The position numbers and the translations under genes are program-made. Under the pieces are notes generated by a model that had not been told where the DNA came from, made no database searches, and worked only from the letters and a program-made list of their open reading frames with translations. From NCBI GenBank assembly GCA_011389815.1, contig JAABTP010000001.1, positions 1,003-25,002 on the forward strand: a stretch of 24,000 bases of DNA. The letters are read 5' to 3'. Shown one piece after another: positions 1 through 24,000 of the stretch (positions within the stretch are counted from its first letter, which is position 1; each line of letters starts with the position of its first letter). The DNA comes from Desulfobulbaceae bacterium (lineage in GTDB: Bacteria > Desulfobacterota > Desulfobulbia > Desulfobulbales > Desulfobulbaceae).

Positions 1-1
1 G

Positions 2-616
2 TTCTTTAAGAAATCCTGGGAAGAAAAACACGGGCCTGGCTCTGTGGTGGCCTATGAGAGCTTTACCACCAGAGATACGGATTTTAGCTCCCAGCTGACC
101 AAGATCATTCGCTCTGGTGCAGAGGTGCTCTTTACTCCACAATATTATAATGAGGTTGCCCTGATTGTCCAGCAGGCCAAGGATCTGGGCTGGCAAAATC
201 CTATTGTGGGCAGTGACAGCTGGGGGTCTGCTGAGACCATTGAGCTTTGTAGAGAGGCCTGTTACGGCCAGTTTTTCAGCACCCATTATGCTGCTGCCGG
301 GGCCCAAGGTGCGACCAAGGATTTTATTGATCGCTATAAAAACAAGTACGGGTATGTGCCTGATGATGTGGCTGCCCTGACCTGGGATGCGTTGGGGTTG
401 GCCAAGGCTGCTATGGAAGGGGCTGGTAAGTTAACTGGTCAGATAAAAAAAGATCGTACAGCAGTACGTGATGCCTTGGCTCAGGTTAAAGATTTTCAGG
501 GCATCACCGGTAAAATGACCTTTACTGAAGAGGGTGACCCTCAGAAATGTGCGGTCATTGTGAAGATCAGCGACAAGGGCGAGTATGAATTTTATAAGTC
601 GATTTGTCCTGAATAA
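2..616 (+). CDS. ABC-transporter periplasmic substrate-binding protein, Leu/Ile/Val-binding (LivK-like) family; C-terminal part, 5' end outside window
   Basis: The frame is open from base 2 (FFKKSWEEKHGPGSVVAYES...), so the Met at 44 in the ORF track is internal. Stop is at 614-616. The pattern GSDSWGS...YAAAGAQGATKDFIDRYKNKYGYVPDDVAALTWDA...ITGKMTF is typical of type-I periplasmic binding proteins. Confidence 0.8.
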   Translation, partial: FFKKSWEEKHGPGSVVAYESFTTRDTDFSSQLTKIIRSGAEVLFTPQYYNEVALIVQQAKDLGWQNPIVGSDSWGSAETIELCREACYGQFFSTHYAAAGAQGATKDFIDRYKNKYGYVPDDVAALTWDALGLAKAAMEGAGKLTGQIKKDRTAVRDALAQVKDFQGITGKMTFTEEGDPQKCAVIVKISDKGEYEFYKSICPE

Positions 617-713
617 CACCCATCCCTCCCCTTGGGAAGGGGAAATAAAATATGACGGCTGGGCCAGCGGTTCCAAGGAATCAGCTGGTACTTTCATATA
701 AAGAGAGTTTTTA

Positions 714-1919
714 ATGTCCTTCCTCTACAATGCCCTTTCTTCCTCCTGGAACCTGCTCAATCAATCAGCAGTCTATATGCTCTTTGGTTTATTGATTGGT
801 GGACTGCTTAAAGAATATCTTTCCCCTACCTATGTGGCAAACCATTTGGGTTCCGGGCGATTTCGTTCAGTATTCAAGGCAGCTTTACTCGGTATTCCTA
901 TTCCGCTCTGCTCCTGCGGTGTGTTACCCGCAGCAGCAACCCTGAAAAAACAAGGGGCCAATAACGGGGCTGTGACGGCCTTTTTGATCTCCACTCCAGA
1001 ATCAGGGGTTGATTCTATTTCCATCACTTGGGCTTTGCTTGATCCGATCATGACTATTGCCCGCCCGGTTTCTGCTTTTATCTCTGCGGCCATTGCTGGT
1101 ACAGCTGAGAACCTTCTTGCATCTTCCCAGCCAGCCTCCTCAACGCATCAACAGCAACATGAGGTGTCTAAAAAACATTCCTGTGGTTGTGGCTGTGACC
1201 AGGAAGAAGAGAAAGAAAAGGCAGGACGAGCTGGCAGGACTGCACAGGGGTTTTTGAGAGAACTCCCTGGTAAACTTACATCAGGGATCAAATATGCAAT
1301 CTTTGATATCTGGGAAGAGCTGGCAGGCTGGTTTATGATCGGTATCCTGCTGGCCGGAGTCATCACGGTGCTTCTGCCAGATACTTTTATCAGATCATAT
1401 CTTGGTGGTGGCCTCAGCTCCATGCTCCTGATGCTGGTGATTGGTATTCCTCTCTATATCTGTGCAACTGCTTCCACCCCCATTGCTGCGGCCTTTCTCC
1501 TCAAAGGGGTCAGTCCGGGAGCAGCTCTGGTGTTTCTTCTGGTTGGTCCGGCCACCAATGTGACCTCGCTGTCTGTCCTGGTGGGTTTGTTGGGCAAACG
1601 GGCTGTGGTTATTTATCTCACCTCAATTGCTTTGGTCAGTGTGATTTGCGGTTTGATCCTGGATGCAGTGTATGGCATGCTCGGTATTTCCGTTATTGCA
1701 GCAGTGGCAAAGCACGGTGAAATGATGCCTGAAGAATTGACCGTGGTTGCCAGTATTATTTTGCTCATCTTTTCCATTCGTCCGATAAAAAGGAGTCTTC
1801 GACGTCGTTTTGTCTTGAAACAAGGCGGCTGTTGTTCCACCGATGCCAGCTCCTGTGGCTGTGGCGAGGAAATAATGCAGCCCCTGCAATCTTTAGGTGA
1901 TTTACGAAAAAAGCAATAA
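714..1919 (+). CDS. Polytopic permease of the DUF318/ArsP-like family (SO_0444-type putative metal transporter) with Cys-rich loop and tail
   Basis: 401-aa ORF with many hydrophobic segments. The conserved-looking LCSCGVLP motif and the two-half architecture match the family. It carries a central HSCGCGCDQEEEKEK loop and a C-terminal GGCCSTDASSCGCGEE tail. Confidence 0.75.
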   Translation: MSFLYNALSSSWNLLNQSAVYMLFGLLIGGLLKEYLSPTYVANHLGSGRFRSVFKAALLGIPIPLCSCGVLPAAATLKKQGANNGAVTAFLISTPESGVDSISITWALLDPIMTIARPVSAFISAAIAGTAENLLASSQPASSTHQQQHEVSKKHSCGCGCDQEEEKEKAGRAGRTAQGFLRELPGKLTSGIKYAIFDIWEELAGWFMIGILLAGVITVLLPDTFIRSYLGGGLSSMLLMLVIGIPLYICATASTPIAAAFLLKGVSPGAALVFLLVGPATNVTSLSVLVGLLGKRAVVIYLTSIALVSVICGLILDAVYGMLGISVIAAVAKHGEMMPEELTVVASIILLIFSIRPIKRSLRRRFVLKQGGCCSTDASSCGCGEEIMQPLQSLGDLRKKQ

Positions 1920-3218
1920 TTATCGTTCCAGCACAACAACAGACTCAATATGGCTGGTCTGGGGAAACATATCCACAGGAATAACCTGCGTAATTTTATA
2001 CCCCTGTACGCAAAGGGTGTTCAGATCCCGGGCAAGGGTGGCTGGATCACAGGAAACATAGATGATTTTTTCCGGCTTCAGGCGGGGCAATAAGGCGATG
2101 TCTTTGCCTACGCCACTGCGGGGTGGATCAAGAAGGATTATATCTGTTTTTTCTCCCTGATCGACAAGCTGTTGCAGAGCGTCCCGAACATCGGCAACAA
2201 AGAAACAGGCTGATATTCCTGCTTGAAGGGCATTCTTTTCTGCCCAATGGATGCTTTCCTGGTTTCCCTCAATACCAGTAATGGTTCCTCCGCAGCATCC
2301 AAGGGGTATAGAGAAATTGCCCATGCCGCAGTAAAGATCAAGAACGGTTTTTCCTTGAAGATCGCCAGCAGCTTCGCAGACTACGTTGATTAATTGTTCA
2401 TTCTGACCAGGATTGACCTGGGAAAAACAGCCTCCTGACCAGGATAAGGAGCAGCTTGTATTGTCGTGCTTTTTAAGCTGAATGTGCTGACTGAGTGGGT
2501 CTGCTTGGGGATAAAGGTATTGAAAGCCTTTCAAGCTCTGCCAGCCTATCTGGTGTATTGTTGAGATACTGTTGAGCTTCTGAAGTTTTTGCCGTATGGA
2601 AGGCGGCAGTTTTTTCTGTTTATTTCCTTTGAGGACAAGGGTGATTTTTCCATCAGCAGGGGACTCCAGTAGCTCAAGTTCCGGGCAGGTCTGAGCTAAG
2701 GGCTGGAGGACTTCGGTCATATTTAGTTCAGCCAGAGCAGAACAAATTCCCTGGCTTGCCACCAGACATTCTGGAATCGGGATAAAGGTATTGCTCCTTT
2801 TCTGAAAAAAACCAAGCTGGCCAGAGCTATTGATCTTGAGGCGGAGGCGATAGCGATAACCCCACTGAGCTGGGGAGGCAAGAGGATTATCAACATGCTC
2901 TAAGGGTAGTTTGGCACGACGTAATGACTCCTCGACAATACCCTTTTTGATGCGGAGTTGTTCCTGGTAACTGCCATGCTGGAGATCGCAGCCACCGCAT
3001 TCTTCGTACAAAGGGCAGGAAGGGGTAATTCGGCCTGGAGAGGGCAAGAGGATGGTGTTGATCCGTCCTTCAAGATAACCGGATTTCTTCTTTTCTTCAT
3101 GCACCACCATATTTTCATCTGCAAGAGTAAGCGGAATCATGATAACCTGTCCCTCTGCTGTCCGGGCCAGTCCTTTGCCACTGGCTATAATTTTTTCAAT
3201 AGTGACAGTATGTTTCAT
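1920..3218 (-). CDS. rlmD: 23S rRNA (uracil-C5)-methyltransferase, RumA/RlmD (TrmA family) with TRAM domain and Fe-S cysteines
   Basis: 432-aa ORF with an N-terminal TRAM-like segment. Cys cluster is CPLYEECGGCDLQH. SAM motifs are VLDLYCGMGNFSIPL, DPPRSG and YVSCDPATLARD. Its stop abuts the stop of the convergent permease. Confidence 0.8.
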   Translation of the reverse strand: MKHTVTIEKIIASGKGLARTAEGQVIMIPLTLADENMVVHEEKKKSGYLEGRINTILLPSPGRITPSCPLYEECGGCDLQHGSYQEQLRIKKGIVEESLRRAKLPLEHVDNPLASPAQWGYRYRLRLKINSSGQLGFFQKRSNTFIPIPECLVASQGICSALAELNMTEVLQPLAQTCPELELLESPADGKITLVLKGNKQKKLPPSIRQKLQKLNSISTIHQIGWQSLKGFQYLYPQADPLSQHIQLKKHDNTSCSLSWSGGCFSQVNPGQNEQLINVVCEAAGDLQGKTVLDLYCGMGNFSIPLGCCGGTITGIEGNQESIHWAEKNALQAGISACFFVADVRDALQQLVDQGEKTDIILLDPPRSGVGKDIALLPRLKPEKIIYVSCDPATLARDLNTLCVQGYKITQVIPVDMFPQTSHIESVVVLER

Positions 3219-3306
3219 AGAAAGTCCTGGTAACCTGTTTCGGGAGCGTTCATGGAAAAAATATTGTTGATTTTGCTTTAAAAATATTGTGAAAGCCTGT
3301 TGTTTA

Positions 3307-3336
3307 TTGACAGGGAATACCTCTTGGTGCTACAGT
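3307..3336 (+). promoter_or_regulatory. Candidate sigma-70 promoter for the tatA pair
   Basis: TTGACA (3307-3312), an 18-nt spacer, then TACAGT (3331-3336), about 75 nt upstream of the tatA ATG. Read by eye only. Confidence 0.3.
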
Positions 3337-3411
3337 GACCTACCGTTCTGTTGCGTACAGGACGGATTATTCTTACTACGTACGAAATAAACTGTAAAGA
3401 GGTGAGAGAGT

Positions 3412-3594
3412 ATGTTCGGACTCGGAATGCCTGAAATGATTATCATCCTGGTTATTGTTGTTATTATTTTCGGGGCTGGAAAACTGCCTGAAATTGGTTC
3501 TGGTATCGGAAAAGGGATCAAGAATTTCAAAGATGCCACCAAGAGCGATGATGACCCGAAACCCATAGAAGACAGCAGTAGCAAGGAAAGCTGA
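3412..3594 (+). CDS. tatA: Twin-arginine translocase subunit TatA/E
   Basis: 60 aa: [42 protein letters not shown]... This is the canonical TatA TM helix, FG hinge and amphipathic helix. GAGAG lies upstream of the ATG. Confidence 0.9.
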
Positions 3595-3646
3595 AAAGAT
3601 TAAAAAAAATGCTGTTTAATATGGATAACGTGAAGAGAGGACTTGT

Positions 3647-3901
3647 ATGTTCGGACTCGGAACCCCTGAACTTGTTGTTATAATGACTATTGCCTTCCTG
3701 CTCTTTGGTGGAAAGAAATTACCAGAGATTGGCTCTGGCCTTGGCAAGGCCATAACTTCGTTTAAAAAGGGACTAGGTGAGGTTGAGGATACTGCTGGCT
3801 TGGGAGAAATGACCAAGAAGCTTCCTGGTGTTCGGAAGGTCAATGCGGTGCAGGAAAAGATTGAGAAAGCAAAAAATGTTGGTAAGATGATAACCAAATA
3901 G
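3647..3901 (+). CDS. Second TatA/E-family translocase subunit (longer paralog, possibly TatB-like role)
   Basis: 84 aa: [43 protein letters not shown]... It is homologous to the upstream tatA over the first 45 aa and has a longer charged tail. AGAGG lies upstream of the ATG. Confidence 0.8.
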   Translation: MFGLGTPELVVIMTIAFLLFGGKKLPEIGSGLGKAITSFKKGLGEVEDTAGLGEMTKKLPGVRKVNAVQEKIEKAKNVGKMITK

Positions 3902-3942
3902 GGGTAATCCCCTGTGATTGTCCAAGAGATCCAAGGCGGTTG

Positions 3943-3967
3943 GTAGGGCAGACCTCTGTGTCTGCCC
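3943..3967. terminator. Hairpin between convergent tatA paralog and trpS; its head resembles the GTAGGGGC repeat family
   Basis: GTA-GGGCAGAC-ctctgt-GTCTGCCC: an 8-bp perfect stem with a 6-nt loop in the 74-bp gap between two convergent stops. There is no clear U-tract. Confidence 0.5.
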
Positions 3968-3975
3968 GGCCTTGC

Positions 3976-4944
3976 CTAATACCGCAAGCCCACCCTGTCC
4001 CGCACCACAGCCAAAGTTTCGCTGGCCTTTCCCCGTGCTTTGTCAGCACCTTTCTGCAAAATATCCCGTAAATAATCCTGATTCTGCAAGAGTTCTTTTT
4101 TCCTGGCTCGGGCATCGGCATAATAATCCCGGATCAGCTCAAAAAGATCCTGCTTCAAATAGCCATAAGCTGCGCCTCCGTTGACATAAAGGTCGTGGAC
4201 CTCCTTCATCTTGTCTTTAGGGGCAAAGAGTTTGAGCAGGGCATAGAGGTTGCAGGTGTCGGGATTCTTAGGTTCTTCCACCGGGGTTGAATCGGTCTGC
4301 ACCGCCATAACCTGTTTTCGTAAGGGCTTATCATCTAAAAAGATAGGGATGGTGTTGTCATAGGATTTTGACATCTTTTGTCCGTCCAGGCCTGGAACAA
4401 TGGCTGTGTTTTCGCTGATTGCCGGTTCCGGTATCACAAAGGTTTCGCCAAAGGTATTATTGAATTTAATGGCAATATCGCGAGCTACTTCCAAATGCTG
4501 TTTCTGATCTTTACCCACCGGGACGATTTCTGATTGATAGAGCAGGATATCTGCGGCCATCAGCACAGGGTAGGCAAAGAGGCCATGATTAGCAGCAATG
4601 CCTTTAGTGACTTTGTCCTTATAGGAATGGCAGCGCTCCAGCAGGCCCATTGGAGTCATATTAGAGAGGATCCAGGAGAGTTCACAGACTTCGGGCACAT
4701 CGGATTGGACCCAGAACGTGCATTTTTCTGGATCAAGTCCCAGAGAAAGAAAATCCGCTGCTGCTTCCAGGGTACCGGTGGAGAGTTTTTTCCGATCCTG
4801 CACTGAAGTCAGGGCATGGAGGTCAACAATAAAGACATAGAGGTCTGAGGTCTCCATATTGGCGATCATGGTTTTCATCATACCAAAATAATTGCCGATA
4901 TGAAGTTGTCCTGAGGGCTGAATGCCAGAAAGTATACGTTGCAT
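3976..4944 (-). CDS. trpS: Tryptophan--tRNA ligase
   Basis: MQRILSGIQPSGQLHIGNYFG (HIGH-type motif) ... KMSKS present (DGQKMSKSYDN). I place the start at the ATG at 4944. The 33-codon extension in the track (start 5043) has no homology-like sequence. Confidence 0.95.
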   Translation of the reverse strand: MQRILSGIQPSGQLHIGNYFGMMKTMIANMETSDLYVFIVDLHALTSVQDRKKLSTGTLEAAADFLSLGLDPEKCTFWVQSDVPEVCELSWILSNMTPMGLLERCHSYKDKVTKGIAANHGLFAYPVLMAADILLYQSEIVPVGKDQKQHLEVARDIAIKFNNTFGETFVIPEPAISENTAIVPGLDGQKMSKSYDNTIPIFLDDKPLRKQVMAVQTDSTPVEEPKNPDTCNLYALLKLFAPKDKMKEVHDLYVNGGAAYGYLKQDLFELIRDYYADARARKKELLQNQDYLRDILQKGADKARGKASETLAVVRDRVGLRY

Positions 4945-5082
4945 AGTATTTGCTGATAGGATTGATGATGAATGTATTGATCGGGAGAATATAGCAGTAT
5001 TTTTTTTCTCTCGCAATAGACATGAGGATCTAAAGAGCCTCATGGCACGATAACGAACCCCATCGTCATAAAGTGGTGATCT

Positions 5083-5391
5083 TTACTTTCTGTAGAGGTA
5101 TTCATCGTGACGACGGGCGGTATCATGCGGGGAGGTTCCTTCGTCTAACCCTCGCCCAAAGTTTTCCATCAACTCTCTGGCTTTTTCCAGCTCCATAGGT
5201 GTCGATGACGTTGGAGTTTTTTGTTGTGTTGAATAGGTCGTCACATAGGACGCAAGTGCTATGCATACAAGATCCGAGAGTGTTTCGCTTTGCTCGCCTG
5301 CGATTTTCTGAACATGTTGGCAAAGTTCATGCGGGATTCGAACACGTAATTCGCTATCTGGTTGCGAAGGCTTTATTTGATGTTTTTGCAT
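5083..5391 (-). CDS. Hypothetical small protein, possible ribbon-helix-helix (antitoxin-like) fold
   Basis: 102-aa ORF. LRVRIPHELCQHVQKIAGEQSETLSDLVCIAL resembles a beta-strand plus two helices of an RHH domain. The C-terminal ...HDEYLYRK tail is antitoxin-like. No adjacent toxin ORF and only a weak SD. Confidence 0.4.
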   Translation of the reverse strand: MQKHQIKPSQPDSELRVRIPHELCQHVQKIAGEQSETLSDLVCIALASYVTTYSTQQKTPTSSTPMELEKARELMENFGRGLDEGTSPHDTARRHDEYLYRK

Positions 5392-5750
5392 AATGTGCTC
5401 TTTTGTAATTTTTTTCCAGCTTGGTCGGTTGCTATCCTCTATTCTAAACCGGATTACAGTACGCTGACAAGCTGTTTATCCGTGACTATGCAATGATGCG
5501 GTATGTATCCTCATCATGGAGGGATAATTTGGGGCGTAAAAAATGATACACCATGTATGAATATTACGCCCAAATTGATCAGTAGAGTATTTTTTCGCCT
5601 GATAATGAAGCTGTTTTGAACGATTTTTTTCAGTTTTCATATTCTCCTGTCCCTGCTATGATGGGTCAGCTTGTCCGAATGATGCCTTTGGATCTACCCG
5701 CAAACGTTGGGAGGTCTATTTTTAGAGAAAAAACAAAAGAGTTATGAGCT

Positions 5751-7244
5751 ATGTTTATTGAAAAAAATGTAAGAAAAATTCTTCTTCTCTTTGTTTTTCT
5801 GTTTTTATGCAGCTGTGCATTTATGCCACCTGCTGATAACGACAATGAAGTGGCGATCACCATTCTTCAAATGAATGACGTGTATGAGATTGATCCGGTA
5901 AATGGCGGCAAAGAAGGAGGGCTTGCCCGGGTTGCCACTCTCCGTGATCAACTTCTCAGGCGCAATCCGGACACGATTACAGTCCTTGCTGGTGATCTTT
6001 TCAGTCCTTCGGCTTTGGGGACAGCACCCTATAAAGACGGGCGTCTCAACGGCAAACAGATGGTTGCGACCATGAATGCCTTGGGGCTTGATTACATCAC
6101 CTTTGGTAATCATGAGTTTGATTTGAAAAAAGGACCTTTTTACGATCGTCTTAAGGAATCTAAGTTTACCTGGATTTCCAGTAATTGTTTTACAGAAAAG
6201 AGAGGTACCTTTCCTGGAGTTGTTGAGGAGAAGGTCATTGATATCAAAGGAGTCAAAATAGGCATCTTTGGTCTCACTCTGCCAAAAACACAGACAGATT
6301 ATGTAACTTATAAAGATCCTTTTGCAGCAGCAGAACAAAAAGTGGCTGAGCTGCGCCCAAAGGTAGATATCCTTCTCGCCCTGACCCATCTCAATAAGGA
6401 TGATGATATTCAGCTGGCCAGTAGGTTCCCTGAGATTGATCTCATCCTCGGTGGTCATGAGCATGAGAATATGCAGTTCTGGCGGGGTAAGGATTTCACC
6501 CCGATATTCAAGGCGGATGCTAATGCCCGCACCGTGTATATTCATAATCTGCGCTATAGTGCAAGCACTGACAAGAAGCTGGACATCTCTTCCGAACTGT
6601 ACCGAATTACTGATGAGCTGTCTGATCAGCCCAAGACCGCAGCAGTGGTCAAGAAATGGCGGGAGATTGGCTATGCTGGTTTTGGCAAAGAGGGGCTCCA
6701 GCCTGACCGGGTTGTGACCACCACTGACGTGGAATTGGACGGACGGGAGGCCAGTGTGCGGAATTTTTCCACTAAACTTACTGATCTCATTGCCCAGGCC
6801 TTTCTCTCTGTTTCAGAAGAGGCTCAACTGTCTTTCTACAACGGTGGTTCGATCCGCTTTGATGACATTCTGCCTGCCGGAGATATTACGGAATACGATA
6901 TTATCAGAATTTTACCCTTTGGAGGGGATATCGTTACCGTTACTATGCAAGGTTCTCTGCTTGAGCAGACTCTCATCCAGGGGAAGGCAAGCAAAGGGGA
7001 GGGCGGTTTCCTCCAAACCGGCAATGTCAGTGGCGGAGAAGAGGGGGATCCTTGGTTGATTGGCGGCAAGGAGCTTGATCCAGATACTGAATACGCTGTG
7101 GCGGTGCTGGATTATCTGGTAAAGATTGGTGATGATAAACTGAAATTTTTGGTAAATAATCCTGACGTGCCGATCATTGCTGATAATGGGGATGTGCGAA
7201 AGGCCCTGATTGCTAAACTGAAAAAAAGATTTTCAGAGCAATAA
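5751..7244 (+). CDS. Secreted/lipoprotein bifunctional metallophosphatase / 5'-nucleotidase (UshA-like)
   Basis: 497 aa. Signal peptide with a lipobox-like FLCSC. Calcineurin-type metallophosphoesterase motifs are NDVYE, GDLFS, GNHEFD and GGHEH, followed by a 5'-nucleotidase C-terminal-like domain. Confidence 0.85.
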   Translation: MFIEKNVRKILLLFVFLFLCSCAFMPPADNDNEVAITILQMNDVYEIDPVNGGKEGGLARVATLRDQLLRRNPDTITVLAGDLFSPSALGTAPYKDGRLNGKQMVATMNALGLDYITFGNHEFDLKKGPFYDRLKESKFTWISSNCFTEKRGTFPGVVEEKVIDIKGVKIGIFGLTLPKTQTDYVTYKDPFAAAEQKVAELRPKVDILLALTHLNKDDDIQLASRFPEIDLILGGHEHENMQFWRGKDFTPIFKADANARTVYIHNLRYSASTDKKLDISSELYRITDELSDQPKTAAVVKKWREIGYAGFGKEGLQPDRVVTTTDVELDGREASVRNFSTKLTDLIAQAFLSVSEEAQLSFYNGGSIRFDDILPAGDITEYDIIRILPFGGDIVTVTMQGSLLEQTLIQGKASKGEGGFLQTGNVSGGEEGDPWLIGGKELDPDTEYAVAVLDYLVKIGDDKLKFLVNNPDVPIIADNGDVRKALIAKLKKRFSEQ

Positions 7245-7261
7245 ATTTTTCCCGTTTTTTC

Positions 7262-8998
7262 ATGCCTCCCATCATCACCTTTATAGGCTGGCACGATTCC
7301 GGTAAAACCACGCTGGCTGCCCAGGTTGTCCGTTTGCTGAAAAAGCGCGGTTATTCGGTGGCTGTGATTAAATCCACCAAGGACACCGGGTTGCTGCCGA
7401 ATCAGGAGGGTACCGATACAGGGGCTTATACGCAGGCCGGGGCAGATGCGGTCACTCTGATAGCTCCAGATCTGTTGGTTATGACTGCTGATCGCCCGGA
7501 AAAAAATCTTCCTGCCTTGGCCCGGCGTTTTTTTGCTGATATGGATCTGGTGATTGGCGAGGGCTTTAAAGGGGCAGATAAGGTCGATAAGATTGAGGTC
7601 TTTAGAGGGCAGGGCATGCGCCTTGCGGAGCAGGTTTCCGGGGTTATTGCCGCGGCAACGGATCAGAAAAGTTTTGATCGGCCCCCTGCAGATTCTTTGG
7701 TTTTCCCCCTTAATCAACCCAAAAAAATAGCTGATTTTCTCGAAAAAGAATATATCCGAATACCCTCTGCGCATAGTCGCACGGTTCATTTGATCACAAC
7801 AAGACAAGGTAGACTTATGAAGAATATGCAGTCATTCACTGTGACCCAACCCACCCGAATTCAGTTTGGTGCAGGCACAGTGCAGGATCTTGGTACAACA
7901 GTGAAAGATTTTAACGGGACCAAGGTGCTCTTGGTGGTAGATCCCGGTTTGGTCAAGGCAGGTTTGCTGGAGCGTCTGACAGCCCCTCTGGAGCAGGAAG
8001 GTATTCCCTTCACAGTCTATGATGAGATTGACCCGGAACCCGGCCTGAAATTGGCTGATAAGGGTTGCGCCATTGCCCAGGAAGCAGGCTGTGATTGCGT
8101 GGTGGGTGCTGGTGGTGGCTCTGCAATGGATGTTGCCAAGGCCATTGCCATTCTGCTGACCAATGGTGGCAAGGCTGTGAATTATCTGGGGCTGGGCCTG
8201 ATTAAAAAACCAGGTGTGCCCAAGATCATGGTGCCCACCTCTGCCGGAACCGGTGCTGAGGTGACTTTCACAGCTGTGTTCATCAACGAAGCAACAGGCT
8301 CTAAAGGCGGCATGAACGGCGACCCTCTCTATCCAGATGCAGCCATCCTGGATCCGGAATTGACTCTGACCCTGCCTGCCAAGGTCACAGCCTATACCGG
8401 TATTGATGCCCTGACCCATGCCCTGGAAGCCTATACCTCCACCCAGGCCCATGTCATCTCAGAGATGTATTCCCTGGAAGCCATTGATCTGATCGCCCGC
8501 AACCTGCCAGCTGCTTGTGCCAATGGTGGTAATCTTGCAGCCCGTTCAGCCATGCTCATGGGATCGCTGCTGGGCGGTAAGGCCTTGGCCACTGCCGGAG
8601 TCGGTCTGGTGCATGCCATGGCCTACCCTATGGGTGGGATGTTCGGGGTGCCGCACGGGTTAGCCAATGCGGTCCTCCTGCCTTATGTGGTTCAATATAA
8701 TCTGCCGGGTAATTATGAAAAATTTGCTTTGCTTGCTGAGGTGCTGGGACAAAATACAGAAGGCTTATCCCGACGTGATGCGGCCTCCCTCTGTGTTGAG
8801 GCACTGTATGATCTGAATGCGGACATAGGTATTCCTGCTACTCTTAAGGATTTGGATATCCCTTTTGATAAGATTCCAGAGATGGCAGAAATTGCCCTGA
8901 CCGTGACCCGGCCGGTGGAAAATAATCCCCGCCAGCCCTCCCTTGCTGATGTGATTGCGGTGTATGAACGGGCTTATCGGCATGAGGTTGAGGTGTAA
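7262..8998 (+). CDS. Single ORF joining MobB (molybdopterin-guanine dinucleotide biosynthesis GTPase, about 7262-7760) to an iron-containing alcohol dehydrogenase (from internal ATG 7817 to 8998)
   Basis: The N-terminus MPPIITFIGWHDSGKTTLAAQVVRLLKKRGYSVAVIKSTKD...VIGEGFK matches MobB (P-loop, EGFK). From MKNMQSFTVTQPTRIQFGAGT the sequence is Fe-ADH (GGGSAMDVAKA, His-rich metal site region). There is no stop codon between the two parts. Confidence 0.8.
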   Translation: MPPIITFIGWHDSGKTTLAAQVVRLLKKRGYSVAVIKSTKDTGLLPNQEGTDTGAYTQAGADAVTLIAPDLLVMTADRPEKNLPALARRFFADMDLVIGEGFKGADKVDKIEVFRGQGMRLAEQVSGVIAAATDQKSFDRPPADSLVFPLNQPKKIADFLEKEYIRIPSAHSRTVHLITTRQGRLMKNMQSFTVTQPTRIQFGAGTVQDLGTTVKDFNGTKVLLVVDPGLVKAGLLERLTAPLEQEGIPFTVYDEIDPEPGLKLADKGCAIAQEAGCDCVVGAGGGSAMDVAKAIAILLTNGGKAVNYLGLGLIKKPGVPKIMVPTSAGTGAEVTFTAVFINEATGSKGGMNGDPLYPDAAILDPELTLTLPAKVTAYTGIDALTHALEAYTSTQAHVISEMYSLEAIDLIARNLPAACANGGNLAARSAMLMGSLLGGKALATAGVGLVHAMAYPMGGMFGVPHGLANAVLLPYVVQYNLPGNYEKFALLAEVLGQNTEGLSRRDAASLCVEALYDLNADIGIPATLKDLDIPFDKIPEMAEIALTVTRPVENNPRQPSLADVIAVYERAYRHEVEV

Positions 8999-9020
8999 CT
9001 TCGTATTCTTATCGGATGTT

Positions 9021-9048
9021 GTAAGGGCACGGCACGCCGTGCCCCTAC
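9021..9048. repeat. 28-bp palindromic REP-like element (GTAGGGGC...GCCCCTAC family), copy 1
   Basis: GTAAGGGCACGGCACGCCGTGCCCCTAC. It matches the perfect palindrome at 23651-23678 at 26 of 28 positions. It lies between the ADH stop and the SD of the CNNM gene. Confidence 0.8.
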
Positions 9049-9060
9049 AGGAGGTCTCTT

Positions 9061-10194
9061 ATGCTTTTAGAATTGACTCTTGCTGTCTGTCTGGCAATTC
9101 TGGTTTCAGCCTTATGCAGTGTACTTGAGGCAGTACTCTATTCCCTGCCTATGAGCCGCATTGAGATGATGGCAGAAGCTCGACCTGCCACTACTGCTAT
9201 TCTGAAAAAACTGAAAGATAATATTGATCAACCCATCACGGCTATTCTCACCCTGAACACCATTGCCCATACAATGGGGGCTTCAGTGGCAGGTGCGGCA
9301 GCAGCCTCGGTATTTGGAGAGAGTAACCTGATCTGGTTTTCTGTGTTTTTTACCTTGGCGATTCTCCTGCTCTCTGAGATTTTACCCAAGACTGTGGGCG
9401 TGGAGTTCAGCAGCCCTTTGGCTCCCTATATAGCCCGTCCTCTTCAGGTGATGATCTTTACCCTCAAACCAATTATTCTGATTTGTCAGGCTGTGACCCG
9501 GCTCATACCTAAGTCTTCTGGTTCACTGGTTTCAGCAGAAGAGTTGAGCACCATTGCCCGGCTCAGTCGAAAATCCGGAGAAATTGAACGGGACCAGGAA
9601 AAGGTGATTACCAATATTATTGATTTGCGCAATAAGACAGTGCGTCAAGTCATGACCCCACGAACCGTAACCTTTACCCTGAGCAGGGAAATGACTGTGG
9701 AACAGGCAGCCCTGTTAACCGATCAATGGCGTATTCACAGCAGGGTGCCGGTCTATGGCAGGGACAGCAATGATGTGGTGGGTATTGTGCTCAGTTACGA
9801 GGTCATGCAGGCCGCAGTAGAGGGAAAGCTGGAATGCAGATTAGAAGAGATTATGCATCCGGTTCATTTTGTCCCGGAGATTGCCTTGCTCAATAAGGTA
9901 ATGCTGGAGTTTTTTGAAAAGAGTCAGCATCTTTTTGTGGTGGTGGATGAATACGGTTCTGTGACCGGGGTGATTAGCCTGGAGGATATTCTGGAAGAGA
10001 TTATCGGCAGGGAGATTGTTGATGAATCAGATAAGACCCAGGATATGCGGGCCTTGGCCCGGGCTGCCCGGCAAAAGGGTATTGCTGTTGTACTGGAAGC
10101 AGAGAAGCAAAGACAGGAAGAGAAAGATCAGGCGGTTCAGAAGCAGGAATCCATTGATGAAGCAAGGATATCAAAGGAAAAACAGAGGAGATAA
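9061..10194 (+). CDS. CNNM/DUF21 + CBS-pair membrane protein (CorC/TlyC hemolysin-family, putative divalent-cation transport)
   Basis: 377 aa. The N-terminal DUF21-like TM region is followed by VRQVMTPRTV... and tandem CBS-like segments. GGAGG lies 6 nt upstream of the ATG. The C-terminus is a Lys/Glu/Gln-rich tail rather than a recognisable CorC_HlyC domain. Confidence 0.85.
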   Translation: MLLELTLAVCLAILVSALCSVLEAVLYSLPMSRIEMMAEARPATTAILKKLKDNIDQPITAILTLNTIAHTMGASVAGAAAASVFGESNLIWFSVFFTLAILLLSEILPKTVGVEFSSPLAPYIARPLQVMIFTLKPIILICQAVTRLIPKSSGSLVSAEELSTIARLSRKSGEIERDQEKVITNIIDLRNKTVRQVMTPRTVTFTLSREMTVEQAALLTDQWRIHSRVPVYGRDSNDVVGIVLSYEVMQAAVEGKLECRLEEIMHPVHFVPEIALLNKVMLEFFEKSQHLFVVVDEYGSVTGVISLEDILEEIIGREIVDESDKTQDMRALARAARQKGIAVVLEAEKQRQEEKDQAVQKQESIDEARISKEKQRR

Positions 10195-10196
10195 TT

Positions 10197-10700
10197 ATGG
10201 GTAACCCTCTTCAGGATCAGCTCCTCAAGGCAGGGCTGGTCAGTAAAAAGCAGGCCAGTAAGGCAAAGCAGGAGCAATATGCTCAGAGCAAAAAAAAGAA
10301 AAAGAGCAAGTCCTCCCGAAAGACCGGCAGAAAACCGATCTCAAAGGCAGAGGTGGCTCAGGCTGCTGAAGTGGCGCGTAATAAGGAACTGAGCCGGAAA
10401 CAGGCTGAGGAGCGAAAGCAGCATGAGTTGCAGGCCCAGATTAAACAGCTTGTTATGAATAATCGGCTGGAACGGGATGATAATGGCCAGGCCTATCATT
10501 TTGCCCTGGGAAAAAAAATCCATCGTATTTTTGTGGCTGAGGAGATGATTGACCGGCTTTGTCAAGGCCAGTTAGGCATTGTCCAGCTTGCAGACAGCTT
10601 TGAGGTGGTGCCTGCCAAGGTAGTCCGCCAGGTTGCAGAGCGCGATAAAGAGGCAGTGGTTTCTCTGCGGGAACCCAGCGAGGAAGACGACGACTGGTGA
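10197..10700 (+). CDS. DUF2058 (YaiL-like) protein
   Basis: 167 aa. The N-terminus NPLQDQLLKAGLVSKKQ plus a Lys-rich segment and the C-terminal globular part are characteristic of DUF2058. The start is 2 nt after the CNNM stop. Confidence 0.75.
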   Translation: MGNPLQDQLLKAGLVSKKQASKAKQEQYAQSKKKKKSKSSRKTGRKPISKAEVAQAAEVARNKELSRKQAEERKQHELQAQIKQLVMNNRLERDDNGQAYHFALGKKIHRIFVAEEMIDRLCQGQLGIVQLADSFEVVPAKVVRQVAERDKEAVVSLREPSEEDDDW

Positions 10701-10720
10701 TTTGATTACGCACAGTGTTT

Positions 10721-10790
10721 GTAGGGGCGAATCTTGTATTCGATTCGCCCTTGATGAAGAGCAAAAAGGGCAACCGCCGGTTGCCCCTAC
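10721..10790. repeat. Composite REP-like element: GTAGGGGC head, two internal hairpins, GCCCCTAC tail
   Basis: GTAGGGGC-GAATC-ttgtattc-GATTC-GCCC ... GGGCAACC-gc-CGGTTGCCCCTAC. It has the same 8-nt termini as the 28-bp palindromes at 9021 and 23651. Confidence 0.7.
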
Positions 10791-10817
10791 AGCGTTGGAT
10801 TCATCGGGTTCGTTGAC

Positions 10818-10852
10818 AACCCCGTCCCTTGGGGCGGGGTTTCTTTGTTTTG
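10818..10852 (+). terminator. Rho-independent terminator candidate for the CNNM-DUF2058 unit
   Basis: AACCCCG-(10-nt loop)-CGGGGTT followed by TCTTTGTTTTG. Confidence 0.6.
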
Positions 10853-10869
10853 TGAGAGAGAATATTGCT

Positions 10870-10895
10870 GGTTCCCAAGCCGGAGTTTGGGAACC
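10870..10895. repeat. Perfect 9-bp-stem hairpin (GGTTCCCAA-n8-TTGGGAACC), followed by a tandem ACCAGGCAA duplication
   Basis: Seen directly. Only one copy occurs in the window, so family membership cannot be shown here. Confidence 0.5.
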
Positions 10896-10931
10896 AGGCA
10901 AAACCAGGCAAGAAATATAACGCCCTTGTTC

Positions 10932-11140
10932 GTAACTTCTCAATAAGTGGTGGTAATAAATAAAATCAGGATGTTATAGTAACCAGAAAGATGCATAAGC
11001 ATAATTCGTGCCGAAACAGCAATATCTTTATTAACAATAGTTTAGCGATTCAAGCCTAACGGCACTGTATAAAATCTCCTGAAAAATATGACATGTAACC
11101 TATTGAAATTATAGAACACCACCAGTTATTGAGAAGTTAC
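10932..11140. mobile_element. MITE-like non-autonomous element (209 bp, AT-rich, no ORF)
   Basis: Terminal inverted repeats are GTAACTTCTCAATAAGTGGTGGT (10932-10954) and the reverse complement of 11118-11140 (GTAACTTCTCAATAACTGGTGGT), matching at 22 of 23 positions. They are flanked by the direct repeat CCTTGTTC (10924-10931 and 11141-11148). Confidence 0.6.
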
Positions 11141-11182
11141 CCTTGTTCGTAAGGGCTTATTGATATTTCAGAGGAAAAACTT

Positions 11183-12487
11183 ATGACCATTCGTATTGAA
11201 AGTTATGCAACAGAGCAGGGCAAAAAGAGCATGGACGGGCTACGAGATCGCTTTGCCCTTGCTGACAGCAAATGCGCCCAAACGGTGACTGATATCCTGG
11301 AACAGGTACGTAACCGAGGGGATGAAGCGGTGTTGGAATACACCCGTCGTTTTGATGCACCGGAGTTGAGCCTGGAAGAATTCAAGGTGAGCAAGGAAGA
11401 GTTTGCCCAGGCAGCCAAAGAGGTTGATGAAGACTTCATGGCAACCCTGAGTTTTGCTGCAGAGCGGATTCGCCTGTTTCATGAGCGGGAAATGGAAGAT
11501 TCCTGGATGATGACCCGTGATGATGGCACCATTACCGGGCGCTTGGTTCGGCCTGTGGATTCAGCTGGTCTCTATGTGCCAGGCGGACAGGGCGGTTCCA
11601 CCCCCCTGGTTTCTTCAGTGCTGATGAACGCTATTCCTGCGGGTATTGCCGGGGTGCAACAGCGGGTGATGATGACGCCACCCAATAAGGAGGGCAAGAT
11701 TGCTCCGGCCCTGCTCATGGCAGCCAGGGAAGCAGGAATCACCGAGGTCTATAAGGCTGGCTCTGCCTGGGCCATTGCAGCCTTAGCCTTTGGCACGGAA
11801 TCCGTACCTGCTGTGGATGTTATTGTCGGACCGGGAAATCAGTTTGTCACTGAGGCCAAGCGACAGGTCATGGGCAGGGTGCGCATTGACATGATTGCCG
11901 GTCCCAGTGAGGTGCTGATTGTTGCCGATCATGCGGCCAACCCTGCCTATATTGCAGCGGATATGCTGGCCCAGGCCGAGCATGATCCTATGGCCTTGGC
12001 CTTACTCCTGACTACGGAAACTTCGGTTGCCGAGGCGGTTAAGGTGGAGTTGGAAAAGCAGCTGCCGAACCTGAATCGGGAGGATATTGCCAGAACCTCC
12101 TTGCAGCAGCGGGGCCTGATTCTGGTGGTGAACAGCGTGGAAGAGGGTATTGCCCAGGCGAACGAGATCGCCATTGAGCATCTGGAGCTTCAGGTGGAAG
12201 ATCCCTGGCAGTGGTTGCCTATGATTAAACATGCCGGCGCGATCTTCCTTGGGCCCCACACCCCGGAGGCAGCGGGTGATTATGTGGCCGGTCCCAATCA
12301 TGTGCTACCCACTATGGGCACGGCCCGCATTTCTTCAGCCTTGGGCGTGGAGACCTTTCTCAAGAAAAGTTCCATTATCTCATATTCTCGTCAGGCCCTG
12401 CTCAACGATGCGGAGCATATCCAACGACTGGCCAATCTGGAAGGGTTGAGTGCCCATGCCAATTCTGTGGGGGTGCGGGTGAAATAA
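11183..12487 (+). CDS. hisD: Histidinol dehydrogenase
   Basis: 434 aa. The full-length HisD pattern is present (...GLYVPGG...PLVSSVLMNAIPA..., ...AQAEHD..., ...GDYVAGPNHVLPT...). Confidence 0.95.
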   Translation: MTIRIESYATEQGKKSMDGLRDRFALADSKCAQTVTDILEQVRNRGDEAVLEYTRRFDAPELSLEEFKVSKEEFAQAAKEVDEDFMATLSFAAERIRLFHEREMEDSWMMTRDDGTITGRLVRPVDSAGLYVPGGQGGSTPLVSSVLMNAIPAGIAGVQQRVMMTPPNKEGKIAPALLMAAREAGITEVYKAGSAWAIAALAFGTESVPAVDVIVGPGNQFVTEAKRQVMGRVRIDMIAGPSEVLIVADHAANPAYIAADMLAQAEHDPMALALLLTTETSVAEAVKVELEKQLPNLNREDIARTSLQQRGLILVVNSVEEGIAQANEIAIEHLELQVEDPWQWLPMIKHAGAIFLGPHTPEAAGDYVAGPNHVLPTMGTARISSALGVETFLKKSSIISYSRQALLNDAEHIQRLANLEGLSAHANSVGVRVK

Positions 12488-12585
12488 GGGACGTGGAGCT
12501 GGTGCCGTGTTTGCCTGGGGTGTTATCCCAGGATGGCTAAATACAGCCCCTTCTGCTCTGAAGGGCAAACCGGGAGAGTAGGGCA

Positions 12586-13380
12586 ATCGGGTCAGAGGGA
12601 GCCGAAGCTCCCGTCTGCCCACAGAACCGTGCGTACGGGTCCGTACACGGCTCCTCATGTTACTTTTGTTTACAAACAGTACAACTAAAGCTTCTTAAGT
12701 TCGCAAACCTTTCCCTTTATCTCATTTGCTTTCCATTTGGGTTGCTATTTCATCGTTCCGTACTTGCTTTGTTATAAGAAGATTTATACGTTTCTTCTTC
12801 AAAGAAAGTTCCGATGGCTGAACTCGTAACAACCACAATATTGAGATTCCGGTTCTCAATAACATGCTTCACCCTTCGGCTCCAGCATCTCTGCCACTTT
12901 CCGATAGTTTTACCCTCAGATACGTCACCGCATCATCATCGGCTACCGATTTTACGCCTACTATGGCTTCATCTGAAGACCCTCTGTCCATAACGGGAAC
13001 ATTGCTGCCCCGCTTAGGGTACGGCTGTCGCAGTTACAACCGACCCGGCATGCAGACGGCCCTTCACCGGGTAAGATCACGCACTTTCATTGCCCACCTA
13101 CCTCCTTTACCCGGCAGAGTTACGAAAAGGATATCGGGTTTCGGTGGTCGTTGGCACCTCACCCCTCTGCAAAGCCTACCAGAGGTTCACACCAAGTTTA
13201 GGTGGCAAATTTGACTAAGGCTTCCTTCAGATCCTTCATTGGCTCATACTCACCGGTTTATCCCTCCTCGGGCAGCTCACATGAGTTTCTTCGGGCACCC
13301 TTGCCTTCGTCTACATATTCCCTCCTTTCAGGGTTATGACTGGACTTTCACCAGCTAGTTCGTGACCATGCCGGTCGCAC
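12586..13380 (-). mobile_element. ORF-less (IEP-deleted) group II intron, about 795 nt; the 3' boundary is uncertain by a few nt
   Basis: The minus strand begins GTGCGACCGGCATGGTCACGAACTAGCTGGTGAAAGTCC... (GUGYG 5' end at 13380). It contains a domain V hairpin at 12653-12624 followed by a short domain VI-like hairpin (GGGAGC-ttcg-GCTCCC), and ends ...CCCGAT. No minus-strand ORF of 60 aa or more exists between 12659 and 13399, so no reverse transcriptase is encoded. Confidence 0.8.
12624..12653 (-). ncRNA. Group II intron domain V
   Basis: GAGCCGUG-UACG-gacc-CGUA-CG-CACGGUUC. It has the AGC triad, a two-helix hairpin and a 2-nt 3' bulge, which is the conserved catalytic domain V layout. It is 30 nt, shorter than the usual 34. 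Confidence 0.8.
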
Positions 13381-13400
13381 AACGGCGTGCCGTGCCCGTT
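13381..13400. repeat. Half of a REP-like palindrome split by the intron (the other half is GTAGGGCA at 12578-12585)
   Basis: The minus strand reads AAACGGGCACGGCACGCCGTT immediately 5' of the intron. The 16 nt GGGCACGGCACGCCGT are identical to the copy at 9021. The 3' flank of the intron reads TGCCCTAC. Confidence 0.6.
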
Positions 13401-13672
13401 TATCTGATGTTGTCGTAATGTCCACCAATGGCGAAAATAGAGATGCTCTGCTCATCAAAGGTGTAGATCAGGCGATCTATATGGGAGATCCTTCGTGACC
13501 ATAGGCCGGTTAGGTTGTGTTTCAAAGGCTCCGGTTTTCCAAGGCCCTGAGCAGGGTCATTTCGTTGCATTTCCTGGAGAATGCGACAGAGATTTTTATG
13601 CACCCTTTTGTCCTTGCTCCGCAGTTTTTCGTACTCGGCCCAGGTCTTGCCCTCAAAGATTATTGATCTCAT
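13400..13672 (-). CDS. yoeB: YoeB/Txe-family type II toxin (mRNA interferase)
   Basis: ...KDKRVHKNLCRILQEMQRNDPAQGLGKPEPLKHNLTGLWSRRISHIDRLIYTF...IGGHY closely follows E. coli YoeB (GKGKPEPLKHNLSGFWSRRI...HRLVY). I place the start at the ATG at 13672 (MRSIIFEG), which overlaps the antitoxin by 20 nt. Confidence 0.9.
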   Translation of the reverse strand: MRSIIFEGKTWAEYEKLRSKDKRVHKNLCRILQEMQRNDPAQGLGKPEPLKHNLTGLWSRRISHIDRLIYTFDEQSISIFAIGGHYDNIR

Positions 13673-13925
13673 CAAGCTGCTCCTTGGTTGGCGAATAACC
13701 TTTTCCGCTTCGATGGGTTCCAAGAGATTGCTTGATCTGCTGCATAAGCGAGGTGTTTTGGAGAACGTAGAGGGTCTCCTGAATCTGCTCCCAGTCTTCT
13801 GCCCCGATGATCACAAAGTCTTTGCCGCGTTTACGGGTTACCCGCAGGGGCTCATGGTTAGTGATGCTTTGGTCTGCGCAACTTTTTAAAGCGGCTCGAA
13901 ATTTATTTGCTGTAATTTCACGCAT
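13653..13925 (-). CDS. yefM: YefM/Phd-family antitoxin
   Basis: 90 aa, upstream of and overlapping yoeB. It has an N-terminal Phd/YefM-like fold pattern (...HEPLRVTRKRGKDFVIIGAEDWEQIQETLYVLQN...). Confidence 0.85.
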   Translation of the reverse strand: MREITANKFRAALKSCADQSITNHEPLRVTRKRGKDFVIIGAEDWEQIQETLYVLQNTSLMQQIKQSLGTHRSGKGYSPTKEQLDEINNL

Positions 13926-13963
13926 GATTATGTTCCATAATTGAGAGTTGCTATTGTTTGTAT

Positions 13964-13980
13964 GTACTGTATTACAGTAC
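13964..13980. promoter_or_regulatory. Perfect 17-bp palindrome, candidate YefM-YoeB operator
   Basis: GTACTGTA-t-TACAGTAC lies about 40 bp upstream of the yefM ATG. It contains GTAC cores like the TGTACA operator motifs described for yefM-yoeB loci. Confidence 0.5.
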
Positions 13981-14025
13981 CATATGGATAGGCTTGTATC
14001 AATTGAGAAATAGGAAAACTGGATT

Positions 14026-14589
14026 ATGAAAGCACAAGCAGTACACGAAAACGTAAGCGTTCAGGACTACCTTGCCGGAGAGCAGCAGACCGAGATCCGA
14101 CATGAATACATCAACGGCACCACCCATGCTCTAGGCGGGGCAAGTCCGTCCCACAACCTGATTGCTGGCAATGTGTTTGTCGCCCTCCATGCAGCGGCCC
14201 GCAACAGTCCGTGTCAGGTCTTTATGGCGGACATGAAGGTGTACCTCAACATTGCGGGAGAAGATGTCTTTTACTACCCGGACCTGCTGGTCAGCTGTGA
14301 CCCGGAGGATAACGAAGACTATTACCGCACCCGTCCCTGTTTGATCGTTGAGGTGCTTTCGCCGACAACCGAGCGTATTGATCGGCGGGAAAAATTCATG
14401 GCCTATACCTCGCTCCCCTCATTGCAAGAGTATGTCCTTATTGCTCAGGATCGACAGGCGGTTATGGTCTTTCGGCAAAAAAAGAGCTGGAAGCTGGAGT
14501 TGTTTCAGGGCGGGGAGCAGTTTTCTTCTTCTAATTGCCTGAAGTGTACGTTACCGCTTGTGGAGGTTTATCACGGGGTGGAGTTATGA
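14026..14589 (+). CDS. Uma2-family (DUF820) PD-(D/E)XK-like endonuclease
   Basis: 187 aa. The pattern ...EIRHEYINGT...PSHNLIAGNV...ADMKV...YYPDLLVSC...RPCLIVEVLSPTTERIDRREKFMAYTSLPSLQEYVLI is the typical Uma2 family signature. Confidence 0.8.
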   Translation: MKAQAVHENVSVQDYLAGEQQTEIRHEYINGTTHALGGASPSHNLIAGNVFVALHAAARNSPCQVFMADMKVYLNIAGEDVFYYPDLLVSCDPEDNEDYYRTRPCLIVEVLSPTTERIDRREKFMAYTSLPSLQEYVLIAQDRQAVMVFRQKKSWKLELFQGGEQFSSSNCLKCTLPLVEVYHGVEL

Positions 14590-14712
14590 GCTTCTTTCCC
14601 CTGTCTCAGAAAACCTTTGCAACCTCGTAACGTTTCCTGTATTTGTTGTAAGCATCTGGCTCATAAACACTGTGAGCTCCAATACACGTAACAGGGAGAT
14701 AGGGAGATTATC

Positions 14713-15324
14713 ATGAAAGTATTGATTGTGTACTACTCAATGTACGGACATATCTACAAAATGGCACAGGCCGCTGCTGAAGGGGCGAGATCAGTAGATG
14801 GTGCTGAGGTGGTGTTGCGTCGGGTACCGGAAACGCTGCCCCAGGAAGTGTTAGAAAAAATGGGTGCTGACCATGCCCAGAATGAGCAGGCAGATATCCC
14901 TCTTTGTACCGTCGAAGAGCTGGGCGAGGCAGATGCGGTTATTTTTGGAACCCCAACCCGCTTTGGTAATATGTGCGGGCAGATGCGGCAATTTCTTGAC
15001 GCAACCGGTCAACTGTGGATGCAGGGGGCCTTGGTGGGTAAGCCGGGAAGTGTGATTACAAGCGCAAATACCCAGCACGGTGGTCAGGAATCCACGCTCC
15101 TGAGTTTCCATATTACGTTGTTACATCAGGGCATGGTCATTGTCGGTCTTCCTTATTCTTTTCAGGGGCAAATGACAACAGAGGAGATCACGGGTTGTTC
15201 CCCTTATGGCGCATCTGTTGTTGCAGGCCATGACGGCAGTCGACTTCCCAGTGACAATGAACTTGCCGGGGCCCGGTTTCAGGGAGAACACGTTGCGCAG
15301 ATTGCGAAAAAATTAACAGCCTGA
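14713..15324 (+). CDS. wrbA: NAD(P)H:quinone oxidoreductase, WrbA type (flavodoxin-like)
   Basis: [25 protein letters not shown]...[10 protein letters not shown]...GGQE...; 203 aa. GGGAGA lies upstream of the ATG. Confidence 0.9.
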
Positions 15325-15341
15325 TTGTGCTGCCTTACTGC

Positions 15342-15381
15342 GCTGCTTTGGCAGACCCGGAAAGACCCATGCCAAAGCAGC
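15342..15381. terminator. Bidirectional terminator hairpin between convergent wrbA and the zinc-ribbon gene
   Basis: A 12-bp perfect stem GCTGCTTTGGCA (15342-15353) / TGCCAAAGCAGC (15370-15381) with a 16-nt loop. Confidence 0.65.
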
Positions 15382-15393
15382 AATCCCTTCTGA

Positions 15394-15579
15394 CTAATAC
15401 TCTTCTTCCTCTTCAAAATAGAGTTCTTCATCGTAATCAAAAGAATCCAGGATAACAGGATTAAGGCTCATTAACTGGAATTCTTTTTGACAATCCTCGC
15501 AGTACACCTCGTCGCCTGGCTCATGATCGTAATAGATTCTGATCCTTCCATCACAGCTCGGACATCTCTTGGTTTTCAT
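15394..15579 (-). CDS. LysW-like zinc-ribbon protein with acidic tail (61 aa)
   Basis: MKTKRCPSCDGRIRIYYDHEPGDEVYCEDCQKEFQLMSLNPVILDSFDYDEELYFEEEEEY. The CxxC...CxxC spacing, the GDEV-C-EDC...E-F-x-L-x-SLNP core and the acidic tail mirror LysW/ArgW carrier proteins. AGGAGG lies 4-5 nt upstream of the ATG at 15579; the longer start in the track lacks an SD. Confidence 0.6.
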   Translation of the reverse strand: MKTKRCPSCDGRIRIYYDHEPGDEVYCEDCQKEFQLMSLNPVILDSFDYDEELYFEEEEEY

Positions 15580-15803
15580 AATGCCTCCTATAGCAGGTAA
15601 AAGCAGGTAAAATAATTCCTGAGCATTTATAGCAAACTCTATGCCGAAAGATAAGATGTTGTTATTATGAGGTCGAAAGATGCGGTGCTGGCAGGGCCAG
15701 GAACTCAAAGTTCCTTTGCATTGCCCTTTTCAGGTGATCAGTAAACAGGAAAAAGCAAGGAAGAGCCTATTAAATCCTTGCATATCAGACAAGGGCAAGA
15801 TAT

Positions 15804-15822
15804 TACGAACTCTTGGTTCGTA
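15804..15822. repeat. Inverted repeat TACGAAC-n5-GTTCGTA flanked by direct TATTAC repeats (possible operator upstream of the sigma-54 activator gene)
   Basis: Seen directly, about 45 bp upstream of the ATG at 15868. Function is unknown. Confidence 0.25.
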
Positions 15823-15867
15823 GTATTACCAAAAAGGAACACACAGTTCATATTTTCATGAAGCCTT

Positions 15868-16947
15868 ATGCGTGATGTGATCAACAATAAGCTCAATAAT
15901 GCACAGCAGGTGCAAGCTGGGCTTGACGCTCTTCAAGAGCCATTCCAGGATCAGGGTTTTTCCCCTTTTGTCCAGACACAATGTCCGGCCATGGAAAAGG
16001 TGTTTGCAGATGTCCGGGCCGTGGCCTTGACAAAGAGCACTGTGCTGCTCACTGGCGAAACCGGAACCGGCAAGGGTGTGTTGGCCCGCCTGCTCCATAA
16101 TTACAGCAACCGGCGTGATGAGCCTTTTATCCAGGTGCATTGCGGGGCAATTCCTGATACCCTGCTGGAAAGCGAGCTCTTTGGGCACGAGAAAGGGGCC
16201 TTTACCGGTGCAATCAAAAGGAAACAGGGCCGATTCGAGATGGCGAATAATGGCACGGTGTTTCTTGATGAGATCGGCACCATCACTCCGGCAGCCCAGA
16301 TTAAACTGCTCCAGGTTCTTCAGGATGGTGTCTTGCAACGGATAGGCAGTGAACAGGAAACCAGTGTGAATGTCCGGGTTGTTGCGGCAACCAATGAGAA
16401 TCTGAAACAGCTCTGTGAGGAAAAGGCCTTTCGAAGCGATCTCTATTACCGGCTCAATGTCTTTCCCATTGAACTGCCCCCGCTACGAGAACGCACCCAG
16501 GATATTCCTGGTCTGACCACAGGCTTTATCCAACGATTCAACCGGTTCTATACAAAAAACATTACCGGGATCCACCCCCAGGTTATTGATGCCTTTCGCA
16601 AGTATTCCTGGCCAGGAAATATTCGAGAGCTGGAGAATATTATAGAGCGTGCCTGCATTATTGAGCCTTCTTCTGTGCTCTCGCCAGACAGTTTTCCGGC
16701 AGAGCTCTTTATCAATCAGGATGGTTCCCTGACCCACATTCAGATGGACACTATGTTCTCTTTGGCAGAAGTGCGAAAGCGGGCAATTGAGGAGATTGAG
16801 CGATGTTACCTCAAGCAGGTCTTGACCAGTACCCAGGGGAAGATCAACCGAAGTGCAGAAGCAGCAGGCGTCAGTACCCGGCAGTTGCATAAGTTGATGA
16901 AGAAGTATGGTTTGAAGAGGGAAGAGTTTACAAAACCGTCTTTGTAA
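15868..16947 (+). CDS. Sigma-54-dependent transcriptional activator (bEBP) lacking an N-terminal regulatory domain (PspF/HrpS-like architecture)
   Basis: Walker A GETGTGKG begins about 60 aa from the start. [15 protein letters not shown] (GAFTGA loop), Walker B VFLDEIG, and RVVAATN are present. The C-terminal Fis-type HTH is [26 protein letters not shown]. Confidence 0.9.
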
Positions 16948-17072
16948 ATCTGTGATGAGGATGCCGATATGCATGTATCTGTTGCTACAGCGAGACAGGG
17001 AATCCTGGAGCGTGCTGTTCAGTGTCCTCAGCGCATACAGAGGACGATCACCTTTATTTGGAGCAAAGAGAA

Positions 17073-17792
17073 ATGAACGATCTGAAGTTGTCTGATAATG
17101 GGAGAAATGTGTTTAACTTCCCGGAAGCAATCCCTGGCCAGTTCATTATCACGGACAAGGAGCTTGACCAGAATGTGTATGAGCAGTTCATGACTGAGCT
17201 GGAATGGCTTGATCCTCAGCCGGATTACGCCATGTTGCTTCGTCAAGGCCAAGAGCTGTCCGGTAGGGCGTTGTCTCTTGCTCAAAAAAAGAATATTCTG
17301 GCACAACTCGCCCGCTGGGGTACGGTAGATGCCTATCAGCTTGTGCAGAAGTATTGCAAGTGCTGTGATTCATCCCTCGAACCCTGGAGTCAGGTAGCCC
17401 TGTATGAATGTCGGATGCGGATGGAGTCGGACCTGCTTGATGAGCCTGTGGGCCTGATCTCAACCGGGCTGGGTGGAGATGGTGAGCGGTTGCGCTATAT
17501 CTTTGTCCTTGCCTTGCAAGCGGAGTGTCCGGGAGAGGAAAAGCAGCAGGAGATGCGGGAGGCCTTGGATATGGTCTGCCGAAAGCATCGTTCGCGTGTG
17601 GAAGAGTTGCAATTCCATCCTTCTTATCTTTTCGTGCAGGTGCTTGTGCCGATAGATGTTGCGGCCGGAAAGGTGATTGAAGGCAGTATCGCCCGGTTGA
17701 ATCGGCAGGAGGAGCAGGTAGGACAGAACTACATGGCCACTAACGTTGCTGTGCCGACCGAGGAGGAGATACAGAAGTTTCTGGGTGGTTAG
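17073..17792 (+). CDS. Hypothetical protein (239 aa), no family recognised
   Basis: The ORF looks protein-like in composition. The ATG at 17073 is preceded by GGAG (17060-17063); the track's GTG at 17022 is an alternative start. It lies directly downstream of the bEBP gene on the same strand. Confidence 0.6.
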   Translation: MNDLKLSDNGRNVFNFPEAIPGQFIITDKELDQNVYEQFMTELEWLDPQPDYAMLLRQGQELSGRALSLAQKKNILAQLARWGTVDAYQLVQKYCKCCDSSLEPWSQVALYECRMRMESDLLDEPVGLISTGLGGDGERLRYIFVLALQAECPGEEKQQEMREALDMVCRKHRSRVEELQFHPSYLFVQVLVPIDVAAGKVIEGSIARLNRQEEQVGQNYMATNVAVPTEEEIQKFLGG

Positions 17793-18862
17793 AGCCGAAT
17801 ATCCAGCACATCCACCAGTCGTCCGCTGTAGCTGTTCCTGACTGTCTCCTTTAAGGCGGCATAGTCATTTACCCGGATGCTGAGGCTGCTGACAGCCGAG
17901 TCCGCAAAGCCCGGCAGGGTGCATCCGCCATTCTCACGCACCGGCACGACAGTGCCTGTCCTTCCCTTTTCCTCCATATCCAGCAAACTGAAGAGCAGCA
18001 CCTTCTTGCGGTGGTCAAGGATGACCTGAATGCGGAGCGTCTCGTTCGCTGTCACCGTGCCGCCAATGACCGAGACATAAGGGCTGGCCGCGTTGCCGGT
18101 GAGGATGCCGTGCTCTGGCGGATCAGGCTGATTCAGGCCGCTCAACGTAAGGGGGCTGCGCAGCATCTGTCGGCAGGCGCCGGTACGCAGAGTACCGTGC
18201 GCGCTGTAGCGGGTCGAGACTGAGACCGTGTACTCGTTATTCCACGGCTGGCTCTGGGCAGGGATGTCAGGTATGAGCATGATGCTGCTCTTCTCAATCA
18301 TGCCAAAGCGGCTCTGGACGGCACTGCCGCTCTCGGTGCCCTTGATGAGACACTGGCTGTCGGGCTGCTTGGGGTCAAAGTCCAGATTGCGGCCCCCGAG
18401 CCGGAGCATGCCATCAGGATTCAGGACATTGTCCAGGTCGAGCACCGCATCGCGGGCCGTGCTGATCACTGGTTTCTTTTCGCGCACAGGCAGGCGTTCT
18501 GTGCGGGCGGATTGACGGATAGCCCTGGTAAAGGGCGGTGAGATGCGCACATTGACATTCAGGCATTGATCAATCGGCGGCAGCGGGTCGTTCGGGTGGT
18601 TCAGCCTGCCGCTGAAAGAGACAAACCAGCTCCAGCTCCCCTCCTTGGTCACCTGCTCACCGTTGAGGAGTCGCTCCTGCACGGCCTTGTCCTCGGCCCG
18701 GAGGATGGTCAGGATGTCTGCCTTGCTGAAGTTGGGGTGCTGCAGGGCGATGTCGGCAGCGATATCCTCAATGCCTGCTGAGCTGCGAGGCACGGCAAGG
18801 ATGCGCCAGGACGGGGGAGTGGTCATTGCGTTTACTTCGGGTCGCCATTGGATTGTCTGCAT
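17789..18862 (-). CDS. HU-like DNA-binding domain (HU_2-type) + DUF4469 (Ig-like) protein with an extra C-terminal domain
   Basis: The ATG at 18862 is preceded by AGAGGAGG with a 6-nt spacer. The N-terminus (...SAGIEDIAADIALQHPNFSKADILTILRAEDKAVQERLLNGEQV...SFSGRL) fits the HU-fold fusion family. The middle part (...GMLRLGGRNLDFDP...SIMLIPDIP...NEYTVSVSTRYS) fits the DUF4469 pattern. Assigned from memory of family patterns only. Confidence 0.6.
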   Translation of the reverse strand: MQTIQWRPEVNAMTTPPSWRILAVPRSSAGIEDIAADIALQHPNFSKADILTILRAEDKAVQERLLNGEQVTKEGSWSWFVSFSGRLNHPNDPLPPIDQCLNVNVRISPPFTRAIRQSARTERLPVREKKPVISTARDAVLDLDNVLNPDGMLRLGGRNLDFDPKQPDSQCLIKGTESGSAVQSRFGMIEKSSIMLIPDIPAQSQPWNNEYTVSVSTRYSAHGTLRTGACRQMLRSPLTLSGLNQPDPPEHGILTGNAASPYVSVIGGTVTANETLRIQVILDHRKKVLLFSLLDMEEKGRTGTVVPVRENGGCTLPGFADSAVSSLSIRVNDYAALKETVRNSYSGRLVDVLDIRL

Positions 18863-18920
18863 GAGGGGCCTCCTCTTTGATGTATTTGGTTGAGAGAGTC
18901 GGACGAGTTTATAATGACGT

Positions 18921-18949
18921 ATCGTAAGGCGGGCGGAGGAGGGTGTCAA
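18921..18949 (-). promoter_or_regulatory. Candidate sigma-70 promoter of the HU-like/DUF4469 gene
   Basis: The minus strand reads TTGACA (18949-18944), a 17-nt spacer, then TACGAT (18926-18921). It lies between the tandem-repeat array and the SD/ATG. Confidence 0.35.
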
Positions 18950-18971
18950 CCAGTTTGCAAGGAAGGGTTCC

Positions 18972-19086
18972 ACTATGGTGGAAAGGATGGTTGCACTGTA
19001 GTGGAACTGGGATTTGGACTATAGTGGAAAGAGTAGTTGCACTATGGTGTAAGGAATGGTTGGACTATAGTGGGGATATGTTTCGT
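18972..19086. repeat. Five tandem 23-bp direct repeats (iteron-like), plus a degenerate sixth unit at 18949-18971
   Basis: Units start at 18972, 18995, 19018, 19041 and 19064, an exact 23-bp phase. They read ACTATGGTGGAAAGGATGGTTGC / ACTGTAGTGGAACTGGGATTTGG / ACTATAGTGGAAAGAGTAGTTGC / ACTATGGTGTAAGGAATGGTTGG / ACTATAGTGGGGATATGTTTCGT. The core (C)CACTATAGTGG is itself palindromic. Confidence 0.85.
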
Positions 19087-19112
19087 AAGGACGTTTCGCG
19101 AAATGCCCTTAC
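19085..19112 (-). terminator. Imperfect palindrome directly after the STAND gene stop (possible terminator)
   Basis: GTAAGGACGTTTCG/CGAAATGCCCTTAC has two mismatches in 14-bp arms. There is no U-tract. Confidence 0.35.
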
Positions 19113-19121
19113 CTTGCGCCG

Positions 19122-21077
19122 CTATGCTTCCTTCGCCCCTTGCCGTTTTGCCCGCACCTGTGCCAATCCCTCGCGCCATTCTTCCAATTTGGGATGACCG
19201 ATCTCCTCTTCAATCCGCACGGCCTGGCTGATGTATTCCTCTGCCTTGGCAAGGTCGCCCATGTCTTCGTAGGTGCGACCGAGGTTCCAGCAGCTTTGCG
19301 CCTCCCCGGCCCTGTCTCCCAGCTCGCGTCGGATTGCCAATCCTTGTTTTAAATACTCCAAGGCTGATGACCTATTGCCTTGAGTACGGTAAATTGCGGC
19401 TATGTTGGTTAAGGCTGCACTTTCACCGATTCTATCGCTGCTCTCCATGCTGATAGGCAGGCTTTGTTGTAAATAGGTCAATGCTGTTTCATAGTCGCCT
19501 ATCTTCATATAAACCATAGCCATATTATTTAATGTTGTGCCTTCTCCAACCCTGTCACCTGCCTCTCGCTGCATCATCAGACTTTGCGTGTAACATTGCA
19601 AAGCCTGTTCATAATTGCATTGTATGTCATAAATGAGACCGATATTATTCAGAGTAAGACTTTCGCCCTGTCTGTATCCCCATTCACGATGAATCAGCAA
19701 ACTCTGCTCGTAATATTCCAGTGCTCTTGCATACTCACCGAGCTTCCAGCAAGTTTCACCTAATTCATTGAGACACCAGCTTTCATCTCGCCTCTCTTCT
19801 TTCAACCTTGCCGCATTCAATCTCATGCTTACAATGGTCAGCTTTTCTGTCCAATATCCCTGTCGGTCTAAGTAAATGATAATTGCTCGTACCAAGGCTT
19901 GCACTTCATCCAACAGCCTACTGTTCAGGCAGCTTTCCGTAAGGCGCAGGCAGTGCGCCCTTTCTTTGTCCAGGCAGGCATAGCCCTCCAATCCAGCTTG
20001 GCTTTGTTCCTCGCAGAAATAAATATAATAGGCAGCCAGCCGCTCCAAGCTCTCCTTGCTCAAAGCCAACTCGGTGCGAGAGTAGGTATGAATCAGCGCA
20101 TGGCTTATCTGCCAGCGTTCCTCCTTGCGCTCCATCATGCCATAATTGACCAACTCGTTTAATGCCTTGCGGCCTCGGCGTTCATCGCACTCAAATATGG
20201 CACCAACCGGTTCAGAAGCAATCGGCGCAAAGGCCAAGCAACCTGCCGCGCCCAGCGCAAGTCGGGCATCATCGCTCACCTGAGCTACGCTGCGGCGCAG
20301 CAGCAAGGCTGCATTCTCTTCTTGATGAGAACCGCTACCCAGCTCCTTGAGTGGCTCCCTTTCTATCCAGTGCAGGTAGTCCGCCGCACTCTCGCCCGTG
20401 CTTCTGAGATACCGACCAGCGAGTTGCAAGGCTACTGGCCATCCGCCAAGAATGTTGCAGATACCCTGCACGCTTGCATCATCATCTACCTCCCCGCTAT
20501 ACTTGCGAAATGCCTCTGCTGCCTCTTGCTCATACAGCGGTGTAAGATCAAGCCGGAAACCCAGCGCATCTGATCTTTTCCTACTGGTGATCAATACTCC
20601 GCATGTGCCACCCAGTCTAAGCATGGTTGGTAAGTCGTCTGCTTCCTCCGTACCATCCAAGATAAGCAGCATCTTTCTACCCGCCAAGGCAAGCAGCACA
20701 GCAGTTTCCAAAGTCGGCTCAGGTTCAATATTCAAAGATTGGGCAATATGTTTTAAGGCATGTGCTATTTCTGGCTGATGGTAAAAACTATGGGAGATAA
20801 TGCCATCCGGGAACCTGCTTTCTTCCAATTTATGCACCGCCTGAGCTGCCAATGCACTTTTACCTATGCCGCCCGGTCCGCAGATGGTTATAATCTTGCC
20901 GGGACGCAATGACTCAAAGAGCAGGGCAAGCTCTTCTTCACGACCGACAAAACAGTCATTAGGTAGAGGAAGTTGACATGGGACTTGAGAAGGCTCAGGA
21001 ATGTAGCAAGCAATGGTTCCATCGCCTTGCGCAATATTGACGTCTTTCGTGCCGAAGGAAATGGACTTGTTTATCAT
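19122..21077 (-). CDS. STAND NTPase: NB-ARC (AP-ATPase) domain + C-terminal TPR array, with no recognisable effector domain
   Basis: 651 aa. It has FVGREEELALL, Walker A GPGGIGKSALA, Walker B MLLILDGTEE, VLITSR, and the GxP motif LGGWPVALQLAG. About five kinesin-light-chain-type TPRs are present (...LNNIGLIYDIQCNYEQALQCY..., ...LNNMAMVYMKIGDYETALTYL..., ...LTNIAAIYRTQGNRSSALEYL...). Only about 40 aa precede the ATPase. Confidence 0.9.
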   Translation of the reverse strand: MINKSISFGTKDVNIAQGDGTIACYIPEPSQVPCQLPLPNDCFVGREEELALLFESLRPGKIITICGPGGIGKSALAAQAVHKLEESRFPDGIISHSFYHQPEIAHALKHIAQSLNIEPEPTLETAVLLALAGRKMLLILDGTEEADDLPTMLRLGGTCGVLITSRKRSDALGFRLDLTPLYEQEAAEAFRKYSGEVDDDASVQGICNILGGWPVALQLAGRYLRSTGESAADYLHWIEREPLKELGSGSHQEENAALLLRRSVAQVSDDARLALGAAGCLAFAPIASEPVGAIFECDERRGRKALNELVNYGMMERKEERWQISHALIHTYSRTELALSKESLERLAAYYIYFCEEQSQAGLEGYACLDKERAHCLRLTESCLNSRLLDEVQALVRAIIIYLDRQGYWTEKLTIVSMRLNAARLKEERRDESWCLNELGETCWKLGEYARALEYYEQSLLIHREWGYRQGESLTLNNIGLIYDIQCNYEQALQCYTQSLMMQREAGDRVGEGTTLNNMAMVYMKIGDYETALTYLQQSLPISMESSDRIGESAALTNIAAIYRTQGNRSSALEYLKQGLAIRRELGDRAGEAQSCWNLGRTYEDMGDLAKAEEYISQAVRIEEEIGHPKLEEWREGLAQVRAKRQGAKEA

Positions 21078-21352
21078 ATCTTGATCCTCTTAAACAGTAG
21101 TATTTCAAGCTCAAGATAAGCAGCTTGATCAGCTAGCTCATCAGCGCGAATCTCTCTGAAACACTCTTGCAGTTCCTTTAAGTGTTCAGCAAGCCGCTCT
21201 GCTCTCATGTTTGCTCTTTCCTCTTCTCGAATTGCCCGTGTATAATCTTCTAACGGAACACCCTGATAAACGACACTTCCCCGATCTTTGGCAACAGACT
21301 GAGGCCCCTTGGCGGAAAAATTATCTCCATGAATTTCATCTTGTTCGCCCAT
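21074..21352 (-). CDS. Small protein B (92 aa): N-terminal GDNF...AKD module + charged coiled-coil-like tail
   Basis: Its stop overlaps the STAND gene start (ATGA at 21077-21074). Composition is natural, and the N-terminal 33 aa are homologous to protein A. Confidence 0.65.
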   Translation of the reverse strand: MGEQDEIHGDNFSAKGPQSVAKDRGSVVYQGVPLEDYTRAIREEERANMRAERLAEHLKELQECFREIRADELADQAAYLELEILLFKRIKI

Positions 21353-21372
21353 GCGAGTTCCCTGCCCTTATT

Positions 21373-21765
21373 TCATCCGATCCAGTTCGTCCACTGCTCG
21401 CCGCAATACTTCAAGCCTTGTCCCAGCATATTCCCTACCACCACTGCCGCCTTGATGGTCTTGGAGCTTTCCAGAAGAACAGCAGTTGCATCCCGGAGAC
21501 TCTGCACGATCTTCTTACGATCCGGCGGATTTCGTTGCGCCTGCCGCAGCGCACCGTTGACTTCGTGCTCGACATCCTCCCTGACCTCCTGCGGCACAGG
21601 CAGGTTAGCCAATTTTTGCTTTACTTCATTCAACAGGGTAAGCAGTTCCTCAACAGGCACCTGCTGACCTTCATTGACAGTAAGCGTGGCACTGTCTTTG
21701 GCTATGTATTGCTTGCCGCCGTCCGTCTCGAAGTTATCCCCAAGGATGATTTTGTTGCCGCTCAT
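21373..21765 (-). CDS. Small protein A (130 aa): N-terminal GDNF...AKD module + helical region + short hydrophobic C-terminal segment
   Basis: GGGAGGG lies 5 nt upstream of the ATG at 21765. It lies 20 nt upstream of protein B and is the first gene of the operon, divergent from hrpA. Confidence 0.65.
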   Translation of the reverse strand: MSGNKIILGDNFETDGGKQYIAKDSATLTVNEGQQVPVEELLTLLNEVKQKLANLPVPQEVREDVEHEVNGALRQAQRNPPDRKKIVQSLRDATAVLLESSKTIKAAVVVGNMLGQGLKYCGEQWTNWIG

Positions 21766-21910
21766 ATGTTCCCTCCCAGTATCATGGTATTATCCTGAAC
21801 ATATAGTCTATTATGCGAGAAAGGGCGAGCGAAAAGGGGCTTTGCATCCTCCCCATGAATCGGGTAAAGTGGCAACCAGAAACGTTTCTCAAGAAAAACA
21901 ACCGGACGCA

Positions 21911-24000
21911 ATGGCACGCTTTCCCATGCAGCTCAACTACCCAGGCAACCTCCCCATCACCGACCGCAAGGACGAGATCGTCCAGGCCGTTCGGGATAAT
22001 CAGGTCATCGTTATTGCAGGTGATACCGGCTCCGGCAAGACAACCCAGCTCCCCAAGATGTGCCTGGAAGCAGGTCGGGCAGGGGAGGGGGCCATGATCG
22101 GCTGTACCCAGCCCCGCCGTATTGCCGCCCTGTCGGTGACCGAGCGGGTTCAGGAGGAGCTGGGGCAGGCCCGGACGGTGGGGTCCAAGATTCGCTTTCA
22201 GGATCGCACCGGCCCGAAAACCCGGATCAAGTTCATGACCGACGGGATTCTGCTGGCCGAGACCCGGGGCGACCGCGATCTGCGGGCCTACGACACCCTG
22301 ATCATTGACGAGGCCCATGAGCGCAGCCTGAACATCGACTTTCTGCTCGGCTACCTGCATCAATTGCTGGCCCGCCGCCATGACCTCAAGCTGATCATTG
22401 CCTCGGCCACCATTGATACTGAAAAATTCAGTAAGCATTTCCATGATGCCCCGATTATCCAGGTGGAAGGACGCACCTATCCGGTCACGGTGGAATACTG
22501 CCCCCCGGACAACGAGGACGATGAAAGCAGTCAGGATATTGACCGGTTGGTCGCTGATCAGATTGTCAGGCTTATGGCTCGGCCCGGCGGGGATATCCTG
22601 ACCTTTCTCCCCACGGAGCGGGACATCCTGGACACTGTGGAACTGCTGCGCAGGGAACTGGCAGATCGCGCCCTGATCCTGCCCCTGTTCGGACGGCTCC
22701 AGGGCGGGGAGCAGCGGCGTATCTTCCGTTCTGCCCGGCAGCGCAAGATCATCGTGGCCACCAATGTGGCAGAGACCTCCATCACGGTGCCGGGCATAGA
22801 ATGCGTGGTGGATACCGGCCTGGCGCGGATCGCCCATTATAATGTGCGGGCCGGGACCACCCATCTGCCGGTGGCCCGGATTTCCAGGGCCAGTTGTGAT
22901 CAGCGGGCAGGCCGTTGCGGTCGGGTCGGGCCGGGGCGTTGCATCCGCTTGTACAGCGAGGAGGATTACCTTGCCCGTGATGAATTCACTCTGCCTGAGA
23001 TCCAGCGTTCCAATCTGGCCGAGGTTATCCTGCAGATGCTCAGCCTGCGTCTGCCCGAACCGCGCAACTTCCCTTTTATCGATCCGCCTGCCCCCAGAGC
23101 GGTCAATGACGGCTTCCGTATTCTTCGGGAACTGGGTGCCCTTGACAGCGAGCAGCGGCTCACCCGGCAAGGCAGGATCATGGCCCGCCTGCCTCTGGAC
23201 CCGCGTATTTCCCGGATGATCATTGAGGGTGCGGAGCTGGGCGTGCTCCGGGAAACCGCGATCATTGCTGCGGCCCTGGCGATTCAGGATCCCCGTGTCC
23301 AACCGCCGGATAAGCTGGAAAAGGCCCGGCAGGCCCACCGCGCCTTTCATTATCCTGGCTCGGATGTCCTGACCCTGGTTAATATGTGGGATGCCTGTCG
23401 AGGTGAAGCCCTGTCTTCGCCCGGTTCGTCTGATGACGGGCAGGGCCGCCGGGATGATAAAGAGCAGACACGCAGGTCTGCCCCTACGCCGTCCGCCGGG
23501 CAGCTGCGCCGTTTTTGCGAGGCTAATTTCTGCTCCTGGCAACGGATGCGGGAGTGGTTTGATATCCATGATCAGATTCTCCGTATCCTCCAGCAGCATA
23601 AGGAGTTTGCCGGTGCCCTTGATCGCATTGGTGATTCGCACAAGGACGAAGTAGGGGCACGGCATGCCGTGCCCCTACCGGAATCGCAAGATTCTTCGGT
23701 CAAAACATCTGCCCCTACAGCCCCGGCCCTGGTACATCAGGCCCTGACCGCAGGTTTTCTCCGCAATATTGCCCTGCGCAAGGAGAAGAATACCTACCAG
23801 ATCTCCGGCAACCGGGAGGCCATGCTCTTTCCCGGTTCCGGCCTGTATAATAAGGGAGGGCAGTGGATCGTGGCAGCGGATTTTGTCCATACCTCGCAGC
23901 TCTTTGCCCGCATGGCCGCCACCATTGAAGTGGACTGGCTGGAACGCCTGGGCGGTGACCTCTGCAAACGTTCCTACTCGGACCCGCATTGGCAGAAAAA
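21911..24000 (+). CDS. hrpA: ATP-dependent RNA helicase HrpA (DEAH-box), N-terminal about 696 codons; 3' end outside window
   Basis: Hand translation of frame 2 gives MARFPMQLNYPGNLPITDRKDEIVQAVRDNQVIVIAGDTGSGKTTQLPKMCLEAGR...GCTQPRRIAA...TDGILLAE...IIDEAHERSLNIDFLLGYL...IASATID...VATNVAETSITVPGI...QRAGRCGR...SYSDPHWQK. It is open to base 24000 and absent from the track because it has no stop. The start could be ATG 21911 or ATG 21926. Confidence 0.9.
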   Translation, partial: MARFPMQLNYPGNLPITDRKDEIVQAVRDNQVIVIAGDTGSGKTTQLPKMCLEAGRAGEGAMIGCTQPRRIAALSVTERVQEELGQARTVGSKIRFQDRTGPKTRIKFMTDGILLAETRGDRDLRAYDTLIIDEAHERSLNIDFLLGYLHQLLARRHDLKLIIASATIDTEKFSKHFHDAPIIQVEGRTYPVTVEYCPPDNEDDESSQDIDRLVADQIVRLMARPGGDILTFLPTERDILDTVELLRRELADRALILPLFGRLQGGEQRRIFRSARQRKIIVATNVAETSITVPGIECVVDTGLARIAHYNVRAGTTHLPVARISRASCDQRAGRCGRVGPGRCIRLYSEEDYLARDEFTLPEIQRSNLAEVILQMLSLRLPEPRNFPFIDPPAPRAVNDGFRILRELGALDSEQRLTRQGRIMARLPLDPRISRMIIEGAELGVLRETAIIAAALAIQDPRVQPPDKLEKARQAHRAFHYPGSDVLTLVNMWDACRGEALSSPGSSDDGQGRRDDKEQTRRSAPTPSAGQLRRFCEANFCSWQRMREWFDIHDQILRILQQHKEFAGALDRIGDSHKDEVGARHAVPLPESQDSSVKTSAPTAPALVHQALTAGFLRNIALRKEKNTYQISGNREAMLFPGSGLYNKGGQWIVAADFVHTSQLFARMAATIEVDWLERLGGDLCKRSYSDPHWQK
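23651..23720. repeat. REP-like module inside the hrpA coding sequence
   Basis: A perfect 28-bp palindrome GTAGGGGCACGGCATGCCGTGCCCCTAC (23651-23678) is followed by GAATC-gcaa-GATTC and a terminal GCCCCTACAG (23711-23720). It has the same building blocks as the intergenic composite at 10721-10790. It is translated in frame as VGARHAVPLPESQDSSVKTSAPT. Confidence 0.8.

Follow-up and report, generated by a model that had tools for sequence, protein, structure and literature searches.

A probable non-autonomous class C group II intron, devoid of its protein gene, in a REP-like palindrome copy downstream of yefM-yoeB

The stretch of DNA analysed in this study (24 kb; referred to below as the window) carries a 795-nt group II intron, which we interpret, with a probability of roughly 0.7, as a non-autonomous class C (IIC) intron, i.e. 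a ribozyme-only derivative of a retroelement of ~2.04 kb that has suffered an internal deletion of ~1.25 kb in domain IV and depends on a protein supplied in trans. It represents a known kind of selfish element and is a new example of that kind, not a new kind.

The intron is located on the minus strand (13380→12586). It starts with GUGCG (13380-13376) and terminates with ...CCCGAU at position 12586, in agreement with the ends of group II ribozymes (5' GUGYG, 3' AY); a previous sequence-only reading had placed it at the same coordinates and on the same strand. The comparison with Rfam models that this reading had recommended gave two matches above the curated gathering thresholds: (i) RF02001 (group-II-D1D4-3) at 13242-13076 of the minus strand (85 bits, E 5.5e-16; threshold 32 bits) and (ii) RF00029 (Intron_gpII) at 12655-12586 of the same strand (47.7 bits; threshold 40 bits). 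The secondary structure of domains I-III is backed by relatives (RF02001, consensus pairs), domain V forms a helix with a catalytic triad and a 2-nt bulge and is followed by a domain VI with a bulged A, and the exon-binding sites (EBS) pair with the flanking exons. The covariance models, the full-length, collinear homologues and the covariation of the exon-binding sites with the exons all agree, and the element is, as judged from its sequence, a group II intron of the self-splicing type.

Domains I-III together with J3/4 (intron nt 1-519; 13380-12862) were delimited using an RNAalifold consensus and identity to relatives. The domain I segment matched by RF02001 contains the IIC-type motif AUCUGAAGGAAGC (epsilon' AGGAA) at 13232-13220, which aligns to the RF02001 consensus aaUCUGAAGGAAgcc. 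The remnant of domain IV (12861-12654), recognized by alignment to seven full-length relatives, has a G+C content of 0.355, versus 0.53 for domains I-III. Domain V was found where it had been predicted (GAGCCGTGTACGGACCCGTACGCACGGTTC, 12653-12624), and is composed of 30 nt, with a 9-bp basal helix, an AGC triad, an AC bulge, a 3-bp distal helix and a GACC loop. Domain VI (12622-12586) has the bulged branch-point A at position 12592 and a basal helix of 3 bp, with 6 nt leading to the 3' splice site; both domains were assigned from RF00029 and the consensus structure. The catalytic elements (GUGCG, the AGC triad with its bulge, the branch-point A, and J2/3, CAUAGUA) are intact. The window copy retains 152 of the 159 pairs of the RNAalifold consensus built from 25 family members, and full-length copies retain 147-158.

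The boundaries of the intron were confirmed, at the level of sequence comparison, by EBS covariation over 35 relatives. Complementarity to the exon holds in 33 of these 35 for intron nt 229 (with position -1), in all 35 for nt 230 (with -2) and in 34 for nt 231 (with -3), and the variable column that best complements the first base of the 3' exon (26/35) was designated EBS3. In the window, both pairings are perfect: EBS1 AACG (intron nt 229-232; 13152-13149), exposed in the loop GGUG-CCAACGAC-CACC, pairs with CGTT (IBS1, 13384-13381), and EBS3 A (intron nt 274; 13107) with T (IBS3, 12585). The EBS1-IBS1 interaction includes three strongly covarying positions and a fourth that is paired in the window; two other introns with the same AACG loop are located after TGTT and AGTT. 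As regards an EBS2/IBS2 pairing, which IIC introns lack, none of the variable columns within intron nt 1-340 follows exon positions -4 to -6. The predicted ligated-exon junction is ACGCCGTT joined to TGCCCTACTC, i.e. ...CGCCGTT followed by TGCCCTAC...

The element had been described as ORF-less, and this description holds: the longest minus-strand ORF wholly contained in it does not exceed 47 aa, and a tblastn search of the 24-kb window with the intron protein of a relative gave no match. Two ORFs that overlap the element (116 aa, antisense; 92 aa, starting in domain V) show no Pfam match and were taken as spurious. The window copy could be aligned end to end with introns of ~2.04 kb from Desulfobulbales-type and other genomes, at least seven of which are full-length and collinear. 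The full-length relatives encode, within domain IV, a reverse transcriptase/maturase (RVT_1 and GIIM) of 447-448 aa (436-448 aa in the wider range). The alignment indicates that ~1.25 kb (nt 672-1973 of relative L120) is missing from the window copy by internal deletion. What is left of domain IV comprises the IVa stem region (intron nt ~520-626), a decayed gene start, the deletion junction (GTTGTACTGTTTGTAAAC) and the last few codons; the gene itself is reduced to a start codon, ~28 decayed codons (with a stop at codon 3) and these last codons. The sequence ATGGAAAGCAAATGA, singled out earlier as what domain IV had kept, is indeed present, but represents the second ATG in the reading frame of the lost gene; what remains of the actual start is ATGAAATAG (12753-12745), and homology extends to about nt 705. 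The lack of a protein gene in domain IV, combined with the remnants of its loss, places the element among non-autonomous (ORF-less) introns, and on this alignment we consider the window copy to be an internally deleted derivative of a ~2.04-kb intron bearing a reverse transcriptase/maturase gene.

Divergence is unevenly distributed along the element. Over intron nt 1-664 the window copy is 83.7% and 82.6% identical to relatives L135 and L120, respectively, and over nt 715-795 the identity reaches 98-99%. Domains I-III are 83.4% identical between the window and the relatives, and 84.1% among the relatives; the corresponding values for domain IVa are 65.7% and 69.6%. For the gene remnant they are 56.1% and 79.6%, a comparison of 79 columns only, on which the argument for constraint depends. 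A ribozyme conserved as in full-length relatives, next to a decayed gene remnant, suggests a trans-mobilised, non-autonomous lineage. It had previously been proposed that the element implied either a master copy elsewhere or a fossil. Since the ribozyme is unchanged in divergence while the gene remnant has decayed, this asymmetry favours a constrained, trans-dependent lineage; the master copy was not located in our searches.

These searches covered the 24-kb window and the loci retrieved from public collections, none of which contains a helper copy, and the closest full-length relative retrieved (83.7% identical) originates from another assembly. A search with the protein of a relative returned at least 8000 homologues, and the three NCBI-sourced ones that were traced are all in other assemblies. 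An exact scan of metagenome contigs for the 19-mer of the EBS1 loop identified seven loci, of which only two are introns; these are 72-75% identical to the window copy and not its siblings, and a scan of viral contigs revealed no sibling with the same deletion junction. The host genome is a fragmentary metagenome-assembled genome (MAG), for which reason the absence of helper and sibling copies from these collections is weak evidence. Every contig encoding an identical HisD or YoeB shares the arrangement of the window, and none presents an empty site; two MAGs carry identical copies of the intron, with no polymorphism to indicate recent movement.

Forms without a gene occur elsewhere in this intron lineage. 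A Methylococcales genome contains, besides a full-length copy, three copies of an 850-nt ORF-less form that occupy different sites and are 97-99% alike, and the same form, with 88% identity, is present in a Cycloclasticus symbiont. An independent ORF-less form of 801 nt was identified in a Desulfococcaceae genome. Forms without a gene have arisen within the subgroup on at least three independent occasions, and one of them has multiplied and crossed genera.

The same observations may be read in another way, namely that the element is a dead fossil: a IIC intron which, after the loss of its gene, has ceased to splice or move, and persists in the 3' untranslated region of yoeB as an inert insertion of 795 nt, only because it is harmless. 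This would account for the absence of a protein gene from the element and the window, and of helper or sibling copies from the searched collections, as well as for the heavy decay of the gene remnant (56% identity, stop at codon 3), the seven unformed pairs of the 159 and the degenerate state of the target hairpin (described below); moreover, IIC introns mostly self-splice poorly, by hydrolysis, when deprived of protein (PMC1702495, PMC4748821). However, domains I-III show no excess divergence (83.4% vs 84.1%) even though the gene remnant is down by ~24 percentage points. In addition, no catalytic element has been lost, both EBS1 and EBS3 remain perfectly matched to the flanks, the number of consensus pairs lies inside the range of full-length copies, and elsewhere this lineage has ORF-less forms that demonstrably multiply. 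We therefore judge the fossil unlikely, and retain a non-autonomous, trans-dependent intron as the preferred reading.

The sequence-only reading had left the class of the intron open, as a short domain V and the insertion habit pointed to class C, while domains I-III appeared too large. IIC introns are distinguished by a domain V distal stem that is 2 bp shorter, CGC in place of AGC, and AGGAA at the epsilon' bulge (PMC1702495), and a 3-bp basal helix with 6 nt is the domain VI geometry typical of them (PMC4748821). The window intron possesses the short distal stem (a 3-bp helix in a domain of 30 nt; the IIA/IIB stem is 2 bp longer), the AGGAA motif, an EBS1-IBS1 pairing of 3-4 bp and a single EBS3-IBS3 pair, and over its inner 24 nt domain V is identical to that of a canonical IIC intron from Burkholderia vietnamiensis. 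The triad is AGC here and CGC there: GAGCCG is present in the window and in every relative retrieved, CCGCCG in the canonical IIC introns L137 and L138. The ribozyme is also larger than that of typical IIC introns, with domains I-III spanning 519 nt in the window and the gene of the relatives starting at nt ~625-642, compared with ~470-555 in two canonical IIC introns; the RF02001 score is 85 bits in the window vs 143 bits for canonical IIC introns. 

The proteins of the relatives belong to the class C lineage without an endonuclease domain (the window itself has no gene), with scores of 332-365 bits against the GsI-IIC RT (6ar1) and 283-306 bits against the E. rectale IIC maturase, but 117-140 bits against LtrA and the T.el4h protein. 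These scores rule out IIA/ML and IIB/CL. Classes D, E and F, which offer no solved structures for comparison, were considered unlikely in view of the RNA features specific to IIC and the behaviour of RF02001. By sequence criteria, the intron is a member of a divergent subgroup of class IIC characterized by the AGC triad and larger domains I-III.

Members of this class insert a few bases past stem-loops in the DNA (terminators, attC sites or other inverted repeats), and their typical target is a stem of ~12 bp followed by a spacer (PMC10190682). Sites of this classic type are occupied by relatives L015, L017, L065, L131 and L135, and relatives L062, L063, L067 and L087 are located inside larger palindromes. 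The latter arrangement was rejected as a rule for the family, as just 4 of the 34 sites score above every shuffle and the median is the same as that of the control. In the window, the insertion site is a copy of a palindrome family in which IBS1 overlaps the 3' arm, and its hairpin is weak.

Two intact 28-bp copies of this family, reported earlier, proved real: GTAAGGGCACGGCACGCCGTGCCCCTAC at 9021-9048 (intergenic; DNA fold -11.6 kcal/mol, z -3.3) and GTAGGGGCACGGCATGCCGTGCCCCTAC at 23651-23678 (-15.3 kcal/mol, z -5.2). REP-type elements are short palindromes with a conserved GTAG-type head and numerous intergenic copies; related hairpins with GTAGGG.../...CCCCTAC ends are present at 3944-3968, 10768-10790, 19085-19112 and 23464-23487, giving for the 24 kb a tally of two intact copies, one split copy and at least four related hairpins. 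The split copy is the one that surrounds the intron. Its 5' exon piece (ACGGGCACGGCACGCCGTT, 13399-13381 of the minus strand) shares an exact 16-mer with 9025-9040 and represents a pattern that is unique in the window, with a chance expectation of zero, and its 3' exon piece (TGCCCTAC, 12585-12578) is the TGCCCCTAC tail of the family minus one C.

The flanks had been claimed to rebuild a near-copy of the 28-bp palindrome when joined. In part they do: AAACGGGCACGGCACGCCGTT plus TGCCCTAC have in common with the copy at 9021 the exact 16-mer GGGCACGGCACGCCGT and a TGCCC(C)TAC tail, but they differ from it in that the junction carries two additional T residues, one C is missing and the left end is degenerate. 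The uninterrupted copy expected at a site without the intron is ...GGGCACGGCACGCCGTTTGCCCTAC... The rebuilt site has a DNA fold of -6.2 kcal/mol (z -0.97) and the 5' exon alone one of -3.5, neither beyond shuffled controls. The proposal that the intron homed into, or directly after, a hairpin is correct as to the origin of the flanks in the local palindrome family, but the insertion, as read from the sequence, is within the 3' arm of a degenerate REP-like copy and not after an intact hairpin.

That the palindrome was not targeted at all, the likeness of the flanks being fortuitous or the REP-like element having formed later around or next to an existing intron, appears highly improbable: the rebuilt site admittedly requires two indels, its left end is degenerate, its junction-spanning pairing (5-6 bp) is no better than that of shuffles (25/50), only 4 of 34 family sites are clearly above chance inside larger palindromes, and TGCCCCTAC-like half sites are frequent (13 in the window with up to 1 mismatch), yet the 16-mer GGGCACGGCACGCCGT abuts the intron and occurs elsewhere in the window only in palindrome copies (chance expectation ~0), TGCCCTAC starts exactly at the first base of the 3' exon in the right order and orientation (chance ~1e-3, as estimated from half-site frequency), and an element forming around the intron would not leave its halves abutting the splice sites.

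The intron lies in sense orientation downstream of a yefM-yoeB toxin-antitoxin operon (13925-13400, minus strand), composed of yefM (13925-13653; PF02604, 1.1e-13) and yoeB (13672-13400; PF06769, 2.1e-23) according to Pfam and gene calls. The distance of 0-20 nt given earlier is accurate, since the intron begins 19 nt after the yoeB stop codon (TAA, 13402-13400). A terminator-like hairpin, CCCTTCAGAGCAGAAGGG followed by GCTGTATTTA (12565-12548, minus strand; a pattern match only, from a consensus scan), is located 20 nt downstream of the intron, between the convergent genes yoeB and hisD, which are separated on the source contig by 913 nt with no called gene. The intron interrupts no coding sequence, and hence it has no obvious consequence for host genes. 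An effect on the stability of the yefM-yoeB mRNA is a matter of speculation.

For the trans-dependent intron that we favour, IIC biology suggests the following course. A particle of intron RNA and protein would have reverse-spliced into single-stranded DNA at the REP-like palindrome copy after yoeB (PMC1702495, PMC10190682), the site being selected through EBS1 AACG/CGTT and EBS3 A/T pairing, with assistance from the local hairpin. Because the intron is placed in sense orientation between the yoeB stop codon and the terminator-like hairpin, it would be made within the 3' untranslated region of the yefM-yoeB transcript, and, as no coding sequence is interrupted, its splicing would matter only to the intron itself. 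Efficient splicing and further movement would probably require that a related full-length intron, present within the same cell, provide the maturase/RT; the domain IVa region, which the IIC protein binds (PMC10190682), has been kept.

More tentatively, the window copy may be part of a MITE-like, long-lived lineage of IIC introns without a gene, one that borrows the RT/maturase of its full-length kin and prefers REP-like or nested palindromes, a possibility to which we give less than an even chance. If true, ORF-less bacterial group II introns would be neither as rare nor as ephemeral as RT-gene surveys suggest. For annotation, this ribozyme-only intron is a clean example of what RT-based surveys and gene callers miss. 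It also provides a data point on the frequency with which class C introns lose their gene while remaining under constraint, and on whether short repeated palindromes, besides terminators and attC, act as landing pads for this class.

Compared with the known IIC introns (B.h.I1, O.i.I1, GsI-IIC and E.r. IIC; PMC1702495, PMC10190682, PMC4748821), the window intron is alike in the domain V stem, the AGGAA motif, the EBS1-IBS1 and EBS3-IBS3 pairings, domain VI (3-bp base, 6-nt tail) and an intergenic location at an inverted repeat downstream of a gene. The endonuclease-less RT/maturases of its relatives are closest to the GsI-IIC RT, and RF02001 matches both. It differs in the AGC triad, the larger ribozyme, the lower RF02001 score (85 vs 143 bits), the naturally absent gene, and insertion within the 3' arm of a palindrome that is short and weak instead of a few bases after a stem of ~12 bp.

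The known ORF-less introns of cyanobacteria considered here are of the chloroplast-like IIB type. Naturally ORF-less bacterial introns served in trans are known from Trichodesmium (dnaN) and from Thermosynechococcus copies (PMC4424553, PMC12584367); the window intron resembles them in the retention of the ribozyme, the loss of the gene with remnants, and the expected dependence on a related protein, and multi-copy ORF-less forms are also found in its own lineage, in other genomes. The examples given there are cyanobacterial, plus the independent C.te.I1, whereas the window intron is IIC. Those of them that lie in housekeeping genes must splice for the benefit of the host; the window intron resides in an untranslated region, and a helper copy was not found.

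Introns of the group IIC-attC type (S.ma.I2 lineage) occupy the imperfect palindromes of integron attC sites, lying between the inner stem and the outer 3' arm. As in the window, a class C intron is thus found within a recurring imperfect palindromic DNA element; the palindrome family is different, however, and the window has no integron context. IIC-attC introns are full-length and antisense to the cassette genes, while the window intron is ORF-less and in the sense orientation relative to yoeB. A further parallel is offered by mobile elements that target REP sequences (PMC1525189), for which a repeated extragenic palindrome likewise serves as the landing site. In Pseudomonas putida, two of nine group II intron copies are REP-associated (Tobes & Pareja 2006, PMC1525189). 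REP-targeting elements are mostly insertion sequences, and the palindrome family described here is defined from the 24-kb window only.

The element downstream of yoeB is an IIC-type ribozyme without a gene. It occupies a cognate site, flanked by the stop codon of yoeB on one side and a terminator-like hairpin (12565-12548, minus strand) on the other. It is 795 nt long (13380->12586, minus strand), starts with GUGCG and ends with CCCGAU. Scanning of the whole window with Rfam at curated thresholds gave two matches in all, both on the minus strand and within the intron: RF02001 (group-II-D1D4-3) at 13242-13076 (85 bits, cut-off 32, E 5.5e-16) and RF00029, covering domains V and VI, at 12655-12586 (47.7 bits, cut-off 40). 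Domain V, a 30-mer (12653-12624), is followed by domain VI, whose bulged A lies at 12592, 6 nt ahead of the final intron base. These matches bear out the sequence-only reading, which had proposed a group II intron with these ends and this domain V. Its statement that the element holds no ORF of 60 aa or more is also correct: the interior contains no minus-strand ORF longer than 47 aa, tblastn with the intron protein of a relative gave no match in the 24-kb window, and the ORFs overlapping the intron have no Pfam match. The same is true of the location directly after yoeB (13672-13400, minus strand), whose stop codon TAA (13402-13400) lies 19 nt 5′ of the intron; this gene and yefM (13925-13653, minus strand) were both confirmed by Pfam.

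The immediate, divergently oriented neighbor of yefM-yoeB is a Uma2-family (PF05685) gene (14026-14589). Just upstream of hisD there is a 45-nt inverted repeat (10932-10976/11096-11140; arms 78% complementary, 119 nt apart), for which a small mobile element and a regulatory structure are both conceivable. At 3410-3457 and 3645-3692, two small gene starts in tandem share a 48-nt repeat encoding MFGLG(M/T)PE…; they are probably tandem paralogues, and we take them to resemble TatA-type N-termini.

Relatives of the intron were gathered by scanning for the exact 30-nt domain V, with one genome per species, which yielded at least 119 loci, chiefly from Methylococcales, Chromatiaceae, Desulfobacterota and Spirochaetes. 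The full-length relatives include L135 (GCA_024712225.1; 83.7% identity to the window intron over nt 1-664), L120 (a Candidatus Electrothrix MAG; 82.6% identity), L067 (Desulfogranum japonicum DSM 18378) and L110, L031, L089 and L007 (various MAGs). These seven are 2039-2058 nt long, and their domain IV gene encodes a protein of 447-448 aa (RVT_1+GIIM). Nucleotides 1-656 and 715-795 of the window intron align with L120, nt 672-1973 of which have no counterpart. According to the alignments, the window intron retains (i) the domain IVa region, (ii) the start codon of the lost gene, as ATGAAATAG, codon 3 being a stop, (iii) approximately 28 decayed codons and (iv) 3′ of the deletion junction, the final few codons of the gene, overlapping the approach to domain V. 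To judge from this gap and these remnants, the intron descends from a retroelement by internal deletion and was not gene-less from the outset.

The class, left open in the sequence-only reading, can now be assigned. Of the IIC hallmarks listed by Toor et al. 2006 (PMC1702495), together with the domain VI geometry of this class (PMC4748821), the intron displays (i) a domain V distal stem shortened by 2 bp, to a 3-bp helix, (ii) an AGGAA motif in the epsilon' region (AUCUGAAGGAAGC; 13232-13220, minus strand), (iii) an EBS1-IBS1 pairing of 3-4 bp plus EBS3 and (iv) a domain VI with a 3-bp base and a 6-nt tail. The domain V triad is AGC, in place of CGC, in the window intron and every relative, and the abbreviated size is not clearly evident, the intron being larger than canonical IIC elements. 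When compared with solved structures, the relatives' proteins scored 332-365 bits against GsI-IIC RT (6ar1) and 283-306 bits against the E. rectale maturase (7uim), both IIC, versus 117-140 bits against LtrA (IIA) and 118-130 bits against the T.el4h protein (IIB). Two canonical IIC introns found via GsI-IIC-like proteins, L137 (Anoxybacillus) and L138 (Burkholderia vietnamiensis), served as controls; they match RF02001 at 143 bits, and this model therefore does represent IIC domain I. The controls carry the CGC triad, whereas the window lineage carries AGC. The inner 24 nt of domain V of L138 are identical to those of the window intron. In L138 the gene starts at intron nt 471 and in L137 at nt 555, compared with approximately 625-642 in the window's lineage, which confirms the earlier impression of large domains I-III for class C. 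On RNA features and relatives' proteins, respectively, we file the intron as type IIC and class C, within a divergent AGC-triad subgroup. This subgroup may correspond to class C proteins lying outside the main node, such as D.p.I1, whose host is Desulfotalea psychrophila. The position of some class C proteins, D.p.I1 included, outside that node was described by Toro and Martínez-Abarca (PMC3552965).

Exon pairing was analyzed by covariation in 35 family members whose flanks could be read, with G-U pairs counted. Exon positions -1, -2 and -3 are complemented by intron nt 229, 230 and 231 (window 13152-13150) in 33, 35 and 34 of the 35, respectively; nt 274 (window 13107), a variable column, best complements the first 3′-exon base (26/35). 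Absence of EBS2 is a further IIC hallmark, and within intron nt 1-340 no variable column followed exon positions -4 to -6. For the window intron, the pairings are EBS1 AACG with CGTT at 13384-13381 and EBS3 A with T at 12585. The AACG loop also occurs in two unrelated introns, located after TGTT (L131) and AGTT (L135), each preceded by a small hairpin. This covariation with the flanking exons independently fixes both predicted splice sites and places the window copy in a cognate site.

Intact 28-bp palindromes occur in intergenic regions at 9021-9048 (GTAAGGGCACGGCACGCCGTGCCCCTAC) and 23651-23678 (GTAGGGGCACGGCATGCCGTGCCCCTAC). Related hairpins with GTAGGG.../...CCCCTAC ends and differing inner stems are present at 3944-3968, 10768-10790, 19085-19112 and 23464-23487, which points to a REP-like family in which the head is conserved and the stems vary; a GTAG head is a criterion for REPs. 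A further hairpin or half-site bearing these ends lies at 23710-23718. Ahead of the palindrome at 19085-19112, a 23-nt unit (…TGGAAAGGATGGTTGCACTGTAGTGG…) is repeated head to tail at least five times (18933-19073), between minus-strand ORFs 17789-18973 and 19122-21077.

The proposal that the intron flanks (5′ exon ...TAAACGGGCACGGCACGCCGTT; 3′ exon TGCCCTACTC...) rebuild a near-copy of this palindrome was borne out, with qualifications. The 5′-flank 16-mer GGGCACGGCACGCCGT is identical to 9025-9040 and the 3′ exon begins with the family tail, but that tail has one C fewer, two extra T are present at the junction, and the left end is degenerate (AAAC versus GTAA or GTAG). The rebuilt site folds, as DNA, at only -6.2 kcal/mol (z -0.97) and the 5′ exon alone at -3.5 kcal/mol (z -0.50), compared with -11.6 (z -3.3) and -15.3 kcal/mol (z -5.2) for the palindromes at 9021 and 23651. 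The proposed homing into or after a hairpin is retained in modified form: the intron lies within the 3′ arm of a palindrome copy that is itself degenerate, with IBS1 overlapping that arm, unlike the textbook IIC target, in which an approximately 12-bp stem and a spacer precede IBS1 (PMC10190682). Some relatives are located inside long palindromes (L067, 21-bp arms; L087, 18-bp; L062, 13-bp; also L063). As a family rule such insertion was rejected, since it exceeded chance at only 4 of 34 sites in a shuffle test. In different Desulfobacter-type MAGs, L100 and L111 (the latter a degenerate fragment lacking part of domains I-III) occupy two positions of seemingly one palindromic element (…TTTGCGCAGATGCATTGGGCG/CGGCAGCGGACAGCAGATGCG/…). 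A motif resembling AGCGTAGCG recurs by the insertion sites of Methylococcales-type copies, on either side of the intron (L005, L007, L026, L041, L062, L064, L078, L094 and L101); it may represent a repeat of the host or an element favored as a target.

The sequence-only reading had envisaged either a fossil or a full-length master copy elsewhere. No helper gene was found in the 24-kb window or among the relatives' loci traced, and no sibling in scans of metagenome and viral contigs; the two MAGs carrying the locus are identical there. The absence of a helper and a sibling weighs little, since the MAGs are fragmented and assemblies of this kind usually lose repeats. Against a fossil, all catalytic landmarks are intact, and the intron forms 152 of the 159 pairs of a consensus built from 25 family members (full-length copies, 147-158). 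Identity to the seven relatives is 83.4% in domains I-III (84.1% among the relatives themselves), 65.7% in domain IVa (69.6%) and 56.1% in the gene remnant (79 columns; 79.6%); had the ribozyme drifted like the remnant, approximately 58% would be expected. The subgroup also provides gene-less precedents: an 850-nt form is present in three copies, 97-99% alike, at different sites in one Methylococcales MAG (CAXXSE01; L036 5751-6600, L093 and L094) together with a 90-91% identical full-length copy (L062), and a copy of the same deletion form, 88% identical, is found in another genus (L064 632-1479, from a Cycloclasticus symbiont). A separate 801-nt form occurs independently in a Desulfococcaceae genome. 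The preserved structure, uneven decay and these precedents point to a lineage that remained functional after gene loss. Several short copies (935-1108 nt; L082, L069, L021 and L034) were observed on Spirochaetaceae chromosome OZ245363.1, along with a 2366-nt copy (L083 5181-7546) that equals a short form interrupted near nt 135 by approximately 1.4 kb of extra sequence; this may be a twintron or a nested mobile element.

The intron would be transcribed by read-through from yefM-yoeB, and any splicing would use a maturase from a related full-length intron, bound at the retained domain IVa. Since no coding sequence is interrupted, the host would be indifferent to splicing. The intron probably arrived by reverse-splicing into the palindrome as single-stranded DNA, with the site chosen by short EBS-IBS pairings and hairpin shape, as in other IIC introns (PMC1702495, PMC10190682). 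We give a chance of roughly one in three to the broader reading that the intron belongs to a long-lived, MITE-like lineage of IIC introns that lack the gene and seek out REPs.

Every ingredient of the element is already known. ORF-less bacterial group II introns, described as rare and nearly always accompanied by related protein-coding copies in the genome (PMC4424553), have been catalogued in large surveys (PMC8919778). The location of IIC introns beside terminators, attC sites and "other inverted repeats" is established (PMC4424553, PMC1702495), and two of nine Pseudomonas putida group II intron copies are associated with REPs (PMC1525189). Compared with these systems, the mildly new features are the enlarged AGC-triad IIC subgroup, natural gene loss within IIC, and evidence for gene-less IIC forms persisting under constraint.

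What the first reader, a model, noticed from the sequence alone, without database searches (positions are those of the whole stretch)
18921..19112. Exactly phased 23-bp x5 tandem repeats with a palindromic core, upstream of the promoter of an HU-like/DUF4469 gene
Between the STAND gene stop (19122) and the HU-like gene start (18862) lie five contiguous 23-bp units. Their cores (ACTATGGTGG / ACTGTAGTGG / ACTATAGTGG / ACTATGGTGT / ACTATAGTGG) start at 18972, 18995, 19018, 19041 and 19064. A degenerate sixth unit overlaps a TTGACA-n17-TACGAT promoter-like site.

The core CCACTATAGTGG is itself dyad-symmetric. The second half of each unit (GAAAGGATGGTTG-like) is conserved more loosely.

Contiguous repeats with no spacers rule out CRISPR. 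The layout looks like iterons or a cooperative binding array for a dimeric DNA-binding protein. The adjacent gene encodes a DNA-binding (HU-fold) protein, so autoregulation or nucleoprotein filament seeding is an obvious hypothesis. A 23-bp period puts successive sites about 70-80 degrees apart on the helix, so bound proteins would spiral around the DNA.
Basis: seen in the sequence. Interest (0 to 1): 0.6.

Follow-up and report, generated by a model that had tools for sequence, protein, structure and literature searches.

The report
Private 23-bp array before HU-like gene
Five evenly spaced, palindromic DNA sites sit just upstream of the promoter of a cable-bacterium gene for an HU-like protein; about a hundred sister genes show the same layout, each with its own site sequence, which suggests a large undescribed family of proteins that each read private DNA sites.

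Summary
Five 23-bp units lie at 18972-19086. Lag-23 identity is 0.63 against 0.40±0.025 in shuffles. Their 10-bp dyad cores lie at -61.5, -84.5, ... -153.5 from the inferred start of a TTGACA-N17-TACGAT promoter for a 357-aa gene.

The protein belongs to the HU-HIG/DUF4469 clade (best fold match PDB 4FMR). The array is one case of a family rule:
- The family occurs only in the two cable-bacteria genera searched, at 10-25 copies per genome.
- All 16 complete copies in this genome have their own 23-bp array, and so do 83 of 98 distinct relatives (usually 3-7 units).
- Unit sequences are unrelated between paralogs. They are palindromic and phase-locked to a conserved promoter.
- In orthologs from both genera the cores are 90% conserved, against about 60% for the promoter spacer and 5'UTR.
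- Copies of several paralogs' arrays recur at other loci. Those of this type often lie beside STAND, TPR or caspase genes.

Best reading (0.6): cooperative operator array for the encoded protein, giving autoregulation. Binding is untested, and a published structural argument says the Ig domain blocks the HU clasp.

I found no paper describing this. The scan has noted the same rule before on other cable-bacterial DNA.

The parts
18972..19086 (-). Array of five contiguous 23-bp units. The functional orientation is taken from the downstream gene on the minus strand. Gene-strand unit consensus: TTTCCACTA|TAGTGCAACCA.
   Evidence: register consensus
18971..18980 (.). Dyad core 1 (CACCATAGTG on the gene strand). 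The axis lies between 18975 and 18976, at -61.5 from the inferred transcription start.
18994..19003 (.). Dyad core 2 (CACTACAGTG), axis at -84.5.
19017..19026 (.). Dyad core 3 (CACTATAGTC), axis at -107.5.
19040..19049 (.). Dyad core 4 (CACCATAGTG), axis at -130.5.
19063..19072 (.). Dyad core 5 (CACTATAGTC), axis at -153.5.
18949..18971 (-). Degenerate sixth unit, in phase with the array and overlapping the -35 hexamer.
   Evidence: PWM 4.9 bits against 22-32 for the five units; the repeat finder copy at 61% identity
18944..18949 (-). -35 hexamer TTGACA.
   Evidence: Invariant in 8 orthologs. TTGACA in 70 of the 78 family promoters that scored at least 9 of 12.
18921..18926 (-). -10 hexamer TACGAT, 17 nt after the -35. 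The inferred transcription start is near 18914, giving a 5'UTR of about 52 nt.
   Evidence: The transcription start is inferred, not mapped.
18869..18877 (-). Shine-Dalgarno sequence AAGAGGAGG, 6 nt before the ATG.
   Evidence: sequence; conserved in orthologs
17789..18862 (-). 357-aa HU-HIG/DUF4469-type protein (P0001). It has an N-terminal beta-hairpin plus HU fold, a disordered linker and two Ig-like beta domains.
19085..19112 (-). 14-bp-arm hairpin between the STAND stop codon and the array. It looks like a terminator but has no U-tract.
   Evidence: a hairpin of different sequence sits at the same place in the Electronema orthologs L010 and L011
19122..21077 (-). Upstream same-strand NB-ARC/TPR STAND NTPase gene. 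This kind of neighbour recurs next to arrays of this family.

Best explanation
The array is a set of five (plus one weak) operator sites for the protein encoded immediately downstream, an HU-HIG/DUF4469-type protein.

Inferred mechanism:
1. The protein dimerises through its HU-fold domain and reads an imperfect palindrome of about 18 bp (TTCCACTA|TAGTGSAA).
2. Neighbouring dimers contact each other, probably through the two C-terminal Ig-like domains. This fixes the centre-to-centre distance at 23 bp for the whole family.
3. At 10.5 bp per turn, each dimer is rotated about 69 degrees from the last, so five units make roughly one superhelical turn.
4. The promoter-proximal dyad sits at -61.5 from a near-consensus sigma-70-type promoter, and a weak in-phase site overlaps the -35. 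Occupancy of the array therefore feeds back on the gene's own transcription.
5. I lean towards cooperative negative autoregulation over activation, about 55:45. The promoter already has a perfect -35 and 17-bp spacing, although -61.5 is also a classical class I activator position.

Each paralog has diverged to a private site. Copies of a paralog's array at other loci would be its trans targets.

Shown: the anatomy, the family-wide rule, purifying selection on the cores, and the fixed register with the promoter.
Inferred: who binds, the cooperativity, the sign of regulation, and the transcription start.
For: 1. Family rule in this genome. All 16 complete paralogs have a 23-bp-period array upstream; 15 of these arrays end 100-230 nt before the start codon. 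The 17th copy is cut by a contig end.
2. Rule across cable bacteria. In 83 of 98 distinct members the best upstream autocorrelation lag (8-39) is exactly 23. Arrays have 3-10 units, with a mode of 5.
3. Palindromes. Unit consensuses score at least 7 of 8 dyad pairs in 40% of arrays, against 2% of shuffled units. Symmetry extends to about ±9 bp.
4. Conserved promoter. 85 of 98 members have TTGAYA-N17-TAnnnT, with the -10 ending 54-60 nt before the ATG. Averaged over those 85 loci, palindrome scores peak at -26, -49, -72, -95 and -118 from the -35 start. These are dyads at -61.5-23n, even though the unit sequences differ.
5. Private sites. Arrays of the 16 own paralogs are mutually random-like, about 10 of 23. 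The exceptions are this array against C217 (16/23) and C104 against C77 (15/23). A single common reader cannot explain this, and the only locus-specific factor is the encoded paralog.
6. Selection. Across 8 orthologs from two genera (protein identity down to 78%), between-genus identity is: cores 0.90, inter-core spacers 0.76, promoter spacer 0.62, 5'UTR 0.59, -35 1.00, -10 0.97. Unit-specific variants are conserved, so the units are kept individually and not homogenised by slippage.
7. Trans copies. 15 of 36 family-gene-less arrays match one paralog's unit at 16/23 or better; the null 99th percentile is 15. Arrays of this type occur at 1-4 further loci in other Electrothrix genomes, and some are orthologous between species.
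8. Protein. The AF2 model's best PDB matches are 4FMR (E 3e-7) and classical HU proteins (TM about 0.7 over the HU domain). Three paralogs pass the PF14848 cut-off. Paralog P0122 passes PF18291 HU-HIG and PF14734 DUF4469.
Against: Burroughs et al. 2017 (PMC5499826) note that in 4FMR the Ig domain fills the DNA cleft. [quoted passage not shown]

My AF2 model has low confidence in the linker (residues 119-144, pLDDT below 50), so it cannot settle the domain arrangement.

A test for covariation between protein columns and half-site bases gave only a weak N-terminal enrichment (17 of the top 30 columns) and is confounded by entropy and phylogeny.

The eight type-matched orphan arrays fetched from other genomes (L140-L147) lack the TTGACA-N17 module, and most lie at the 3' ends of genes, so a simple promoter-operator role does not cover them.

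About 20 orphan arrays have no matching paralog in this 233-contig assembly.

The fixed phase could partly reflect descent without indels rather than a requirement of RNA polymerase.
Confidence: 0.6

Rival explanations
1. The arrays are real, selected protein-binding sites, but the reader is not the adjacent HU-Ig protein. Some other factor, for example one linked to the neighbouring STAND/TPR systems, binds them. The HU-Ig protein acts through protein or RNA contacts, as proposed for the Bacteroidetes clade.
For: The structural argument that the Ig domain occludes the HU clasp (PMC5499826). Recurrent adjacency of arrays to STAND, TPR and caspase genes. P0001 alone scores below the Pfam DNA-binding-domain thresholds.
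Against: Unit sequences differ between all paralogs. That needs as many distinct readers as arrays, and no other gene is consistently linked: beyond frames that overlap the family gene itself, the commonest neighbouring ORF family is a TPR type at 23 of 98 loci. The HU fold, including a proline-rich arm (DDPLPP), is well conserved.
Confidence: 0.15
2. The arrays work as architectural or chromosome-organising sites, like a centromere or a pairing site. The protein nucleates a filament or bridges same-type arrays, and the effect on the adjacent promoter is secondary.
For: Same-type arrays at several distant loci, some conserved between species and without promoters. A period of 2.2 helical turns implies a spiral, wrapped complex. 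From my own knowledge, pSK41 ParR builds a superhelical complex on tandem 20-bp centromere repeats.
Against: The strict register with a conserved promoter at every family gene points to a transcriptional role there. No partition NTPase is linked. There are no plasmid or phage homologs.
Confidence: 0.1
3. The array acts as RNA or single-stranded DNA. Transcribed as the 3' end of the upstream STAND operon, its mutually complementary units fold into hairpins that terminate or stabilise that transcript.
For: The minus-strand RNA of 18950-19120 folds at -38.2 kcal/mol, z = -4.5 against shuffles. This array and several orphans of its type lie directly after the stop codon of a same-strand gene.
Against: The low folding energy is a necessary by-product of tandem palindromes plus the separate hairpin at 19085-19112. 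Of the 15 own paralogs whose upstream neighbour could be called, 6 have a divergent one and only two or three follow a TPR/STAND gene. Dyads are phase-locked to the downstream promoter, not to an upstream stop codon. Rfam gives only one sub-threshold chance hit.
Confidence: 0.07
4. The arrays are functionless minisatellites that arose by slippage and are inherited with the gene family.
For: Period-46 and period-69 super-repeats show that arrays grew by block duplication. Unit similarity falls to background once proteins drop below about 65% identity.
Against: Cores are 90% conserved between genera where the flanking non-coding DNA is about 60%. Unit-specific variants are conserved, so there is no homogenisation. 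Palindromy, period and register persist across about 100 paralogs with unrelated sequences.
Confidence: 0.04

Closest known systems
HU-HIG clade of the HU/IHF superfamily, Ig-fused subclade (Pfam PF18291/PF14848 + PF14734 DUF4469; PDB 4FMR; Burroughs, Kaur, Zhang & Aravind 2017, PMC5499826)
   Same: An N-terminal beta-hairpin plus HU fold followed by Ig-like domain(s). Lineage-specific expansion to 10-25 copies. No conserved operon partner. The best fold match is 4FMR.
   Different: The clade was described in Bacteroidetes-Chlorobi (with occasional transfer to spirochaetes); here it is an expansion confined to cable bacteria (Desulfobulbaceae). The proteins are longer (357 aa) and the model shows two C-terminal beta domains. 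The paper reports no DNA target and argues against sequence-specific binding; here every gene carries a private, phased palindromic array.
Plasmid iterons with their Rep initiators (for example pPS10 RepA, R6K pi, RK2 TrfA; from my own knowledge)
   Same: Directly repeated units of about 20 bp, 3-7 copies in exact phase, specific to the adjacent gene's product, and also used for autoregulation.
   Different: There is no Rep-type gene, and the arrays are chromosomal with 16 or more different arrays per genome. No relatives were found in plasmid or phage collections. DnaA boxes and an AT-rich unwinding element were not looked for. The units are internally palindromic.
Partition centromeres bound by small DNA-binding adaptors: R1 parC/ParR, pSK41 ParR on 20-bp tandem repeats, tubC/TubR; also the omega repressor on heptad arrays (from my own knowledge)
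   Same: Contiguous tandem sites just upstream of or around the promoter of the operon that encodes the binder. Cooperative binding gives a superhelical nucleoprotein complex, and the same complex autoregulates.
   Different: No motor NTPase (ParM, ParA or TubZ) is linked. The protein fold differs (HU plus Ig, not ribbon-helix-helix or winged helix). Many orthogonal paralogs share one chromosome.
Class I activator sites such as CRP at -61.5 of lac (from my own knowledge)
   Same: A dyad-symmetric site centred at -61.5 from the inferred start.
   Different: Here there is an array of five sites at 23-bp steps, which falls on different helix faces. The promoter already has a consensus -35. The transcription start is inferred only.

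Membership tests
HU-HIG / HU-DNA_bdg + DUF4469 protein family | Sequence match to PF18291 or PF14848 (HU domain) above the curated cut-off | tested here: inconclusive
   P0001 itself scores 24.9 bits on PF14848 against a cut-off of 30. Three own paralogs pass at 30.6-34 bits. Own paralog P0122 passes PF18291 at 32.2 against 26.2. P0122 is linked to P0001 by the family HMM at E 1e-45.
HU-HIG / HU-DNA_bdg + DUF4469 protein family | C-terminal Ig-like DUF4469 domain (PF14734) | tested here: inconclusive
   P0001 scores 14.3 bits against a cut-off of 22.6. P0122 scores 35.1 bits. The AF2 model shows beta-sandwich domains that match Ig-type folds (Fabs, filamin).
HU-HIG / HU-DNA_bdg + DUF4469 protein family | Modified HU fold with an extra N-terminal beta-hairpin; structural similarity to 4FMR | tested here: met
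   The model has strands 4-11 and 18-25 before helices 31-41 and 47-66. Foldseek's top hits are 4fmr chains (E 3e-7 to 2e-6) and then HU proteins (TM 0.69-0.72 over the target). A profile of the family finds 4fmr_A at E 0.0027.
HU-HIG / HU-DNA_bdg + DUF4469 protein family | Lineage-specific expansion without conserved operon partners | tested here: met
   17-18 copies in this genome and up to 25 or more matches per genome elsewhere. Beyond frames that overlap the family gene itself, the commonest neighbouring ORF family is a TPR type at 23 of 98 loci.
Replication iterons | Adjacent Rep initiator gene, and location on a plasmid or phage replicon | tested here: not met
   The adjacent gene is an HU-Ig type. 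There are 16 or more arrays per chromosome. tblastn of the family finds no match in 72,556 plasmids or 50,697 phages. DnaA boxes and an AT-rich unwinding element, the other features of an origin, were not looked for.
CRISPR array | Repeats separated by unique spacers of similar length | tested here: not met
   Units are contiguous at 23-bp spacing with no spacers.
Partition centromere (parC/ParR-like) | Tandem sites upstream of an operon that encodes both the adaptor and a ParM/ParA/TubZ motor | tested here: not met
   The gene stands alone. The downstream neighbour converges on it and has no Pfam hit. No NTPase motor recurs among the neighbours.
Sigma-54 enhancer (UAS) for the nearby bEBP | A -24/-12 promoter (TGGCAC-N5-TTGC) downstream of the repeats | tested here: not met
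   No match with up to 2 mismatches in 18850-19130 on either strand. The conserved promoter is TTGACA-N17-TAnnnT.
Known RNA families (Rfam 15) | Covariance-model match at the gathering score | tested here: not met
   The only hit is mir-4703 at 22 bits against a gathering score of 88, E 0.21, which is chance.
Autoregulatory operator array (functional class) | The encoded protein binds the sites and changes its own transcription | not testable with these tools
   Needs EMSA or footprinting, a reporter assay and transcription-start mapping.

The most novel reading that the evidence does not exclude
The HU-Ig paralogs and their private 23-bp arrays form an addressable set of sequence-specific DNA landmarks that is wired into the NLR-like conflict or cell-death machinery of cable bacteria. 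Each paralog marks its own gene plus a few arrays placed beside STAND, TPR or caspase genes. There it acts as a guard, an output or a silencer of those systems, rather than as an ordinary housekeeping regulator. This would reconcile the published 'biological conflict' prediction for HU-HIG proteins with sequence-specific DNA binding.
Probability: 0.15. Interest if true: 0.85.

Novelty: new variant of a known kind. Interest (0 to 1): 0.72.

Why it matters
HU-HIG/DUF4469 proteins are a large, expanded family with no known function, and the one published analysis argues that they are not sequence-specific DNA binders. Here every member carries a conserved, palindromic, phase-locked array whose sequence is private to that paralog. 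This gives the family its first concrete candidate ligand.

It also allows a clean experiment: a matrix of paralogs against arrays should be diagonal. If that holds, cable bacteria carry 10-25 orthogonal regulator-operator pairs built on one scaffold with a fixed 23-bp geometry. That would be a natural toolkit of orthogonal DNA-binding modules and a way into gene regulation in organisms that cannot yet be grown in pure culture. The link to STAND, TPR and caspase genes hints at control of NLR-like systems in a multicellular bacterium.

Tried and rejected
- Rfam scan of 18000-20000: one chance hit only.
- Exact or near-exact search for the unit in the own genome: found only in the array itself. 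A PWM search then found the related C49 array.
- Sigma-54 promoter: none.
- Literature: no paper for DUF4469, and none combining cable bacteria with tandem repeats. Only the HU-HIG paper was found, via '4FMR'.
- tblastn of the family against plasmids and phages: no match.
An earlier scan note's claim about gut Bacteroides is therefore untested here.
- Two remote members were checked: one from a MAG labelled Gammaproteobacteria, next to an integrase, and one from an unidentified run contig near a Phage_rep_O gene. Both still have lag 23 as their best upstream lag, but weakly (0.57 and 0.63).
- Mutual information between protein columns and half-site bases: inconclusive.
- Conservation of the C49 orphan array through its DUF308 gene: the gene was not found in 13 other genomes of the genus, so there was no test.
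- Orientation of arrays relative to flanking genes, by my own rough ORF calls: 17 divergent, 22 tandem and 6 convergent, not clearly different from the background.
- Promoter modules beside the eight type-matched orphan arrays fetched from other genomes: none found.

Full report
**Observation**

The intergenic region between the NB-ARC/TPR STAND gene (21077->19122, minus strand) and the next minus-strand gene (ATG 18862) holds five contiguous 23-bp units.
- TRF reports period 23 (4.9 copies, 69% matches) and period 46 (79% matches).
- Lag-23 self-identity is 0.63. The maximum over all lags in 5000 dinucleotide shuffles averages 0.40±0.025, so z = 9.4.
- This is the top lag-23 site of the 24-kb window.
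- The consensus core CACTA|TAGTG is a perfect 10-bp palindrome.

On the gene strand the order is:
1. STAND stop codon;
2. a 14-bp-arm hairpin (19112-19085);
3. the five units;
4. a degenerate in-phase sixth unit that overlaps TTGACA;
5. a 17-nt spacer;
6. TACGAT;
7. a leader of about 52 nt;
8. AAGAGGAGG;
9. the ATG.

There is no sigma-54 promoter and no Rfam family.

**The protein**

P0001 (357 aa) scores just below Pfam's cut-offs on its own: PF14848 24.9 against 30, DUF4469 14.3 against 22.6. Other evidence places it in the HU-HIG clade:
- Three paralogs in the same genome pass PF14848.
- The distant paralog P0122 passes both PF18291 (HU-HIG) and PF14734 (DUF4469).
- An AF2 model (pLDDT 72) shows an N-terminal beta-hairpin, an HU-like helix-strand core, a disordered linker and beta-rich C-terminal domains.
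- The model's best PDB matches are 4FMR, the Bacteroides HU-HIG/Ig protein, and classical HU proteins.

Burroughs et al. 2017 defined this clade. They noted its lineage-specific expansions and its lack of operon partners. From 4FMR they argued that the Ig domain occludes the clasp, so that these proteins are unlikely to be sequence-specific transcription factors, and they proposed a role in biological conflict (PMC5499826).

**Distribution**

Homolog names place the genome in Candidatus Electrothrix.
- Within its family, the protein occurs in 20 of 81 genomes searched, all in two genera: 9 of 11 further genomes of the window's own genus (plus the window's genome) and all 10 of a second genus. 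Named records identify these as Electrothrix and Electronema.
- It was not found in 61 genomes of 14 other genera. Copy numbers are 10-25 or more per genome.
- It was not found in 300 other genomes across the phylum.
- A full HMMER scan of 1.84 billion representative proteins finds 725 clusters at E up to 0.001, and 60 at E up to 1e-30.

**The family rule**

The window's genome has 17-18 copies. TRF over the whole genome shows a spike of period-23 arrays: 64 rows, against 9 rows at period 22 and 15 at period 24.
- Every one of the 16 complete paralogs has its own 23-bp array upstream; 15 of these arrays end 100-230 nt before the start codon. The 17th copy is cut at a contig end.
- Across 98 distinct family members from about 20 genomes, the best upstream autocorrelation lag is exactly 23 in 83.
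- Arrays have 3-10 units, with a mode of 5.
- Unit consensuses are strongly dyad-symmetric: at least 7 of 8 pairs in 40% of arrays, against 2% of shuffled units. Symmetry reaches about ±9 bp, which gives an 18-bp site plus a 5-bp linker.
- 85 of 98 members share a promoter module, TTGAYA-N17-TAnnnT, with the -10 ending 54-60 nt before the ATG.
- Averaged over those 85 loci, palindrome scores peak at -26, -49, -72, -95 and -118 from the -35 start. These are dyads at -61.5-23n from the inferred start, even though the unit sequences are unrelated.

**Private sites and selection**

Within this genome the 16 arrays are no more alike than chance (about 10 of 23). The exceptions are this array against that of C217 (16/23), and C104 against C77 (15/23). 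A single common reader cannot account for this.

In eight orthologs of P0001 (97% down to 78% protein identity, both genera) the array-to-ATG region aligns without gaps. Identity between genera is:

| Feature | Identity |
|---|---|
| -35 hexamer | 1.00 |
| -10 hexamer | 0.97 |
| Dyad cores | 0.90 |
| Inter-core spacers | 0.76 |
| Promoter spacer | 0.62 |
| 5'UTR | 0.59 |

Unit-specific variants are conserved, for example the spacer CAAATCCCAGTTC of unit 3. The five sites are therefore maintained individually and not homogenised by slippage. DNA upstream of the array is not alignable between most Electrothrix orthologs and this genome, so the array travels with the gene.

**Arrays without a family gene**

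About 36 further 23-bp arrays in this genome have no family gene beside them.
- Fifteen match one paralog's private unit at 16/23 or better, where the null 99th percentile is 15. Examples are C154:22560 and C169:24216 against C77, C231 against C154, and C22 and C180:9905 against C187.
- For the array studied here, the related copies are C49:3361-3545 and C146:15779-15900.
  - C49 has eight units upstream of a DUF308 membrane-protein gene. A TTGACA lies in register there, 72.5 nt from the nearest dyad.
  - C146 lies upstream of a 140-aa membrane protein.
- Pairs of CACTATAGTG-like cores exactly 23 bp apart occur only in the two cable-bacteria genera among 81 genomes.
- In other Electrothrix genomes, arrays of this type occur at 1-4 extra loci, and three of these loci are orthologous between species.
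- Those extra copies have no family gene beside them. They lack the TTGACA-N17 module and mostly lie directly 3' of TPR_12 proteins, an NB-ARC/NACHT-TPR STAND protein or caspase-domain proteins; one lies inside an AAA/VWA gene pair.

**Link to STAND/TPR genes**

All three NB-ARC/TPR paralogs of the window's STAND gene in this genome lie within 50-310 nt of a 23-bp array. Two of them have the order STAND -> array -> HU-like gene. Across the family, 23 of 98 loci from many paralog groups have a TPR_12-type gene directly upstream on the same strand.

**Interpretation**

The period, the palindromy and the register with a conserved promoter are family constants. The site sequence is paralog-specific and under purifying selection. 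The only paralog-specific factor at each locus is the encoded protein, which has a dimeric DNA-binding fold. The most economical model is therefore a cooperative operator array read by its own gene product, with the 23-bp spacing set by protein-protein contacts common to the family.
- At 10.5 bp per turn, successive sites are rotated about 69 degrees, so five sites make about one turn. This is arithmetic, not a measurement.
- The sign of regulation is open. A dyad at -61.5 is a classical activator position. A perfect -35 with 17-bp spacing, together with a weak in-phase site over the -35, favours cooperative autorepression.
- Binding itself is untested, and the published occlusion argument stands against it.
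- The promoter-less orphan copies show that a simple operator role is not the whole story.
- Rival readings (another reader, an architectural or pairing role, an RNA-level role, a neutral minisatellite) are weighed in their own section of this report.

**Relation to earlier scan notes**

After reaching these results, I found that the scan had already noted the same rule on other cable-bacterial windows. My tests agree with those notes for cable bacteria. Their claim about gut Bacteroides could not be tested here.

Noticed in passing
own genome: C105:20124-22079 (= window 19122-21077), C211:39097-41106, C178:8225-10387, C207:2132-3757: All three NB-ARC/TPR STAND paralogs in this genome lie within 50-310 nt of a 23-bp array. 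Two of them have the order STAND -> array -> HU-like gene, and a 541-aa TPR gene (C207) has the same order. Across the family, 23 of 98 loci have a TPR_12-type gene directly upstream.
   Followed up: partly
L140-L147 (G070, G065, G058, G007): Arrays of the window's type (GTTSCACTATAGTGSAAC at 23-bp phase) occur at other loci, away from any HU-like gene. Most lie directly 3' of TPR_12, NB-ARC/NACHT-TPR or Peptidase_C14 (caspase) genes, and one lies inside an AAA/VWA pair. Three such loci are orthologous between species. None has the TTGACA-N17 promoter module.
   Followed up: partly
own genome C49:3361-3545 and C146:15779-15900: Two arrays related to the window's unit (17/23 by eye and 16/23). 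They lie upstream of a DUF308 membrane-protein gene and a 140-aa membrane-protein gene. The C49 array is in register (72.5 nt) with a TTGACA. The DUF308 gene was not found in 13 other genomes of the genus.
   Followed up: partly
whole own genome (TRF): There is a second, larger excess of tandem arrays with period 21: 130 TRF rows, about 111 merged arrays. About 43 overlap long ORFs. Others precede their own small-protein families: nine paralogs of 114-142 aa with no Pfam hit, and five paralogs of about 201 aa with a C-terminal fn3 domain.
   Followed up: partly
own genome: C11:11761, C65:43046, C115:1226, C163:2020, C165:2613, C233:30707: A dispersed 23-bp array type (GCATAGGGTTTGCCTATCAAAAG) occurs at six loci and matches no HU-like paralog's array. 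A second unmatched type (ATGCATTCGATCGGATCGAAAC) occurs at four or five loci.
   Followed up: no
window 17789-18862 and all 16 paralogs: Every family gene is compositionally extreme. GC3 is 0.61-0.77, against a genome median of 0.49; 14 of the 16 lie at the 95th-100th percentile, C77 and C104 at the 94th and 89th. Yet the family is old enough to be shared by two genera. Possible causes are codon selection for high expression or GC-biased conversion among paralogs.
   Followed up: partly
window 19085-19112: A 14-bp-arm hairpin with no U-tract lies between the STAND stop codon and the array. The Electronema orthologs (L010, L011) have a hairpin of different sequence at the same place.
   Followed up: no
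L137 and L138 (remote relatives P0211, P0213): Remote subfamily members outside the known cable-bacteria bins lie in contexts that look like mobile elements (a phage integrase; HTH_3 and Phage_rep_O). Upstream they carry GAAATAC-N2-GTATTTC palindromes with a weak 23-bp lag.
   Followed up: partly
one search hit list: Some relatives are 640-840 aa long, and only their first ~330 residues match the family profile. The family therefore also exists with large C-terminal extensions.
   Followed up: no

Follow-up and report, generated by a model that had tools for sequence, protein, structure and literature searches.

A cable-bacterial NB-ARC/TPR STAND gene and two small partner genes with a common N-terminal, amyloid-like motif: a possible variant of NLR-associated amyloid signalling

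The DNA analysed here, a stretch of 24,000 nucleotides (the window), comes from Candidatus Electrothrix, a cable bacterium (Desulfobulbaceae). Three translationally linked genes, all on the minus strand according to the ORF calls, encode two small proteins, A and B, and an NB-ARC/TPR STAND protein, S1, and on profile evidence the head common to their N-termini is real. We consider it somewhat probable that they form an NLR-type module in which a short, amyloid-like homotypic motif would link the receptor to its partners. Our best reading is that signalling would follow a variant of the BASS/HET-S paradigm that has not been reported before in cable bacteria.

The three co-oriented genes, their sizes, the 20-nt gap after A and the ATGA overlap had been proposed from the DNA alone (the sequence-only reading), and the ORF calls confirmed them (Table 1). 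Shine-Dalgarno-like sequences lie 5' of A (GGGAGGG) and of the STAND gene (AAGAGGA). Neither a promoter nor a terminator of the operon emerged convincingly from a consensus scan; since the scan returned no strong sigma-70 site between A and hrpA, we can only infer a promoter in that intergenic region. The hrpA gene (DEAH/HA2/OB helicase) starts at about position 21911 on the plus strand, divergent from the operon, and the HU-DNA_bdg-like gene (17789-18973) is a weak match (E 2.9e-5, below the Pfam cut-off). Both flanks had been correctly named, and the description of the stretch as accessory-looking is fair: the position between hrpA and the HU-like gene is kept in Electrothrix and its contents vary between genomes (A-B-S1, A-B-S1-S2, A-S2, truncated forms, toxin-antitoxin genes). 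Comparison with orthologues gave dN/dS values of 0.16-0.18 for A, 0.27-0.38 for B and 0.17-0.22 for the STAND gene. A, B and S1 are real coding genes under purifying selection.

Table 1. Positions of the operon, its parts and the adjoining intergenic region in the window.
Feature	Positions	Strand	Basis
Gene A, 130 aa: N-terminal type I head and C-terminal four-helix bundle	21373..21765	-	ORF
A head, residues 1-33, type I motif MSGNKIILGDNFETDGGKQYIAKDSATLTVNEG	21667..21765	-	
A four-helix bundle, residues 38-120	21406..21654	-	AF2 helices
A-B spacer, 20 nt	21353..21372	-	
Gene B, 92 aa: type I-like head (1-33) and one long helix (34-91)	21074..21352	-	ORF
ATGA overlap, B stop / STAND start	21074..21077	-	sequence
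S1, NB-ARC/TPR STAND NTPase, 651 aa, without fused output domain	19122..21077	-	Pfam
S1 head, residues 1-30, degenerate type II-like motif MINKSISFGTKDVNIAQGDGTIACYIPEPS	20988..21077	-	
S1 NB-ARC ATPase module, residues 53-254, Walker A 67-74	20316..20921	-	PF00931
S1 TPR array, residues 435-640, presumed sensor	19158..19775	-	Pfam TPR families
Divergent intergenic region A/hrpA, presumed promoter region	21766..21910	.	sequence

The similarity between the heads of A and B is invisible to BLASTP, which found nothing between the two proteins, although a profile-to-profile comparison with hhalign aligned them with a probability of 91.6% (E 8e-7, 38 columns); the homology suspected from the sequence thus held. 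A general motif HMM, built from non-cable-bacterial proteins only, scored 21.2 bits for A, 14.8 for B and 14.3 for S1, and none of 500 composition-preserving shuffles reached these scores. When all six frames of the window were scanned, these N-termini ranked above every other of the 549 segments (17.3, 11.8 and 8.3 bits; next best segment, 3.9), and the likeness of the S1 N-terminus, previously called faint, proved to be genuine. The heads are enriched in N (2.8x), Q (2.4x), G (2.0x) and I (1.5x) and depleted in L (0.14x) and P (0.48x), with V (0.69x) and K (0.93x) departing from the published BASS bias. They are disordered in AF2 monomer models, with tiny beta bridges in B only; the A head has a pLDDT below 50 and no secondary structure. 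Within Electrothrix the dN of the A head is 0.013-0.05, and the S1 head is under weaker constraint than the remainder of S1. Word-index searches with A, B and a 31-sequence head alignment returned close relatives or short fragments only. The contexts of the short fragments (L025-L028) are degraded.

S1 is an NLR-like NB-ARC STAND NTPase made of NB-ARC and TPR regions. Its PF00931 match (E 1.3e-8) reaches 34.9 bits against a cut-off of 23.5, and we recognised by eye Walker A (GPGGIGKS), Walker B (LLILDG), the sensor (ITSR), the GxP motif (GGWPVAL) and the conserved His (in WQISHAL). Six TPR families, including TPR_12 (E 1e-36), TPR_1, TPR_2, TPR_8 and TPR_10, score above cut-off in the array, to which LGN/Pins- and AfsR-type TPRs come closest among solved structures. 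Pfam has no domain in residues 1-42, in agreement with the sequence-only reading of a STAND protein devoid of an output domain. Assignment to Avs or another PADLOC-listed STAND was rejected: PADLOC returned for S1 and its paralogue S2 a generic TPR model only, with no Avs or other STAND model, and S1 has no fused effector domain. S1 and S2 are 54% identical from residue 27 onward. The N-terminus of S2 of E. scaldis is identical to the A head at 20 of 28 residues (E 4e-10), and at the nucleotide level A and S2 agree at 62-63 of 90 coding positions versus 12-13 of 40 upstream. Their likeness begins at the ATG, and selection therefore acts on the protein.

The AF2 model of A shows, after the head, four helices (residues 38-53, 59-76, 83-101 and 105-120; block pLDDT 69-90). 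The helical character of this tail had been seen from the sequence, but the tail is not an orphan: the bundle is a widespread module, with 65 representative homologues (E<=1e-3) among 1.84 billion proteins. The whole of A is identical to a protein of Ca. Electrothrix sp. (P0001) and has 20 further relatives. Pfam matched no domain in A or B, Foldseek of the A model against the PDB returned generic four-helix bundles only (E>0.1), and the two approaches gave no Bell, HeLo or other known executioner domain for A and B. The most conserved part of the bundle is its C-terminal helix, which is glycine-zipper-like, Trp-rich and only moderately hydrophobic; the bundle ends in the conserved VGNMLGQGLxYCGEQWTNW. 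In other bacteria a G/N/Q-rich motif and, after it, the bundle make up the C-terminal part of larger proteins, in which an N-terminal domain precedes the motif; the fusions comprise TIR_2+EAD8, Peptidase_C14, CHAT, HNH, DCD, HetE-N (upstream of the motif-bundle module in P0061), ROCO and pentapeptide proteins. Motifs just N-terminal of the bundle in other members of the family score as BASS1-like (12.2 bits, z 4.7) and BASS4-like (10.1 bits, z 3.2). Cable bacteria, Vecturithrix and Fischerella, the three host lineages known by name, are all filamentous. A profile scan with a narrower alignment recovered three loci in genome contigs, and the scan of viral contigs none. The PADLOC model PDC-M14B, component B of the candidate system PDC-M14, matched A (E 4e-6) at profile positions ~160-260 of 265 only, and matched relatives with E down to 4.8e-11.

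B has five relatives, apparently limited to Electrothrix and related sediment metagenomes, with no homologues outside this Electrothrix-like set, and belongs to no PADLOC or Pfam family. In its AF2 model residues 1-18 are disordered and the single helix that follows the head has a pLDDT of about 90; it is probably a coiled coil. Each of the five distinct B-S1 loci (W, L001, L003, L005 and L024) keeps the 4-nt ATGA overlap between B and S1. The B head is nearer to a STAND head (Electronema MSNQTEVHGDNY...) than to the A head. We considered B as a frameshifted remnant of a STAND gene; despite the resemblance of its head to STAND heads, such an origin is unsupported for the tail, because the latter has no similarity to STAND genes in any frame.

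Recruitment in trans through a shared head, suggested by the sequence-only reading, is supported and strengthened by sister loci in Electrothrix, Electronema and Vecturithrix, where A is followed by the paralogous STAND S2. In at least eight related loci (L007, L009, L014, L016, L017, L018, Electronema (L012) and Vecturithrix (L013)) A is immediately followed by the gene of a STAND, confirmed as NB-ARC, that bears the A head as its own N-terminus. The A-S2 two-gene units occur across two phyla with no other candidate output. Exactly 20 nt separate A from B or from an S2-type STAND in 10 distinct loci, Vecturithrix (459 nt) being the sole exception. A is kept upstream of B-S1 in five distinct loci and is frameshifted in one, E. 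gigas. L009, L004 and L012 have truncated or fragmented STAND genes.

Two head subtypes can be distinguished by their HMMs. The heads of A (25.9 bits for type I versus 2.5 for type II) and B (13.9 versus 0.1) are of type I, and that of S1 (12.8 bits for type II versus 8.7 for type I) is a degenerate type II, its E. scaldis counterpart scoring 19.1 versus 7.9. On these scores the three proteins of the window fall into different subtypes, and the earlier idea of one shared head stands for A and B but has to be qualified for S1, whose own head is type II-like, and for the window, in which neither S2 nor a remnant of it was found. Since the S1 head differs in subtype from those of A and B, direct signalling from S1 to A is uncertain. 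Among the loci examined, neighbouring partners and STANDs associate type I with type I and type II with type II, as in L030, where a type II partner adjoins a type II STAND. Cognate head pairs are barely more alike than non-cognate ones (p = 0.047, confounded by phylogeny), and we place no weight on this difference. A protein combining a type II head with the bundle (P0094) is present in another Electrothrix.

In the motif-mediated module that we favour, the link between receptor and partners is the short motif in place of a folded adaptor domain, and binding of a ligand by the TPR array would lead to ATP-dependent oligomerisation of the STAND protein and hence to clustering of its N-terminal motifs. 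The clustered motifs could nucleate a beta-sheet (amyloid-like) assembly, which would recruit and convert the matching motif on a partner. A would be the output-side partner, conversion of its head releasing or polymerising the bundle, and its likeliest activity would be membrane damage or growth arrest, because the C-terminal helix of the bundle is glycine-zipper-like and Trp-rich. The bundle as effector is a guess: it gave no specific structural match, its last helix is only moderately hydrophobic, and its fusion partners often bring an effector of their own, a pattern that a regulatory or adaptor role would fit equally. B may be an S1-bound adaptor supplying a type I head, a role that we purely infer; it would let S1, with its own degenerate type II head, talk to A. 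The locus lacks the dedicated type I receptor S2 of the sister species. A bolder version, which we regard as doubtful, is a so far undescribed prion-like immune architecture with an amyloid-type motif at the N-terminus of the executioner, the C-terminal helix of the bundle as warhead and B as a detachable head re-coupling S1, whose own motif would have drifted to another subtype. If true, it would be the mirror image of HET-S and Bell. Cable bacteria consist of thousands of cells with one common periplasmic conductor, and a switch of this kind might allow single cells of the filament, when infected or damaged, to be sacrificed or sealed off.

A non-amyloid homotypic contact fits the sequence data equally well, and we weighed, as a less likely though serious alternative, that the head is a homotypic adaptor. 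A and B would then dock reversibly and stoichiometrically (e.g., by beta-strand augmentation) onto the STAND oligomer, as the EADs of Kaur et al. do, and would serve as adaptors or as regulators (inhibitor, chaperone or threshold-setter), the real effectors being other proteins with a bundle or motif whose genes lie elsewhere in the genome. The principle of a module carried by both an NTPase and an adjacent protein is well documented for EADs, and a constant bundle fused to many effectors behaves like an adaptor or regulator; P0094, with its type II head and bundle in another Electrothrix, makes partners encoded elsewhere plausible. However, a head of ~28 aa that is disordered and G/N/Q-rich is unlike the folded EADs, Pfam at E<=1 gives none of the EAD families for A, B or S1, the A-S2 units of two phyla come without another candidate output, and the motifs occupying the same slot in relatives score as BASS1-like and BASS4-like.

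The adjacency of A, B and S1 could also have no functional meaning, A and B being orphans of a decaying locus, with A-S2 (lost here) and S1 plus an unlinked type II partner as the true pairs and B as the remnant of a STAND 5' end. The missing S2, the discordant subtype of the S1 head, the STAND-like head of B and the decay seen in relatives (A of E. gigas, STAND genes of three loci) would agree with this, but we find it improbable: all three genes are intact, with purifying selection acting on them here and in several species, the B-S1 overlap and the A-B spacing are always kept, and A stays upstream of B-S1 in five distinct loci, the E. gigas frameshift notwithstanding. Least probable, in our view, is that the STAND protein is a housekeeping or developmental signal regulator of the MalT/AfsR/FxSxx-TPR type and the small ORFs are unrelated to it. 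S1 does give weak, partial matches to the corresponding NCBIfam models, and AfsR is among its structural matches, but the scores are far below the family cut-offs (FxSxx_TPR, 133 bits against 300; AfsR, 81 against 1430; MalT, 17 against 537) and concern generic NB-ARC/TPR parts only. Membership of a characterised regulator family, a possibility raised by the sequence-only reading, is therefore not borne out; Pfam finds no HTH, SARP or other DNA-binding domain in S1, and the shared heads and conserved pairing would be left unexplained.

Taken with its relatives, the locus suggests a further amyloid-like motif family with at least two subtypes, and the four-helix bundle, which recurs after the motif in TIR, caspase/CHAT, HNH, dCTP-deaminase-like, ROCO and pentapeptide proteins, points to a partner module that is both new and constant. 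NLR-amyloid signalling has so far had one layout, with the effector domain first and the motif at the effector C-terminus; the present sequences point to a reversed topology as well as to a motif family and partner domain new to known amyloid signalling. Current motif-mining pipelines would miss the reversed topology because they search effector C-termini. Its occurrence in cable bacteria and Vecturithrix adds two filamentous lineages. If this is confirmed, prion-like switches of prokaryotic immunity could be sought more widely, and a compact three-gene set testable in E. coli would be at hand.

Among known systems, BASS1-10 are pairs of genes encoding a Bell-domain effector and an NLR, and their motifs are rich in G/N/Q/V/I and poor in L/P/K (Dyrka et al., 2020, bioRxiv 10.1101/2020.01.06.895854). 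As in BASS, a G/N/Q-rich motif of ~25 aa is found here at the N-terminus of an NB-ARC/TPR protein and on a small protein encoded by an adjacent, collinear gene, the genes are closely spaced or overlapping, and the heads show a similar compositional bias (N, Q, G and I up; L and P down). NLR amyloid systems of bacteria have been reported mostly from Actinobacteria and Cyanobacteria, and the multicellular or filamentous hosts match the known bias of such systems, although the Desulfobulbaceae belong to a group (Proteobacteria in the table of that paper) reported as poor in NLR-like proteins. The literature rule is that described ASM effectors always carry the motif at the C-terminus, as in BASS, whereas in A and B it occupies residues 1-33; likewise, a four-helix bundle C-terminal to the motif replaces the N-terminal Bell domain, and a third, probably coiled-coil partner (B) is added. 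The characteristic head motif strings are absent from the published BASS pair table, and against HMMs of BASS1 and BASS3-9 built from that table the heads of A, B and S1 scored at most 4.7 bits (z below 2) and the S1 head of E. scaldis 5.4 bits (z 2.4).

Bab/Agp, the BASS11 antiphage system of E. coli (Ibarlosa et al., 2024, bioRxiv 10.1101/2024.11.07.622273), also joins a small helical protein and a large TPR sensor, encoded by adjacent genes, through a common amyloid motif that is N-terminal in the sensor. [quoted passage not shown] In EAD coupling, a small module is common to a core NTPase and a protein encoded by a neighbouring gene (Kaur et al., 2020, PMC7159879), as is the head here, and a constant module is combined with TIR, caspase, HNH and many further effector types; EAD8 itself occurs in one of the relatives with a bundle. 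EADs are, however, folded and mostly alpha-helical, as opposed to a disordered 28-aa motif, and the folded bundle was never seen on the STAND side. The C-terminal ~100 positions of PDC-M14B are homologous to the motif-bundle region of A, whereas the N-terminal part of this model of ~265 positions is absent from A. We found no publication on PDC-M14, nor any on cable bacteria with NB-ARC, NLR or amyloid.

In fungi, the NLR of the HET-S/NWD2 system carries a short N-terminal motif only, which templates the motif of the executioner, and in the three-gene HELLP/SBP/PNT1 cluster all three proteins bear one motif; fungal executioners (HeLo, HeLo-like, lipase) have it at the C-terminus. The present locus resembles these systems in the motif of its NLR, in the one or two separately encoded partners and in the three-gene, one-motif layout, and differs from them in the position of the motif and in sequences that are unrelated. 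HET-S-type systems have been described as "pairs (or triplets)" (PMC12261475). The sequence-only reading had rightly looked for an output recruited through a shared domain but had taken Avs and NACHT systems as the analogy; the closest precedent is neither Avs nor the EADs but the NLR-associated amyloid signalling motifs of BASS and HET-S/NWD2.

The three co-oriented genes of the window, A and B coding for small proteins and S1 for an NB-ARC/TPR STAND, were intact and arranged as the sequence-only reading had described, with a 20-nt gap between A and B and an ATGA overlap between the stop of B and the start of S1. Shine-Dalgarno-like sequences lie upstream of A and of S1. The operon and hrpA, whose start is near position 21911 on the plus strand, are divergently oriented, and on the other side of the operon there is a gene with a weak HU-DNA_bdg match, a location already noted in that reading; this interval is syntenic across Electrothrix with variable gene content, and the remaining content of the window is housekeeping. 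Candidatus Electrothrix sp. has proteins with 100% identity to A and B, the host being a cable bacterium. Purifying selection acts on each of the genes, with dN/dS values of 0.16-0.18 (A), 0.27-0.38 (B), and 0.17-0.22 (S1), and the head of A (its short N-terminal G/N/Q-rich motif) is especially constrained within Electrothrix. The claim that the STAND has no recognisable output domain held: Pfam placed NB-ARC at residues 53-254 of S1 (above cut-off) and a TPR array at 435-640, with no recognisable domain before residue 43, PADLOC returned only a generic TPR model, and the only NCBIfam matches (FxSxx-TPR, AfsR, and MalT) were all far below threshold. A and B had no Pfam family, and A matched PDC-M14B, a component of a PADLOC candidate system, weakly and partially.

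Coordinates of the genes and ORFs discussed, in the window and in the compared loci
Location	Feature	Coordinates	Strand	Description
Window	A	21373-21765	minus	130 aa
Window	B	21074-21352	minus	92 aa
Window	S1	19122-21077	minus	651 aa
Window	ORF antisense to hrpA	21782-23665	minus	627 aa, ~60% G+C, no family
Window	ORF	17789-18973	minus	394 aa, HU-DNA_bdg as sole match, sub-threshold
Window	ORF	17022-17792	plus	256 aa, no family
Window	Sigma-54 activator	15868-16947		After the Uma2-family gene
Window	Uma2-family gene	14026-14589	plus	Putative restriction endonuclease
Window	Fusion ORF	7262-8998	plus	578 aa, MobB (molybdopterin-guanine dinucleotide synthesis) and iron-containing alcohol dehydrogenase
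L001 (Ca. Electrothrix scaldis CP138355)	S2	8694-10682		662 aa, directly after S1
L003 (Ca. Electrothrix gigas CP147989)	A	6001-6354		Frameshifted after ~residue 65, 117-aa product
L003	Neighbouring genes	1899-5840		B and S1 intact; hrpA broken into several ORFs
L005	NB-ARC/TPR STAND	1855-3906		683 aa
L013 (Ca. Vecturithrix sp.)	A-STAND pair and flanking ORFs	1906-12515		Flanks of 1041 and 954 aa
L022	ROCO protein	35-2560		841 aa; LRR, Roc, COR-A, COR-B, bundle at end

The ORF antisense to hrpA is almost certainly a shadow ORF and not a gene. The MobB-dehydrogenase fusion is unusual, and about 4.5 kb separate the Uma2-family gene from the STAND locus. In L001 and L009, both Electrothrix genomes, the locus is flanked by a 357-aa gene that likewise matches HU-DNA_bdg weakly; its counterpart at this position in L003, also of 357 aa, had no recorded match.

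BLASTP detected no similarity between A and B. The alignment of the A-family and B-family profiles covered 38 columns with a probability of 91.6% (E 8e-7), in agreement with the common head proposed earlier for the two proteins. Scored with a head HMM built solely from motif proteins outside cable bacteria, the N-termini of A, B, and S1 reached 21.2, 14.8, and 14.3 bits, respectively, and none of 500 composition-preserving shuffles scored as high in any of the three cases (mean about -1 to -2.5, SD about 3, maxima 7-8 bits); the likeness of the S1 N-terminus, seen at first as faint, was thereby borne out. The same three N-termini ranked at the top of the 549 stop-to-stop segments in a six-frame scan of the window (17.3, 11.8, and 8.3 bits), the fourth-best segment scoring only 3.9 bits.

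The comparison of sister loci revealed a second STAND, S2, a paralogue of S1 with 54% identity from residue 27/41 on and a different N-terminus. In E. scaldis, this N-terminus (MSDNKIIYGDNFESGGGDQYNLKDQATL) corresponds to the head of A (MSGNKIILGDNFETDGGKQYIAKDSATL), with 20 of 28 residues identical (E 4e-10). Both the window and E. gigas have the order A-B-S1, and E. scaldis has A-B-S1-S2, while A is directly followed by an S2-type STAND in five loci (L007, L014, L016, L017, and L018); three others are truncated or fragmented (L009, L004, and L012) and L005 carries the A-B-S1 unit at a different genomic position. The gap after A measures exactly 20 nt before B and before S2 alike in the 10 distinct loci compared, with Vecturithrix (459 nt) as the sole exception, and B and S1 always occur together in the compared loci, always with the ATGA overlap. 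No S2 remnant was found in the window. The nucleotide identity between A and S2 sets in with the start codon, amounting to 62-63 of 90 nt in the coding part and to 12-13 of 40 nt ahead of it, and includes many synonymous differences, which indicates that the similarity is kept at the protein level and does not reflect a recent duplication of the regulatory region. Ca. Electronema aureum, a cable bacterium of freshwater, and Ca. Vecturithrix sp., a filamentous bacterium from a phylum other than that of cable bacteria, likewise have a small protein followed by a STAND with a matching head; Pfam confirmed the STANDs as NB-ARC proteins.

In E. gigas, A is frameshifted and hrpA next to it is broken into several ORFs, both of which reflect either decay or an assembly error. 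In Ca. Vecturithrix, the two ORFs flanking the A-STAND pair look by eye like restriction-modification components and two small toxin-antitoxin-like genes are also nearby, a setting that resembles a defence island.

In the AlphaFold model of A, the head (residues 1-33) is disordered, with pLDDT below 50, and four helices span residues 38-120 (block pLDDT 69-90); that of B has a disordered head and a single helix (34-91, pLDDT about 90). The tail of A proved to belong to a family, with 65 relatives recovered by a profile of A among 1.84 billion representative proteins. The family shares a conserved core (EVKGAEIQAKK...PDKxKI) and finishes in a highly conserved stretch (GNLLGKAIxWCGEQWxxW). The four-helix bundle overlaps the PDC-M14B profiles in their C-terminal part and had no specific structural relative. 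A G/N/Q-rich segment precedes it in every relative with an uncut N-terminus. Some relatives are small proteins with the motif at their start; in others, one of them annotated on a Fischerella plasmid, an additional N-terminal domain lies ahead of motif and bundle. These domains (pentapeptide repeats, CHAT, caspase, TIR_2 with EAD8, HNH, dCTP-deaminase-like, HetE-N, DUF4062, a weak HEPN_Swt1, and a full ROCO module, LRR-Roc-COR) associate motif and bundle with immune or cell-death effectors. In the ROCO protein of L022, the module is thus joined to a GTPase-type switch.

The segment preceding the bundle comprises several subtypes: type I (GDNFESGGGxQNIAQxQATANQTNY), type II (NSGSGEQNIAQGDGAIGKQVN), type III (GRDNIEI...), and type IV (AGRDYxE...). 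The type I HMM scored higher than that of type II with A (25.9 against 2.5 bits), B (13.9 against 0.1), and S2 of various loci (20-43 against 1-7), and lower with S1 of the window (8.7 against 12.8) and of E. scaldis (7.9 against 19.1). Partner and neighbouring STAND carry the same subtype; in L030, the gene of a type II motif-bundle protein lies 36 nt ahead of one for a type II NB-ARC/TPR STAND. The idea that the small proteins act in trans through a common head is supported by S2, which carries the head of A, and has to be refined for S1, whose head in the window belongs to the same family as those of A and B but to a different subtype. A type II bundle protein (P0094) is present in Electrothrix sp. 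AR5. In the pooled heads, N (2.8x), Q (2.4x), G (2.0x), and I (1.5x) are over-represented and L (0.14x), R (0.11x), and P (0.48x) under-represented, which comes close to the published bias of bacterial amyloid signalling sequences (BASS) and fungal motifs.

In two small proteins (P0092 and P0095), a predicted transmembrane segment follows the type II motif in place of the bundle; they may represent another partner type. The additional STAND of L005, set among HicAB, BrnT, and PIN toxin-antitoxin genes, has two consecutive motif-like segments at its N-terminus (GGEQNIAQGDHSIGQQNN ... GDGCIIAGTGNIYIGQYG).

We consider it probable that the head is a motif coupling receptor and partner. The loci share with NLR-associated amyloid signalling (Dyrka et al., 2020, bioRxiv 10.1101/2020.01.06.895854) a STAND with a short N-terminal motif as its only "effector," a small protein from an adjacent collinear gene that also bears this motif, tight gene spacing, and a filamentous host. 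Given this common anatomy, we propose a templating chain running from the STAND to its partner: ligand binding by the TPR array would cause the STAND to oligomerise, the clustered N-terminal motifs would nucleate a beta-assembly, and this assembly would template the motif of the partner protein. That the head acts by such amyloid-like templating and that A is the output seems to us evenly balanced. We tentatively favour a bundle that would perturb the membrane through its Gly-zipper/Trp-rich last helix; proteins with an effector of their own bear the bundle as well, so it could be a regulator of the motif and not a warhead. For B, our preferred but still doubtful assignment is an adaptor that binds S1 and has a type I head, so that S1 might reach A despite its own subtype. 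In fungi, HELLP/SBP/PNT1 forms a three-member cluster. Clusters of three are described in the amyloid signalling literature (PMC12261475).

We found no paper that links NLRs or amyloid signalling to cable bacteria. With HMMs made from the published table of BASS pairs, a type IV example was BASS1-like (12.2 bits, z 4.7) and a type III example BASS4-like (10.1 bits, z 3.2), whereas the heads of A, B, and S1 reached no more than 4.7 bits with BASS1 and BASS3-9, which is no match, and their characteristic strings do not appear in that table; their family lies outside these BASS families. Effector-side motifs sit at C-termini according to the literature, whereas here the motif of the partner is N-terminal, and the domain that follows it, the four-helix bundle, is new among partners of known amyloid signalling systems.
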